64,000 bases of DNA, taken from Isurus oxyrinchus. Its lineage: Eukaryota. The notes below the pieces were generated by a model. The model did no database searches. It was not told where the DNA came from and worked only from the letters and a program-made list of their open reading frames with translations. Below, one piece after another: positions 1-64,000 of this stretch; position 1 is the first letter of the stretch; each line of letters opens with the position of its first letter. Location of the stretch: positions 220,658,001 to 220,722,000 of the forward strand of contig JANJGN010000002.1 in the NCBI GenBank assembly GCA_026770705.1, written 5' to 3'. Made by a program: the position numbers and the translations under genes.

Positions 1-67
1 GATATAACATTTTAAATAAAAATCTCTTTTTAATTTAATAAAACATATTTTATTGACTTAAAAATTG

Positions 68-385
68 AAACATACAAGATCCTGAGAAGTCTTGACAGGG
101 TGGATATGGAAATAATGTTTCCTCTTGTGGGAGAATCTAGACTACGAGTCGCTGTTTAAAAATAAGGGGTTGCCCATTTAAGACAGAGATGAGGAAGCAG
201 AGTCTTTGAATATTTTTAAGGCAGAGCTGGATAGATTCTTGATTAACAAGGGGGTGAACGGTTATCTGGGGTAGGCAGAAATGTGGAGCTGAAGTTGCAA
301 ACAGATCAGCCATGATCTTATTGAATAGCGGAGCAAGCTTGAGGTACCAAGTGGCCTACTCCTATTACTAATTTGTGTGCTCGTG
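68..385 (+). mobile_element. CR1 LINE 3' fragment
   Basis: ETYKILRSLDRVDMEIMFPLVGESR-like C-terminal ORF2 motif and CR1 3' tail. Confidence 0.8.
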
Positions 386-454
386 TAACTGCTTTATGTT
401 ATCATTCAAAAAAAAATAGATCTTTAATGAATATATCATTTTATTCTAAAAAAA

Positions 455-690
455 GAAAGAATTGGCATTTATAAAGTGGAGTGCAGGATGTCCCAAAGCT
501 CTTTACAGCCAATGAAGTACTTTTCAAGTAAGTCACTGTTGTAATGTGGGAGATGCATCAGCCAATATGCGCAGAGCAAGCTCTCACAAGTAGCAATGTG
601 ATAATAATCAGATAATCCCTTTTACGATGGTTGAGGAATAAAAATTGGCCAAAACACAGGGAGTACCATCTTCCTGCATGAGACACATCC
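455..690 (-). mobile_element. SINE fragment (tail of the Deu-type family seen at 25280)
   Basis: Reverse complement of the tail at 25560-25710 (gatgtcccaaagctctttacagccaatgaagtac). Confidence 0.6.
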
Positions 691-3600
691 AGGCCTACTG
701 CTCTGAATTCATTTGAACCCTGACCCATTTCCCCTGGGCTAAAGATCGGAATTTATGAATAGCAAGTTCCTGGTGGATTCCTGCCACCAGGAGAAAGGAC
801 ATATCATTAAGGAAGCCTCTCCAGAACAGAAAAGGCAGTAACAGACCTTAATAGAGTAAAAACAACCTTAAGATTTGGACCAGCTAAAAGCACTCAAGGC
901 CTTAGCTGAGAACAGGGCCTTCAGCCAGTAAGTGTTAAGAACAGTTAAGAAGCTGAGGAGGGCTTGGGTCTGAGTGGACATTGGGGCCCTTACCGCCATT
1001 TCCTGAGGCTTACTGCAACCGTCCCTGAGGAAAATTTGGGTAGAGGTAGCAAACAAGGAAGACAGCATGGAAATTCTCCAGGCATCTGAGCTCCATTTTA
1101 AAAGCCCCTCCTTCATTCTACACAAGCAGTGCAGGCTGGAATGGAGAAGTCAGCAGTGGTCCTGGCTCCTGTCAGAGGCAGGGAGAGGAAATCCAGTTGA
1201 GGTGGTGGTAGGACTCACTGCTGGGTTTTCCAGGATGCACTTGGAGCCTCTGGGAATTGAAGGTGAATCTTCAGGTCACTGCTGTGAGGAGCCAGGGAGA
1301 AAAATCATAAGGGCATTCAAAAAGAAAATTCTTTCAACATTTTCACTTATTACTTATAAAAATATTAGGCATGGGAACAAAGGGCTGCTTGACTGAAAGT
1401 CAAGAATCATTCAAACAAAGAGTTATTAGAGGCGATGAGGATGGTGGAATTGGGTGATCAATTTTGGGATGTTGGGGACAGGGTGGTTTGAGGCTTGAGA
1501 TCATGTGTTGAAGCCTCCAGGAATATGTCCAACCAGAGTTGGCAACTGTTGTATATTTTATATATTTGATTTACCTCAGAGCAGTGCAGAGATGACACAC
1601 TTTCGGTCTCTACATATTCAATAGGTCTTATTTACAAGAGTTTTAAAACATCTCTGCAATCATGCTTGCAGCTCAGCTTCTCATAGCTTTTAGCAGCAGA
1701 GTCCACACCCCGGCTTAATCAATCAACTACAGTAAGCGCAGCTTGGTTACCAGACTGAAATAATCGAACACAGAACACAAACATTGAACACAACAGTAAT
1801 CGTTCCTACATTTTATTTCATTCTTCATTGCAATTGCAGAGGAGAATGACAGACCTTGTGTCCAACTGCTTAGACGAAGGACTGTTACCTATCATTTTCA
1901 TGACTGGAAACACTTTCTTTAGCATCCCCATGGATCATTAATAGCCTTAACTGACTCCTTAGATTATTGTTTATAATTTCTGTTACCTCTGTAACATGCA
2001 ATTCATGTTGCTTTTATTAAAGTCTAAAAAAACAGAGAAATATGAACATTGACCTTCAAAGATACAAACACTTTAAGCTATGGAGAGCTGGGAGAAATAA
2101 AAAATGAGAATTACTGAAATGTGTATAAAGTGGGATCAGAGGGAATTCAAAAGGCAAATTGTAAACAGAATTAAGCAGGATTTCATGGAACACTCAGTGC
2201 GCAGCTGCCTCACAATACCAGGTTCAGTAACTTCCAAGAACCCAATCTCTCAAAGATAGATTCAGCTTGCACTACTTAAACAAAAATAACTCAGCAAAAA
2301 ACTTACCAGAGAGTTATGAAAATGATAAATAATTATTAGATTTTTTATTAATGGTAAAGCTGTGCCTTATTTGTGTACATCTAAAACTATAAAGAGGTAG
2401 CACAAAACCCCCATGATAGCAAGACTATATCAAGGACAGAATTAAATGGTCAGACAATAGAGAGGGACAAATTAGTGTGGCAACATTACATTAATAAAGT
2501 GAAATGTAGCTTTAAGAAGGACAGCATAAGTTGATTATAGCTTACGAACCTATAACATGTTATTCAAATTGAAACATTGGTAAATGCATACAGTATAAAA
2601 CATGTACTTGGGTGGATTACTTCTGTAATCTCTCATAATACAGGAAAGTAAAGGTATTCTTCAGTTAATGTCCATTAGAGGGCATCGGTGTGCTTTTTAA
2701 ACCTATATTTTACAGTTGTATTGAGCCATAGCTACTTGTTTCTCTCTCTAAAAGAGAGATATGCCTATGGTCCTTTGTGGACTATGGTTAATTACTTACT
2801 CACCTAATCTACTTTATGAGTGAATCCTATGGCATCCATATTAGTTAGACTTGCCCTTGCCGGTTTAATCATGATGATATTTTTCACGGCAAGTTGCTGA
2901 AAGTGTGAACTGATAATGACAAAGCTGGAGGGAAACAGGGCAGGTGACTGCCTATCACCTTAACCATATCAGATGGAAGGACTGAGGAATAAACAGTACA
3001 TGGACTGAGAAGGAAAGTGTCAATTTGAGTGGGTGAATTCAAAGTCAAATCAGATACAGAAAAAGAAACAAAGCGAGGGAAAGAAAGATTGGATTGGGAG
3101 AGAAAATATAAGACATAAAGGAAAAGATTAAAAGAAATATTAAGTTTGAAGTTTTACATTTTAAAGATCTCCAGCAACAATTAAAACCTGCAGGAATGAT
3201 CTCCACACTTCCAGTAGTTAATTACTCTCCTGGAGAAGTTGTTTGGCAGTAATTAATAATTTTCACATTGTTAAAAGGGCACTTAGATTGAAATGGCCAA
3301 GAGTTGACTTTCTGTGCTGAGTTTAGCTCATGTCTGCCACACAAATACAGCAACTTCACATTGTTCAATATCTTTTAATGGTGAGGCTGACAGTGAGATG
3401 CTACTTTCACAAAGCTAATGGTGGCACTGCACAACTGGGACAGCAAAACTTTTAGATTTTTGAGTTCAATAACATTCCTGCCTAACCCCTCATTTGAAAT
3501 TATTGTAACATTTGTGCATACATAATAGGGAGCCCCATTAGCCTCACCATCATTCTAACAGCAAATTATTGACCAATAAGATAGCTAAGCAGAACTGCAG

Positions 3601-3952
3601 GGACCACAAGGCAAATACAACTTGCTGACATCTGTCTATTGAATGGTTACTCTGTATCATATAAATGCTCAACCTATAAATGTGGCAAAAACTGACCAAC
3701 AACTTAAAATCTGGCAGCGCAGCAAACAACTGACAAGTCACAAACAGCCCTGATTATAAGCTTGTAAGACATTGCTTTCCATCAAACTCCTCACGTTTCA
3801 CAAAAACACTGAGAGACATTTTAACGCTACCCACCCACCCCATTGCAATTTTCACTGAGGTCTAAGCAGCGAAGAAAAAAGTTAAGTTTTTCTTTTTTTC
3901 TCCTGTGGATGGACCAGAAGGAGTAGGAGTACTCCTCCATGCCTCACCTAGA

Positions 3953-4751
3953 GAGATCATAAGACATAGGAGCAGAAATTAGGCCATTCGGCCAATTGAG
4001 TCTGCTCCGCCATTCAATCATGGCTGATAAATTTCTCAACCCTATTCTCCCGCCTTCTCCCCATAACCTTTGATCCCCTTACCTATCAAGAACCTATCTA
4101 TCTCGGTCTTGAATACACTCAATGACCTAGCCTCCACAGCCTTCTGTGGCATTGAATTCCATAGATTCACCATCTCTGGCTAAAGAAGTTTCTCCTCATC
4201 TCTGTTCTAAAAGTTCTTCCCTTTACCCTGAGGCTGTGACCTCAGGTCCTAGTCTCTCCTACTAATGGAAACATCTTCCCCATGTCCACTCTATCCAGGC
4301 CTTTCAGTATTCTGTAAGTTTCAATCAGATCCCCCCTTATCCTTCTAAACTCCATCGAGTATAGACCCAGAGTTCTCAAATGTTCCTCATATGTAAGCCT
4401 TTCATTCCTGGGATCGTTCTCGTGAACCTCCTCTGGACCCTCACCAGGGCCAGAACATCCTTCCTGAGAAGGGGCCCAAAATTGCTTACAATATTCTAAA
4501 TGTGGTCTGACCAGAGCCTTATTAAGACTCAGCAGCACATCCCTGCTTTTATATTCTAGTCCTCTCAAAATAAATGCCAATATTGCACTTTCCTTCCTAA
4601 CTACCAACTCAACCTTCAAGTTAAGCTTAAGAGAATCCTGGATTAGGACTCCCAAGTCCCTTGGCACTCCAGATTTCTGAATTCTCTCCCCATTTAGAAA
4701 ATAGTCTACACCACTATTCTTCCTCCCAAAGTGCATGACCTCACACTTCCC
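3953..4751 (-). mobile_element. CR1 LINE 3' fragment
   Basis: ORF 4242-4820: KCEVMHFG, RDLGV, LVRPHLEYC, RGDLIETYRIL. Confidence 0.92.
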
Positions 4752-5124
4752 GAGTTTAGACCTCCCCTGCCCTAGACTCACTCCTAAGTGCGAGATTTCT
4801 GTGAGATATCTCTGGGCCATTTCCTGCTGACTTCCTGTGCCAGGTGGGAACTCAGCTGGTGGGCTCTAAATGAAGCTGCTGAGTTAGAATAGGTCAGGCC
4901 ACATTTCTGTGACAGAGGATGGAGTTCACATTCACTTTGCTACCCACCCTCCCCTAAGCTGTTAAAATTGGAGTCACTATTTCCCCCTCCAATCACTCTA
5001 GTTTATGCTAGCACTCATTTCTCACGCCTTCACTTCGGTTTGACAATTTTCTCCAAGCTCCATCTCAACTCCAGCTGATAATTTTCATCCAAATCCATTG
5101 AGGCCATCTGCAACAAGGGAGAGT

Positions 5125-6075
5125 CTAACCACATCTCCTTAACATTCAACAACATTACCATCATTGAATCCTTCACCATCTGGCATTATCCTGGGGGTCA
5201 CCATTGACCAGAAACTGCACTAGACCATCCATATAAGTATTGTGGCTACAAGGGCTGGTCAGAGGCTGGGAATTCTGCGTCAATTAGCTCATCTTCCAAC
5301 TTCCAGGATCTTCTCCATAACCTAAACTGCATAAGTGGCCATTGCCTGCAAGTTCCCCTCCAAGCCACCCACCATCCTGGCTTGGAATTATATCACTGTT
5401 CCTTCACTGTCACTGGGTCAAAATCCTAGAATTCCCTCCCTAACAACACTGTGGGTGTACCCACACCATATGGACTGCAGCAGTTCAAAAAGGCAGCTCA
5501 CCACCACCTTCTCAAGGACAATTAGAGATAGGCAATAAATGCCAGCCTAGCCAGTGATGCCCACATCCCACGAATGAATACATTTTTAAAAAGTCAGCAC
5601 TGTAATGGAATACGTTCCACTTGTCTGGAAATGTGCAGCTCCGTCAACACTCTTAAGAGCTCGACATCATCCAGGACAAAGCATCCTGCCTGATCGACAT
5701 CCCAAGCACCACCTTAAATATTCACTCCCTTCACCACCGACACAGTGACAGCAGTGTATGCACAATGCACTGCAGCAACTCCCCAAAGCTTCTTCGACAG
5801 CATCTTTCAAACCCATGACCTCTAACACCTAGAAGGAGTGGGGAAACAGATGCATGAGAACACCAGCACCTGCAAGTTTTCCTCCGAGTCACTCCCCTTC
5901 CTGACTTGTAAATATATTGCCATTTCCTCACTGTCACTGGACCAAAAACCTGGAACTCCCTTCCTAACAGCACTGTGGGAATATCTCCTCACATCCACCT
6001 CCACCTTCTCAATAGAGATGGCAATACATTTTTATCTCATCAGTGACTCACAAACCCGTGAATGAATAAATATAA
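5125..6075 (+). mobile_element. Two rearranged LINE 3' fragments (CR1-clade) with gaatgaata tails
   Basis: ILGVTIDQKL motif at 5190; duplicated ttcctcactgtcactgg...aaaatcctggaa...ccctccctaacag block and two tails. Confidence 0.65.
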
Positions 6076-6511
6076 ATAGACTGGCACTCTTATTTCAGTC
6101 CTTCCCTTCATGAGTTGCACCTTTACCCTCCACCCCCAAGTTCAAATTGACACACATTTCCCTCCACAACTCATTCAGTTTATTCTAATGTAGACCCTCA
6201 TCATTCTATCTCAGTTAATGATGGCACTTTCCTTTCTCCCTGACCCTAAAATGTCAGCTTCCTCTTCAGAGCACTGCTCTCGACTTCTCTTCCTTCCATT
6301 CTCCCCTTATTCCCTTCCTCACTCTGTCCTTCATTGTCACATGCCCTCTTACCTTTCTGCTCAATGTCACTCTTATCTCAATGTTGTTTAGTGAAAGAGC
6401 CTGCTGCTGCATGTTGTAGGCCAGAGTTGTGTTCTCTGATCTGAGAACTCCCAGCTACAGTGTGTAGCAGCTGGCATCACTTCCATTAGAAACTGGATTT
6501 GAGTAGGAGGG

Positions 6512-8026
6512 TGTCAGGAAAATATAGTAATTTTCATAATGTTATCGGAATTTATTGTAGAGTAATAATGGGGCCTATGTCTATGGGTCTCATCTGTGTG
6601 TATGTGTGTGCGTGGGACTTAATTGAATTAAACGCAGCTGGGGATAAGTTAGGTTTGAAATGTTAAGTAGGTAAACATAGTGTAAAAAGGGAACATTTGC
6701 ATTTTTAAATAACTCAGCCTAGCTTGATTTCAAAAGAGGGAGTGAAATGTTTCACCTAGCCAGAAGAAATTAAGAAACAGTAGCCAGAATTTTTCTGTTG
6801 GCGAGCTGGGGGCGGGGCCCGCTCGCTGACATGAAAATGACGTGGGATGATGTCAGTGAGGAACCCCCGACGTCATCCCACCCCATTTAAATATTCAGGA
6901 AGGTGGGCGGATAGCGCAATCAGCTGTCCGCCCACCAACCTGTCAATGGCTAACTGAGTCCACTGACAGGATAATTAAGCCAATTAAAGGCCCTGCCCGT
7001 CCAACTTTAAGGCTGGCGGGCAGGCCAGGAGCCTCAGCGGGCTTCTGAAAAAACAAGAAACCTCATTCACTGGTGGGATGAGGTTTCATGTCTGTTTTAA
7101 AAACTTTAATAAACTTTATGTGATATTTATTAACATGTCCCATCTCGTGTGACATTGTTACATAAGGAGGACATGTTAATAATTTTTTTATTTTTTAAGT
7201 TTATAAAACTTTCAGCACTCTCCCTGAGACAGCACTTGGTCTCAGGGAGATGTGCACTCTATCACACGCATGCGTGAAAGAGCGCACTCTGACAGTTGGG
7301 GAATCCCTCCCTCCCGCACAGGAAGCGCATAGCGCTTTCCGTCGGGTGGCCCGCTGGGTGGGCCTTAATTGGCCCGCCCACTCAAGATGGCAGTAGGACC
7401 CGTTTCAGCGGCGGCGATTGGCTGCCTGCCCTTCAAGGGCAAAATTCTAGGCCAGTGTGTTTATTTTAAAATTCGTACTATGACAGATTTTTAGTATACG
7501 AGAAGTAAAGACCAAAGACATAGTGAAACAATGGGAATTTGCATTCAAAGGGGAAAATATGTATAAATGAGCCAAGGCTACATGTAAGAGTAGGCATTCA
7601 AAGATCTAACAAGTGTGAAAGCCTTCAGCATGTAAGCATCAGGCTGCTGTTTACAAAGAACTGAAGTTAAGAAAACTGACTTTGAATTGGATTGTTCTGT
7701 TTCTTTGCCTGGGTATTTTAGAATCCATGTGTCTTTCTGTTGCCTTAACAAAGGTGTAACTGGGAGTAAGATTTACTAGGGGATTTAGAAGTTATCAATA
7801 GTAGTAATTTATAGATCAATGTGTTAACATAAAACTCATTCCTTCTATTAAAAAATGGTTAATTTAGTTTTGAAAGAAACCTACAAGTCTTGGTGGTCTT
7901 ATTACTACTGAATTCAAGGCACGCATCTTGAGATTTATAAAAATTGCAAAACAGTTGTGGCAGTTGTTTCAAGTTTCCCTTTGGGTTTTGAGCATCTCAA
8001 CATTTACCATTGGCTGTGCCATAACA
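6512..8026 (+). mobile_element. Solo LTR-like repeat (TG...CA), interrupted by a MITE
   Basis: Starts TGTCA, ends ATAACA; clearly homologous to 15185-15925 (+) and 57555-58145 (-). Confidence 0.6.
6782..7453 (-). mobile_element. Harbinger-derived non-autonomous element (MITE)
   Basis: TIRs agccagaatttt / aaaattctaggcc, perfect 3-bp TSD AGT; reverse-complement similarity to 22154-22818 and to the end of the 49929-54090 element. Confidence 0.85.
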
Positions 8027-8469
8027 GAGAGGCACTAAGGACACAGAGCCTGGAGTCTCCTCACTCTTTTTCTGGCAAATTCTGACACAGTGACTGAGCC
8101 CCCAAACCGTTGACTGTCAGTGTGAGATAATGATGGTGGATGTCCCCCACAGAGTCAGTCAGAAGCAAAACCAAGCTGTAGTATGTGTAGGTTGAGTCTA
8201 TTTGTCAGCAAAAGAAATGTCTTTAATGACTGCCTTTTCTTCAGCAGGAGGCATTAGGTAGCAAGCAAGAGCATTAAGCCCTGCTGATTTGATCCACTCC
8301 CTAATGTAAGAAAGGAGCAGGTGTAGGCCATATGTAGGCCCCTTCGAGCCTGCTGCGCCATTCAGAGAGGTTATGAAAGATCTTCTACATAATCGATTTT
8401 ATCACCTTATCCCTTCTTTGAAGGATTGTTCCCAATTTCCCAAGAGGTCCCGGAATTGAAAGTAAAAGC

Positions 8470-8880
8470 CTGCATTTAAAAAGCAGCTTTTACATGTTCA
8501 GAATATTCCAACATGCATCACAGTCAATGAATTACCTTCTTAAATGTCACTTTTGCTGTGGGCATTTACGTCAGCAACCCTGTACATAACAAGATCCCAC
8601 AAATAGCAAATTAGGCAAATGACCATTCTATCTAGTCTTTGCTGAGGGACCCAGGGAGGGATGTATATCAGGGTGCTGGAACAGCTTATCCAAATAGTGC
8701 CACGAAATCATTAAATCTACCTCACCAGACAAGGAGGAACTTGGTTTAATATTTCATCCCCCAACAATGCAGCATCCCCTCAGTTCTGTGCTAAAATATC
8801 AATGTAGATTGGCTTTGCAGGTCTTGAAGTGACCCCACAACCGTCTGACTTGGTAAGAATCTGACTGAGGCCAGCTATAG
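8470..8880 (-). mobile_element. Degraded Deu-type SINE
   Basis: Reverse-complement similarity to 25280-25710 (aagatcccacaaa, gcagcatcccctcagt). Confidence 0.55.
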
Positions 8881-9129
8881 CATGTTGTTGCTCTATTTCA
8901 GGTCAACAAAGGGCAGGCAAAAATCCACACTGCCGGGATCAGTTTGATTTTCTGCTATCCTTCTGTATTTTCTGAAGTATATATATATAGATCTTTGCAG
9001 CACAATTCATGATTAGCTTACCTCTGCACTTTGGACAATTCAATAAACCTTCTTGTAGTGTTTAACTATCAGGTTTGATGCATCTGTTGAGTGCACAGCA
9101 TTTATCAGCAAACAAATGGAATATATCAA

Positions 9130-9345
9130 ACCTCGTGCCTTTTTTGAGTTACCAAGAAGCTTGGGGAGCATGTCCCAGCTGCTTTCTCCATGGCTAGTTG
9201 ATTTACCAACCAATCAGCACCCTTTTCTCATGTAGTCTGAATTATTCTGGTCGTTTGAAATTCGGCATTCTTGCGTTTGTCCTGATGAGTGCAAGACGAA
9301 AAGCTTCAGCAACACATCTCTCTTTTCAGCAATATTCTAAATGCT
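9130..9345 (+). mobile_element. Penelope-like element terminal repeat (family B)
   Basis: Homologous to 33720-34030, which follows a Penelope RT/GIY-YIG ORF remnant. Confidence 0.75.
9269..9312 (+). ncRNA. Type I minimal hammerhead ribozyme motif
   Basis: ttgtc-CTGATGA-gt gcaag ac-GAAA-agct-TC-agcaa: intact CUGAUGA/GAAA core, short stem II, palindromic stem III, NUH site UUC. Confidence 0.75.
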
Positions 9346-9879
9346 AAAGACAAAAAATGCTGGGAAATCATTGCTGGGGAAGAAAATGCTAGGAAGTGAA
9401 ATCAAAAGAATTCAGAAGATATTTTCCATACTTAAGTCTGTACAGAGATCCACAGTTCAACTCTCAAGTTAGAATCAGTGACCCTCCCCTCCTAGACCCC
9501 ATCTCACCATGACTGCCTTTGCCTTAAAAATCACCACTAAAGATCATGATATTGCCTTCCAGCTCCAATACTTTCTGAAAATGTCGATCGCTTCATTCCC
9601 ACCCCGCCTGCCTACCAGCCACCTGGTCACTTCTTTCAGCCATGGTGGTACAGAGAAGGAAATAAAAAGGTCAGTGGAACTGGAATACGGCTAGAATACC
9701 AAATTTCACAGGACTAATGGAGGCTGACTGTTTATTGATTAGACAGGCGTTGAAAGGGTGGTGGAAGCAGATCTGGTTGAAGTGTTCAAATTGGATTGCT
9801 GCCTGAAAAGAGAAGATGTGCAAGGTTGGGTGAAAAAGCAGGGGAGTGGGACAAGGTGGAGTGCCCTTAAACTGAGTGA

Positions 9880-10195
9880 CCATTTTAGAGGGGAGTCAAG
9901 ACTCAACCACGTTGCCGTAGGTCTGGAGTACCATGCACGGCCAGACCGGGTAATGATGGCAGATTTCCTTCCCTAAAGGACATTAGTGAGCCAGATGGGT
10001 TTTTATGCAATCGATGATAGTTTCATGGTCACCATTACTGAGACTAACTTTTGATTCCAGACTTTATTTTCAATAATCAATTGAATTCAAATTCTTCCAG
10101 CTGTTGTTGTGGGTTTTAAGCCTTTGTACCCAGGGTGTTAGCCTGAGCCTCTGGATTACTAGCGCCAATATTATTGCCAATATGCCACCATATTC
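9880..10195 (-). mobile_element. tRNA-derived SINE
   Basis: Same family as 16380-17380 and 51436-51808 (gcagatttccttccctaaaggacattagtga...). Confidence 0.8.
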
Positions 10196-10199
10196 CCCA

Positions 10200-10480
10200 A
10201 CTGTGTCTACCATCTAAATGATGCACTGCAGCAACTCACCAAACCTTCTTCAGCAGCACCTCGCAAACCTGCAACCTACAACCTAGAAGTACAAGGGCAG
10301 CAGATGAAACATAAATCTTCCTCTCCAAGTTTTCCAGCTTGATGGATATTTATCATTGTTCTTCTTTCCACCTGGACCAAACTCCTCGAAGTCTCCACCT
10401 AACATGAGGTAGACGTTTCTACAGCACATTGACTGCAACAGTTCAAGAGAAAGACTCACCACCATCTTTTCAAGGGCAAA
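10200..10480 (+). mobile_element. LINE 3' fragment (same family as 5600-6070)
   Basis: atgcactgcagcaactcaccaa...cttcagcagcacct shared with 5760-5830. Confidence 0.6.
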
Positions 10481-11671
10481 TTGTTATGATTCCCTAGGGG
10501 AGAACCATAAACCAAAATAACCAAATGTACTGTATGACCCCCAATTGAGGAAATTATAATCTAAAGTCCACTTTTTATAGCTTCTACTTTAACATGAATC
10601 TGAACTAACACAAAGTAAACATAAATTAACAAAACACCCAATGCTTAAAGCAAGAAGGTAAATTTCACCTTAAATATCCGATACAACAAAGATAGTCTTA
10701 TGCAACTGCAGGAATTCATATTACTTCCTCCACAAATGTGGCACTATGTAGCTATACAGTTGCACAATATGCTGTATTTTGTTTGCACAGGGAAGTAAGA
10801 AGCGCTATCAGACAACACCTTTCACCTTTGAGTTTCATGGGTATGATTATCATCAGCAAGGCAGACTTCTACAAACCTCCACTCTCTCTGGTCATGCTAA
10901 TCCTGATGGTGTAGCTTTCCAGAGTTCCTTTCCAACCAACTAACCAATAACATCTTGGTTCATGGTTTAGCCTCTCCCTGGAAAACACCAGCTCTTTTGC
11001 ATCTCTGAGCTATTCACACAGCTTTTCAGGTTTTAGACCTCTTTTAACCAGCTCGCACAATACCCCCAAGTGCTCCTGTCTCCATTTCTGCCAAACAGAA
11101 GAACTGACCTCTTCCTGAGAGTGATTTACTTCATCTCTTCACAATAATCCTCTGTGTCCCTCTTTCTGTCTCTGTCTGCTTTCTCTTTGTAGCCTGCATT
11201 TATGCATTGATCGCCTTCACCCTCCAGTTCATCTGCTTGTAGCTTTTATTTGTGTCTACCAGCCATGCAGCTTCTTCCCTAACTTTTTTCTTGTTGGTAT
11301 TGCTTCCAGCTCAAGTGTTGTCAAGTCACAGGACTGGTATTTCTTAATTATCAAGAAAACTGCAATTGATCCTTTTTCAATTGATGCAAACTCTTAAAAG
11401 TGCTTTTTAAACATTCTTAAAAACGATTACACAGACCTGTTAAAGAACTTACAAAATTTCCTCACTGTGCTGTTTCCGGGTCAAAGGTCACCACAAGCTA
11501 AGGATATGTCATAAACATTATCTAATCCTGAGAATGAATAAAACAACATCAAATTTCAACAAGTAAATTATTGTATTAAAATGCTTTGATGTGTTTGAAT
11601 GGTGAATAAGGAGGTAGATAAATGTCCTAAATAAGAAAGACCTTGCAACTTTCACAGGCTGTGTGTTTGAA

Positions 11672-12185
11672 GATGGAGGCTGGGATCTTCAGCTCTTCCT
11701 CTACCCATTTCTGGGAGAATCTGAGATAGCCGGGTGCGGTATATCAGATGGGATATTGTGTAATTGAGATTTTACTTTGGAAGCGTTGGATAATGTTTGA
11801 TATTGTCATCTATGTGGTATATTGAAATTATCTTATAAGATACCATCCACCATACTTTCTGCTAAATAACAGAAGGATGTGTTAGAGCTCAGGCTACACC
11901 TCTAAAAATCTGATGCTGTGATAGGCCTACAATACTTTCCTCAGTAAATTCAAATTCTATCAGCTGCCGTGGTGGGATTCAAGCAGCAGAAAGTATGGTG
12001 GATGGTGTCTTTTAAGATAATTTCAATACACTATCTAAATATATGGATGAAGATATTAAACGTTATCCATTGCTTCCAGAGTAAAACTCCAATTACACAA
12101 TATCCCATCTGATTTACAGTATCCGTCTATCTCAGATTCTCTGAGAAATGGGTGGAGGGAGAGCTGAAGATCCCAGCCTTCACCT
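11672..12185. repeat. Long inverted repeat, ~190-bp arms and ~120-bp spacer
   Basis: 11677-11863 is the imperfect reverse complement of 11985-12180 (e.g. aggctgggatcttcagctc / gagctgaagatcccagcct; ccatccaccatactttctgct / agcagaaagtatggtggatgg). Confidence 0.92.
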
Positions 12186-13079
12186 CCTCCCTGAATCTCC
12201 ATCCTGTGGACTCCTTCTGGAGGCCAAGGAGCATGTCAGATAGTCACCCAGTTCCAGGGGTACCTGCTTGTGCTGGGCTGACATCAAGACATGTCAAAGA
12301 TGCACCCAAATGGTGCAAAAAGCAGATGAACTGGGCCAGATATTTTGGCCAGTTAGGAAGATAAAATGTGCATGTGCTGGTTACATAGCCCCACTGTTAA
12401 GACAAGATTTCCTTACATTCCTATTACATTTCATACAATTCCCATGATGAAAGATAATTGTTCCTTTGTGACTGAAATACACTAGAGAGTGCCAGTTAGT
12501 TGTTGCCTTTGCTGGGTGCATTCGTCCAGTGACTAAAAGCTGTAATCAACAATATTATGCAATACCCAGGGGCATTCAGAAGTATTAATAATTTGTCAAT
12601 CTGACATTGTTTGCAGCAAAGTAACCTTATTGATATCCCAGTACAATATCTGAGGCCATATATGCAACATAATGTCCTGTCAGGCAGGGCTTGGTGTCGG
12701 TATAGACTCAATGGGCCAATCATAATGAATCTAGGACTTAATGGCTGCATAGTCAGATTAACTGCGATAAAATATATTCCTCCTTGGATACAGAGTCAAG
12801 AATTCTCAGTGAACGTTAAATCAACAGTGAGCTGTGCTAAAGAGCACGAGGGAACAGATATGATTAGCTCCCTTCTATTCCAAAAAGTACCCCAGCCCCA
12901 CTGACCCCCAACCCCAAACCCATGACCCCAAACTTATGTAGGCCATGTCACTATGGGCAAAACTTTACAGTAGTGGCATTTTACATTCCTGCTGAAGACA
13001 ATGGAATTTAGAATGGTACGCCACATTTTACAGCCCTGTACCCACCCCAACAGGGCTGCAAAATTCCAGCTTGTGTTAC

Positions 13080-13455
13080 TCATGATCCTGCCGACTTTCC
13101 CTCTCCCAATCTCTTCACATTCTCCTGCCCCACAACTCTCGGAGATCTCAGCGCTTCTCCAATTCTCGCCTCTTCTGCAACTCCACTTTTAATTGCTCCA
13201 CAAATGGTGGCTGTGGTTTCAATTGCCAAGGTAATAAGCTCAGGAAGTCAATTCCTAAACCTCCCTGCCTCTCTACCTCTCTCTCCACTTTTAAGACACT
13301 CCTTGAAACCTATCTCTTTGACCAAACTTTTCGTCACTTGTCCTAATGTTGCCTTATGTGGCTCAATGTCAAACTCTGTTTGATAACACACCTGGGAAGC
13401 ATTTCGAGAGCTCTGACTACCTTAAACATGGTTAAAATATGAAAGCTATTGTTGA
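13080..13455 (+). mobile_element. L2-like LINE 3' fragment
   Basis: ctctacctctctctccacttttaagacactccttgaaacctatctctttgacc tail, shared with 28190-28700, 34075-34740 and 41130-41480. Confidence 0.6.
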
Positions 13456-13829
13456 TGTTGTTGGACAGCCTCCAAACAGCAGCCAGAAAGGATAGTGAAA
13501 TCACAGGGCATGTTGCTTTATGGATAATTCTAGTGGTGACCAGTTCAGTGTGGCATTAGCAGAGTTCAGAAGGCAAGTTGCTCACTTAGCTCCCCCTTTA
13601 GGTCATAGGTGACCAGACAGGATCAGAGAAAAATAAGTCAAATGGTAAATATTGCCAAAAAACATCAACCTGCAACTATAATTGTTACGGACCCAAGAAG
13701 CAGAGGAGGAAAGTTAGCTTTTAAAATCAAAGTTCAGGCCCTCGTAGACTGGGAACTGCTAACTAGCGTTTAATACAGCTCTAGTATATCCTGTCTGCTC
13801 TGATATTCTGTACCTCAGCTAATAAAGGA

Positions 13830-14210
13830 CCATGACCCATCGTTATCATTGGCTGTCCCTCCATTCGAGGGTGGTGTCTACTCAGGGGTCGCAAGTTTCT
13901 TCCATGGGTCATCGTGTGATTGAACACATCGTGTGCCCACAGGTCTTTGGGCACATCGGACAAGATGTCCCACAATATAGTGGGACCCAGAGTGCAGGAC
14001 TTGCTTTCTTTTCTTTCCTTCTCTGCCGCTGCTCTGCCTCATTAATAAGGCATTTAATTGCCCACTTGAAGGCCTCAATTGGCAGCAGGGCAGAAAGGTC
14101 ACCCAAGGGCCTTCCTGCCACAGACTTAATTGGGGTGGAGGTGGGAAGGCGGCTGTGTCCCCACCCCCAGCCACCAAACTCGCCATGGGAGAGGGCATTC
14201 AATTCCACCC
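13830..14210 (-). mobile_element. Harbinger-type MITE fragment
   Basis: End gcattcaattccaccc is the reverse complement of the starts at 29453 and 36898 (gggtggaatttaat). Confidence 0.55.
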
Positions 14211-14912
14211 ACAGTATCTGAAAGTCACAAAAGTGCAAGGAACAAATTTCTCCCGAGACCTTGGTTTCCTTTTGCTAATCCACACATTGGGGCTATGTTT
14301 ATCAACTTTCCATGATTATCCTGAAGCCTCAAAGAATTAAGGTTTAACTTCCCGGATGCTGCTGTGATCAAGCTTTATTACTGATAACTATGCAGGAGAT
14401 TGTAGGAAAGTGGTGTTTGACTAGATACGTTGGTTGGAGGCTGTGGGGTGATCTGATGAAACCTCCAGGAATGTATTCAAGGACTAGAGTTGCGAACTCT
14501 TGGGGTTGGAGCAGAAATTCTTCTTGGATGGTAGCAAAAGTGGTGTTAGGGCTTAGGCCACCTGTTAAGAGGCCTGCTTGATATTCAATTTCACTGAAGT
14601 GAATAGAGCTGAATATTGGGTAGGGCATTAAACAGCGTAATGCAATACCACCTGTTCTATGCCATGGCCCACAACAAATTTCTACGCCAATATTTTGTGC
14701 TGGTGATATGACCATATGGCAACATGTAAGTGTAATGATTTGCTGCAAGGGAAGCTGCTAAACATTACTGACAACACATTCTCATTTGCTGGCTCAATGC
14801 CGTTGACAATAAATTAGTATGCAAAAAGGCAGAAAATATCATGTTTGATAGCTAGATGTCTCCCTTGGATGGAGAATTCACTCAGCAGCAAGCGAGAAGT
14901 GTCTTTGAATAA

Positions 14913-15123
14913 AAACAAAATGTGCTGGAAAAACTCAGCAGGTCTGGCAGCATCTGTGGAGGGAGAAACAGAGTTAACGTTTTGAGTCCGTCAGTCATGC
15001 GGACTTGAAATGTTAACTCCGTTTCTCTCTCCACAGATGCTGCCAGACCTGCTGAGTTTTTCCAGCACTTATTGTTTTTATTTCAGATTTCCAGCATCTG
15101 CAGTATTTTGCTTTCATCTCAGG
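14913..15123. mobile_element. Short fold-back Penelope-like insertion (family A)
   Basis: ~80-bp inverted arms; 12-bp TSD gtctttgaataa (14901-14912 and 15124-15135). Confidence 0.85.
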
Positions 15124-15184
15124 GTCTTTGAATAATTGTCTAACATCCTACTGGATTCATTCACTATAAGAGACCTCATGAAAC

Positions 15185-15925
15185 TGTTAAAGTAAATAAC
15201 ATTACTGGCAAATATTTTTCTTTTAAAATAGGGGTTTAGTCTATGGGTGTGTCTTAATTGTTTTAAAGCCAGCTGGTCTGGGTGCTTTGATATGTACTAG
15301 TTTTGAGAGGTAGAGTGCATTTGCAATTTTTGAATAGACCATTCAAGAAGGTGAGTGAAACCTGGTACCTCACTAGCAGAGACCAAGAAATATGATTATA
15401 TTACTAATAAAATTGGTACTATGAAAAGGGTTTTATTGTTAGAAGAAGCTGGTGATAACAATGAGAATTTACATTAACAAGCCATGCAGGGTATAAGGAT
15501 AACCGTTTTCATGTGTGCAGAACAGAGGCAATGTAAGATCAAAGCAGCTGTAAGCCTCTAACTGTCTCCACAGGAACCAAAGAGAAACAAACCTCATTTT
15601 GAATTTGTAAGGTGAAAATGCTTTGCCTGGTGTCTGGTTAAGTCTATGGGTTGCTGTTGCCTTAATGGAGGTTAGTTTGGGAACTTATTAAAAGTTATGA
15701 TAGTAGTAATTTGTAGCCATGTGTATATATTTCACTTGTGTAAATTAATAGAATGTTTCATTTAGCTTTTTTAAAACCTCTCGAGAACTGCTGGTATTAT
15801 TCCTGAATGTAGAGTTGCAGCTCAAACATAACACTTAAAGTTATAGGTTATGACAGTTGTCTAAAGTTTCCCCTCTGGGATTTAAAAAAAAATAACTCAG
15901 CTTTACCAACTGCTCAGTCATAACA
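15185..15925 (+). mobile_element. Solo LTR-like repeat
   Basis: TGTTA...TAACA ends; homologous to 6512-8026. Confidence 0.6.
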
Positions 15926-16530
15926 GAGATCATTTGAAACCACTCAGACACCTCATCTCATTCAATTCTACAGCCCCTGTAGAGAATAATCATGAAATTA
16001 CTACAGGTCAAGCATCCTTTATCTGTAAACCCAAAAACTAAACACATCCAAAAACCACACGTTTTTTGAACGTCATTGACCTTTAGTGCAAGAAATCTCT
16101 GACTCGGACCAACGTGACTCTCGCCGACTGTGCTCAACATTTAGTGCAGGAAGTTCCTGACCCAAGCTGACACGAACCTCGTCTACTACACCCAATCTTT
16201 AGTGTGGGAAGTCCCTGACTTGAGCTGACATGACTCGAACTGATATGACCCTCACTGACCTCACCTGACCTTTAGTCCGGGAGATCTAGTTGTTTGCCTG
16301 CACTGTTTACTTTGTGATTTTTGTGGTGAATATGTCAAAAAGACCATCAGGTATCCTTGTGGCTAGCAATGAGAGAAGGAAGGTGATGGAGTAGTGGTGT
16401 TATTGCTGGACTAGTAATCCAGAGACCCAGGGTAATTCTCTGGGGACTTGTGTTCAAATCCTGCCAGAGCAGATGGTGGAATCTGAATTCAATAAAAGTC
16501 TAATGATGACCATGAAATCACTGTTGTAAA

Positions 16531-17190
16531 AAGTAAAAACAGAAGCAGAAATACCTGGGGAAAAACTCAGCAGGTCCAGCAGCATTGGCGGAGGAGAGCA
16601 CAGTTGACGTTTCGAGTCCACATGACCCTTCAACAGAACTAAGTAAAAATAGGAAAGGGGTGAAATATAAGCTGGTTTAAGGGGGGCTGGGGGTGGGGGG
16701 TTGTTGGGACAAGCAGCCAGTAATAGGTGGTGATAACCAAAAGATGCCACAGACAAAAGAACAAAGAGGTGTTGAAGGTGGTGATATTATCTAAAGGAAT
16801 ATGCTAATTAAGAGTAGAAGGCAGGACAGACAAGGTACAGATAGCTCTAGTGGGGGTGGGGGAATACTAAAAGGTAGAGATAAACAATGGGTGGAAATAC
16901 ATTTACAAATAATGGAAATAGGTAGGAAAAGAAAACTCTATGTAAATTATTGGACAAAACAAAAAGGAGGGGGAAGAAACAGAAAGGGGTGGGGATGGAG
17001 GAGAGAGTTCAAGATCTAAAGTTGTTGAACACAATATTCAGTCCGGAAGGCTGTAAAGTGCCTAGTCAGAAGATGAGGTGTTGTTCCTCCAGTTTGCGTT
17101 GAGCTTCACTGGAACAATGCAGCAAGCCAAGGACAGACATGTGGGCAAGAGAGCAGGGTGGAGTGTTGAAATGGCAAGTGACAGGAAGGT
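16531..17190 (-). mobile_element. Penelope-like retroelement 3' fragment (family A)
   Basis: Minus strand encodes HMSVLGLLHCSSEAQRKLEEQHLIF*LGTLQPSGLN (GIY-YIG C-terminus), followed by the terminal repeat. Confidence 0.85.
16602..16640 (-). ncRNA. Type I minimal hammerhead ribozyme motif (CUGUUGA variant)
   Basis: Minus strand AGTT-CTGTTGA-A-GGGTC atgtg GACTC-GAAAC-GTC-AACT: stems I and II pair, GUC site, palindromic ACGT stem III. Confidence 0.7.
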
Positions 17191-17978
17191 CTCTGGTTCG
17201 CTAAAGTCATTTAGGGAAGGAAATCTGCTGTCTTTTCCTGGTCTGGACTACATGTGACTCCAGACCCACAGCAGTGTTGTTGACTCTTAAAAGCCCTCTG
17301 AACAAGGGCAATTAGGGATGGGCCATAAATGCTGGTATGGCCAGCAACACCCATATCCCATGAATGAATATAAAAAAAAAATCAATTGCTCAGAAATTAG
17401 AGCTGTTGTAGAAATCTGACCATAGTGTCTCTGTGAGGAGTATAGGCATCACCATCATATATGATTTAAAGAAGCAAATTGTTGAAATTTTTTATTGAAA
17501 GTGATTCACATAAGTTAATGAATAATGGAAAAACTTTGCATAGGTGAACAAATGATTAACATGATCGTGTTATAATGGAGTGGATTCATCAGTGCAGGAG
17601 TGAAAGGTTTCTGCTGACTGGCCCATTGATCATGCAGCAAGCCAAGATCTACCATGAAGAATAAAGTGCATGTGAATACACAGCAAGTTGGTTGCAGAAA
17701 TTCAAGAAGTGTCATGGTATCAATTTTTTGAAAGTTTGTGATGATAAAGCACCGCAGACCAGGACGTTGCTGAAAAATTTATTAATGAGTTTGCTAGGCT
17801 AATTTCAGATCAAAACCTTTTGCCTGAACAAATTTGCAATGCTGACGAAATGAGTCTGTCCTTGCAGTACTCCCCTAGGAAAACGCGAGAAATGGCTGAG
17901 GACAGTGCACCCATGGACGTTATAAGCATGTTGACCATCCTTGGTTGTGTCAGTGCGGCTGGCACACACAAATGTAAA

Positions 17979-18260
17979 ATAAAGGCAAAAAACTGCAGAT
18001 GCTGGAAATCCAAAACAAAAATAAAAATAAAAATACCTGGAAAAACTCAGCAGGTCTGACAGCATCTGCGGAGAGGAACACAGTTAACGTTTCGAGTCCG
18101 TATGACTCTACAACAGAACTAAGGAAAAATAGAAGAGAGGTGAAATATAAGCTGGTTTAAGGAGGGGTGGGACAAGTAAAGCTAGATAGAGGGCCAGCGA
18201 TAGGTGGAGGTTGCCAAAAGATGTCATAGACAAAAGGACAAAGAGGTGTTGACAGTGGTC
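17979..18260 (-). mobile_element. Penelope-like terminal fragment (family A) inserted in the Tigger transposase
   Basis: Same sequence as 16531-16780; target acaaatgtaaa duplicated at 17968, 18262 and 18280; hammerhead-like motif at 18082-18120. Confidence 0.85.
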
Positions 18261-19189
18261 AACAAATGTAAATTGTTACACAAATGTAAATTGGCTGTAA
18301 TCGGGAACAGCAAATGTCCCAGGTGCTTCAAGGGCATTCAGACATTATCTGTTCACTACTATGCCAATAAGAGAGGCTGGGTAACCAGGGACATGTTTTC
18401 TGATTGGTTTCATAACCACTTCCTGCTAGAGGCATTGCCAGGTAGCTGGACTTGAAGAAAACTGTAAAATCGTGTTGCTGCTGGAGAATTGGTCAGCACA
18501 TCCCCCAGCTGAACTATTGGTGAAGAACAATGTTTTTGCTGTTTACTCCACCCTCCCCCCACACCCCCATACACCCCCCTCCACACCTCCATACCCTGCC
18601 CCCCCACCCCCCCTACCCCCCCAACGTAATGGCATGAATTCAGCTTATGGACCAAGGCATTCTTCGGTCCATGAAATGGAATCCTTCTTGAATAGTTTCC
18701 TTGGTGCTGTGAACAGAGGCCTGGGGGTGGAAGGCTTCCACAAGAGTTTACAGTTAAGGATACCATCTACGCATCTGCTAATGCCAGTGCCTTGCTGATA
18801 AAGACACATTGACCAAGGGCTGGCACAACCTTTGGCCTGCAACAATGTTCATTGAAGACTTTGAAGGTTTTAATGTGACCAAGGAAAAAACCTGGCAAAC
18901 CAGTTCCTTGAGTATGCAAAAGGTATATCAATGGAATGTGTGAATACGCTGGAGGCGGAGGATATTGAGGAAGTGGTTAACATTGATAACAACTCTCCTG
19001 TCATGCATTCTTTGACTGATGGGGAGATTGCAGAAGTGGTGTTAAGTCAAGATCAGCTTGCTAAAAACAGTGATGATGAGGATGACATAGTGAATACAGT
19101 AGAGGAAGTGTCCATAGATAATATTATTAAGATGTGTGATGGGTTGAAAGGATTTTTGATGACAAGAGTCATTTTAACACACCCCTGGT

Positions 19190-19480
19190 CATCTTCACAT
19201 ATCTTACCCTCCATAAACTTGATGTCATGCAAATCTCTGCTGCCCACATCCTTATTCGCAACAAATCTTACTCAGTTACCGCCCCTGTGCTCACTGACCT
19301 ACATTAGCTCCTGGGTAAGCAAGCTTCAATTTTAAATTTCTCATCCTTTTATTCAAATCCCTCCATGACCTTGCCCTTCCCTATATCCGTAAATTCCTTC
19401 AACCTCATAACCCTCTAAGATATCTGCCCTCATCTAATTCTGGCCTCTTGAGAATCCCCAATTTAATCGCTCTGCCTTTG
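19190..19480 (+). mobile_element. L2-like LINE fragment
   Basis: caaatctctgctgccc...cccctgtgctcactgacctaca, shared with 28400-28500. Confidence 0.65.
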
Positions 19481-19606
19481 AACATAAAGGAGTCATCAGA
19501 TCTTAAGAAACAGGAGCAGGGGTAGGCTATATGGTCCCTCAAGTTTGCTCAGCATTCAATAGGATCACAGCTAATCTTGTACCTTAACTCCATTTTCAAG
19601 TCTAGA

Positions 19607-21311
19607 TGTAATAAAAGCTAAAATTAAGGTTCAGCAGCCCCTTTTTGCAATAATCCCAGATTAGCCGTACCTTTCTGATCATTCCTCTCAATTTTAGTTT
19701 GAGAAAGACATATACTAAAGATGCTAAATGGGTCTGAAAGGCTGACCTATCTCTCCCCCAAAAGAATGGAGTCCGCTGAGAGTATTACCATCCTCCAGAC
19801 AGTCTGTTTGACAAGTTACACACAGATTATATTTTCTTGGATATTATTAGTGCCTGGTAACAGTCTTCACTCCCCACCCACCTAAGAGTTGAGTTCATAA
19901 CTTAGCGGTACAGAAGACTATTTAAGTCAATATAAATTCTAAAATATACGTGTTTATTAAAGAACTGAACATACAATCCACAGTGAGGTGAAAACAGGCA
20001 AATGCAATGTTAAAGTTTTAGAAAAAGAGAGCAATACAATCTTACTTTATTAGAGAATCCAGTTTTTAAATTCAATTATTGTTACAGTAAATATTTTAAG
20101 TAATAAATCAATTGATCTTTAAAGTAGCATTTACCTTAATCCCAGAGGAAAGACTACAAAGTCAGCAAAATGATTTTGTCCCAATTAAGGATAGAATTAT
20201 TCCCAATTAAGGAGAGAATTATTATCAGTTTCCCCAGTAATGGGACTTTTACTTTGAGAGATACTCAAGTGACTTAAGCTTATTGAAAAATTCAATGTGT
20301 TCTCTGAATAAGTGTTTCTTGGGGGCTGCATGACTCATTTCTTAAATAAAGGGCTGATTTTAATTGTAATTAAAATCTCCTTTATGTTCCAAATATGGTT
20401 TGGATCATCATTAATTTCTAAGTATACTGGCACTCTTTGATTTCTAAGAAAGAAACTGCTAATTTCTAAGTCAGGCCTGGGCCTCATTGATTCTAGGGAA
20501 GCCAAGCTGCAAGGACCTGTGATGGCCAATTTTTCATTAACCACGTGCCTGTGTTTTAAGATTATAATGTAGTTCTTGGGTTGGGCTAGGATTCTAAAAA
20601 TTCCATTTGTCTTTGGTCTAGGTCTAGGATTATCAGCATAAACTCATTTTATCAAATACTAACTATGGTGGCCTTCCTGAGAGTTTGCAAATAAATTTGT
20701 TATTCTGGACTTTGGTTGTGTAGCTCTTTTAATCAGTGATTCCCTTATTGCTGTAAGGAGAAGCAAATCCTTTAATGAAGAGGCGCATAGCTATGGAGTG
20801 TGAACTGTATTTAGTCTTTTAAAAAAAATCCTTTTTAATTCTTCAAGCTTTCATAGCTCTTTTCACCTTATAAGCCCACATTTGACGGGATTTCGTTACA
20901 CAAATTTCTTTTTAGTGTAGCTGTCAGTGCACTCAGGATTGTTCAGTAAGTGTTGCCCAATCGCAGAATCACATATAACAGTTGATGCTTTGTTTTGGGT
21001 TTTGCAATTGCAGACTAGTTGACTATGCCTGTATTCTGTCTATTACAAATAGTCAAAGGAACTTGCTGTTTGATTTAACTAACCAGTCATGGGTGGGGGG
21101 GTGGGGGCAGCGGGGGTGGTGTATGGCCTCCATACCTGGCATCATCCAGCCTGTGTTTGCAAAACCCAACACAAAACGTCAATACTAACAACCAATTTAA
21201 GATAATCAGTCAAGCTCATGATGTGGCTCATTTACACCTGCTAGAAGGGACATACATTCATACACAAGAACCTGTTCTCCGCAAACAAAAGGAATATGTT
21301 CATACCTTACA
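19607..21311 (-). mobile_element. Possible long solo LTR (ERV-like)
   Basis: TGTAA...TTACA inverted termini and a minus-strand AATAAA near 19955; no TSD and no second copy in the window. Confidence 0.3.
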
Positions 21312-21525
21312 TCTTTTTTGAATAGCCTGGAAACTGGGGGAGCCTATAGCTCCCCATTACTTTCTCCATGGCCAACATTTCAGCCAACAAATCAATCAGC
21401 ACCCTTTTCTCCTGTAGTGTAAATTGCTGTGCAAGTTTGAACTTTGGCATTCTTGCATTTGTCCTGATGAGCGCAAGACAAAAAGCTTCGGCAATATGTC
21501 GCTCTTTTCAGCAATATTCAAATCT
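21312..21525 (+). mobile_element. Penelope-like terminal repeat (family B) with hammerhead motif 21451-21494
   Basis: Near-identical to 9130-9345; ttgtc-CTGATGA-gcgcaagac-aAAA-agct-TC-ggcaa. Confidence 0.75.
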
Positions 21526-21547
21526 ATGTCACTAATTGACTGATAGT

Positions 21548-23030
21548 GTAGAACTTCAAAAGGATATAGACAGGTTGGTGGAATGGGCAGACAAGTGACA
21601 GATGGAATTTAATGCAGAGAAGTGTGAAATGATTTATTTTGGTAGGAGAGAGAATGTAAAAGAAAGGGTGCAATTCTAAAGAGGGTGCAGGAGCAGAGGG
21701 AACTGGGTGTATATGCACATAAATCATTGAAGACAGCAGAACAGGTTCAGAGCACGGTTAATAAAACATACAGCATCCTAGGCTTTGTTAATAAGGGTCT
21801 AAGAATATAAGTGCAAGGAAATTATGTACAGAACACTGGTTAGCCTCAACTGGAACATTGTATCCAGTTCTGGGTGACACACTATAAGAGATATTAACGC
21901 ATTAGAAAGAGTGCATAAAAAAAATCACAAGAATGGTCCAGTGATGAGGAACTGCAGTTACGTAGAAACATTGGAGAAGTTGGGATTGTTTTCCTTGAAG
22001 GAGAGATGGTTGAGAGGAGTTTAGATGCAGGTATTCAAAATCACGAGGGGCCTGGACAGAGTAGATAGAGAAAACATGCTCCCATTGGTGGAAGGATCGA
22101 GAAAAAGCGGGTACAGGTTTAAGGTAATTGGCAAAAGAAGCAATGGAGACATTGGGTAGGATTTTTGGGTCGTCAGGTGCAGTTGGGGGTGGCCCGGGAG
22201 TGGCGGGGAAACAGTCCGCTGCCCGCAATCGGCCCACGACTGCAATTTCCTGCTGGCTGGCCAATTAACGACCAGCCAGCATGAAAGGCTCAGTGCTGCC
22301 AGGGTCAGAGAGGGAGGAGTGCCAGCACAAAAGTCTGCACATGCGCGGGGATGCTCACACTGAAGGCTCCCTGAAGGCAGGGAGCTAAACAATTTTAAAA
22401 TCAAAAGTAAGGATCTATCAAATCTGAAAAAAATGTCCCGACATGACACTAACTCTCAATAACATGAACGAAATAAAAATTCCACCCAAAAATTTATATT
22501 TATTTTTTAACTTAATTGTGGAAACCTCATCCCGCCTGTGGATGAGGTTTGCCAAAAAAAAAAACGAAAAGCCGGCTGGTTGATTTGCCCATCCATCCGC
22601 CAACTGTAAGGTTGGACGGGCAGCGAAAAATATATTTAAATTAATTGATGAAGGGCCTTAAAAGGCCTTTTAATTGTCAGACTCTGGCGCGCACCCGCCG
22701 ACTGAAATAATGCGCGAGTGCACGATGACGTCGGGACGCTCGCCTGACATCATCGTGCACTATTTTATGCTCGATCGGGTTGGGCGCGCGCCCACCTGCG
22801 AGATGTAAAATCCTGCCCATGAGGATTAGAACCCAGAATGCTCTGTCTAAGAAGGTGGTGGAGGCAGGTTCAACTGAGGCAAGAAAATGGAGTTTTATTT
22901 GAAAAAGAAGAATGTGCAGGTCAATGGTTAAAAAGGTGGGGGGGCAAGTGATACATAGTAAATTGCTTCTACAGGGGGCTGGGAAAGACACTTGGGCTGA
23001 AAGACCTTCATCTGTGCTATAACGATTCTG
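21548..23030 (+). mobile_element. CR1 LINE 3' fragment split by a MITE
   Basis: [32 protein letters not shown] motifs; resumes at 22819. Confidence 0.88.
22154..22818 (+). mobile_element. Harbinger-derived MITE
   Basis: TIRs gggtaggatttt / aaaatcctgccc; imperfect 3-bp TSD ATT/ATG; 3' part matches 53810-54090. Confidence 0.85.
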
Positions 23031-23450
23031 TGATTATTCCCACCTAGAAATCTAGGAAAATATAACAAGTGGCGGGCGCCAATGGAATAGCTTCCCTTCT
23101 GATATTCCTCTACTATGTATCCAACTTGTGCTGGTTTCCCACTGATATTAAGCCTACTGTATGCAACAGACCTCATCCCAATTCCCCTAGATTTACTTTG
23201 CAGCATCAGCCACAGTGCTTCCATCAAGCGATTGAAAAAAAAACTGACTGGCATTTGCAATTTCTGCTTAGCCAGGGTGTGCGGAGAAAACAAATTAAGT
23301 ACAAATTGTTTAGACATGGAGATGTAAATTAACCACATTAGTAATTCCAAAAACATAAAAGCCATCCTCTACTCAAATGTATTGTCACTGAATGAAGAGC
23401 CTATACAAGGGCTACTTATTTTTCTCTGGAAATATAATGACCATAATAAA

Positions 23451-23481
23451 AACACAACACTACAATATTTATTAATTTATT
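23451..23481 (-). terminator. Probable polyadenylation signal of the PLSCR gene
   Basis: Two tandem AATAAA on the minus strand (23481-23476, 23473-23468) followed by GU/U-rich GTGTTGTGTTTTT, about 0.9 kb after the stop. Confidence 0.55.
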
Positions 23482-24377
23482 AACATTTCTAGGCTATAGA
23501 GAAATATGGTTAGTATAGAAAGTTGGTATCAACAGTCAGGACGATTAAAATATTTGGATTAAACAGAAGATTAATAAACCACTTTTATAGATCTGATCGT
23601 GGACTGTGGATACATTATTTTCTGAAAATATACAGTATTCTAAAATTAATCACACAATTAGAAAATATTCATTCTACTGCAAATTGGTCCTACGAATGGT
23701 ACTCTGTAATATCTTTTTCTTTTGCTTGGAAAAGCTGAGATGAAAAATAGTGCCACGCGTCATATTTTTGTTCACATATAAACAAATGTTCCACCGCCTG
23801 AAGAATTCAAGGGCAGGTTTTCAGCTCTCACTCCTTTTTCAGAACAATACCTGCTAGGTGCACATATCTGAATAAATGTGCGCAGGGGATAGTGCATATA
23901 CCATAATGCAGACTACCCATCTTTGTTAAGTTAAATCCATTTAAATTAAATGGACAGAAAAACTGATTGTGCTGTGAGCAGAAATATTGCTCCTTAAAAT
24001 CTTATCTCCCAGAGATTAGCACTCTCTGTAAAATTAGTGGTGTTTTCAGCATCAATCAGAGATGTCACAACCATTGCAAAGTCTAGTAAGTCCAGAACTC
24101 AGTTGAATGTGTCAATAACAATTTGATATTTTTTCAGAATTGGTATTCTAAAAGCCACAAAGCATGTCCATTATTAGCATATCTCTAGTGAAGGTGGAAG
24201 AGTGAAGATGACCTTCGCAATTTGGTTCAATTTCTGTAAATATAATAACAAAGAAAGCCATTAGTACTGAGTTGTAGAATTGATAGAAGTCAAATGCCAT
24301 TAACAGGGCAAAGCAGTAACTCTCTGTGCACATCTACTTACAGCAGAGATAGTTTCAGATCCTGGCCAGGTCCTTGT

Positions 24378-24410
24378 TCAGTTATTGTTTTTCTCAAAGA
24401 ACAGATAATC
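24378..24410 (-). CDS. PLSCR1: PLSCR last coding exon [10 protein letters not shown]
   Basis: Acceptor GTTTTTTCAG followed by GAT TAT CTG TTC TTT GAG, matching the family D[FY]MFFE motif; TGA at 24380-24378. Confidence 0.88.
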   Translation of the reverse strand, partial: DYLFFEKNNN

Positions 24411-27400
24411 CTGAAAAAACAATTCGATCCTGGTTAAATGTAACTGACCTGAATACATATGGACAAAGGAGCATACATATGAGTAAACATACAAACATAG
24501 CATTAGTAGCAGGATTAGGCCACTCACCCCTTTGAGCTTGCTATGCCATTCAATAAGATCATGGATGATCTGATTGGAACCTCAACTCCACATTCTTGCC
24601 CACCCCAGATAACTGTTCACCCTCTTGCTTATCAAGAATCTATCTAGTTCTGCCTTAAAAATATTCAAAGACTCTGCTTCCACCGCCTTTTCAGGAAGAG
24701 AGTTCCAAAGACTCTCAATCCTCTGAGAGAAAAAAATTCTCCTCATCTCTGACATAAATGGGTGGCTCCTTATTTTTAAACAGTGGCCTCAATACCAGAT
24801 TCTCCCATAAGAAAAACATCTTTTCCACATCCACCCTGTCGAGACCCCTCAGGATCTAATATGAATCACTGTACATTTTTAAGCAACATTACAGTAGAAG
24901 CAAAATGTCCAGGTTAACCTGCATTGGGATGTACATCGCAGCTATTTAATCTGTTGAAAGAGGTCATAAATCACCAATAAGACCTTGGCATTCCTCATTA
25001 ACCAAAGGAAATTGAATGAGAACTCTGAATATAATTCAACAAAAACAGTTACACTCTGCAATCCTTTTCATTTTTATTTCATAGGTGTCATTCCAAAGTT
25101 TCTAATAGAATGGAATGCAGATTCCTTGAAGCGTTTGATTTATAGCTGCACTTACTTATAACCTTCACTCTTTTCTTAACCACATATTTATCTAGCTCCC
25201 TATAATTGAGTTTAGCAAAAATAGCATTAGTTTTTCTTCTCACAAAGGTCTACTATGGAGGAAAGGAGGAAATCTATCAACTGAGGCTCAGTTGGTTGCA
25301 CTCTTGCCTCTGGGTCAGAAGGTTGAGAGTTCAGTTCACACTCATTAGCACAAAATCTAGGCTAACATTCCACTGCAGTACTGAGGGAAGGCTGCACTGT
25401 TGGGCATGTTGGCTTTTGATGAGACGTAAAGCCGAAGCCCCCTCTGCTCTCCCACGTGGACTTAGAAAGATTATTTGGTGCTATCTTGAAGAAGAGCAGA
25501 GTTCTCCCTCCCAATACTCATCCTTCAACCAATGTCACAAAAATAGATTATCTGCTCATTTCCCTCTTTGTTGTGGGATCTTGCTGTGTGCAAATTGTCT
25601 ATCATGCTTCCTACCTAACATTACAACAGTCACCACAGTTCAGAAGTACTTAACTGGCTGTAAAGAACTTTGGGGCATCCTGAGATTGTGAAAGATACTA
25701 TGTAAATCAAATATTTATTTCCTTTTCTCTACTTTCACGTGTGGCTTCCATCCTATGTTTGTGGCTACAAACATAGTCAATAAATCATTTACATCCTCAT
25801 TATTGCCTGTCCGTATTAAAAAGATGAAGATCATATTCCCCCTTGGGTTTCTTCAAATTGTCAAGTGCAAGTACCGCCTGACTTCTAATCGTTATAAAAT
25901 CATAGAATGGAATTCGGCCCATCAAGTCTGTGCTGGCTCTTTCAAAAAGCTAGCAGTTGGCCCTACTCCCCTGTGCCTTCCTCATATTCCCGCAATTCTT
26001 TTCTCTTTTTATTATTTATCCAATTTCCTTTTGAAGGCTCCCTTCCAAACAGCGAATTCCAATTTCTAACCATCCATCGAGTAAAAAAATTTTCCTCAGG
26101 TTGTCTCTGGTTGCAACGTTGAGTTTGTGTAAAAGGAACTATACCTTCTATTTAACTTCTGCTATGCCTGATGTACTGTTCCTTTCTTAGGTCCCGAGAT
26201 CCCCATTTAATCACTAAATATAACTGTATTCCTTCCTGCTCCAGCCACTTTTATAATCTATTAAAGATACTGCTAACTCATGATATAAATTCATGCATAT
26301 TTATTACATGGGTCATTTGATTTTAGGGGCATACATGTATAGTTTTCACCACCATTAACAGGCTGGGAGACACATATATCCTTCCCTTGTTGAGACTGAG
26401 AGCAATGCAATGCTGAATCCTAATCCTTGAGCTCCATGAGATCCTGAATCAAGTTGTGTGTAGCATGAAGTTTTACAATAACATGGTTTGGCACTAACTC
26501 AATTGTTTCAATGTGGGGCTCATTCTGACATGTCCCAGCATGGAAGCTCAACTATCTTCAGAAATCCAGTTTAGGGCTTCAACTCCATTTTTCCACCCGC
26601 TCCCCATATCCCTGGATTCCTTGAGGGACCAAAAATCTGTCTTTCCCAGTTTAAATGTATTCCACGACGAAGCATCCACAATCCTCTGGGATAGAGGACT
26701 CCAAAGATTCGACCCCTTTGAGTGAAGAAATGTCTTCTCATCTGAGTCCTAAATGATCAGCTTCTTACCCCGAGACTGTGTCCCCTTGTTTTAGATTCCC
26801 CGTTCAGTGGAAACAATCTCTCAGCATAGTGAACACATCTGGGTCGATAATGCAGTCTCAGCATAGGGGTGCTACATAGCCCTTGTGCCCAAATGGACTG
26901 ACTTCACACAAAATCATAAGGGCAGCTCATTTTGAAATTCAAAAGCTTCTCTCAGCGCGTTGTTCGTGATGTGCTGCAAGAGCCAGCAGGAACAGAAATT
27001 CCTGTGTCAGAACTACAAAAGCGATTGTTCAAGTCTCCGAGCTAAAGATCCTTATTGAAGGCTAGAGCAATCAGAGAATATTGCACTTGAACTAAGTTAA
27101 CTTTTGCCATTGAACATTTCAATAGTTGATTGATTGGCCCTATGGTAAAAAAATTACAACGTTTTCATCTCTCTCTGCCTCACTGTGCCCTTTGCAATGG
27201 ATGTTGTATGGCAGAAGCAACATTTCAACTGCACTATAGGGTTTGGAGTTCAGATCTGTATTAAACCTGGTGCACAGCTTGGGCTGTATTTAATAGCCAT
27301 GACAATGATGGTGTCCACCAACTGGAGAGCCAATGGCAACTCCGCCACTGTGATTCCCAGAGCCCTGATGGAATTAAATTCCGACCAGGTACTTTATCTC

Positions 27401-30400
27401 CCTGCTGACAGGGTTGCTGGGGCCTTCGGGGTGAGGAATCTGCCTCCAAGAGGTGTTGGCCAATCAGATGGCTGACAGCTTTTCAGTCCCAGCAGCACCA
27501 GTAGAAGTGGTGGCTGCTGCTGGGATTACAGGGGGCCATGGATCAGAAGCAACCATGAAAGCGCAGGAGGAGAGGCTAAGTGGGGCAGCTTTGCCGAGGC
27601 CAGTAAAGGTCACTGCGGACTGCAGGTTGGAGTCTTCCCACAGGTGCGGCCTTTGCCACTGGCACAGCCCACCATTGGGCACAGGATGCCCAAAGAAGAA
27701 GGCCCCCCACCCTGCAGGCCTTTCCCACCCCTGCCTTAATCGGTGGGGTGGGGTGTGGGACGGAGGTTGGGGGTCACAATCTGTAGCTCACTATTGGCTA
27801 CGTGGCAGTTGATATTAGGCATTTCTTATACAGGGTTATGACTTTTGATTTAGGAAGAGTACTACAGCACGTTTTATATAGACTGTTGGTTAAGTATATA
27901 AAAGATGAGGAAATCAGTAACATGAGCACACTTCACCATCATTATTAGGGTCCCCTGCAAAGAAGCATATGTGGGCTTGCAATAGTTTCAGAAAAATAAA
28001 ACCCAACTGTTGTGAAAGCATTTCAAAATGGTTAGGAGAGGCATTTAAACCACTTCCTGGATAATGGCTTACTGAAGCCAAAGTTAATAGTCCATTATGC
28101 AGGGCATCTAGACACAGTGCAACCTGTGATGGACAGTAAATCAAATGGAACTTGATTGCTGGCGTCACAATACATTCCAGTGATGTAATTAAACTGCTTC
28201 AGCTCCTGGTGCTGTGGAAAGCACCCTGTCTGCATTACAAAGTAATTTCCCCGTAATCTCCCCCCACCTCACCTCTGTCACAGCCCACCCATTACTGAAA
28301 CCCTCTTCCATGCGTTTGTTACCTCCGTGCTTAACTATTCCAATGTCCCATGGGCTGGCTTCCTGAATTTCCTCCCTCCTTAAACTTGGGCACATCCAAA
28401 ACTCTGCTGCCTGTCTCCCAACTCGCGCCAAGTCCCATTCCCCCGTCACCCCCGTGCTCACTGACCTACACTGGTTCCTGACCCAGCAATATCACAAATT
28501 TAAAATTCTCACGGTTGTTTTCAAATCCCTTCATGGCGTCACATCTCCCTATCTCTGTAGCCTCCTCCTACCCTACAACTCTCTGAGATCCCTGGCCTCC
28601 TTGTATTCTTGATTTCCATCGCTTCACCATTGCTGCTTGGGCCTTCTGTTCTGGAATTGCCTTTTTAAACCTCCTGTTTCTTCACCTTTTTCTTCTCCTT
28701 TGAGATACTACAAACATATGAAATTGGAGAAGGGGTAGGCCATTTGACCCTTTGAGCCTGCTCCACTATTCAATAAGATCATGGTTGATCCGATTGTGGC
28801 CTCAACTCCACATTCCCTCCTGTCCCTGATAATCTTGACTCCCTTGTTAGCCAACTGCCTCTGCCTTAAATATATTCAATGGCCCTGCCTCCACCACTCT
28901 CTGGGGAAGAGAGTTCCAAAGACACACGATCCTCTGACAGAAGAAAAAATTTCCTCCCTCTGTCTTAAATGGGAGACCCTTATTTTTAGCCTGTGTCCCC
29001 TAGTTCTACCTCTTTGAGTTGTCCTAATATTTCCTTGTGTGGCTTGGCGTCAATTTTTTCCTGATAAATCAACTTCCCTGGGAAATGACTTGGGATGTTT
29101 TTTCTACATTAAATGTGCTACGTGAATGGAAACTGCTGTTGTTTCTGCAGCAAAAGATTCCCATGTAAACAACTGTACATATGCAAGAGTGCACAAGCAC
29201 AGTTGTTTTGAAGACGCAAACAATGCAGATTGACTGGGAACCATTACAGTCACCATACCAGCCAAAGGGAGAGCAGCCTGTTTAGGTGCGCTATATGGGA
29301 TGCGTAGGAGCTCCAAACACTCAGATGTGGGCAACTACATGGGGCATCTGCTTTCACTGAAAAGGCTCCATGTTGCTAGCAGTGGTGCTGCCCACGGTTG
29401 TCAGTATGGAACAGTGCCAGCTCAGTCAGTGGTGTACATGCCTCTGACAGCATGGGTGGAATTTAATGCCCTCCCCTGTGGTAAGTTTGATGGCGTGGCA
29501 TTTATTCAGGTGGGGGTGGGGGGGGGGGTGGTGTCGGTGGGTAAGAATCCTGCTGCCATCTTGCCTCCATCCCGATTAAGTCCGTGGCAGGAAGGCCCAT
29601 GGATGGGCTTCCAATCCTGCTGTCAACTGGGCCCTTTAACACTCCGTGATACAAAGAACTTGCATGCAGTGTTGCTTTAGAATTGCTTGGAAAATGCTTA
29701 GTTCCTCTGAGGAAAGATCTGACCCATTCCCCTCAATAAAGCATTAACAAAGGCTGGGATCAGGCAGGATCGTAAGGTCAATGGACTCTGGCTAATTTCC
29801 GAATTTTCCATTCCACCCACGACAACTCCTGCCATGGTCGGGACCAGAAAATCTTGGCCAAAGTCCAGAATATTAGCAACCATCTTATGTCGCTGTGAAG
29901 TGCCTTGAGATGTTTGCGTTGAAGGTACTGTATAAATGCACTTTATCATTGTCCATATCACAAATGTCACTGTGGTCAACAAACATACGTGGGGATGCAA
30001 ATTCCACCATCGGTATCACACATGATCTGAAACCTTGGGGATGCTAGTTCACTGAGCATCATGATTATTCTCTGATTGGTCCAGTCGTGACCATTGTAAT
30101 TATTTCCCATAAGTGGGAAAAAGACAGAATGATCACTGTGCTCAGTGAAGTACACTGTACAAAGCACTAGTTTGAATTGGTTTTCCTTCCTGAGATAGAC
30201 ACATATGTGTCTAGTTCTATTGACTTGTAACGGAAGGACACATGCCTGCTACAGTGATGGAATGATAGAAGAGTCCGTGATTGCAATACATAGGCAACAA
30301 AATCAGAAGTGTTATGGCTGATTGGTTAGTTTCAAGGTTTATCACATCAAAATCTATGGCCATTTGTATTTAAACAAAGGGTAAATCATTCAAAGGGGAA

Positions 30401-33400
30401 GTCATGATTACATTAAAAAAAAACAGGGCTTATCTTACAACAGTGCACAAGATGGAGCAGGAATATACTTTCTGCCCAGTTTTGAATTTTATGCAAATAT
30501 ATACTTTGTGGTTGTCTTTTGGAATTGTGGCTGTTGGACAGGTTATTTTCAATTAGTTTGTTTTAAGGCTAACATTTAAGCTGCTGGTAATGCCAGACTT
30601 CCCATGATTATAAGACACTTGTTAGACCTCAGCTGGAGTATTGTGTACAGTTCTGGGCACAACACCAAATGAATGATGTGAACACATTGGAGAAAGTGCA
30701 GAAGAGGTTTACAAGAATGGTTCCAGGGATGAGAAACTTCAATAACGAAGATAGATTGGAAAGATTGGGACTGTTCTCCTTGGAGAGAAGGCGGCTAAGA
30801 GGAGATTTGATAAAGATGTTCAAAATCATGAGGGGGCTGGACAGAGTAGATAGGGAGAAGCTGTTCCCACTCGTAAAAGGATCAAGAACGAGAGAGTGCA
30901 GATGTAAAGTGATTTTCAAAACAAGCAAATGTGACATGAGAAAGAACTTTTTCACACAAGTGGCTCGGGTCTGGAATGCACTGCCTGGAAGTGTGGTGGA
31001 GGCAGGTTCAATCGAGGCATTCAAGAGGGCTATGGATGATTATTTGAATAGAAACAATGTGCAGGGGTATGGGGAAAAGGCAGGGCAATGGCACTAGGTC
31101 ACAATGCTCATTTGGAGAGCTGGTGCAGACACGATGGGCAGAATGATTCTGTGCCTCTCTTTTTTAAAGCCATTGGTTCATAAAGAGAAACCTGCTCTAA
31201 TATAAGAAAGAAAATAGTGCCTTTCACAGCCTCGGATTGTGCCACACATTTCACAGCCAATGAAGTAATTTAGAAGTGTAAAAGCAAAATACTGTGGATG
31301 CTGGAAATCTGAAATAAAAACAGAAAATGCTGGAAGAACTCAGCAGGTTCCGACAGCATCTGTGGAGAGAGAGACAGAGCCAATGCTTTCGAGTCTGTAT
31401 AACTCTTCTTCAGTACTCTGATAAAAATAGCCCCACAAAAAATGAGATGACACCGTGGCATCACATCCATTGTATAAATTTAACTTTTATAAATGCTAGC
31501 TTTCAGAAAGAAGTAACAGAATGAAATAATATGTAAAATAAGGAATCGTCTGTTGCACTGCCTTGTGGAATGGAATTGTTTGCTCCATAACTCCAACTAA
31601 ACATTGACATGCTGTGGTTATAAAAATCTGTCTTCCATTAAATTAACAAGATCCTAATGAAATAATCCAAGAGATTGATTTAGGATGACAGCAGTTTTAA
31701 TCACAACAGAATTTCCGAATGACAGTACACGCTCCCTGCTTCTAGTCCATTTACAGTGTAATCTTTTAATGATGCATGTAGTTAATCACATCGGAATTGC
31801 ACAAATTATAGGAATTAGAGGCTGGATTCAAGTGGTGGGACAAATTACCTATGAGAAATAATCTTTTTTTTATTCCTACCTGCATATCTTTATATAATAG
31901 AGCTGCAGTGACCCATCAAATATTAGCATGAATTTTTCTGACATTTGGTCCTTGTAACATGACCCAAAATGCCTTACTCCCAGGTGCAGGAGATCACGCA
32001 AGCAAAAAACTAGAGATATGGATGTCTGGGTCATGCCATTGTTGCTATGGTCTCCCACTAAGGCACAGACTTTGCCTTCTGCTTTTTGTCAAAATAGCAC
32101 CAATGGACCTTTCACAATTATCAGAGGAGTTGGATGGGATCTCAGTTTAAGGCCTAACCCTATGGACAGCATCTCTGACTCCCTCAGTGCTGCTCTCAAG
32201 TATTAATCAAGATTGTATCGACATGCTCAGGGAATGGGATTTGAAACCGCAGCTTTCTGATTCAGAGATGAGAGTGTGCGCTCTGAGCCACGGCTGATAC
32301 ACCAAAGCATCCTCCACTGGGTTATGTAGTCAGTATTAAATGGGAGAAATGTAGAGATTACATCATCATTTGGGTTTATCCTTAGTGAGGTTAGCAGAAA
32401 AGCATCAAATAAATGGATCATCAAGGAGATCAAGACAACTGCTAGGGAAACAAGGTCATGTGCCATTGTCTGGCAGCAACAAGCCTGATTCTGTATATGG
32501 TTAAAAATATGACAGCTCCATTTATAATGTTTGGATGGATTATTGAAAAGTAATCTCATATAGCAATTCAAAATGCTCAACTTCCTTCTCAGGTTTTAAT
32601 CTATTGTAGAGAGATCACTCTATGTATAACTTTTATAAATGCTAACTTTCAGAAAGAAGTAACAAACTGAAATAATCTGTAAAATAAGGAATCGTCTGTT
32701 GCACTGCCTTGTGGAATGGAATTGTTTGCTCCATAACTCCAACTAAACATTGACATGCTGTGGTTATAAAAATCTATCTTCCATTAAATTAACAAGATCC
32801 TAATGAAATAATCCAAGAGATTGATTTAGGATGACAGCTTTGTATAAAACAGGTAAACAATTCACCTTTGAAATGGAGCAGTCAAATGAGCTCCCCTTCC
32901 TCGGCGTGTTAGCTGAGAAATCTGCCTGTGGGTTCTCTCCTCCTGTCTACTGCAAGCCTACCTTCACTGGTCAATACACACATTGGGATTCTATGCGCTA
33001 GAGGATTGGCCTTGTCGGCAGCCTTGTAAATGGTGCCCCGAGTCATTTGCTCATTGTGCAAGCTTGATGCTGAAATAGGGCGCATCAAAGCCATCCTGCA
33101 GGATAATGGCTACCCCGATCGCATCATTGTTCGCTATATATCGCACAAACTTATGAATGGGCCTAAGGCTGCCACCTTCGGACCTGAGAAGTGCCCAGAC
33201 TATCTCAGATTACCCTGGAAGAGTAAGTTGTCACAAAAATTTGAGCAATGGGTGAAGCTAGCCGTTTCACGTTGCTACTATGTAGTGGCAACACGATTGG
33301 CATATTCTACTAACAGGATGCTGTCGTCAAGCCTAAAAGACATTCTGCGTATCACACAAATGAGTAATGTGCTGGTGTGATGCCAGGTTTTAGGTCATAT

Positions 33401-36400
33401 GTCTCAACGACTGGTGGATCACACAGCACATCCCTTCAGCTGTTCACAACAGGCAAAGCACAGACAGTACCCAATCTGCCCGTGCTTGCAAAACTGAAAA
33501 TAAGATGTCCAGCTTTGGATATGATTCCACAATTGGATAACACTAGTTGAACAATGCTGATTGTGCTAAAAATTACACTAACAACCAATTTAATATTATC
33601 AGTCAGGCTTGCAGTGTGGGTCACTTATACATGTTAGAAGCTACATATATTCACAAACAGGGTCCTGTTCTTTGCAGACAGAAGGAGCACGTCCACACAT
33701 TGTGCCTTTTTCAACTAAAACCAAGCTTGGGGGACAGCCATTCCCTGGTTCATTCCTCATGGCATTGCCTTGGCCAATCAGAGTCAACCTGCCTGGTTTG
33801 AATTTAAACAAAATCTGGGCAGTTAACTGTTCCATTGTGCATTCTCAATGGCAACGCCTCTACCAATCAGAATCCACTTGCCAATCAATCAGCATTCCCT
33901 TCTCATGCAGTATAAATTGTTGTTCCCTTTACAATTGATATTCTTGCAAATATGTCCTGACAAGTGCAAGATAAAAAACTTTGAGAGCATGTCCCTTTTC
34001 TCAGCCATACTCAAGTTCTGTACTACCAAATGACAATAGGTAATAAAAACATTTCGTACATTGACCTTCAAATAAGCAAAAACAACAACACCTTGTATTA
34101 TAGAGTGCTTTTAACATGCCCCACGACACTTCACAGGAGTGTTATCAAACAAACTTTGACACCGAGCCAGATAAGCAGATTATCAAAAGCTTGGTTGAAC
34201 GGTAGGTAAGGAAGTTTAAGGAAGTTCTTTGAGGAGGAGCGGGAGCGATAGAGGCAAAGGAATTCCAGAGCTTCAGCCCAAGATAGATGAAGGCACAGCT
34301 GCCATTGGCAGAGCGATTAAAATCGGGGATGCTCAAGAGACCAGGTTTGGAGAAGTGCAGAATTGGCGGGATGCAGGGTTGGAGGAAATCACAGCAAAAG
34401 GGGAGGGTGAGGAATTTGAAAACAAGGATGAGAATTTTTAAATTGCTACATTGTTCAGCCAGGAGCCAATGAAATTGAGCAAGCACGGGGGTGATAGATA
34501 TGAATTGGTGTGAGTTCGAATACAGACAGCAGAGTTTTGGATGAGCTTAAGTTTAGGGGGGGTGGGAGATGGGATTTGACAATGAGTGTGTTGGAATGAT
34601 CAAGTCTAGTGGTAACAAAAGCATGGATGTGGGTTTCGTGGTAGATGAGTTGAAGCAGGGGTAGAGTTGGGTGATGTTTTGGAGTTGGAAGTAGGCGGTC
34701 TTAGTGATGACATGGATATATGGTCAAGAGGTTGTGAACTGTCTGGTTCAGTTTCAGGCAGTTGCCAGGGGCAGCGAAGGATTGATGGGTGTGGAATGGA
34801 CCGAAGACAATGGTTTCAAAGGCAGCATGCTGCACTGATTAATACTTACAATTAGAAAGCAGGCACCCAGCATAACCGCTTTAATCTTAATATCTAGATC
34901 CATGGGGAACTGGATCCCAAAGTTATCCGCATCTGTGAAAGCTTCTCTCACAAATCCAGTCCACTGCTTTGTGATTTTGCCAACTGTTTCAGTTTCATCA
35001 AGGTTTGTAACCTGTAACAAGATAATAAATCCTGTAAATCTACTGGAGTTGGCATTTGGCATGTGACTGACCCCTTACATGGGCATTAGCTGTAGATTTT
35101 CCAAGTCCTAAATAGGAACTAGGAAATGACAGCAGGAATAGGCCATATGACCCCCCTGCTCTGCCACTCAATAAGATCATGGATGATCTTCTATCTATGC
35201 TAAATCTAGTTGAGTTGTGGGCTGGAATCTTCCGTTCTGGAATTTAAGTTCGGTGGCGTGGAAGTGGGAGTGATTTCTGCTTGGGGGCGGGATAGCTGAC
35301 CCACAGCAATCTTACGCTGTTCAGCTCATTAAATATGCATCCACCAGGAGCTCACTGATTCATGTGGCTGGGGCAGGCAGGAAACCACTGTCCCCACCAT
35401 TACCTCACAGGCTTGAAGGTTTGGGCGCCATATTTAAAAGGGTAACCGGACAGCCTGCACTATCCTGGTCTGGCTGTGCCGAGCCACTGGTCCGCCCTTC
35501 CCCACTAACCCTTCCTCCCTTCCTTGGCCATCTTCCATGCACCTTGGATTGCCACCCCCTCAGTCTCAAGCACAGGCTGGCATTTACAGACGCTCCCCAA
35601 AGAGGACAATGTAGCCTGCAACTCACCATTAATCATGAAGCCAAGATCACCAGGGACACGTCACTTATGTGCAATCGTAAAAGTGAATTCTCATTTCTCG
35701 TTGGCAGGGAACTTGATTTAAGGGGGGAAATTTAATTCTGGCAAGGTGGCCTTTTGATGTGCGTGCACGACATTCAAAAGGGGTTCCTAACATCGTTTGG
35801 CAGGAAGCTCCACTCACCTTTAACCCACTTTTAAAGCCCCAAGAGCTTAATTCCTAAAATTCATCCTGCCATTGGGAAACTGATTTTTATCCTCGAGCCA
35901 GGTGAAGTTCCCCCACCCACCAAGCTGGTGCTGGTGGGACCCAAAGATTCCAACCTTGTCACTATCACCGAAATCCACTCCCACTAATACCCCTTCCATT
36001 TAACCCAGATTCATTTTCTAAAACTATGTCCAAAAACAGACTGCAACAGGTGGAAGCCCAGGTAAGTCATTTAAAAGTACTTAAAAAAATAATTAAAAGG
36101 TTCCCTATGGGCCAGGTGGAGCAGGGCTACCCATATCTCCGCAAAACTGGATTACAACCTGCAAGCAGATCAGGAAACTGAAAAATGCATTCGGTTAAAA
36201 GGTAAAGTACCTTGAAGTCAATATCGCTGCAACAGTTGCAGACACAACAAGGGCCGATAATCTTCAAAACAGGCTCTTTCTTCTCGTTTTGAATGGTGAA
36301 TTTTGGCAGACATAGATCCCATGTTTGGATGACATATCCGACTGGCTGACCAGGTGGAGCCATCACTTCCATCTGTGAAGAAAATGTAGAATAGGAAATA

Positions 36401-39400
36401 CATAAACTCACACAATGGTCATTACGAACAACATGCAGCACCAGAGGAATTCTTTGATCAAAGTGAAGGGACTAGGGAAAGGACATTGATAGGGCTAGTC
36501 TAAAACAGCTAGTTTCAGCTTTGAGTGATATAACCTTATCTTTTTACCTATGAACAACAGAAGAGGAGAGGGGGGGAAGAGAGAAAGTGAGAGAGTGAGA
36601 GAAAGAGAGTGTGAGTTAGAGAGAATGATTTAAAAGTGAGAGAGACAGAAATAGACTGAGACAGAAGAACAGTGAGAGTTATAGCGAGAGAGAGAAACAA
36701 AGAGAGAAGGAGTGAGAGAGAGAGAAACAAAGAGAGAAGGAGAGAGAGAGAGAGAGAGAGAAACAAAGAAAGAAAGACAGAGAGACAAAGATAGAGAGAT
36801 ACACACAAAGCCAGGGAGACACATAGAACCAGAGAGAAACATAGCAAGAGAGAGAGAAAGAGAGGTGGAGCAAGGCAGAGAGAGAGAGGTAGACAGAGGG
36901 TGGAATTTAATACCAACTCCGTGGTTGGTTCGATGTTGGAGGGGGGGCGTTTAATGAGGTTGGATGGAGGTGCCTTCCTGCCTCCACCCTAATTAAGCCA
37001 ATGGTGGGAAGGCTATGGGCTTAGGGTTTAGCCTGGTTGAATAGATAGGCTTTGAGAAGAGTGAAACTGGGGCGGGGGGGGTGACACATAAGTGGGGTAA
37101 AGGATTTATGGATAAGTTGCAGAGGGAGAGACTAATGGCGGTTTAAAGCTTTGCTGCCAGCAATGGAAAAAAAAGAGAAACAAATGTGAATGAGACAGAA
37201 ACAGACACAGTTTCAAGAAAAGAAGACTTTTTATTTTAATTTTGTCTAGGAGCAACACCGTGTGAGATTAACTGGCTTGAAGATATTTGGCGATCTTACA
37301 AACTACCTCACATGTCACTAACCTCCTGCAAACAGCATGGACAGCAGCAGCCAGCACACCTCAGGGGCCGGTACAAGCTCATTACTTCTTGCCCCAAGTT
37401 GTCAATAATCTTCATGTCAAAGGAACGCATGTTCCCACAGCAATTCCGATTACAGAAGTCATTTTCTTCAGCAGCAAAGTAGACCAGTTGGCCAACGCTG
37501 TTCTTAATTTGATACTTGTTGTTGGTCTCAAATCCAGTTAAGACTAAAGCAAACAGAATGATGAAAATGTTGGTAAATTAGAGAAAAATATGCTGACTTC
37601 AAAGTATACTATCGTGCCAATGATAAAGATATAAGATGAGGAACAGAGGGCAAAACACAACCCAGGACAAAGCAAGCGAGAGGACAAGATGTCTCAAGTC
37701 ATGTTATGGTGACACCATTTCAACAGCTTGGAGATTTGAGCAAGATGAATGAAAGAGGGAAAGAGTTCATGATTCATCACTCTGTTATTAGGATGATTGC
37801 TGGGAAGAGATACTGCAGTTATGAGGAGAGACTTGAGATACCACAACCACTTCCACTAGAGCAGAAAGAGGAGCCACAAGGAGACTCTCAGTCAAGGTTT
37901 TTAAAATTAGGAAGGGTTTTTACAGGGTGGATAGGGAAAGACCTATTCCCCTGGCTGCAGAGTCAATGACCCAAGGTTGTTAATTTAAATATTGTGACTT
38001 TCACGTAAAGTTGCGAGAAATTTCTCTATGCATGGATTTGTTAAAGCATTAAAAGCTGAGCTGCAGGGACTAGCTGAGGAAGAGACCATTGAAGGGACAA
38101 GTAGATTTCAAGACTGTGGTGTTGCAGGGCATGATTTCAAAATTTGCAGATTATCTGAAGATTGGAAATGTTGTCAATTGTGATGGGGATAGTCTTGAAC
38201 TTCAAAAGGACATAGACATGTTGGTGGATTGGGCAGACAAGTGGCAGATGAAGTTCAATGTAGAGAACTGTGAGATGATTCATTTTGGCAGGGAAGATAT
38301 GGTGAGACAATACAAAATAAAAGCCTCTAAAGGAGATGCAGGAACAGAGGAACCTCAGTGCATATGTACATAGGCCATTGAAGATGGCAGGGCATGTTGA
38401 GAGACCAGTGAATAAAGCATGTAGTATCTTAGGCTTTATTAATAGGGGCATTGAGTACAAGAGCAAGGAGGTCATGTTGAATTTGTATAAGACACTAGTT
38501 AGGCTTCATCTGGAGAGGTTGGGACTGTTTTCCTTGGAGAAAAGGAGACTTGATAGAGGTATCCAAGTTCCTGAGGGGTACAGACAGGGTAAATAGTGAG
38601 AAACTGTTCCTACTGAAGATAACATCAAGAACTAGAGGGCAAAGATTCAAAATAATTGGCAAAAGGAGTAAATGTGATGTGAGGAAAAGTTTTTTCACCC
38701 AGAGAGTGGTTGGAGTCTGGAACAAACTTTCTGAAAAGGTGTGGGAGGCAGGTTTGAATGAGGTATTCAAAAGGGAATTAGATTGTTGTATGAAAAGAGA
38801 GAATGTGCAAGGTTACAGGGATAAGGCAGGGGAGTGGGATTAGATGGAAAGCTCTTTCAGAGAGCCAGTGCAGACTCGATGAGCTGAATGGCCTCCTTCT
38901 GCACTGTAAAGATTCTGTGAGACTGTAAAGATTGGCAAGAGGGGAATAATCTTATGAAGGGAAAGCAGGTCAGCAGGATTAGTTTTGGATAGCTCTAGAA
39001 AAGCACTGGAACAGACACAGTGAACCAACTGCTCTCATCTGATGCTGTAAACGTCAGTGTTTATGGAGCTCCTGTCTAAACACAGGATTAATAATTTAGA
39101 AGCAGCACTGGCATAAACAAAGTAGAATAAATGTTCCCAAGAGTGAAAAGGATATCCACAATGTATGGATTACATAGCAGTCTTCTGAAGGGATAACAAA
39201 GCCCAGGCACTAATGGGGAGCAGCCTAGAGTTATGAACCCTACCTCCTTATAGGGATTCAGCCTGAAAAGAAGTTTACTCGTTGGTGAGATTGTTTTCTG
39301 CTACTCCAAGTTTGCAACTATGCGTTCTGCCTTACACATTTGAAAGACAAACCCTGTCTAAGTATTAGAAATGGAAGCACTGCCCCATATATTCGAAGTA

Positions 39401-42400
39401 CAAACTTTATCCATTGTTTAGAATTAAACTGCCACATGCCAGAAATGCAAGATGCCTCTTACATGTTAGAACTGATAGTACTGCTGCACGTAAAAACTAG
39501 ATCAAGCACTGGAGCACACAGAAAGCTGATTTTACACAAACACTTGTCACATGTGGAAAAAAAACAAGACATTGAGGTTTATTGATCAGTGTAAATACTT
39601 TTTATAAATGTACTTTTTATAAATATACTTTTTATAAATGTACTTCTTATAAATGTACTTAAAATGTGGCACAGGTCTTGCCGTTCTAACATACAAGACA
39701 ACACTTGAAGTTGTATTGCATGATCTCATCCATAAGTCAAACAGGAATTGGAGCTGGGCAAATAAGAAAAGAAAATCGGGCAGGGTGTGAAGTAGATTTA
39801 CTCTCACCCAAAGCTGATTACACCCCCCCGCCCCGTGTTTCATCCCTACAGCAACTTACCTTCCAACAGCTCCACCTGCTGGTGAACTAGGAGCTGGTCG
39901 ATCTGTGACAGAAACAGAACATTTCATTTTCTTTACTTAAACAAATGAAAGGAAATTTCATGAAAAAGAATGATCATTCATTTTAATCGCAACAACCTCA
40001 AATGGTAATTTTGGCCATTTGGAGCACTGACATTCGAACATCCCTATATATACATGCAATATATTATAATTATAATGACTTCCATTTACAGGTAATCGCT
40101 TAATATGCCTGCATTAAAATTGTGGACAAAGTGAGTGTTCAGCTGTTAATCTCACAAACAGTAATTTTTAGGCTATATTTATTCTAAACTGAAAACCTAG
40201 CTTATGGATAAAACTAAGGCTTTCAAAAATACTGTAAAGAATACAGTCAACCGTGACTTGCATTTATATAACATCTTTAATATTGTAAATAGACCCAAGA
40301 TTGTACCACATTTGGGCCTCTGCTATAATGTAAGTGTTAAACCAATGAGAGCAGCACTGTTCACTGTGTGGGCTTTTCTGCTGAGGGTCCACATCATTCA
40401 TTCCTTTAAGTTGCTTTTCCCGGATTTCCACAGCCCTCCTGCCAAAGTATCAGGAGGATTGCCATCGAAATTGCCTTTAACTGCAAACTCTAACTGAGTC
40501 ATCACTGACAGGCACCAATGGACACCACCTTGGCATAACTGGTATTGTGGTCTGTAAATTTGCATGGCCTACATAATTTAGATCAGATTCTATGCCTCAT
40601 TTCATTTCTAGCAGTGCAGTGAATGACACCTGATGAGCTCTGGTCTTTTGCTTGTTCAGCTGGATGTCTGATATGCGAAGAAACCTAACAAGGTGCTAAA
40701 GTGCCCTTAGGTGACTAAGAAATCAATTTATTTAGACTTGCTTAAAGGCTAAAAACTGCGGATGCTGGAAATCCAAAACAAAAACAAAAATACTTGGAAA
40801 AATTCAGCAGGTCTGACAGCATCTGTGGAGAGGAACACAGTTAACGTTTCGAGTCCGTAGACTTGCTGTTTACCTGACAAGTAGCATGCATTGCTTCCCT
40901 ATAGGAAGACCATGCAGTTAACCAATTACAGAGAGCCATAAGTAAAGATTTGCACAGGGTCTCCAAATATGTGTAATGGCGATGCTGGAGTTTAACTTTA
41001 ATCTATGTGGTGACCACACATCTAACTTACATGGGGTCTGGAGGGTGGAACAAATGTATCAGCATCCTTCTGTGGTGTTTGTGCAGTGCAGTGTGTCAGT
41101 TCTTCAGTTCCAACTGTCCTATAGCCTTATTTTCCCTCCCTGAACCTCTCCTCTCCTCTACCTCTCTTTCCTCCTTTAAGACTCACTTTAAAATCTACCC
41201 TATTTCTTCTGTTCTTATTTGAAGTAGAAGTTCAGCCATGATTGTACAGAATGGTGAAGTAGACATGAAGTGCCAAATGGGCTACTGTTACTGCTACACC
41301 TACTGCTACTTATATTACTGCTCCTATTTCTTATGTTCTTACCTCTTTGTGCAAGCTTTTGGCCACCTGTCCCAATATCTCCTCAAATGGCTTTGTGTTA
41401 AATTTGCGTGATAATGCCCCTCCGAAGCATCTTGGAACTTGTTATGGTGCTAAAGGTGCTCTTAAATGCAAGTCACTAGTGTTATTATTCTTTACAGTCT
41501 AGTTTGAAAGCCTTAGTTTTCCATAGGCTAGATTTCAGCTTAGAATAACTATAGGCTGGAAATAATTGTTTGCGATATTAGCAGACAAACACTCAGGGAG
41601 CTTGTGGAACATCCTTCTGTCTACAATTTTAACGCGGACTTTAAGTTGCTCATTTCAAGTAGGTTACCCTCTGCACTGCAACAATGGACAAAGTAACATC
41701 AGAGAAAGGCATCACAGGAAACTGAATTGTTGCATTTTGGCACAAGAAACAATGTGAGTATATCCTAATTGGCAGGGTTTAATTTGAAGGAGAGCAAGAA
41801 AGATAAGTCCAAGGCGCCTGATACAAAACTTTCTAAAAGTGAGAGGAGTACAGTTTTAAAACATCATAAGATGGCGAATGAGATTTGGCATTTTATTTAG
41901 GCTTCAGTTGAAATGTCGTGTGCAATTTTGAGCAGTGCATTATAGAAAGGGTATTGGAAAAAGAGTACAGTGGTGAGTTACCTGACTGATGGAAGGGATG
42001 AGAGACTACAGCTATGAAGGATTGACAGGGTAGGGCCTTTTTCATTGGAACAAAGAACGCCAGGAGGAAATGTCTCATGCAGGGTTCAAAATTATGGGAG
42101 AGTTAATTTGAAACGTCATTACCACAGACTGGAAAATCCATAATGTGGGGACATAGCCTACATGGTTTAAAGGTTTATTTATCTAAAAATCAGCTTCCAT
42201 TGTGGCCAAGGGCTGAATTGAGGTAAGTTTTGCAATTAAAAAAATAGAAAGAACAGAGTAGAATAATATACTGATCATTAATTTAGGCTCTTTATGTTAC
42301 CAGGGTACAAAGTTTAAACGTTTGATCATTTGCGTGGATGAGATATGGCATTTCTTAAATTTTGTGATTTTACATCTTAATTCAGTTAGGTGTTTTGAGG

Positions 42401-45400
42401 CTTGTAGCTGATAGCCAATATGAGATCTGTCTGGGTAACATGTTGTGAAGCTTGGAGTTCAGCCGTGGTCTCACAAAAGAATGCCAATGTTGACTGCATC
42501 TGTTTTTGAGTGTCTCTAGACTGCATTTGAGTAAATCACCAGAATAACAATACTAATTAAGGATAAAAACAGAAAATGCTGGAAAAACCCAGTTGGTCTG
42601 GCAGCATCTGTGGAGAGAGAAACAGAGTTAATGTTTTGAGTCCATACAGATAACCGATATGTTATAATAAATATGTTAATACATTTATGTAAATATCATA
42701 TGATAAATATGATAAATAGTCCATATATATATATAATATATACATATATATCAGATGGGGGATTGTAAGGAAGAGAAAATTCTGGCCAGTTGTGAAGACC
42801 CACATGAGCAGGGAATAACAGAACTTAGTAAGGTCTTTGATAATACTCCAATTGTGGTTATGACACAGAGCAGAGTAATAATTAATAACAAACAGTAAGC
42901 AATGATACAAGTCAGCAACTATAACAATACATTTTCTTCTGCCTCAGCCACCCTCCAAGGGAGGAACCCTTTAGATTTATTTTATAAACCAAAAAGCCCC
43001 ACTGCCTCAGAGGTGGTAAGAGCCAATGCTCCACATTCTCAGGGCCCAGTGCCATCAAGGATGTCCAAGTGAGTTAATGGAATTTACTTAATTAGACTCT
43101 ATGGCACTTTGTTAAACCAATGCCAAAAACATCTGCTGAATATTCAGTCATAAGATACACACAAGAGCTGACCAAATAACATCGACACTTCAGTCAAATC
43201 TTACAGATGAACTCCCATTCTTCATATGTGCTGCTGCTAACTGAGCAAAAGTTCCTACTTGTTCAACAATACACACTTTGTTTAAAAGGATATCATCAAA
43301 CTTTTCATTTACCTGTGCAAGATACTCCAGTCCTGGTGGGCAATTTGGGATACCACTTGGTAATGGCATCAACTGAAGAGCTCCTTTTTGTCCTGGAGGA
43401 ACTTGATTGCCATAGGCTCCAGGTGGATGGAGAACAGGAGGCTGTGCACCAGGAGGATAGGCACCAGGATGATAGGCACCAGGAGGGTAGGCACCCGGAG
43501 GGTAGGCACCCGGAGGGTAGGCACCAGCAGGATAGGCACCAGCAGGATAGGCACCAGGAGGATAGGCACCATACGGATAGAGATCAGGTGAGAAGGCAAC
43601 AAAAGGTTGGGTCCCAGGCGGATGGGCACCGGGGGGCTGGGTTCCAGGCGGCTGTGTCTCAGAAGGCTGAGGATCAGTTTCTAAAAATATAACATTTAAA
43701 AACAAGCAATATATATGAATGTCTTTAGAAATCAAATCTTTGCACGTCTAATGGAACCATCTATTGACCAAAAAAATACAGTCTTACTAATCCAGCAAAC
43801 ACTCCATTTGCATTAATACTTCTTTGAAGAATCATATTTGGCCTGCAGCACCTCCTCCTCTCTCCACAGATGCTGCCAGACCTGAGTATTTCCAACACTC
43901 TCTGCCTTTATTTCTCTCTTGTCTACTTTAGTCACTTAAAAAGGCAATGGAACAATAAAAAAAAAGTGACGTGTATGTTTTAGGAATTTTAACATTGAAG
44001 GATTTATTTTGGCAGGAAGCAAAGCCAAGGGAGCGTGGGAAGAGGGGAGTTCCAGCATAAGAGTAACTTGAAATGAAAATGTATTAATATTAAGTCTAGC
44101 AAATGCTGTGTGACTTCTACTTCTACTGTGCAAGCCAGCAGATGATGCTGTTTCTTTCAGATGGTCAAGAAGTCTAACCAGATCACCACAATGTAAGGAA
44201 TTCTGACCCCACATTGTAATGCTGACACAATTCCCAGAGCTGGCAGGATCCAGGCATAAGCAGATTCATTTTTATTTCCCTGTTGGGTTCTTCTGGACTC
44301 ATACAGGTGTTACAGAGAGTCCAGCAGAGTTCTGGAGGAAAGTTGGGTTACTGTATTAGACGCATATACAAGAGCCAAGTCAGCATCCCCACTTTATCTT
44401 TTAGGAAGCTGCCTATCTCTCTTCCTCATTGCCCCAGTGCTTTTTTCATTATGAAGTTGCTACATTTACAGGTGATATTAAACTACTATGGGGCAAGGGA
44501 ATCATAGGAGGCTGCAAGGAATTACAGACTGAGTTTCACAAAATATTAAGAGTGCACAACAAATTTAATGCAGACAATTATAAAATGTCACACATAAGAG
44601 GGAAAAATGGACCACACACTACTCCATGAATGATGCTGGAATAGCCTAGGATGAAGTTGAATGAGAGCTAGGAGTCTTAGTAAACCCGATGCTTTAGTAA
44701 ACCAATACAGAGCAATAGTCACCAAAGAACATAAGAAATAGGAGCTGGCTTTCCTCTTGCCCTGATCCCTAGGAACAATTGTAAATGCCCAGATGAAGAT
44801 TTCATTGTAATTAAGAATAGGTGCTTCTCAGTCAGTTGATAGACCACAAGGTACACTCCCGTGGGCATGGGTTCAATCTCCATGTGACACGATAATCTCC
44901 ATAACCTATTGGTAGATTTCTTCCTTTATAACCATACTACAAAGCAGGAGGAAAATGAATATTTTTGGAATGGAGCGTATCTCTGAATGTAAACAATGCT
45001 TTCCTTGCATTCCGATGACTACAGCTTCTACCGAAGCTGACAGACCTATTTCACTTAATAGTTGGAAAACAGATTGTCACAGGTATTGAGGTTGAAATTT
45101 ATTTGAGCGCATTTCCTGCAACACAACAGTGACTTCAGAAGTACTTAGTTAATTATAAAGTACTTTGAAACTTTCTGGAGTCACAGAAGACGCTATAGAA
45201 ATTTGTCTTTCCTTCTTTCAAACAGGTTCGTGCAGGCTGCAAGCAGGTTAACTGGGAGACCTGAAATTGGGCCCAGTATCTCATTTCAGTCAGTGAGGCA
45301 AGCCGCCAGGAACTGTTGCACCTCATCCATCCCAGCGCACTGGCTTGCTTCAGGTTTCCTTGGGGTGCAGGGTGTAGCTCTGCTCAATTGGGTCACATCA

Positions 45401-46444
45401 GGCCCAGCTATCCATTTAGAAAACAGGCGTGCTGATGATCGATATTTTGGTGTGGCAGCTACACTGGGACGAGGATAAACCGCCCCCCACCCCCACCTCC
45501 AACGGTGCTCAGCACCACCCACTGACAGGACACCAATTCATATGTGCCCTTTTCTAGAATTTCAGGTGCATCATTCACCAGATGGCTGGAGGGGTCGGGC
45601 AGCAGTCAGCAGCCCATGATGGGCAGGGGCTGGCCATTGTGGGAAAGGGAATTGTCTGGCATTGGGGTAGGAATGTGTTACAAAGCAAGGAGGTAGGCAT
45701 GTAGGCAGAGCATGGAGTAAGAGTAGACAGGAAATTGAGTGTATTGTATCCAATAACATAGCAGCGCAGACCACCATCATATTACACATCCAAATTAATA
45801 CACTTTTTAAAAAAGATACTAGTGGCTTATGTTTATCCTTCGTTGCTATGTGGAAATCTGAGCTGACACGTAACATTAAGCTCTCCCTTTCCAATAAAAC
45901 TAAGCTGCATACTTTAATAGCTGGTTTGCACAATGTTTTAATTACATGTCTTTGAAATTCAGCACAATGGACGAAAATAACATCAAGTTTTGAACTGACA
46001 TATTGGGATAGAAATCTGTTTTGTGCATCTGTAAGACAGATGGAACCACATTCGTGTCATATTATATATATATACACATGATATTCAGTTCCGGTACCTT
46101 CAACAGAACTAAATACTATGTGGGGCATATAAAAGACATACTATGTGATACCATTCATTTTGCACTAACACCCAAGAAGAAATTCTACCCCGTTAACGAT
46201 ATTATGCAAGGGAATTTATATCAGTCAGTTACAGATTAAATTTACAGAATGTAAATCCATCTGTTACGAAGAAGGGTCCTTATCCAAAACATGAGGCTGT
46301 TTTTTCTTGCCCCAGGTGTTGCTGTGCATGTTCAGTATAGTCTGTTTTTGTTAAAGAATTAACTTGGACTTTGCCGCTTTTCAAACTAAAGTGGAGTTTT
46401 ACTCGAGTTCAGTTTGTAAACTATTTCTTACCTGGGTCAGCCAT
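24378..46444 (-). CDS. PLSCR1: Phospholipid scramblase family gene (PLSCR1/2-like), spliced CDS join(46444-46432,43680-43313,39902-39860,37543-37323,36372-36211,35011-34850,24410-24378), 333 aa; exact paralog not resolved
   Basis: Exons total 1002 nt in frame with GT-AG at every junction. The protein has hallmark motifs: [36 protein letters not shown] palmitoylation cluster, GKITKQWTG (NLS-like), [12 protein letters not shown] (Ca-binding), [18 protein letters not shown]-terminal helix. Confidence 0.93.
24485..24860 (-). mobile_element. CR1 LINE 3' fragment
   Basis: Reverse complement of the 68-385 family. Confidence 0.8.
25280..25710 (+). mobile_element. Deu-domain SINE (SacSINE1/AmnSINE-like)
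   Basis: tRNA-like head, central gcagtactgagggaaggctgcactgttgg...gatgagacgtaaagccgaagcccc core, LINE-like tail. Confidence 0.7.
26575..26830 (-). mobile_element. CR1 LINE 3' fragment
   Basis: Similar to 4060-4280. Confidence 0.65.
28190..28705 (+). mobile_element. L2-like LINE 3' fragment
   Basis: [21 protein letters not shown] motifs. Confidence 0.8.
28708..29010 (-). mobile_element. CR1 LINE 3' fragment
   Basis: Same family as 24485-24860. Confidence 0.75.
30608..31150 (+). mobile_element. CR1 LINE 3' fragment
   Basis: ORF 30669-31097: [32 protein letters not shown]. Confidence 0.92.
31275..31420 (-). mobile_element. Penelope-like terminal fragment (family A) with degenerate hammerhead
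   Basis: gatgctggaaatctgaaataaaaacagaaaatgctgga...; minus strand CTGAAGA-A-GAGTT ataca GACTC-GAAA. Confidence 0.75.
31481..32838 (+). repeat. 212-bp direct duplication (31481-31692 and 32627-32838)
   Basis: Direct comparison shows about 5 mismatches over 212 bp. Confidence 0.95.
32859..34030 (+). mobile_element. Penelope-like retroelement, 5'-truncated (family B)
   Basis: [50 protein letters not shown] (RT thumb to GIY-YIG), then the terminal repeat with a degenerate hammerhead at 33942-33990. Confidence 0.9.
34075..34740 (-). mobile_element. L2-like LINE 3' fragment
   Basis: ORF 34145-34486: [19 protein letters not shown]. Confidence 0.8.
34850..35011 (-). CDS. PLSCR1: PLSCR 162-nt exon [54 protein letters not shown]
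   Basis: Within ORF 34754-35062; acceptor TTACAG, donor GTAAGT; Ca-binding motif. Confidence 0.96.
35219..35956 (+). mobile_element. Harbinger-type MITE
   Basis: TIRs gggctggaatctt / aagattccaacct; 3-bp TSD TGT. Confidence 0.7.
36211..36372 (-). CDS. PLSCR1: PLSCR 162-nt exon [18 protein letters not shown]...CSDIDFK
   Basis: Within ORF 36127-36441; acceptor TCACAG, donor GTACTT. Confidence 0.95.
36555..36897 (+). repeat. (GA)n-rich low-complexity microsatellite
   Basis: Runs of gagagaga and gagagaaacaaa. Confidence 0.9.
37323..37543 (-). CDS. PLSCR1: PLSCR 221-nt exon (V)[18 protein letters not shown]...[16 protein letters not shown]
   Basis: Manual translation; acceptor CTTTAG, donor GTTAGT; Cys-rich palmitoylation motif. 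Confidence 0.96.
37790..38920 (+). mobile_element. Two adjacent CR1 fragments (old 37790-38095; younger 38100-38920)
   Basis: [51 protein letters not shown]. Confidence 0.9.
39592..39662. repeat. 15-bp AT-rich minisatellite (actttttataaatgt, about 4.5 copies)
   Basis: Visible tandem units. Confidence 0.85.
39860..39902 (-). CDS. PLSCR1: PLSCR 43-nt exon [14 protein letters not shown]
   Basis: Manual translation; acceptor GTCACAG, donor GTAAGT. Confidence 0.95.
40743..40857 (-). mobile_element. Short Penelope-like terminal insertion (family A)
   Basis: 10-bp TSD tagacttgct on both sides; ends within hammerhead stem II. Confidence 0.8.
42560..42647 (-). mobile_element. Short Penelope-like terminal fragment (family A)
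   Basis: aaaaacagaaaatgctggaaaa...gagttaatgttttgagtcc. Confidence 0.7.
43313..43680 (-). CDS. PLSCR1: PLSCR exon, proline-rich N-terminus ending [10 protein letters not shown]
   Basis: Within ORF 43190-43735; acceptor TTTTTAG at 43682-43681, donor GTAAAT at 43312. Confidence 0.92.
43440..43580 (-). repeat. Coding 15-bp tandem repeat ([10 protein letters not shown] units, about 9 copies)
   Basis: Repeating ggcaccaggaggata-like unit inside the PLSCR exon. Confidence 0.9.
46432..46444 (-). CDS. PLSCR1: PLSCR coding exon 1 (ATG GCT GAC CCA G; whole exon 46432-46475 including 5'UTR)
   Basis: Pyrimidine-rich acceptor TTTGTTTCCTCTCTTTAG, GTGATGG start context, donor GTAAGA; phase 1 matches the next exon (G+AA = Glu). 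Confidence 0.75.
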
Positions 46445-46599
46445 CACTCAACGTACTTTCTTTCACGGTGATCAACTAAAGAGAGGAAACAAAATGTAAA
46501 TATTATTACTCTCAGCCAGTTTCTAATTCTATCTGTTTCAGAGATCACATCTTTACACGAGAAAAAACCTTTTAACAAGCACAATCTCTATCTATCAGC

Positions 46600-46920
46600 A
46601 ATCCCTCATGCCGAGGAGGATTCTTTCTTGGGTGTGAGCGAGATGTCAGTGTTGGTTATGAGTTCGCAGATGGCTTATAAGCCCTATCTCGGCCTTGCAG
46701 GTTCTCTCCTGGGGTGTTGGCTGGTGGAGGTGGTGGAGGATCATTGGCTTGGGCAGCTGCCCTCGCTTTCCATCACTCCCTCCGTTCTCTCTCGGTGGCT
46801 GTTCTTGTTGATCAGGAAGGTCTTGATGCCATTTTTGATGATGAATCACTATTTTGGTCACAAATAGGCACCTGTTTGCTAAATATTGATGTTTATAGAG
46901 CAAACCTCCGTTCTCTCTAA
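46600..46920 (-). mobile_element. RTE-type LINE 3' fragment
   Basis: RTCKAEIGLISHLRTH C-terminal zinc-finger-like motif typical of RTE elements. Confidence 0.7.
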
Positions 46921-47039
46921 GAAACGGTGCCTTTCAGGAAACCATAGAATTTGGCAGGCATTGTATTGTAAACCCTTAGCAGAAGGCTGTACGCTTTCTG
47001 TTTCTGTCTCTCTTCAGGAAAAGCAATTTTTAGCAGTCA

Positions 47040-49445
47040 GGGACTGAGGTAAAACAATGATGTACACATTCCAAAACTGATAAGGAGTCTTCAGGTGCCT
47101 TGTGTTCCCTTTTATCTATATGAATGCCTGGTAAGGGCTAGCAAATGACCCTCTGCATGAGGTAAACTAAAAAGTGGCCTTGAGCTAAATGATGGACGGG
47201 GGTTAGGAGGTGATCATCCTGACATCTTGGGTCCCTGTCCCGTTTTCATTGGTTAGAAAGGTCCAAACAAGTGATTGTCATAGGGTCAACTAGTAGCCCC
47301 TAAATAAAGTATATTAACGAGTGCTTGGAGCCGGGGGGCAGTCCTCGCAGGCAACCCCTTCTTCAGATGGAAGATGGACCAGGGAAGATGCAGGAAGACC
47401 AGGAAGGAGTTCCCAAACACTTCGGCTAGAGATCAGAATGCTGCTACCAGAAGCTACTGACAGCAACACACTCTTTGCCAACTGTCCGTTCGTCCTCTGG
47501 GATCAGTGGACTGCTCTCAACTGTCACGGGTCATATTTTTCCTGTCTATTTTGCATTATATGAAAGCTATTTCTTCTTAATAACCTTAATTCCTTAGAAT
47601 CACTTAGGAATACGCGACTGCCTATCTTAGATATCTGTAGCTCCTAAACCCAAAATCTTCTAGATTGGTGTCAGAAATGGGTTCCACATGGGTCGAAGTC
47701 ATTGACTTGAAATTTGAGAAGCAAGAGTCTTAGGCTTGCGTGGAATAATTCTTAAGTGAAACCAAAAGTCACAATGGTATTGACATACGACGCTAGGGGA
47801 TGACTGATAGAGGGTTTGACTGAGACAACAGACACATCTGGAGCGAGAGATATCCTGGGAGCTGTAGAGGAGATTACGATTGTATCTTTGAAAGGCTTTC
47901 TAGAGAGAATTGGAAAGGAAAGATTAAGCTGAAAAAAGTCTGGAATAAGTTGGTCTATAGTGCACATGTACTTTTTATTCAGCTGTAAAGCAGACACAAG
48001 GAGTTAAGGGAATGGGTCAGTAAGTTGCAAAGGGTAAATGATGGCTGGCAAGAGAGCACTGCTGTTCTGCAGTTACGCTGGGAACAGGAGGCACATGATA
48101 GAGCAGGTCATACAAGGAAAATACCAGACTGGACTGGAACAAAATATTGATGTACAGACAGAAAATACCAAACTAAGTGAGGAGTCAGAAGATGCAAGGA
48201 CTTGGGGGGGAGGGGGGTGGTGGGGGGGGATGCTTTGAGGAAGTTAATTTGGTAACAAAGTTTTGCCCCTCCTAAAATTGGAAGTACTTCCTCCTCTGGT
48301 CTGTCCCCTCCTACGTGCAGGGGAAATGCCAGTGTGGGTGGTTAACCAAGCCAGGGCCAAGGCAGAGGTGGGAGGGGAAAGGTGAGCAACTAGCCACCGT
48401 GGTCAGAGAAGAGGTTGGAACCTTGCACAGGCCTCCTTCCTCTGGTGAGGATATGGTTCTGAATGAAGAGTTGGAGGTGACACAGGATATGAATACTGAT
48501 TCCCTCTACCTCATGCCAAAGTGGGAAATTCATGAGACCTCACACCCAGAGTTAGAAAGTGATGATTTTAAACAGATCCTCCTAGCTGCATGCTTCCCAG
48601 GGTTAAAGCAAGAAATGGACTGGGACACCAGTACCAAAGGCTTGCTCGAGGAGGTACAGGCTGACCTGCACAGGGACCTAGGGGGAGAAAACATCGATTT
48701 TCACAAGGTCCTAGTTAACATCAAACAGGTCCTCAGCAAAAATCCAAGTGTATTCGCAGAGAGAATTTATGTTTGTTACTGTCAGACTTGAGAAGGGGTG
48801 GAGGAGGAGGACGACGACAATGACGGTAATGATATATACTTTGACACCATGTATTTTAGAAGCCTTTTCCTGAAGGGATTCCAACCATTAGTCCGGAATG
48901 GGTTGGGCTTTTCTTACAGTAAGACAGTGGCTTGGACGAGTTGATCTGCCATAAAACACCGTCTGGGACCAGGTCCCAAACCTCCCCAAACACTCGCAAA
49001 AGCTAAGGTAGCAGCTGTCGATGGCCCAGTGCCCAGCCAGAAACATGGACCATTTAGGAACTTGGTGCCCTTTTCAGTCCTTACCACCTGGGCCATCATG
49101 CTCATGACTGCCACAATAGGTGCATTGTGGAGGCTGACAGCAACAGTGAGCCTTGCTTTCCTCCTCCTGTACAGATGAGCCCGGACCCTGTCGAGCAGTG
49201 GTTAGAGAGATTGGAGCAGTGATAGAGGCCATGCAAATATGATGGTAGAGCCCAGTAGACTGCATTGTCCGTAATGGAGGCCATCAGCAATCAATGTTAG
49301 TCGGCTCTGACTTCTCCACCGGCACCATCTATGATCCTTACCCCAACCCCATGAAGCTGGTCTCTTACTCAGCTGAGAGTATAGCTTACATAAAATGCCA
49401 TCAAGTCACTGTTAAAGCACGGTGTTCGGAGTTAATCTAGGTTAA
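47040..49445 (+). mobile_element. LTR retroelement 5' remnant (LTR, PBS, degenerate gag)
   Basis: AATAAA/TATA-like at ~47303; PBS tggtgtcagaaatgggtt at 47666-47683 (16/18 to the tRNA-Leu TGGTGTCAGAAGTGGGAT primer site); gag-like YFRSLFLKGF and degenerate zinc knuckle ..LGHHAHDC near 49075-49115. Left boundary uncertain. Confidence 0.6.
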
Positions 49446-49449
49446 TTTA

Positions 49450-49925
49450 GGTTTACAGGAATGTTGCCAGGGTTAGAAAAGAGTAGCTACGAGGAGAGAT
49501 TGGATAGGTCGGGGTTATTTTCCTTGGACCAAAGAAGGCTGAGAGGAGACTTGATTGAGGTGTACAAAATTATGAGGGGAATAGATAGAGTGAACAGGAT
49601 AAAATTGTTTCCCTTGGTGAAGAATTCTAGAACCAGGGGACATAGATTCAAGATAAGTGGCAGAAGGTGTAGGGGGGACATGAGGAAGAACTTTTTTACG
49701 CAGAGGGTAGTGGGTGTCTGGAATTTGCTGCCCACGTTGGTGATAGAGGCAGAAACTTTAAATGCTTTTAAAAAGTACCTGGATCTGCACCTTAAGTGCT
49801 GTAAGCTGCAGGGCTATGGGCCGGGTGCAGGAAGGTGGGATTAGAAAGGGCACCTGGGTGTCCTCGGACTGGCATGGACAAGATGGGCCGAATGGCCTCT
49901 ACTGTGCTGTAACTTTTCTGTGGTT
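49450..49925 (+). mobile_element. CR1 LINE 3' fragment
   Basis: ORF 49461-49844: [31 protein letters not shown]. Confidence 0.92.
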
Positions 49926-50147
49926 CGATGACTGGATTTTGCCCTCCATTAGGTGGGTGTGGTGGGCGGGCCTGGGAGCAGCCAATTAAGGGCCACCCAG
50001 CATGAAGCCCGGCTCGTCACTAGCCCGGAAGAGCCGAGCGGGGGGCAGGGGCCTGTTGGCCGCCAGGTCCAATGGCGGACGGTATAAAAGTGGCCAGGCA
50101 GCCCCAGAAAAGCTGCCAGGGAAGGACCTCTGGCTGCCTCTCTGAAG

Positions 50148-52190
50148 ATGCACTTGGGTGGGGCAGCAAACACCAAGCAGGAGGGCAGCTCGGGTGGGCA
50201 CCCAGCCCCCCACTTTTCGGATGAGTGTCTCACGGTCCTGCTGGAGGAGGTGGCTGCCAGGAGGGACACTGCTGTCCCCAAAGATAGGAGGAGGAGGCCA
50301 CCGCACCTCACCAAGAGGGCATGGGAGGAGGTGGCAGCCCAGGTGAGCAGCCATGACATGGTGCAGCGCTCATGGGTACAGTGCTGGAAGCGCTTCAATG
50401 ACCTGCTGCACTCAGGAAGGGTGAGTACCATGTTGGCATGGGTCAGTGTGCAAAAATGTTAAGGTCTGGCCGTCCCCACCCCCGTGGAGCTCAGGGTGTT
50501 AGAGTCTGAGTGCCAATAGTCAATGTCGCTAGAGCTGGCCAAGAGGGTGAGCCCTGGCTGCTTGGACTGAGTGCCTTGCAGCTTGAGGGCCATGACTTGG
50601 ATGTGCCCTGTGAGGTGTTCCTCAACTGGGATTGGCCAGGTTGCAATGGCGCTGCAGGTAGAAAGCGGACTAATCAATGCTCTTCTGCTCTTTCAGGAGA
50701 AGACAAGCCATAACCAGGCAGAGAGGGCATGTACAGGCGGAGGACCGCTCAACCTGTTGGTGCTCTCCTGGTTCAAGCAAGATGCCCTGGAGCTGGAGAG
50801 CCGGCACGCTCTCCGTGTAACCGGGTATGGAGAGGCAGGGATGCCAGATAAAGGTGAAAGCGCAGTGCACAGAGCTGAGAGTTTCAGATTGTACAACCAT
50901 TCTAGTGTAGTCTCCTTATTGATAGGAGCATCGAACCTGGAGTCACCATTGATCACTGAAAGACGATGGCACCATGATGCAGATCTCCATTGTCTCACCA
51001 GGGTGCCTGGCACGTACAGTGACAGAGTGATGACTTTAACTAATGACATGTTCTCGTTCTCGCTTTTAGGTTCGTCAGCAGGCGTCCTATCTGCAGACCC
51101 CGAAGGGCCACCCCTGACGCCGGAGGACCACCAGACATTACTGTCGCCTGCATCACACCCACTTTCTGAAGCAGGCACCAGTGCAGATACCGGCACCTCG
51201 GTGGGCATTAGATCGGCGGCTAGTACCTCGGTGCACTTTGGTGAGGGCACTTCACATTCGCTTGAGGTGTAGGTGGGGGCGGAGAGTCCCCAGGGCGGCG
51301 GCAGTCCGAGGATTTCTGGGGTCCAAGCTCAGTCAAAGGCTGATGATGAGCCTCTGGAGACGTCCATTAGGCGGCAGATGCTGGATGTCCAGTGAGATGT
51401 GCAGGAAGATCTGGTGCAGATCCATGAGGGTCTGTATTGTTTTAAAATTCATTCATAGGATGTGGACGTTGCTGGCTAGGTCAGCATTTATTGCCCATCA
51501 CAAATGCCCTCTGAACAAGGGCAATTTAAGAGTCAATCACATTGCTGTGGGTCTGGAGTCACATGTAGGCCAGACCAGGTAAAGGCAGCAAATTTCCTAA
51601 TGTCCTGAAGGACATTAGTGAACCCGATGGATTTTTATAACAATCGACAATGGCTTCATGGTCATCATTAAACTTCTAACTCCAGATTTTTATTGAATTC
51701 AAATTCCACCACCTGCCATAGTGGGATTTGAATCTGGGCCCCCAGAGCATTACCCTGGATCTCGGGATTATTAGTCCAGTGACAATACCACAACGCCATC
51801 ACCTCCCCAGCAACCATGCCATGGTCTCCATGCTGGGGGAGTCCATGCAGAACATAAGCACTGCATTGACCCTCATGGCCGAGCGCACTGCCTCCTCCAT
51901 TGAGAGAGGGGCAATTCTCATGGAGAGGCAGCTCCAGGGGCAGAATGGGGGAGATATGCTCGGCCCTGTGAGCCCTCACACAGGCACTGACCTCAGGTGG
52001 TCAGTGTCAGTGCGGGAGATGGATTGGGCACCCAGTATCCCAGCTGGGTGCCCGTCCACCAATGGGAGGTCCGCAGCGACCTCACTTTGGCGCACAAGCT
52101 GCCTGTCGTCTCTGCGGGTTCCTTTCAACATGCTCTGGATGACGGCAGCAGCTCCTCCGCCCCTCTCCCTGTGACTGTAAATAGCCTGTA
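50148..52190 (+). pseudogene. Harbinger Myb/SANT-like DNA-binding protein gene (exons ~50148-50420, 50697-50853, 51070-~52190)
   Basis: APHFSDECLTVLLEEV...AWEEVAAQVSS...RSWVQCWKRFNDL, then EKTSHNQAERACTGGG; GT-AG introns; premature stops and a SINE insertion in exon 3. Confidence 0.85.
51436..51808 (-). mobile_element. tRNA-derived SINE inserted in the Harbinger element
   Basis: Reverse complement of the 16380-17380 family. Confidence 0.85.
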
Positions 52191-52349
52191 ATTGTCAAAA
52201 TGATATAAATCTTGTTTTTGTTGTCATGGCCTGAGAATGCTTCACCTTTTTATTTTATTTATGCAGGGTACACCAGTATGTAATGCTGGACGTACGTGGC
52301 TCTGAGCTTTATTGCACAGGTAGTCAGTGTTCTCTGTGTTCAAATGAAA

Positions 52350-53590
52350 GGATCCTTTCAGACATCCGGGATGGAGGCAGCAGTCCTGGCATGCAGCTGA
52401 AGCTGAAGGACCTTTGGATCAAGGCATCCCTGCCTCCCTGGAGGTTACCGAGGTCTGGCTCCACGCCCTCAGCTTTCTCCTCACTGTGCTCACCTTCAGA
52501 CTCACTACTGGACTCATCACCTGAGGCCTGTGCAGCTGCGTCAAGACCCGCTTCTGCCAGTGGGGCCCCCCCTTGCCAGTGCCAGATTGTGGAGAGCACA
52601 GCATGCAACCACGATCAGTGACACACGCTCTGGGGGATATTGTAATGCTCCCCCTGAACGGTCCAGGCATCGGAAGCGCATCTTGAGAAGACCAATGGTC
52701 CTCTCTACCACCACCCTTGTGGAGGCATGCCTTCTATTGTAACGCTTCTCTGCCTCTGTTCTTGGGAGGCGGAGAGGCGTCATGAGCTACCTTTTCAACG
52801 GATAGCCCTTGTCACCCAGCAACCATCCATCTAGTCCAGTTGGAGCACTGAAGAGCTCGGCACCTAGGAATGTCTGAGGATGTAATCATCATGGGAGCTG
52901 CCAGGGCATCTTGCACAGACTTGCAGAATCCACATCCTGTGGTCACACACTATCTGCACATGCATGGAGTGGAAGCCCTTCCTGTTGACGAAGGCTCCCA
53001 GCCTACCCATTGGCACCTTGATGGCCACATGTGTGCGGGGGAACTCAGCAATTGCTCTGGCTCGCTCAGCCTGGCTGGCCTCGTCTGTATGATAAAAATA
53101 AAGGTCAGTACGTGCCTAAGTAGAGCTTCTGTCACCAGCTTGACGCTACTATGGACAGCTGATTGGGAGACTCCATACAGATACTCCACTGACCCCTGAA
53201 AAGTGTTGGAGGCATAGAAGTTGAGGGCCGCTGTGACCTTCAGAGCCACTGGCAAGGGGTGTCCGCTCACACAGTCGGAGCTGATCTCAGGCCCAATTAT
53301 CTGGCAAATGGAGGTCACGCTCTCCCTGGAGAGGCTGAGCCTCCTTTGGCATTGCAGCTCGGACATAGTGAGGTAGCTGCATTGCTGCCTGTAAACCCTA
53401 GCAGCAGGATAGTGGCATCTTCTGCAGCCCTTTCTGCCTTGGACTACCTGCTGGCCCCCTGTGCCTGCGCCTCTCCTCCCACAGCTCCCTCCCCCTGGAA
53501 GCTGCACAGGGACACGTGGCCTCCTCTCCCTTCTGCCCTTCTCTTCTTCCTCAGAGGAGATGCCACCAGCGGAGACAACAGTCCCCATTA
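52350..53590 (-). pseudogene. HARBI1-like DDE transposase, frameshifted
   Basis: LPVALKVTAALNFYAS, GVSQSAV, NRKGFHS, PGSSHD, LLGDKGYP, HASTRVVVERTIGLLKMRFRCLD. Confidence 0.92.
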
Positions 53591-54284
53591 TCAGGGTAAA
53601 GGAAGGCTGTCTGACACCTGGAAGGGTCCACACAGTGAATCCTCCTAGGGGCCTGGCAGACAGCAATGAGTGCTGAAAAGAAGCCGGGAAAGGCTAAGAG
53701 TGAAGCCCCGAACAGAGATGAAACTGCCAAAGTACCCAAAAGCAACCAGCTGCGAACTATCTCCAAAACTGCTCACGGCTCACCTTGGCAACGCTGCTGA
53801 CCCTCCTTATTCCGCCTGTGGGTGAGGTTTGTGAAAACGTCGGCTGGCCGCCTGCCCTGTTTTGCCGTGCCTAGAGCAGAAAAATCGCACGGGCAGGGGA
53901 AAAAAAAAATCACAGACAATTGGATTGTTAATGGCCTGAAGTGGCCTTTAATTAATGGTGGGCACCGGTCCAATGCCTGCACCTGCCCGCCGAGCGATGA
54001 CGTCGGGACGCTCACCCGGTGTCGTCACGCATTATTTCACTCCTGTTCGGGTTGGCCATGCGTCCGCCCGCGGGATGAGAAACTCAGCCCACAAAGCCAC
54101 TGGGTGGCTTTAAGCATGAATTAAAATGTACTTGTGCAACTTGAGGAACGTTTGAACTAACCCTGGCAGAGGTGTGGGAACCAGGAGAAAACGTCAGAGA
54201 GGAATACCAATGTGTGCAAAATACTGGGAGAGACAGGTAGCACCAGAATAGAGAACTGTAAGTTAATAGGTGGGGTCAGGGTAA

Positions 54285-56730
54285 GGGACAAAGTAATAAG
54301 AGTCTAAATCAGGGTTACTGTTCGTGTATGTGAATGCACTGAGTGTGGTAAATAAGATTGGTGAGCTACAGGTGCCGGTTGCCATGTGGAAATATGATGC
54401 TGTGGCTGTAACAGAGACCTGACTCAAGGCAGGGCAGGACTGGATCTTAAATATTCCTGGATACAAGGTATTCAGGAAAGATAAGAAAGGAAGAAAAGGG
54501 GGGACGGGTAGCGGTATTTATTAAGGGGAGCATGGCAGTGCTGGAGGAAGAGGATGCCCCACAGGGGTCAAGAGACTGGCGATTTGGCCAAGGAACAAAA
54601 AGGGTGCAATTACATTGCTCGGTGTAGTCTGTAGGCTACCATTTAGTGGGAAGGATGTGGAGGAACAAATCTGCAGGAAATTACAGAGAGGTGCAAAAAC
54701 TATAATGGGGGATTTTAATTATCCAAATATAAACTGGGATAGTGTTAGTGTAAAGAGCAGTGGTGGTGGGGGCGGGGGGTGGGTGAGAGTTCCTAGAGTG
54801 TGTTCAGAAGAATTTCTACTGCAGTATGTGTGCAGTCCAATGAAAAAGAAAACACTACTAGGCCTTGGTCTCGGGAATGAGATGGACAAGTAGACCAAGT
54901 GTCAGTGCAAGAACATTTAAGGGGCAGTGATCATTGTATCATAAGGTTTAGGGTGACCCTGGAAAAGGACAGCAAACAGTCCAGAGTAAAAATAAGTAAC
55001 TGGGGAAAAGCCAACTTCAATGGAGAAAGAATGGATTTGGGCCGAATAAATTGGAGTCAAAGGTTGGCAGGAAAAACGGTAGCTGATCAATGGGCTACCT
55101 TCAGAGAAGAGATGATTCAAACACAGTAAAGGTATATTCTCTCAAAGGGAAAGGTAGGGCAAACAAATCTGGAGCTCCCTGGATGACAAAGGAGGTAGAA
55201 ATTAAAATAAAGAAGAAAAAGTGTGCTTGTGACAGGTGTATGGTAGAAAATACAAGAGAGGAGGTGAAAAAACAAATAACAAAAGCAAAGAGGGGCTATA
55301 AAAAGAGACCAGCAGCTAACGTAAAATGGAATCCCAAAGTCTTCTATAGGCATATAAATAGTAAAATGGTGGTCAAAGGAGGAGTAGGGCCAATTAGGGA
55401 CCAGAAAGGGGATTTACACATGGTTGTATGGCTGAGGTATTGAATCAATGTTTTACATCTGTCTTTACCAAGGAACAACATGCTACCCAGGCCACAGTGA
55501 AAGAGGAGTAAATTCAGTCACTAGAAGTATTTAAAATTGTTAAGAAAGAGGTATTTGAAAAAGCTGTTTGTACTTAAAGTTGAGAAAGCCTGGGGCTAGA
55601 TGAGATGCACTGAAGGATACTGGGGGAAGTGGGAGTAGAAATTGCAGAAGCATTGGCCATAATTTTTCAGTCTTCCATAGACTCTGAGGTGGTGCCCAAG
55701 GACTGGAGAATTGCAAACATTATGCCCTTGTACAAAAAAGAGATAAGCCCAGCAACTACAAACCAGTCAGTTTAATTTTGACGGTGGGAAACTTCTAGAA
55801 ACAATAATTTGGGACAGAATGTAGAGTCACATGGACAAGTGCAGTTTAATTAAGGAGAGCCATCATGGATTTCATATTTAACTAACTTGCTGGAGTTTTT
55901 CGAAAAGGTAAAGAGAAGGTTGATGAGGGCAATGTGGCTAATGTGGTTTACAGGGACTTCCAAAAGGCATTTGATACAGTGCCGCACAACAGTCTTGTGA
56001 GAAAAGTTATAGCTCACGGGATAAGCAGTAGCAACATGGATACAAAATTGGCTGAGTGACAGGAAACAGAGAGTAATGGTTAATGAATGTTATTTTAGGC
56101 TGGAGGAAGGTTTGCAGTGGAGTTCCCCAGGGGTTGATATTGGGACTCTTGTATTTCCTGGTATATATTAATGATCTAGACCTTGGTGAACAGGGAACAA
56201 TTTCTAAATTTGCGGACGATATTAAACTTGGAAGCATTGTAAACTGTGAGGAGGACAGTGTAGAACTTCAGGATGTGGTGAAATGGGCAGACAGGTGGCA
56301 GACGAAGTACTTTGTGGAGAAATGTGAAGAATGATACATTTTGGTAGGAAGAACATGGATAGACAGCATGAAATATTGGGTACAACTGTAAAAAGGGTGC
56401 AGGAGCAGAGGAACCTGTGTGTATAAGTCATTAGAAGTGGCAGGGTAGGTGGAGAGAAGTTAATAAAGCATATAGTATCCTGGGCTTTATTAATAGGGGC
56501 ATAGAATACAACAGCAAGGAGGTTATGTTGAACTTGTATAAGAGACTAGTTAGACCTCAACTGGAGTATTGCGTACAATTCTGGGTGTTGCATTTTAGGA
56601 AGGATTTGAAGACATTAGAGAGAGTGCAGAAGAAGTTTACAAGAATGATTTCAGAGATGAGAAACTTCAGTTATGAAGATAGATTGGAGAAGTTGGGACT
56701 CTCTTCCTTGGAGAAAAGAAGACCGAGAGG
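54285..56730 (+). mobile_element. Long CR1 LINE remnant (APE endonuclease and RT, degenerate)
   Basis: [59 protein letters not shown]. Confidence 0.93.
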
Positions 56731-57554
56731 CAGAAGGATGACTTGGTGTATGTAGCTGTGTTTTGAGCAGCCCTCTGCAGGATTAGCTTTGCTCATCCCA
56801 CTGGGGGAAGGGGCTAGAAAAGGTGCCATAAAAAGAGCGTGACTCTCTCGAAAGCCAGCTGGAAAGTTGCATCTAGCAGGATCACCCATGATCTCAGTGA
56901 TCACAACTAAGAAAGACAAAAAAATCACGGACAGCAACCACAATGCAAAGCTTAATTACCTTTGAAATGATGGCTCTGAATAATGTAACTCCCTAAATTG
57001 CTTTCAGCACATGACTCTGAATAGCACACATACTACTCAATCGCCTGTAAAAATACTTCACCGTCACAAGTAACTGACAAGGGCCGGCTGAATAAACAAT
57101 GGCCGGAATTTTCTGTCCCCATTGTGGTGGGTGTCATGGTGGGCAGGGGGACATTATGACAGGAAGGCCTAATATTGATTTCAAGTCATTGTGGAACCTG
57201 TTAGCCGTCGTCCGCTCCACCCGTCAATGGCCTTTCCTGCCATCTAATATTGGGAACTCAATTTCAGTGCATTTGCATCTCTTCATCTTGCTGCTCACTG
57301 GAATCACACCTCCATGTCAAGTTTACCACCCACATCAGTGGGAAACACACCAGCCCAGAATATGTCTGTACAAGTGTGATGTGCAGAAGTTCGAACTTAA
57401 CGTTAGGGCTGCTCTTACATTGCTAACATCCGAGGAGCAGAAAATCCATGAGCTCTACAGCTACCGAACCCTGCAGGAACATGTGCATTGCATGCTGGAT
57501 GGATTCTCATGGAAATGGCTCCATCATCAAGCAGCTCACGGAAAGTGGGAGGTC

Positions 57555-58145
57555 CACAGTGAATCTCTTAACTTTTGTTCCTATAGGCAACAGCTTGGTA
57601 CATGGAGGCTGGAGGCTTATGACACTTGTTACATCTTTGGATGCTTTCCTCTTACACATAGCCTTCTCTCCCTTATATATATTTTCCCCTTTGAATGCAA
57701 ATTTCATTGTTTCAATATGTCTTTGGACTTTACCTTTCTAATAATAAAAATCTTTCATTGTACCAACTTTATTAGTAAGCTTTGGGAAAAATAAACACAC
57801 TGTTTGGCTTCTTCTGGCTAAGTGTAACATTTCACCACCTCTTTTGAAACTCAAACTACTCTGGTTTATCTAAAAATGCAAAGTTCCCTTTACACCTCAC
57901 ATTCTGAAACTCCAGCCATATTTACTTATTTAGCTTCTCTTCTGATACATCAAACCCTTCAGACCAGCTGTCTTTAATTCAATTATGTCCGCATGCACGC
58001 ACACACACACACACACCCACACACAGACTATCCAGACCCCACTATTCCTACTTTGCAATAAATCCCAATAACATTATGAAAATTATGGGGGAGGGGAAAG
58101 AACAGGGGAGCTGAGAAGAAACTTTATGACTACCATTACTGTCAA
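57555..58145 (-). mobile_element. Truncated copy of the solo-LTR-like family
   Basis: Reverse complement matches 6520-6780 and 7454-7680; includes a (CA)n tract at 57990-58025. Confidence 0.65.
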
Positions 58146-58559
58146 AATCAAAAGTGAGCGGAGCCAGTGTTGGACAGACACAGGTGCTTCATGGGTGTGA
58201 TGGGTGGGTGGGTGGAGATGCAGATCAGCTCAGATGGACAACTGAAAGAGAACCCCGGCAAAGAGCATTGAAAATGCTCGGGACATTGAGGTGAGCGTGA
58301 TGGGGAAGGCTCCGTATGCATGCGAGAGTGCTTGCACGAGGCCCTGACAGGCCCTCCCCACACACACACACTTCTCCCTCCAGATTCACCCATGATTCAG
58401 CTGAACTGCTAGTGGGGGGAATGCAGGGGGATAAAGTCACCATTACACGTTATTCAGTGAAAGTGAATATATTTTCAGATTTAAAGTGACAAAATGTATT
58501 CACCTGTGCAACCACTTGTGATCATAAATTCTTAATTTTTCTAGGCCTTCCATTTCTTA

Positions 58560-60421
58560 CAGGTGCTGCCCTGACATCTGCAGAAGGGGTGGCGACAGCC
58601 TGTGAAATGGTTGGCAAAAACAAAAACAGAATTACCTGGAAAAACTCAGCAGGTCTGGCAGCATCGGTGGAGAAGAAAAGAGCCGACGTTTCGAGTCCTC
58701 ATGACCCCTCGACAGAAGTAATTCTGTTTTTGTTTTTGTTTTGCATTTCCAGCATCCGCAGTTTTTTTGTTTTTATCTCTGTGAAATGGTTGGCCCTGTT
58801 GCCTCTGATGGCCTTGATGCATGGAGAGTTGAGGCCTTGAGGGTCCCAGCTTGCTTTGGCTGTTCTCCTGTGGGTCAGCTGCTCCCTCCGCAGTGACAGA
58901 GGGTGAGGTTGAGGGGCTCAGAGGCAAAGGGGACTCAGAAGAAGAGGACGCCTCTGAGGTTCCTGAGTGGATGACACAGGGGTGTCCAGCTGCTGTTCCT
59001 CCTCCCTTCGGGTGCCCAAGAGTCCCGTCCTGACTCCTTGAGGGGAAGGGACACCAGGAGGGAGATCGAGGTGCCCCGTTTCCCTCTCACATTGCCACTG
59101 CAGGAACTCACCCATGGCTACCATGATGGAGTGCAGGTCTGCGTGTATCTTGCATTCTGCTGTACCACGGTCTCTATGGCATCTGCCATCCTACCCATGA
59201 AGGCCTCCATAGGCGAACATGTGGACACCACTTTATCAAACAGCAGGTGGATGCACTCCTCTGATTCTCATGCCGCTCTTGAGGGATCTCAACAGCTCTG
59301 CGTGATGTTCCCCCGCTTTCTGTTGATCCTCCAAGATGAGTTGGGAGGCCGAATCCAGGGGCTCCTGATCTGACTCAGACCTCACAGATGCCTCTTCCCC
59401 ATCAGTCCTCCAAGTGCTGGGGAGCTCTGCTGAACCTGCCTCCTACTGCTACGGACACGTGTCTGTGCGGTGACCACCAGATTGTGAACCCAAGTCTGCT
59501 CTAGATCTAGGTCCTACTGAAGTGTGTGTCTCTGCGCTGGTGGAGGTTGTGGGTAAGTGCTGTGATGAGTTTTCCAGGTTGCCTATTTCCAGCTCTTCAA
59601 TGGAGGAGGTGTCCTCTTGGCTGGAGGTGAGGATCTGGATAGAGCTGAGGGACTGGCTGGCTGAGGGTGTCAGTTGCTTGGCAGAGCTCCCTGTGAACCA
59701 GAGAAGAGATAGTTAGTGCATGGCAGCAGAGGAAGCAGGAGAGAGAGCACTGACAGTTGCGCTGAGAGAGGGATGAGGTGGTGCAGGATCCTCATATGGG
59801 ATTTTGCCACTGACTTCACCATCGCCGCAGGCACAGTCCACATCCTCACCAGTCAGCACAATGGCACGCGCCTCAAAGTGAGTGAGAGGCCTAATGTGGG
59901 CCACACCACACCCGGTCTGGGACCTCTCCCTGCTGTTGTGAGCCAGCTTCTCCTGCATGAAAACAGGAGATAGTGTGAGCAGGACACGTGCCACTGCATG
60001 GAATGTTTGTGTGGTGAGCGGAGTCGTGGACGGGATGAAGGCGTGAACTCCAGAGGATATGAGACTGATAGAAATGTGAGGGTGTGAGAGTTAGTGGTGT
60101 TGTTTCTTGAGGTCTGAGATCCCTATGGATGTGTGATGGGTTTGTGATTGTGTGAGTTGAGAGTGATGAGGTGGTTGACTTACACTGGCGGAACGGATGA
60201 GAGCATTCAAGCTCTTCCTGCACTGGGTGGCTGACCTCCTCTGTGATCCGGTGGCAGTGACCGCTGCCGCCTCCCAGGCCGGACTGGTGACTCTGGTGGA
60301 CATCCTGTGGTGAGAGTGTGGGTAGACGACATCGTGGTGGCCTTCCACTGCAGCCAGCAGGCACAACAGGGAGGCATCACTAAATTTGGGGACTACTGTC
60401 TTCCTTGCTTTTGGGGCCCAT
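58560..60421 (-). pseudogene. Harbinger Myb/SANT-like gene remnant
   Basis: PKFSDASLLCLLAAVE...AWEAAAV...RSATQCRKSLNALIRSA, donor GTAAGT at 60183, acceptor at 59953, then EKLAHNSRERSQTGCG. Confidence 0.78.
58616..58778. mobile_element. Short inverted Penelope-like insertion with hammerhead motif (58682-58720, minus)
   Basis: Perfect 16-bp TSD ctgtgaaatggttggc; minus strand CTGTCGA-G-GGGTC atgag GACTC-GAAAC-GTC; internal inversion. Confidence 0.88.
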
Positions 60422-61034
60422 CTGTTACCTGCAGCAGACCTGGTCTGAAGACATGAAGTAGGCATGCGCTCTGGTGCACTTTAATTCCAGCGCCCAGAGT
60501 GAGGAAGCGCTGGGGTCACGGTGTGGCAGTAAATCCAAGCCCGCCTGTCAGCGAGCTGGTGCGTTTCACGTGAATGCGTTATTATTCCGGCGGGATGCAC
60601 TGGTAATAGACGATACGGTGCGAAAAGCTGTCATTGCAGCCAGCGGGTAATAAGCTCTTTATCCCAGCCCGCTACCTCACTTTATGCAAGTCTGGGACAA
60701 TTTCACTCGATGTTTTCCTGTACCATTTTATTAGCGCTTACTTTAACCGCAGTGCAAATACCCTGGAATGTCTTTTTTCACTTCAAGAGCTTGATTAACA
60801 GGTCAGCATTTCCTAATCTCCACAAATAACAAGAGCATGACTCACAAGGAAATGCAACAAATAACTCCTTCTGGTTGCATAATACACATAGCAATTGCCT
60901 AATGGCACTGGTTTCAGGCATCACCTGAGCCTCAAGGAAACTGCGTGGGATTAAATTCGCACTTTTATTTTGAGTGCTATTCATTTTTTTGCCTGTAACC
61001 CTTTCAGTCGCAGTTGTAGTTAAATTCGATGCCA

Positions 61035-61150
61035 AAGCAAAGTACTGTGGAAGCTAGAGAATGGGAAACAAGCAGAAAATGCTGGAATTATTCAGCAGGG
61101 GTCTGGCAGCTTCTGTGGAGTGCTGTAAATGTTTCGGGTCGATGACCTGA
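61035..61150 (-). mobile_element. Old Penelope-like terminal fragment (family A)
   Basis: gcagaaaatgctggaattattcagcagg...gtttcgggtcgatgacct. Confidence 0.6.
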
Positions 61151-61447
61151 AAAGAAGTACCCAGGTGATTTCCTCAAGTCACTGAGAACATTAAATCGAG
61201 CCTATGTTTACGGGCCCTGCTATGTCCTCTTATTGTAAAGGTATTGAGGCAACACGGGGATGTGGGAGGTCTAACCAGACCTTCAACTGGGAGTTAACAT
61301 CACCTCTTTTTGTGAAATACATTCACAAGAATGCAGAATATTTAGTGAGCTTTGTTAAGTTATTAGGAATCCTTTTCCAACGCATGGTTTTAGGTAGCAG
61401 TTGCGACGCTTCAAAAGTGGCCCCATATAAGTACTTGGGGATGTCGT

Positions 61448-61560
61448 GGGCGGGATTTTCCACATCGTCCACCGCCGGGATCTTCCAGTCCTGCCGCAAG
61501 TCAACGAGCTTCTGGCTGGGCTACCGCCTCGCCCGCAATCGGGCCGGAAAAATCCCGGCC
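61448..61560. mobile_element. Tiny Harbinger-type MITE (113 bp, CpG-rich)
   Basis: TIRs gggcgggatttt / aaaatcccggcc. Confidence 0.7.
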
Positions 61561-61802
61561 CCTGAGTTCGTGAAAGGGTGCCACACTTATAAATGCAATT
61601 CCTTTCTATCACATCAATAATATGCAGCTCTGACTGATAGAATAGGGTGGACTATTGCTGGAATACAGGCAGGATCAGCTGGTTTTGTAGCACATGCAGA
61701 TCGATGGCCAGGGGAACCAAAAATCTATTCTACGAAATCATCAATTACTTAGGAGTGATGCATGAGAAAATACAAGATGCACTAGTACATGTAATGTAAG
61801 AC

Positions 61803-62150
61803 TAGGCGTGCCAACTGTGATTAAATGTATTCCTGGAGGCTTCATCACATGACTTTCCCCTCATGCTCCAGCCATTAGTTGGCCAACACATCCATCCTTG
61901 TGGTGCACTGCCAATTGGAAAGCGAAAAGACTCATTACCCAATTGGTAATGCTTGACTGTCAGCCAAACAGGCTTTTTCCCCCTATTTTCAATATTTTTA
62001 TATCTGGTAAAGGGAAATGTTCAAAGCAAATGACAAAAAAAAAAATCTTTTTTGAAGACCCAACGATTTTTCTCCAGGGTTGGCACACAGCAGTGTCCTT
62101 CTTCAATTCCTGGAAACTCTTAGGCCAATCCTAGAGGGTTAGCAACCCTA
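61803..62150. mobile_element. hAT-type MITE
   Basis: TIRs taggcgtgccaac / gttagcaacccta; near 8-bp TSD tgtaagac/tgcaagat; related remnants at ~1490-1550 and ~14440-14500. Confidence 0.7.
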
Positions 62151-62199
62151 TGCAAGATGCCAGCAAGCCAAGTGCATTCTAAATATGCATATTAGCAAA

Positions 62200-62940
62200 A
62201 TAAAAGCAAATGGTCAACAACGAAAGACGGATAAGGAGTGGCAATATAAATTAAATTTACAATTTTCAAGAGGATGCAGAAAGACACAATCCAGTAGCGT
62301 TTCTACAGAAATCTTTACAGGTGGCTGGGCCAGTTGAACAGGCTGTTAAAAAAAAATGTGGCATCCTTGGCTTTATAAACAGAGGCATAGAATAAAGCAA
62401 GGGAGTTATGCATCAGCTGGAGTATTTTGGGCACTGCATATTAGAAAACATGTCAGGACCTTAGATGGTACAAAAGAGATTTACTAGAACGGTACCAGGG
62501 AGGAGAGATTTCAGCTACTTGGAAGGACAAGAGAGACAGGTGTTGTTCTCCTTAGAACAGAGCAGGTTAAGGGGCATTTGATGGGGATGATCAAAATCAT
62601 GAAATATTTCAACAGAGTAAATAAGGAACATTTTTTTCCAATGGCAGAAGGATTGGTGACCAGAGGACACAGACTTAGGGTAATTGGCAAAAGAGCCAGA
62701 GAGAAATGAGAAGATTTTTTTTCTTTTTTCGGAAGATTATTATGATCTGAAATGCAAAGCCCAAACGGATGGTGGAAGAAGATTCCATTAAAAGTTTCAA
62801 AACGGAATTGGGTGAATACTTAAAGGGGAAAAATTTCTAGGGCTATGGGAAAAGGGCAGGGGAATGGGGACTAATTGGTTAATTCTTTCAAAGAGCAGGC
62901 ACAGGTATGATGGGCCAATTGGCCTCTTTCTGTGCCTTCT
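62200..62940 (+). mobile_element. CR1 LINE 3' fragment (old)
   Basis: [21 protein letters not shown], and CR1 tail. Confidence 0.85.
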
Positions 62941-64000
62941 CCGAGTCTAGGAATGTACAGATTGCTGTTATTCACTTTTTACTTTTATACTCCAAAAAGC
63001 AATGTTCTTTTATATTGTGCAAATGAAAAAAATCAGCAGCAGAGAACAGAAGGCTAATTTAAGGTAAAATGTATTTACATTGTTCTAATTCCTATGTCTT
63101 TTATTGCATCAAGGAACATTGCCTGTCTCAATGGAAAAAAAAAATTCTTGGATGATAATGCAATGTATCTGGCTCACTGCAGGCACTGGTTACTGTGCTG
63201 CAGATGATTGATGTTCCTCCTCATTCTCCCACTGTGGCCTGGTAGGCAAAGCACTCTTAGTTGTTGATCAGGCTAACATGTCGGCACACTTCCAAGGAAG
63301 AATCAAGCATCATTGTTTGTCAGGCAGTTATCCTGATGGTGCCATTAGGACTAATGTGCCAGCTTCATTTGGAATGAAAAGGGAACAACACCTGGATGAA
63401 CTGAAAATAATTTCAAGCAGCAACATGGATTTCAGGGAAGACAATTCTAATACTCCTCTTTTAGGGACATGACAGGTGTGGCTGAAAGGAGAAATGCCGT
63501 GGAAGCAGTGAGAAAGCCTGTGATAAGCTACTGTACAGGAGACAATTGAAGAAGGTTAAGGGGGTTGGCGTGTAGCAAATTGGATAAAAACTAGTAGGAA
63601 AAGAGAAAACAGAAAGCAAGACTTAATGGCAGTTTTACAGAGTGGCTTGAATTGTGTAGCAGCTGTAACAAGCTTCTGTTCTGCAACTGTAACTGTTCAT
63701 TATAAACATCAATGAATTGGGCATGCAGAGAGAATTCTGCAAAGTTGAGGACAATACTAAAATTGGCAACAAAATAAATAACTCTGATGATTAATGGAAG
63801 ATGCAAGGAAATATTGATAAGGGGTGGAAATGATAAAAAAAAGTGGCATGAAGGGTGAGAAGATAAGATATAAAAAGCAAACCAATAAAAATATGAATGG
63901 TCTACTTGGTCTATTGCAAAAGAAATATAATTGATGATGTAATGGTGTTTTTATAGAAAACCTTTGTAAATTGCAGTCGGAGCATTGTGTGGAGTTTTGC

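Follow-up and report, generated by a model that had tools for sequence, protein, structure and literature searches.

A pseudoknot that probably braces a putative dimer-type hammerhead ribozyme at the end of a Penelope-like element of Isurus oxyrinchus

Introduction

Does the hammerhead ribozyme at the end of a Penelope-like element (PLE) of Isurus oxyrinchus form a genuine pairing between its leader and loop II, and would such a pairing help the ribozyme to cut or hold it back? The question is raised by a window of 64,000 nucleotides, the whole stretch of DNA analysed here, in which a PLE end contains a hammerhead core preceded by a short strand complementary to its loop. In the available passages of two reviews, PLE hammerheads are described as minimal, without tertiary contacts and of unknown role (PMC6155905, PMC7761336).

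The hammerhead motif of copy 1

A full type I hammerhead core, with CUGANGA, GAAA and UH in that order, is confirmed from the sequence at 9282-9307 (+), bearing out an earlier note that had placed one in a Penelope terminus, and self-cleavage is predicted. Exact 26-nt cores occur 967 times in the genome (4.98 Gb) against 0 for the reversed pattern, and the leader is also kept in 410 of the 967 core-perfect copies. In the copy at issue (copy 1), where all parts lie on the + strand, the leader UCUUGC (9269..9274) would form the 5' strand of a pseudoknot; it is followed by G9275, as in all lineages, and a 7-nt spacer, stem I included, separates it from the catalytic core CUGAUGA (C3-A9, 9282..9288). 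The 5' strand of stem I (9277..9281) covaries with the 3' strand (9308..9312) in subfamilies and relatives. A single G10.1-C11.1 pair (9289..9297) closes the 7-nt loop UGCAAGA (9290-9296) in the layout of Rfam RF03152, and the loop holds the pseudoknot 3' strand GCAAGA (9291..9296), complementary to UCUUGC at 9269-9274. The remaining segment (9298..9307) consists of GAAA (9298-9301), the palindrome AAGCUU (9301-9306) and UC (9306-9307), with the predicted cut at 9307/9308. The reading of this palindrome as a dimer-type stem III in a type I hammerhead is supported, with an AAUU swap in the relative L257, whilst the stem II that had been drawn as GU(GCAAG)AC does not hold: the 6-bp pairing takes up A9296, and stem II is therefore one G-C pair and not GU/AC.

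The first stem I pair of copy 1 is a C.A mismatch (9281/9308), unlike in the other subfamilies and the relatives, where it is intact. At the 9308 position A is the commonest base in the copy 1 subfamily (19 among the copies listed), the rest being G-containing CpG forms, and the mismatch is likely to reflect CpG decay of G1.1. Since the first stem I pair is mismatched, the TATA box is decayed, and both an AUG and an upstream ORF are missing, copy 1 is probably a worn, dead hammerhead, an inactive fossil that is by itself unimportant.

The host element and its layout

Copy 1 (9101..9345, +) is the end of a 5'-truncated PLE, comprising the last endonuclease codons and the pseudo-LTR, as identified by blastn to the longer copies L074 and L104. 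It belongs to a repeat family (D8) with three copies in the window, all with both pairing strands intact. Copy 2 (20902..21523, +) joins an inverted piece (20902-21093) to a direct end (21184-21523), and its motif (+), with the leader at 21451-21456 and the core from 21464, has lost G12 (G12 to A). Copy 3 (32859..34047, +) retains a broken RT end, the thumb, a GIY-YIG endonuclease (to about 33712) and the pseudo-LTR, with the leader at 33942-33947 and, from 33957, a decayed core (+) carrying the changes G8 to A, C11.1 to U and G12 to A.

The host is an EN+ PLE with a single predicted ORF for an RT and, at the C terminus, a GIY-YIG endonuclease, its own copies being broken. Copies lack their 5' part, an inverted piece often accompanies them, and copy 2 and many other loci have a short tail; 5' truncation with an inverted piece is the layout described for EN+ PLEs in the consulted part of PMC8557442. 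The same passages give the Penelope/Poseidon clade a CCHH motif and no CX2-5CxxC linker (PMC8557442). Visual inspection of the endonuclease studied here shows a CxC-spaced pair of Cys together with two His and no linker Cys, and assignment to the Neptune clade was dropped as no linker cysteines were seen. The relative L154 has an 846-aa RT and GIY-YIG frame that starts at the ribozyme (RVT_1 E 1e-8; GIY-YIG E 0.004, below the cut-off), and L113, a locus of the own genome, matches RVT_1 with an E of 9e-7. An intact own ORF was found in none of the 150 loci scored among 32,304 endonuclease-search candidates, the longest frame being 347 aa, and the lack of a long intact frame in any of them marks the family as old.

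Upstream of the motif, the pseudo-LTR of copy 1 has a CCAAT box (9210..9217, +), also found upstream of the TATA box in the relatives L122 and L261, a decayed TATA box (9236..9242, +; two changes from the family TATAAAT) that lies 33 nt before the pairing strand, and an initiator-like A at 9267 (+). The names CCAAT, TATA and Inr are our own assignments by likeness to familiar promoter motifs, and the promoter role is presumed. Of 102 own TATAAA matches, 81 precede the leader by 32-33 nt, and 34 of the 36 in relatives do so by 32 nt; from spacing only, transcription is predicted to start at A9267, about 2 nt before the pairing strand.

Downstream of the cut, the first codons of the element ORF (9314..9337, +) encode a peptide shared with relatives; in copy 1 the AUG position reads ACA, and the element copy ends here. 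This peptide, A-I-F/L-K-F-C-T-T, is common to all lineages; it opens the 846-aa frame of L154 and, in L131, one of 190 codons. In the own subfamilies the distance from the predicted cut to the AUG downstream is 3 or 6 nt, and of the 81 copies that are in frame 48 have ATG; among 22 sequences of relatives the AUG lies 3 nt after the cut in 17, 4 nt after in 1, across it in 1 and 12 nt before it in 2 (L154 being one), and is absent in 1. The ORF start is therefore confined to -12 to +6 nt of the predicted cut. In copy 1 and its family, an uncleaved transcript that begins at the predicted start would first meet an AUG within the core itself (9285-9287), in a frame other than that of the element ORF; at this core position the L122 family lacks an AUG.

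Decay of the motif within the genome

Retention of the pairing in all three window copies had been offered as a sign that it matters. The strands are indeed intact, but both survive in 13 of 66 copies from endonuclease searches, which gives about 4% for two further copies, and as evidence of selection the retention is weak and shows descent only. The loss of the cores has a mutational reason, since C11.1-G12 is a CpG that seldom survives (intact in 7 of the 66 copies). Divergence at non-CpG positions was 8.6% in the strands against 11.0% in the flanks (p=0.08; 57 copies from endonuclease searches), and among 130 loop substitutions in these 57 copies the partner was changed in 14 and compensated in 5, about what chance gives for 14 doubles. 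The samples of genomic copies, 191 unique and anchored at no more than 7 core mismatches, are biased to recognisable copies, and a random sample of 200 kb contained just 2 copies, a number too small to use.

Genome-wide searches for variants gave a similar picture. Changed palindromes had 11 matches against 24 in the control, which indicates decay only; 18 double loop variants included none with a compensated leader; and a further search for compensated variants returned 21 matches against 64 in the control. Genomic copies of the motif, by these counts, decay neutrally, with cores lost mainly at a CpG, and no variant family was found among them. Between the majority sequences of the six own subfamilies, in which spacer and stem I vary, none of the 11 non-CpG positions in the strands changes, whereas only 13 of the 29 columns in the flanks stay constant (p about 0.001, for subfamilies defined by the motif and columns that are not independent).

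Covariation of the pairing in relatives

Matched base changes in relatives from other DNA confirm that the leader/loop II pairing is real. An alignment of 40 homologous proteins retrieved the best 80 of 396 metagenome loci, nearly all from one family, and 4 further loci in two genome bins; over the endonuclease region the relatives share 43-61% protein identity with the own elements. The strands are UCUUGC/GCAAGA in the own genome, UCUGAC/GUCAGA in the L122 family and L194 (and, with one U.G, in L202), and UGACGC/GCGUCA in L260, with its near-identical repeats, and in L257, one contig each. These are the only three independent strand types, separated by 2 and 3 double changes.

Ten representatives were picked by hand, 5 own and 5 non-self; every cell of the pseudoknot (100%) is paired in them, and double-sided changes occur in 4 of its 6 pairs and in 4 of the 4 pairs of stem I. 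The covariation score of 0.70 compares with 0.24 after shuffling (0/500), a test inflated by relatedness, and with no more than 0.15 once the register is slid. Of random window positions, 0.1% offer a 6/6 complement in the four registers used, the per-locus chance is 0.001-0.004, and the strand-to-core spacing stays at 7-10 nt in all lineages. The UCUUGC/GCAAGA pairing proposed from the window is therefore supported by changes on both sides of 4 of its 6 pairs. The covariance that the earlier note had asked for appears between lineages, in the three strand types, but not among copies within the genome, where compensation is lacking. Its suggestion that the pairing is specific to this family is refuted by relatives with the same pseudoknot layout at 43-61% protein identity, and is also contradicted by published pseudoknots with a stem II of 1-2 bp, as described in the passages available (PMC3088659, PMC11300833).

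The boundaries of the helix are also visible in the relatives. G10.1-C11.1 is G-C in 9 of the 10 representatives and G-U in 1, and A15.1 and U16.1 are invariant. L260 has A.A at the second stem II position, where the last loop A faces an invariant leader U; with A.A next to G10.1-C11.1, stem II is one pair and the helix 6 bp, and a 2-bp stem II was rejected as the essential form. In every lineage a U precedes the leader strand opposite C11.1, and the pseudoknot helix would accordingly stop at the core boundary. The palindrome centre is AGCU in three lineages and AAUU (AAAUUU) in L257. Catalytic nucleotides are kept across all three lineages; L194 (1298-1340) has a compensated U3-A8 in the core, and most copies of the L122 family have U3.G8 instead of C3-G8, which may slow cleavage.

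Several PLE remnants (L202-L205, L257, L260-L264) lie inside contigs of two bacterial genome bins, where they are probably contamination by host DNA. One such contig contains three near-identical inverted PLE units.

Comparison with known hammerheads

The closest structural counterpart is the PK or RAGATH-1 hammerhead (RF03152; Zhan et al. 2024, PMC11300833), which, in the passages available, shares with the motif a type I core, a one-pair stem II with a 7-nt loop, a 6-bp pseudoknot in place of helix II and a G adjoining the helix end. In the solved structure the 6-bp pseudoknot sits atop G10.1-C11.1, coaxial with helix III, and is supported by helix IV and a triplex linker (PMC11300833). The motif differs from that form, as there described, in that the helix IV hairpin and the AUA4 triplex linker are absent and the strand joins stem I via 2-6 nt, all six pairs are Watson-Crick, stem III is a palindrome only, and the host is an animal retroelement. 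From strand to C3 there are only 7-10 nt, of which 4-5 belong to stem I, and no room for helix IV is apparent.

An Rfam scan of the whole window called no hammerhead and gave 9 unrelated weak matches. A narrow scan produced a sub-threshold alignment to RF03152 (12.8 bits, E 6.9, cut-off 56.3) spanning model positions 25-77 only; like the motif of copy 1, the model has one pair closing a loop of 7 nt. Filing the motif as RAGATH-1 was rejected, given a score under the Rfam cut-off, no helix IV and a stem III that is a palindrome only.

Pseudoknots with a short stem II are also described in the consulted passages of Perreault et al. 2011 (PMC3088659), where hammerheads of types I-III are stabilised in this way, stem II may have one or two pairs, pseudoknots are found in about 40% of hammerheads, breaking them cut activity by about 20- to >100-fold, and compensatory mutation rescued activity in a hammerhead with a one-pair stem II. 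A repetitive type I class with a weak palindromic stem III was excluded from part of that analysis; these passages hold no PLE example, and a search of the supplement for the motif was empty (PMC3088659).

On the PLE side, the minimal hammerheads of Cervera and De la Pena 2014 resemble the motif, in the parts of the article available, in their pseudo-LTR setting, type I topology, short stem I, rudimentary palindromic stem III and dimer model (PMC4209133). In contrast, their helix II has 3-8 bp in all 56 listed motifs against one pair here, and 10.1 is usually preceded by an additional base and tertiary contacts are lacking, where the present motif has no extra base and a pseudoknot (PMC4209133). 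The Anolis carolinensis Poseidon element PAc (Frangieh et al. 2024, PMC11167929) is similar, by the passages available, in that its hammerhead overlaps the ORF start and a short tail follows the repeat; it differs in having ordinary stems I and II and a cut 26 nt after the start codon, against an ORF start at -12 to +6 nt of the cut here.

Both halves of the design are thus known, the pseudoknot with a short stem II and the dimer-type palindromic stem III of PLEs. Palindromic short-stem-III variants of PLE hammerheads, for which Lunse, Weinberg and Breaker in 2017 reportedly found dimer cleavage, resemble the motif, by their description, in PLE association and in the stem itself. Their union with a pseudoknot in one PLE hammerhead appears to be new: it was not found in print in the passages covered, which include PMC6765202 and PMC10085705, the 2017 study being the likeliest place and lying outside that coverage. 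A word search of a 2026 preprint on PLEs and retrozymes gave no mention of a pseudoknot, and in the supplement of Craig 2021 no core-plus-palindrome motif stood among the matches listed for a few words.

Similar motifs were also sought in viral contigs, where the bare-core matches listed comprise 80 loci (73 unique), with a 6/6 complement in 1 of the 73. Eight of those listed fold as full type I hammerheads with contacts of 3-5 bp, and 3 of 9 viral motifs scanned match RF03152, 2 of them above the cut-off. No protein related to the PLE was found on the viral contigs, and the two exact-palindrome matches there both lack stem I. Three viral contigs (L303, L311 and L297) have a hammerhead-like motif with a 7-nt loop and a partner strand that precedes the core by 4-8 nt; helix IV seems to be lacking, and RF03152 is not matched. 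The pairing in L303 has 7 Watson-Crick pairs, and a clear stem I was not found there.

Proposed mechanism and alternatives

The pairing is probably an activating pseudoknot, which would pre-fold a dimer-dependent hammerhead that sets the element RNA's 5' end. The 6-bp helix between leader and loop II would replace stem II and brace the active fold, stacking, by analogy with the solved PK hammerhead, on the single G10.1-C11.1 pair. All of it belongs to the catalytic half, which would allow it to fold before the rest. The next step would be for AAGCUU to join two copies, supplied either by the pseudo-LTRs at the 5' and 3' ends of a single transcript or by separate RNAs; the palindromic stem III, predicted to form only in such a dimer, has a computed self-duplex energy of -4.3 kcal/mol, and the paired copies would cut after UH. 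With transcription predicted to begin 2 nt ahead of the leader and the ORF at -12 to +6 nt of the cut, cleavage would take away about 40 nt of capped leader, or else the start codon, wherever an AUG is present, leaving a defined 5'-OH end on the element RNA. In lineages with the AUG after the cut, an alternative outcome may be cleavage-induced cap-independent translation, as reported for RNA viruses in the available part of PMC13725137.

The same helix could instead restrain the ribozyme, the leader capturing loop II and zipping into the core so that a monomer stays inactive until a second copy or the element protein opens it. In the hairpin that ViennaRNA predicts for copy 1, G.U pairs over A6-G10.1 prolong the helix into the core, at an energy about 3 kcal/mol lower than with the core open; this extension is the chief argument for inhibition, and the barley yellow dwarf satellite hammerhead may be a precedent, going by the title of a reference. 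The gain from this extension is 3.1 kcal/mol in the window copy and 4.1 in L245, but it is not conserved (1.0 in L246, 0.0 in L260), L122 and L194 misfold in other ways, and the program cannot draw pseudoknots. Covariation, moreover, is confined to the 6 pairs, which respect G10.1-C11.1, and without the helix a stem II of 1-2 bp would have nothing to hold it; on these grounds an activating brace is favoured over an inhibitory switch, which we think quite improbable. A pairing without any function, inherited by accident from one master element, would account for genomic copies that have neither excess conservation nor compensation, and three strand types are a small sample. Such an accident is nevertheless very hard to credit when two divergent lineages show double-sided changes of 2 and 3 pairs without a shift of register, at a per-locus chance of 0.001-0.004 and with a spacing to the core that stays within 7-10 nt.

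The fold may also have been selected mainly for recognition by the element protein, in RNP assembly or at the start of reverse transcription; cutting would then be slow, aided by protein or unnecessary. In the one PLE assayed in vitro, that of Anolis, the hammerhead cut only when protein was present, insertion in vitro was independent of the cut, and no RNA-seq ends fell at the cut site, according to the sections available (PMC11167929); minimal PLE hammerheads are likewise characterised as poor cutters (PMC4209133), and U3.G8 predominates in the L122 family. Against this stand the catalytic nucleotides kept in three lineages, the compensated U3-A8 of L194 and a stem I that covaries right at the cut, as expected of a cutting ribozyme, and we consider this explanation unlikely.

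If the activating pseudoknot is correct, a clade in which it covaries would represent a PLE ribozyme designed to act fast but made conditional on dimerisation. Among natural forms of the PK fold it would be the smallest, it would explain why such motifs escape stem-based searches, and the clade would offer a clean test of the role of PLE ribozymes, with six breakable pairs to be compared in monomer and dimer. A tentative further possibility, which we rate as rather doubtful, is that this stripped-down PK hammerhead without helix IV acts as a sensor of full length, firing at the ORF start upon pairing with the far pseudo-LTR. The catalytic half would fold as the first 40 nt of the capped transcript, and a single cut would then decap the mRNA or destroy the start codon and free a unit-length, circularisable template, switching the element RNA from message to substrate.

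Other features of the window

A second, unrelated family of repeat ends (D6/D12) is found at 14900-15114, 16532-16691, 18012-18171, 40743-40859, 42554-42644 and 58611-58770, with a fold-back pair at 14908-15082; three of its copies resemble a hammerhead on the minus strand, where stem II is long and the core is altered to CUGUUG or CUGUCG. A frame at 43190-43747 (-), with PPGAY repeats (a 15-nt tandem, D2) followed by CPPGLEYL, resembles what we take to be a phospholipid scramblase exon. Decayed frames at 18430-19335, 50088-53693 and 60091-60480 presumably derive from pogo/Tigger and Harbinger-type transposases and Myb/SANT proteins, which they resemble, and many segments (4242-4865, 21542-22200, 30591-31097, 38188-38843, 49415-49844, 56459-56730 and 62345-62873) are, we assume, 3' fragments of CR1-type LINEs.
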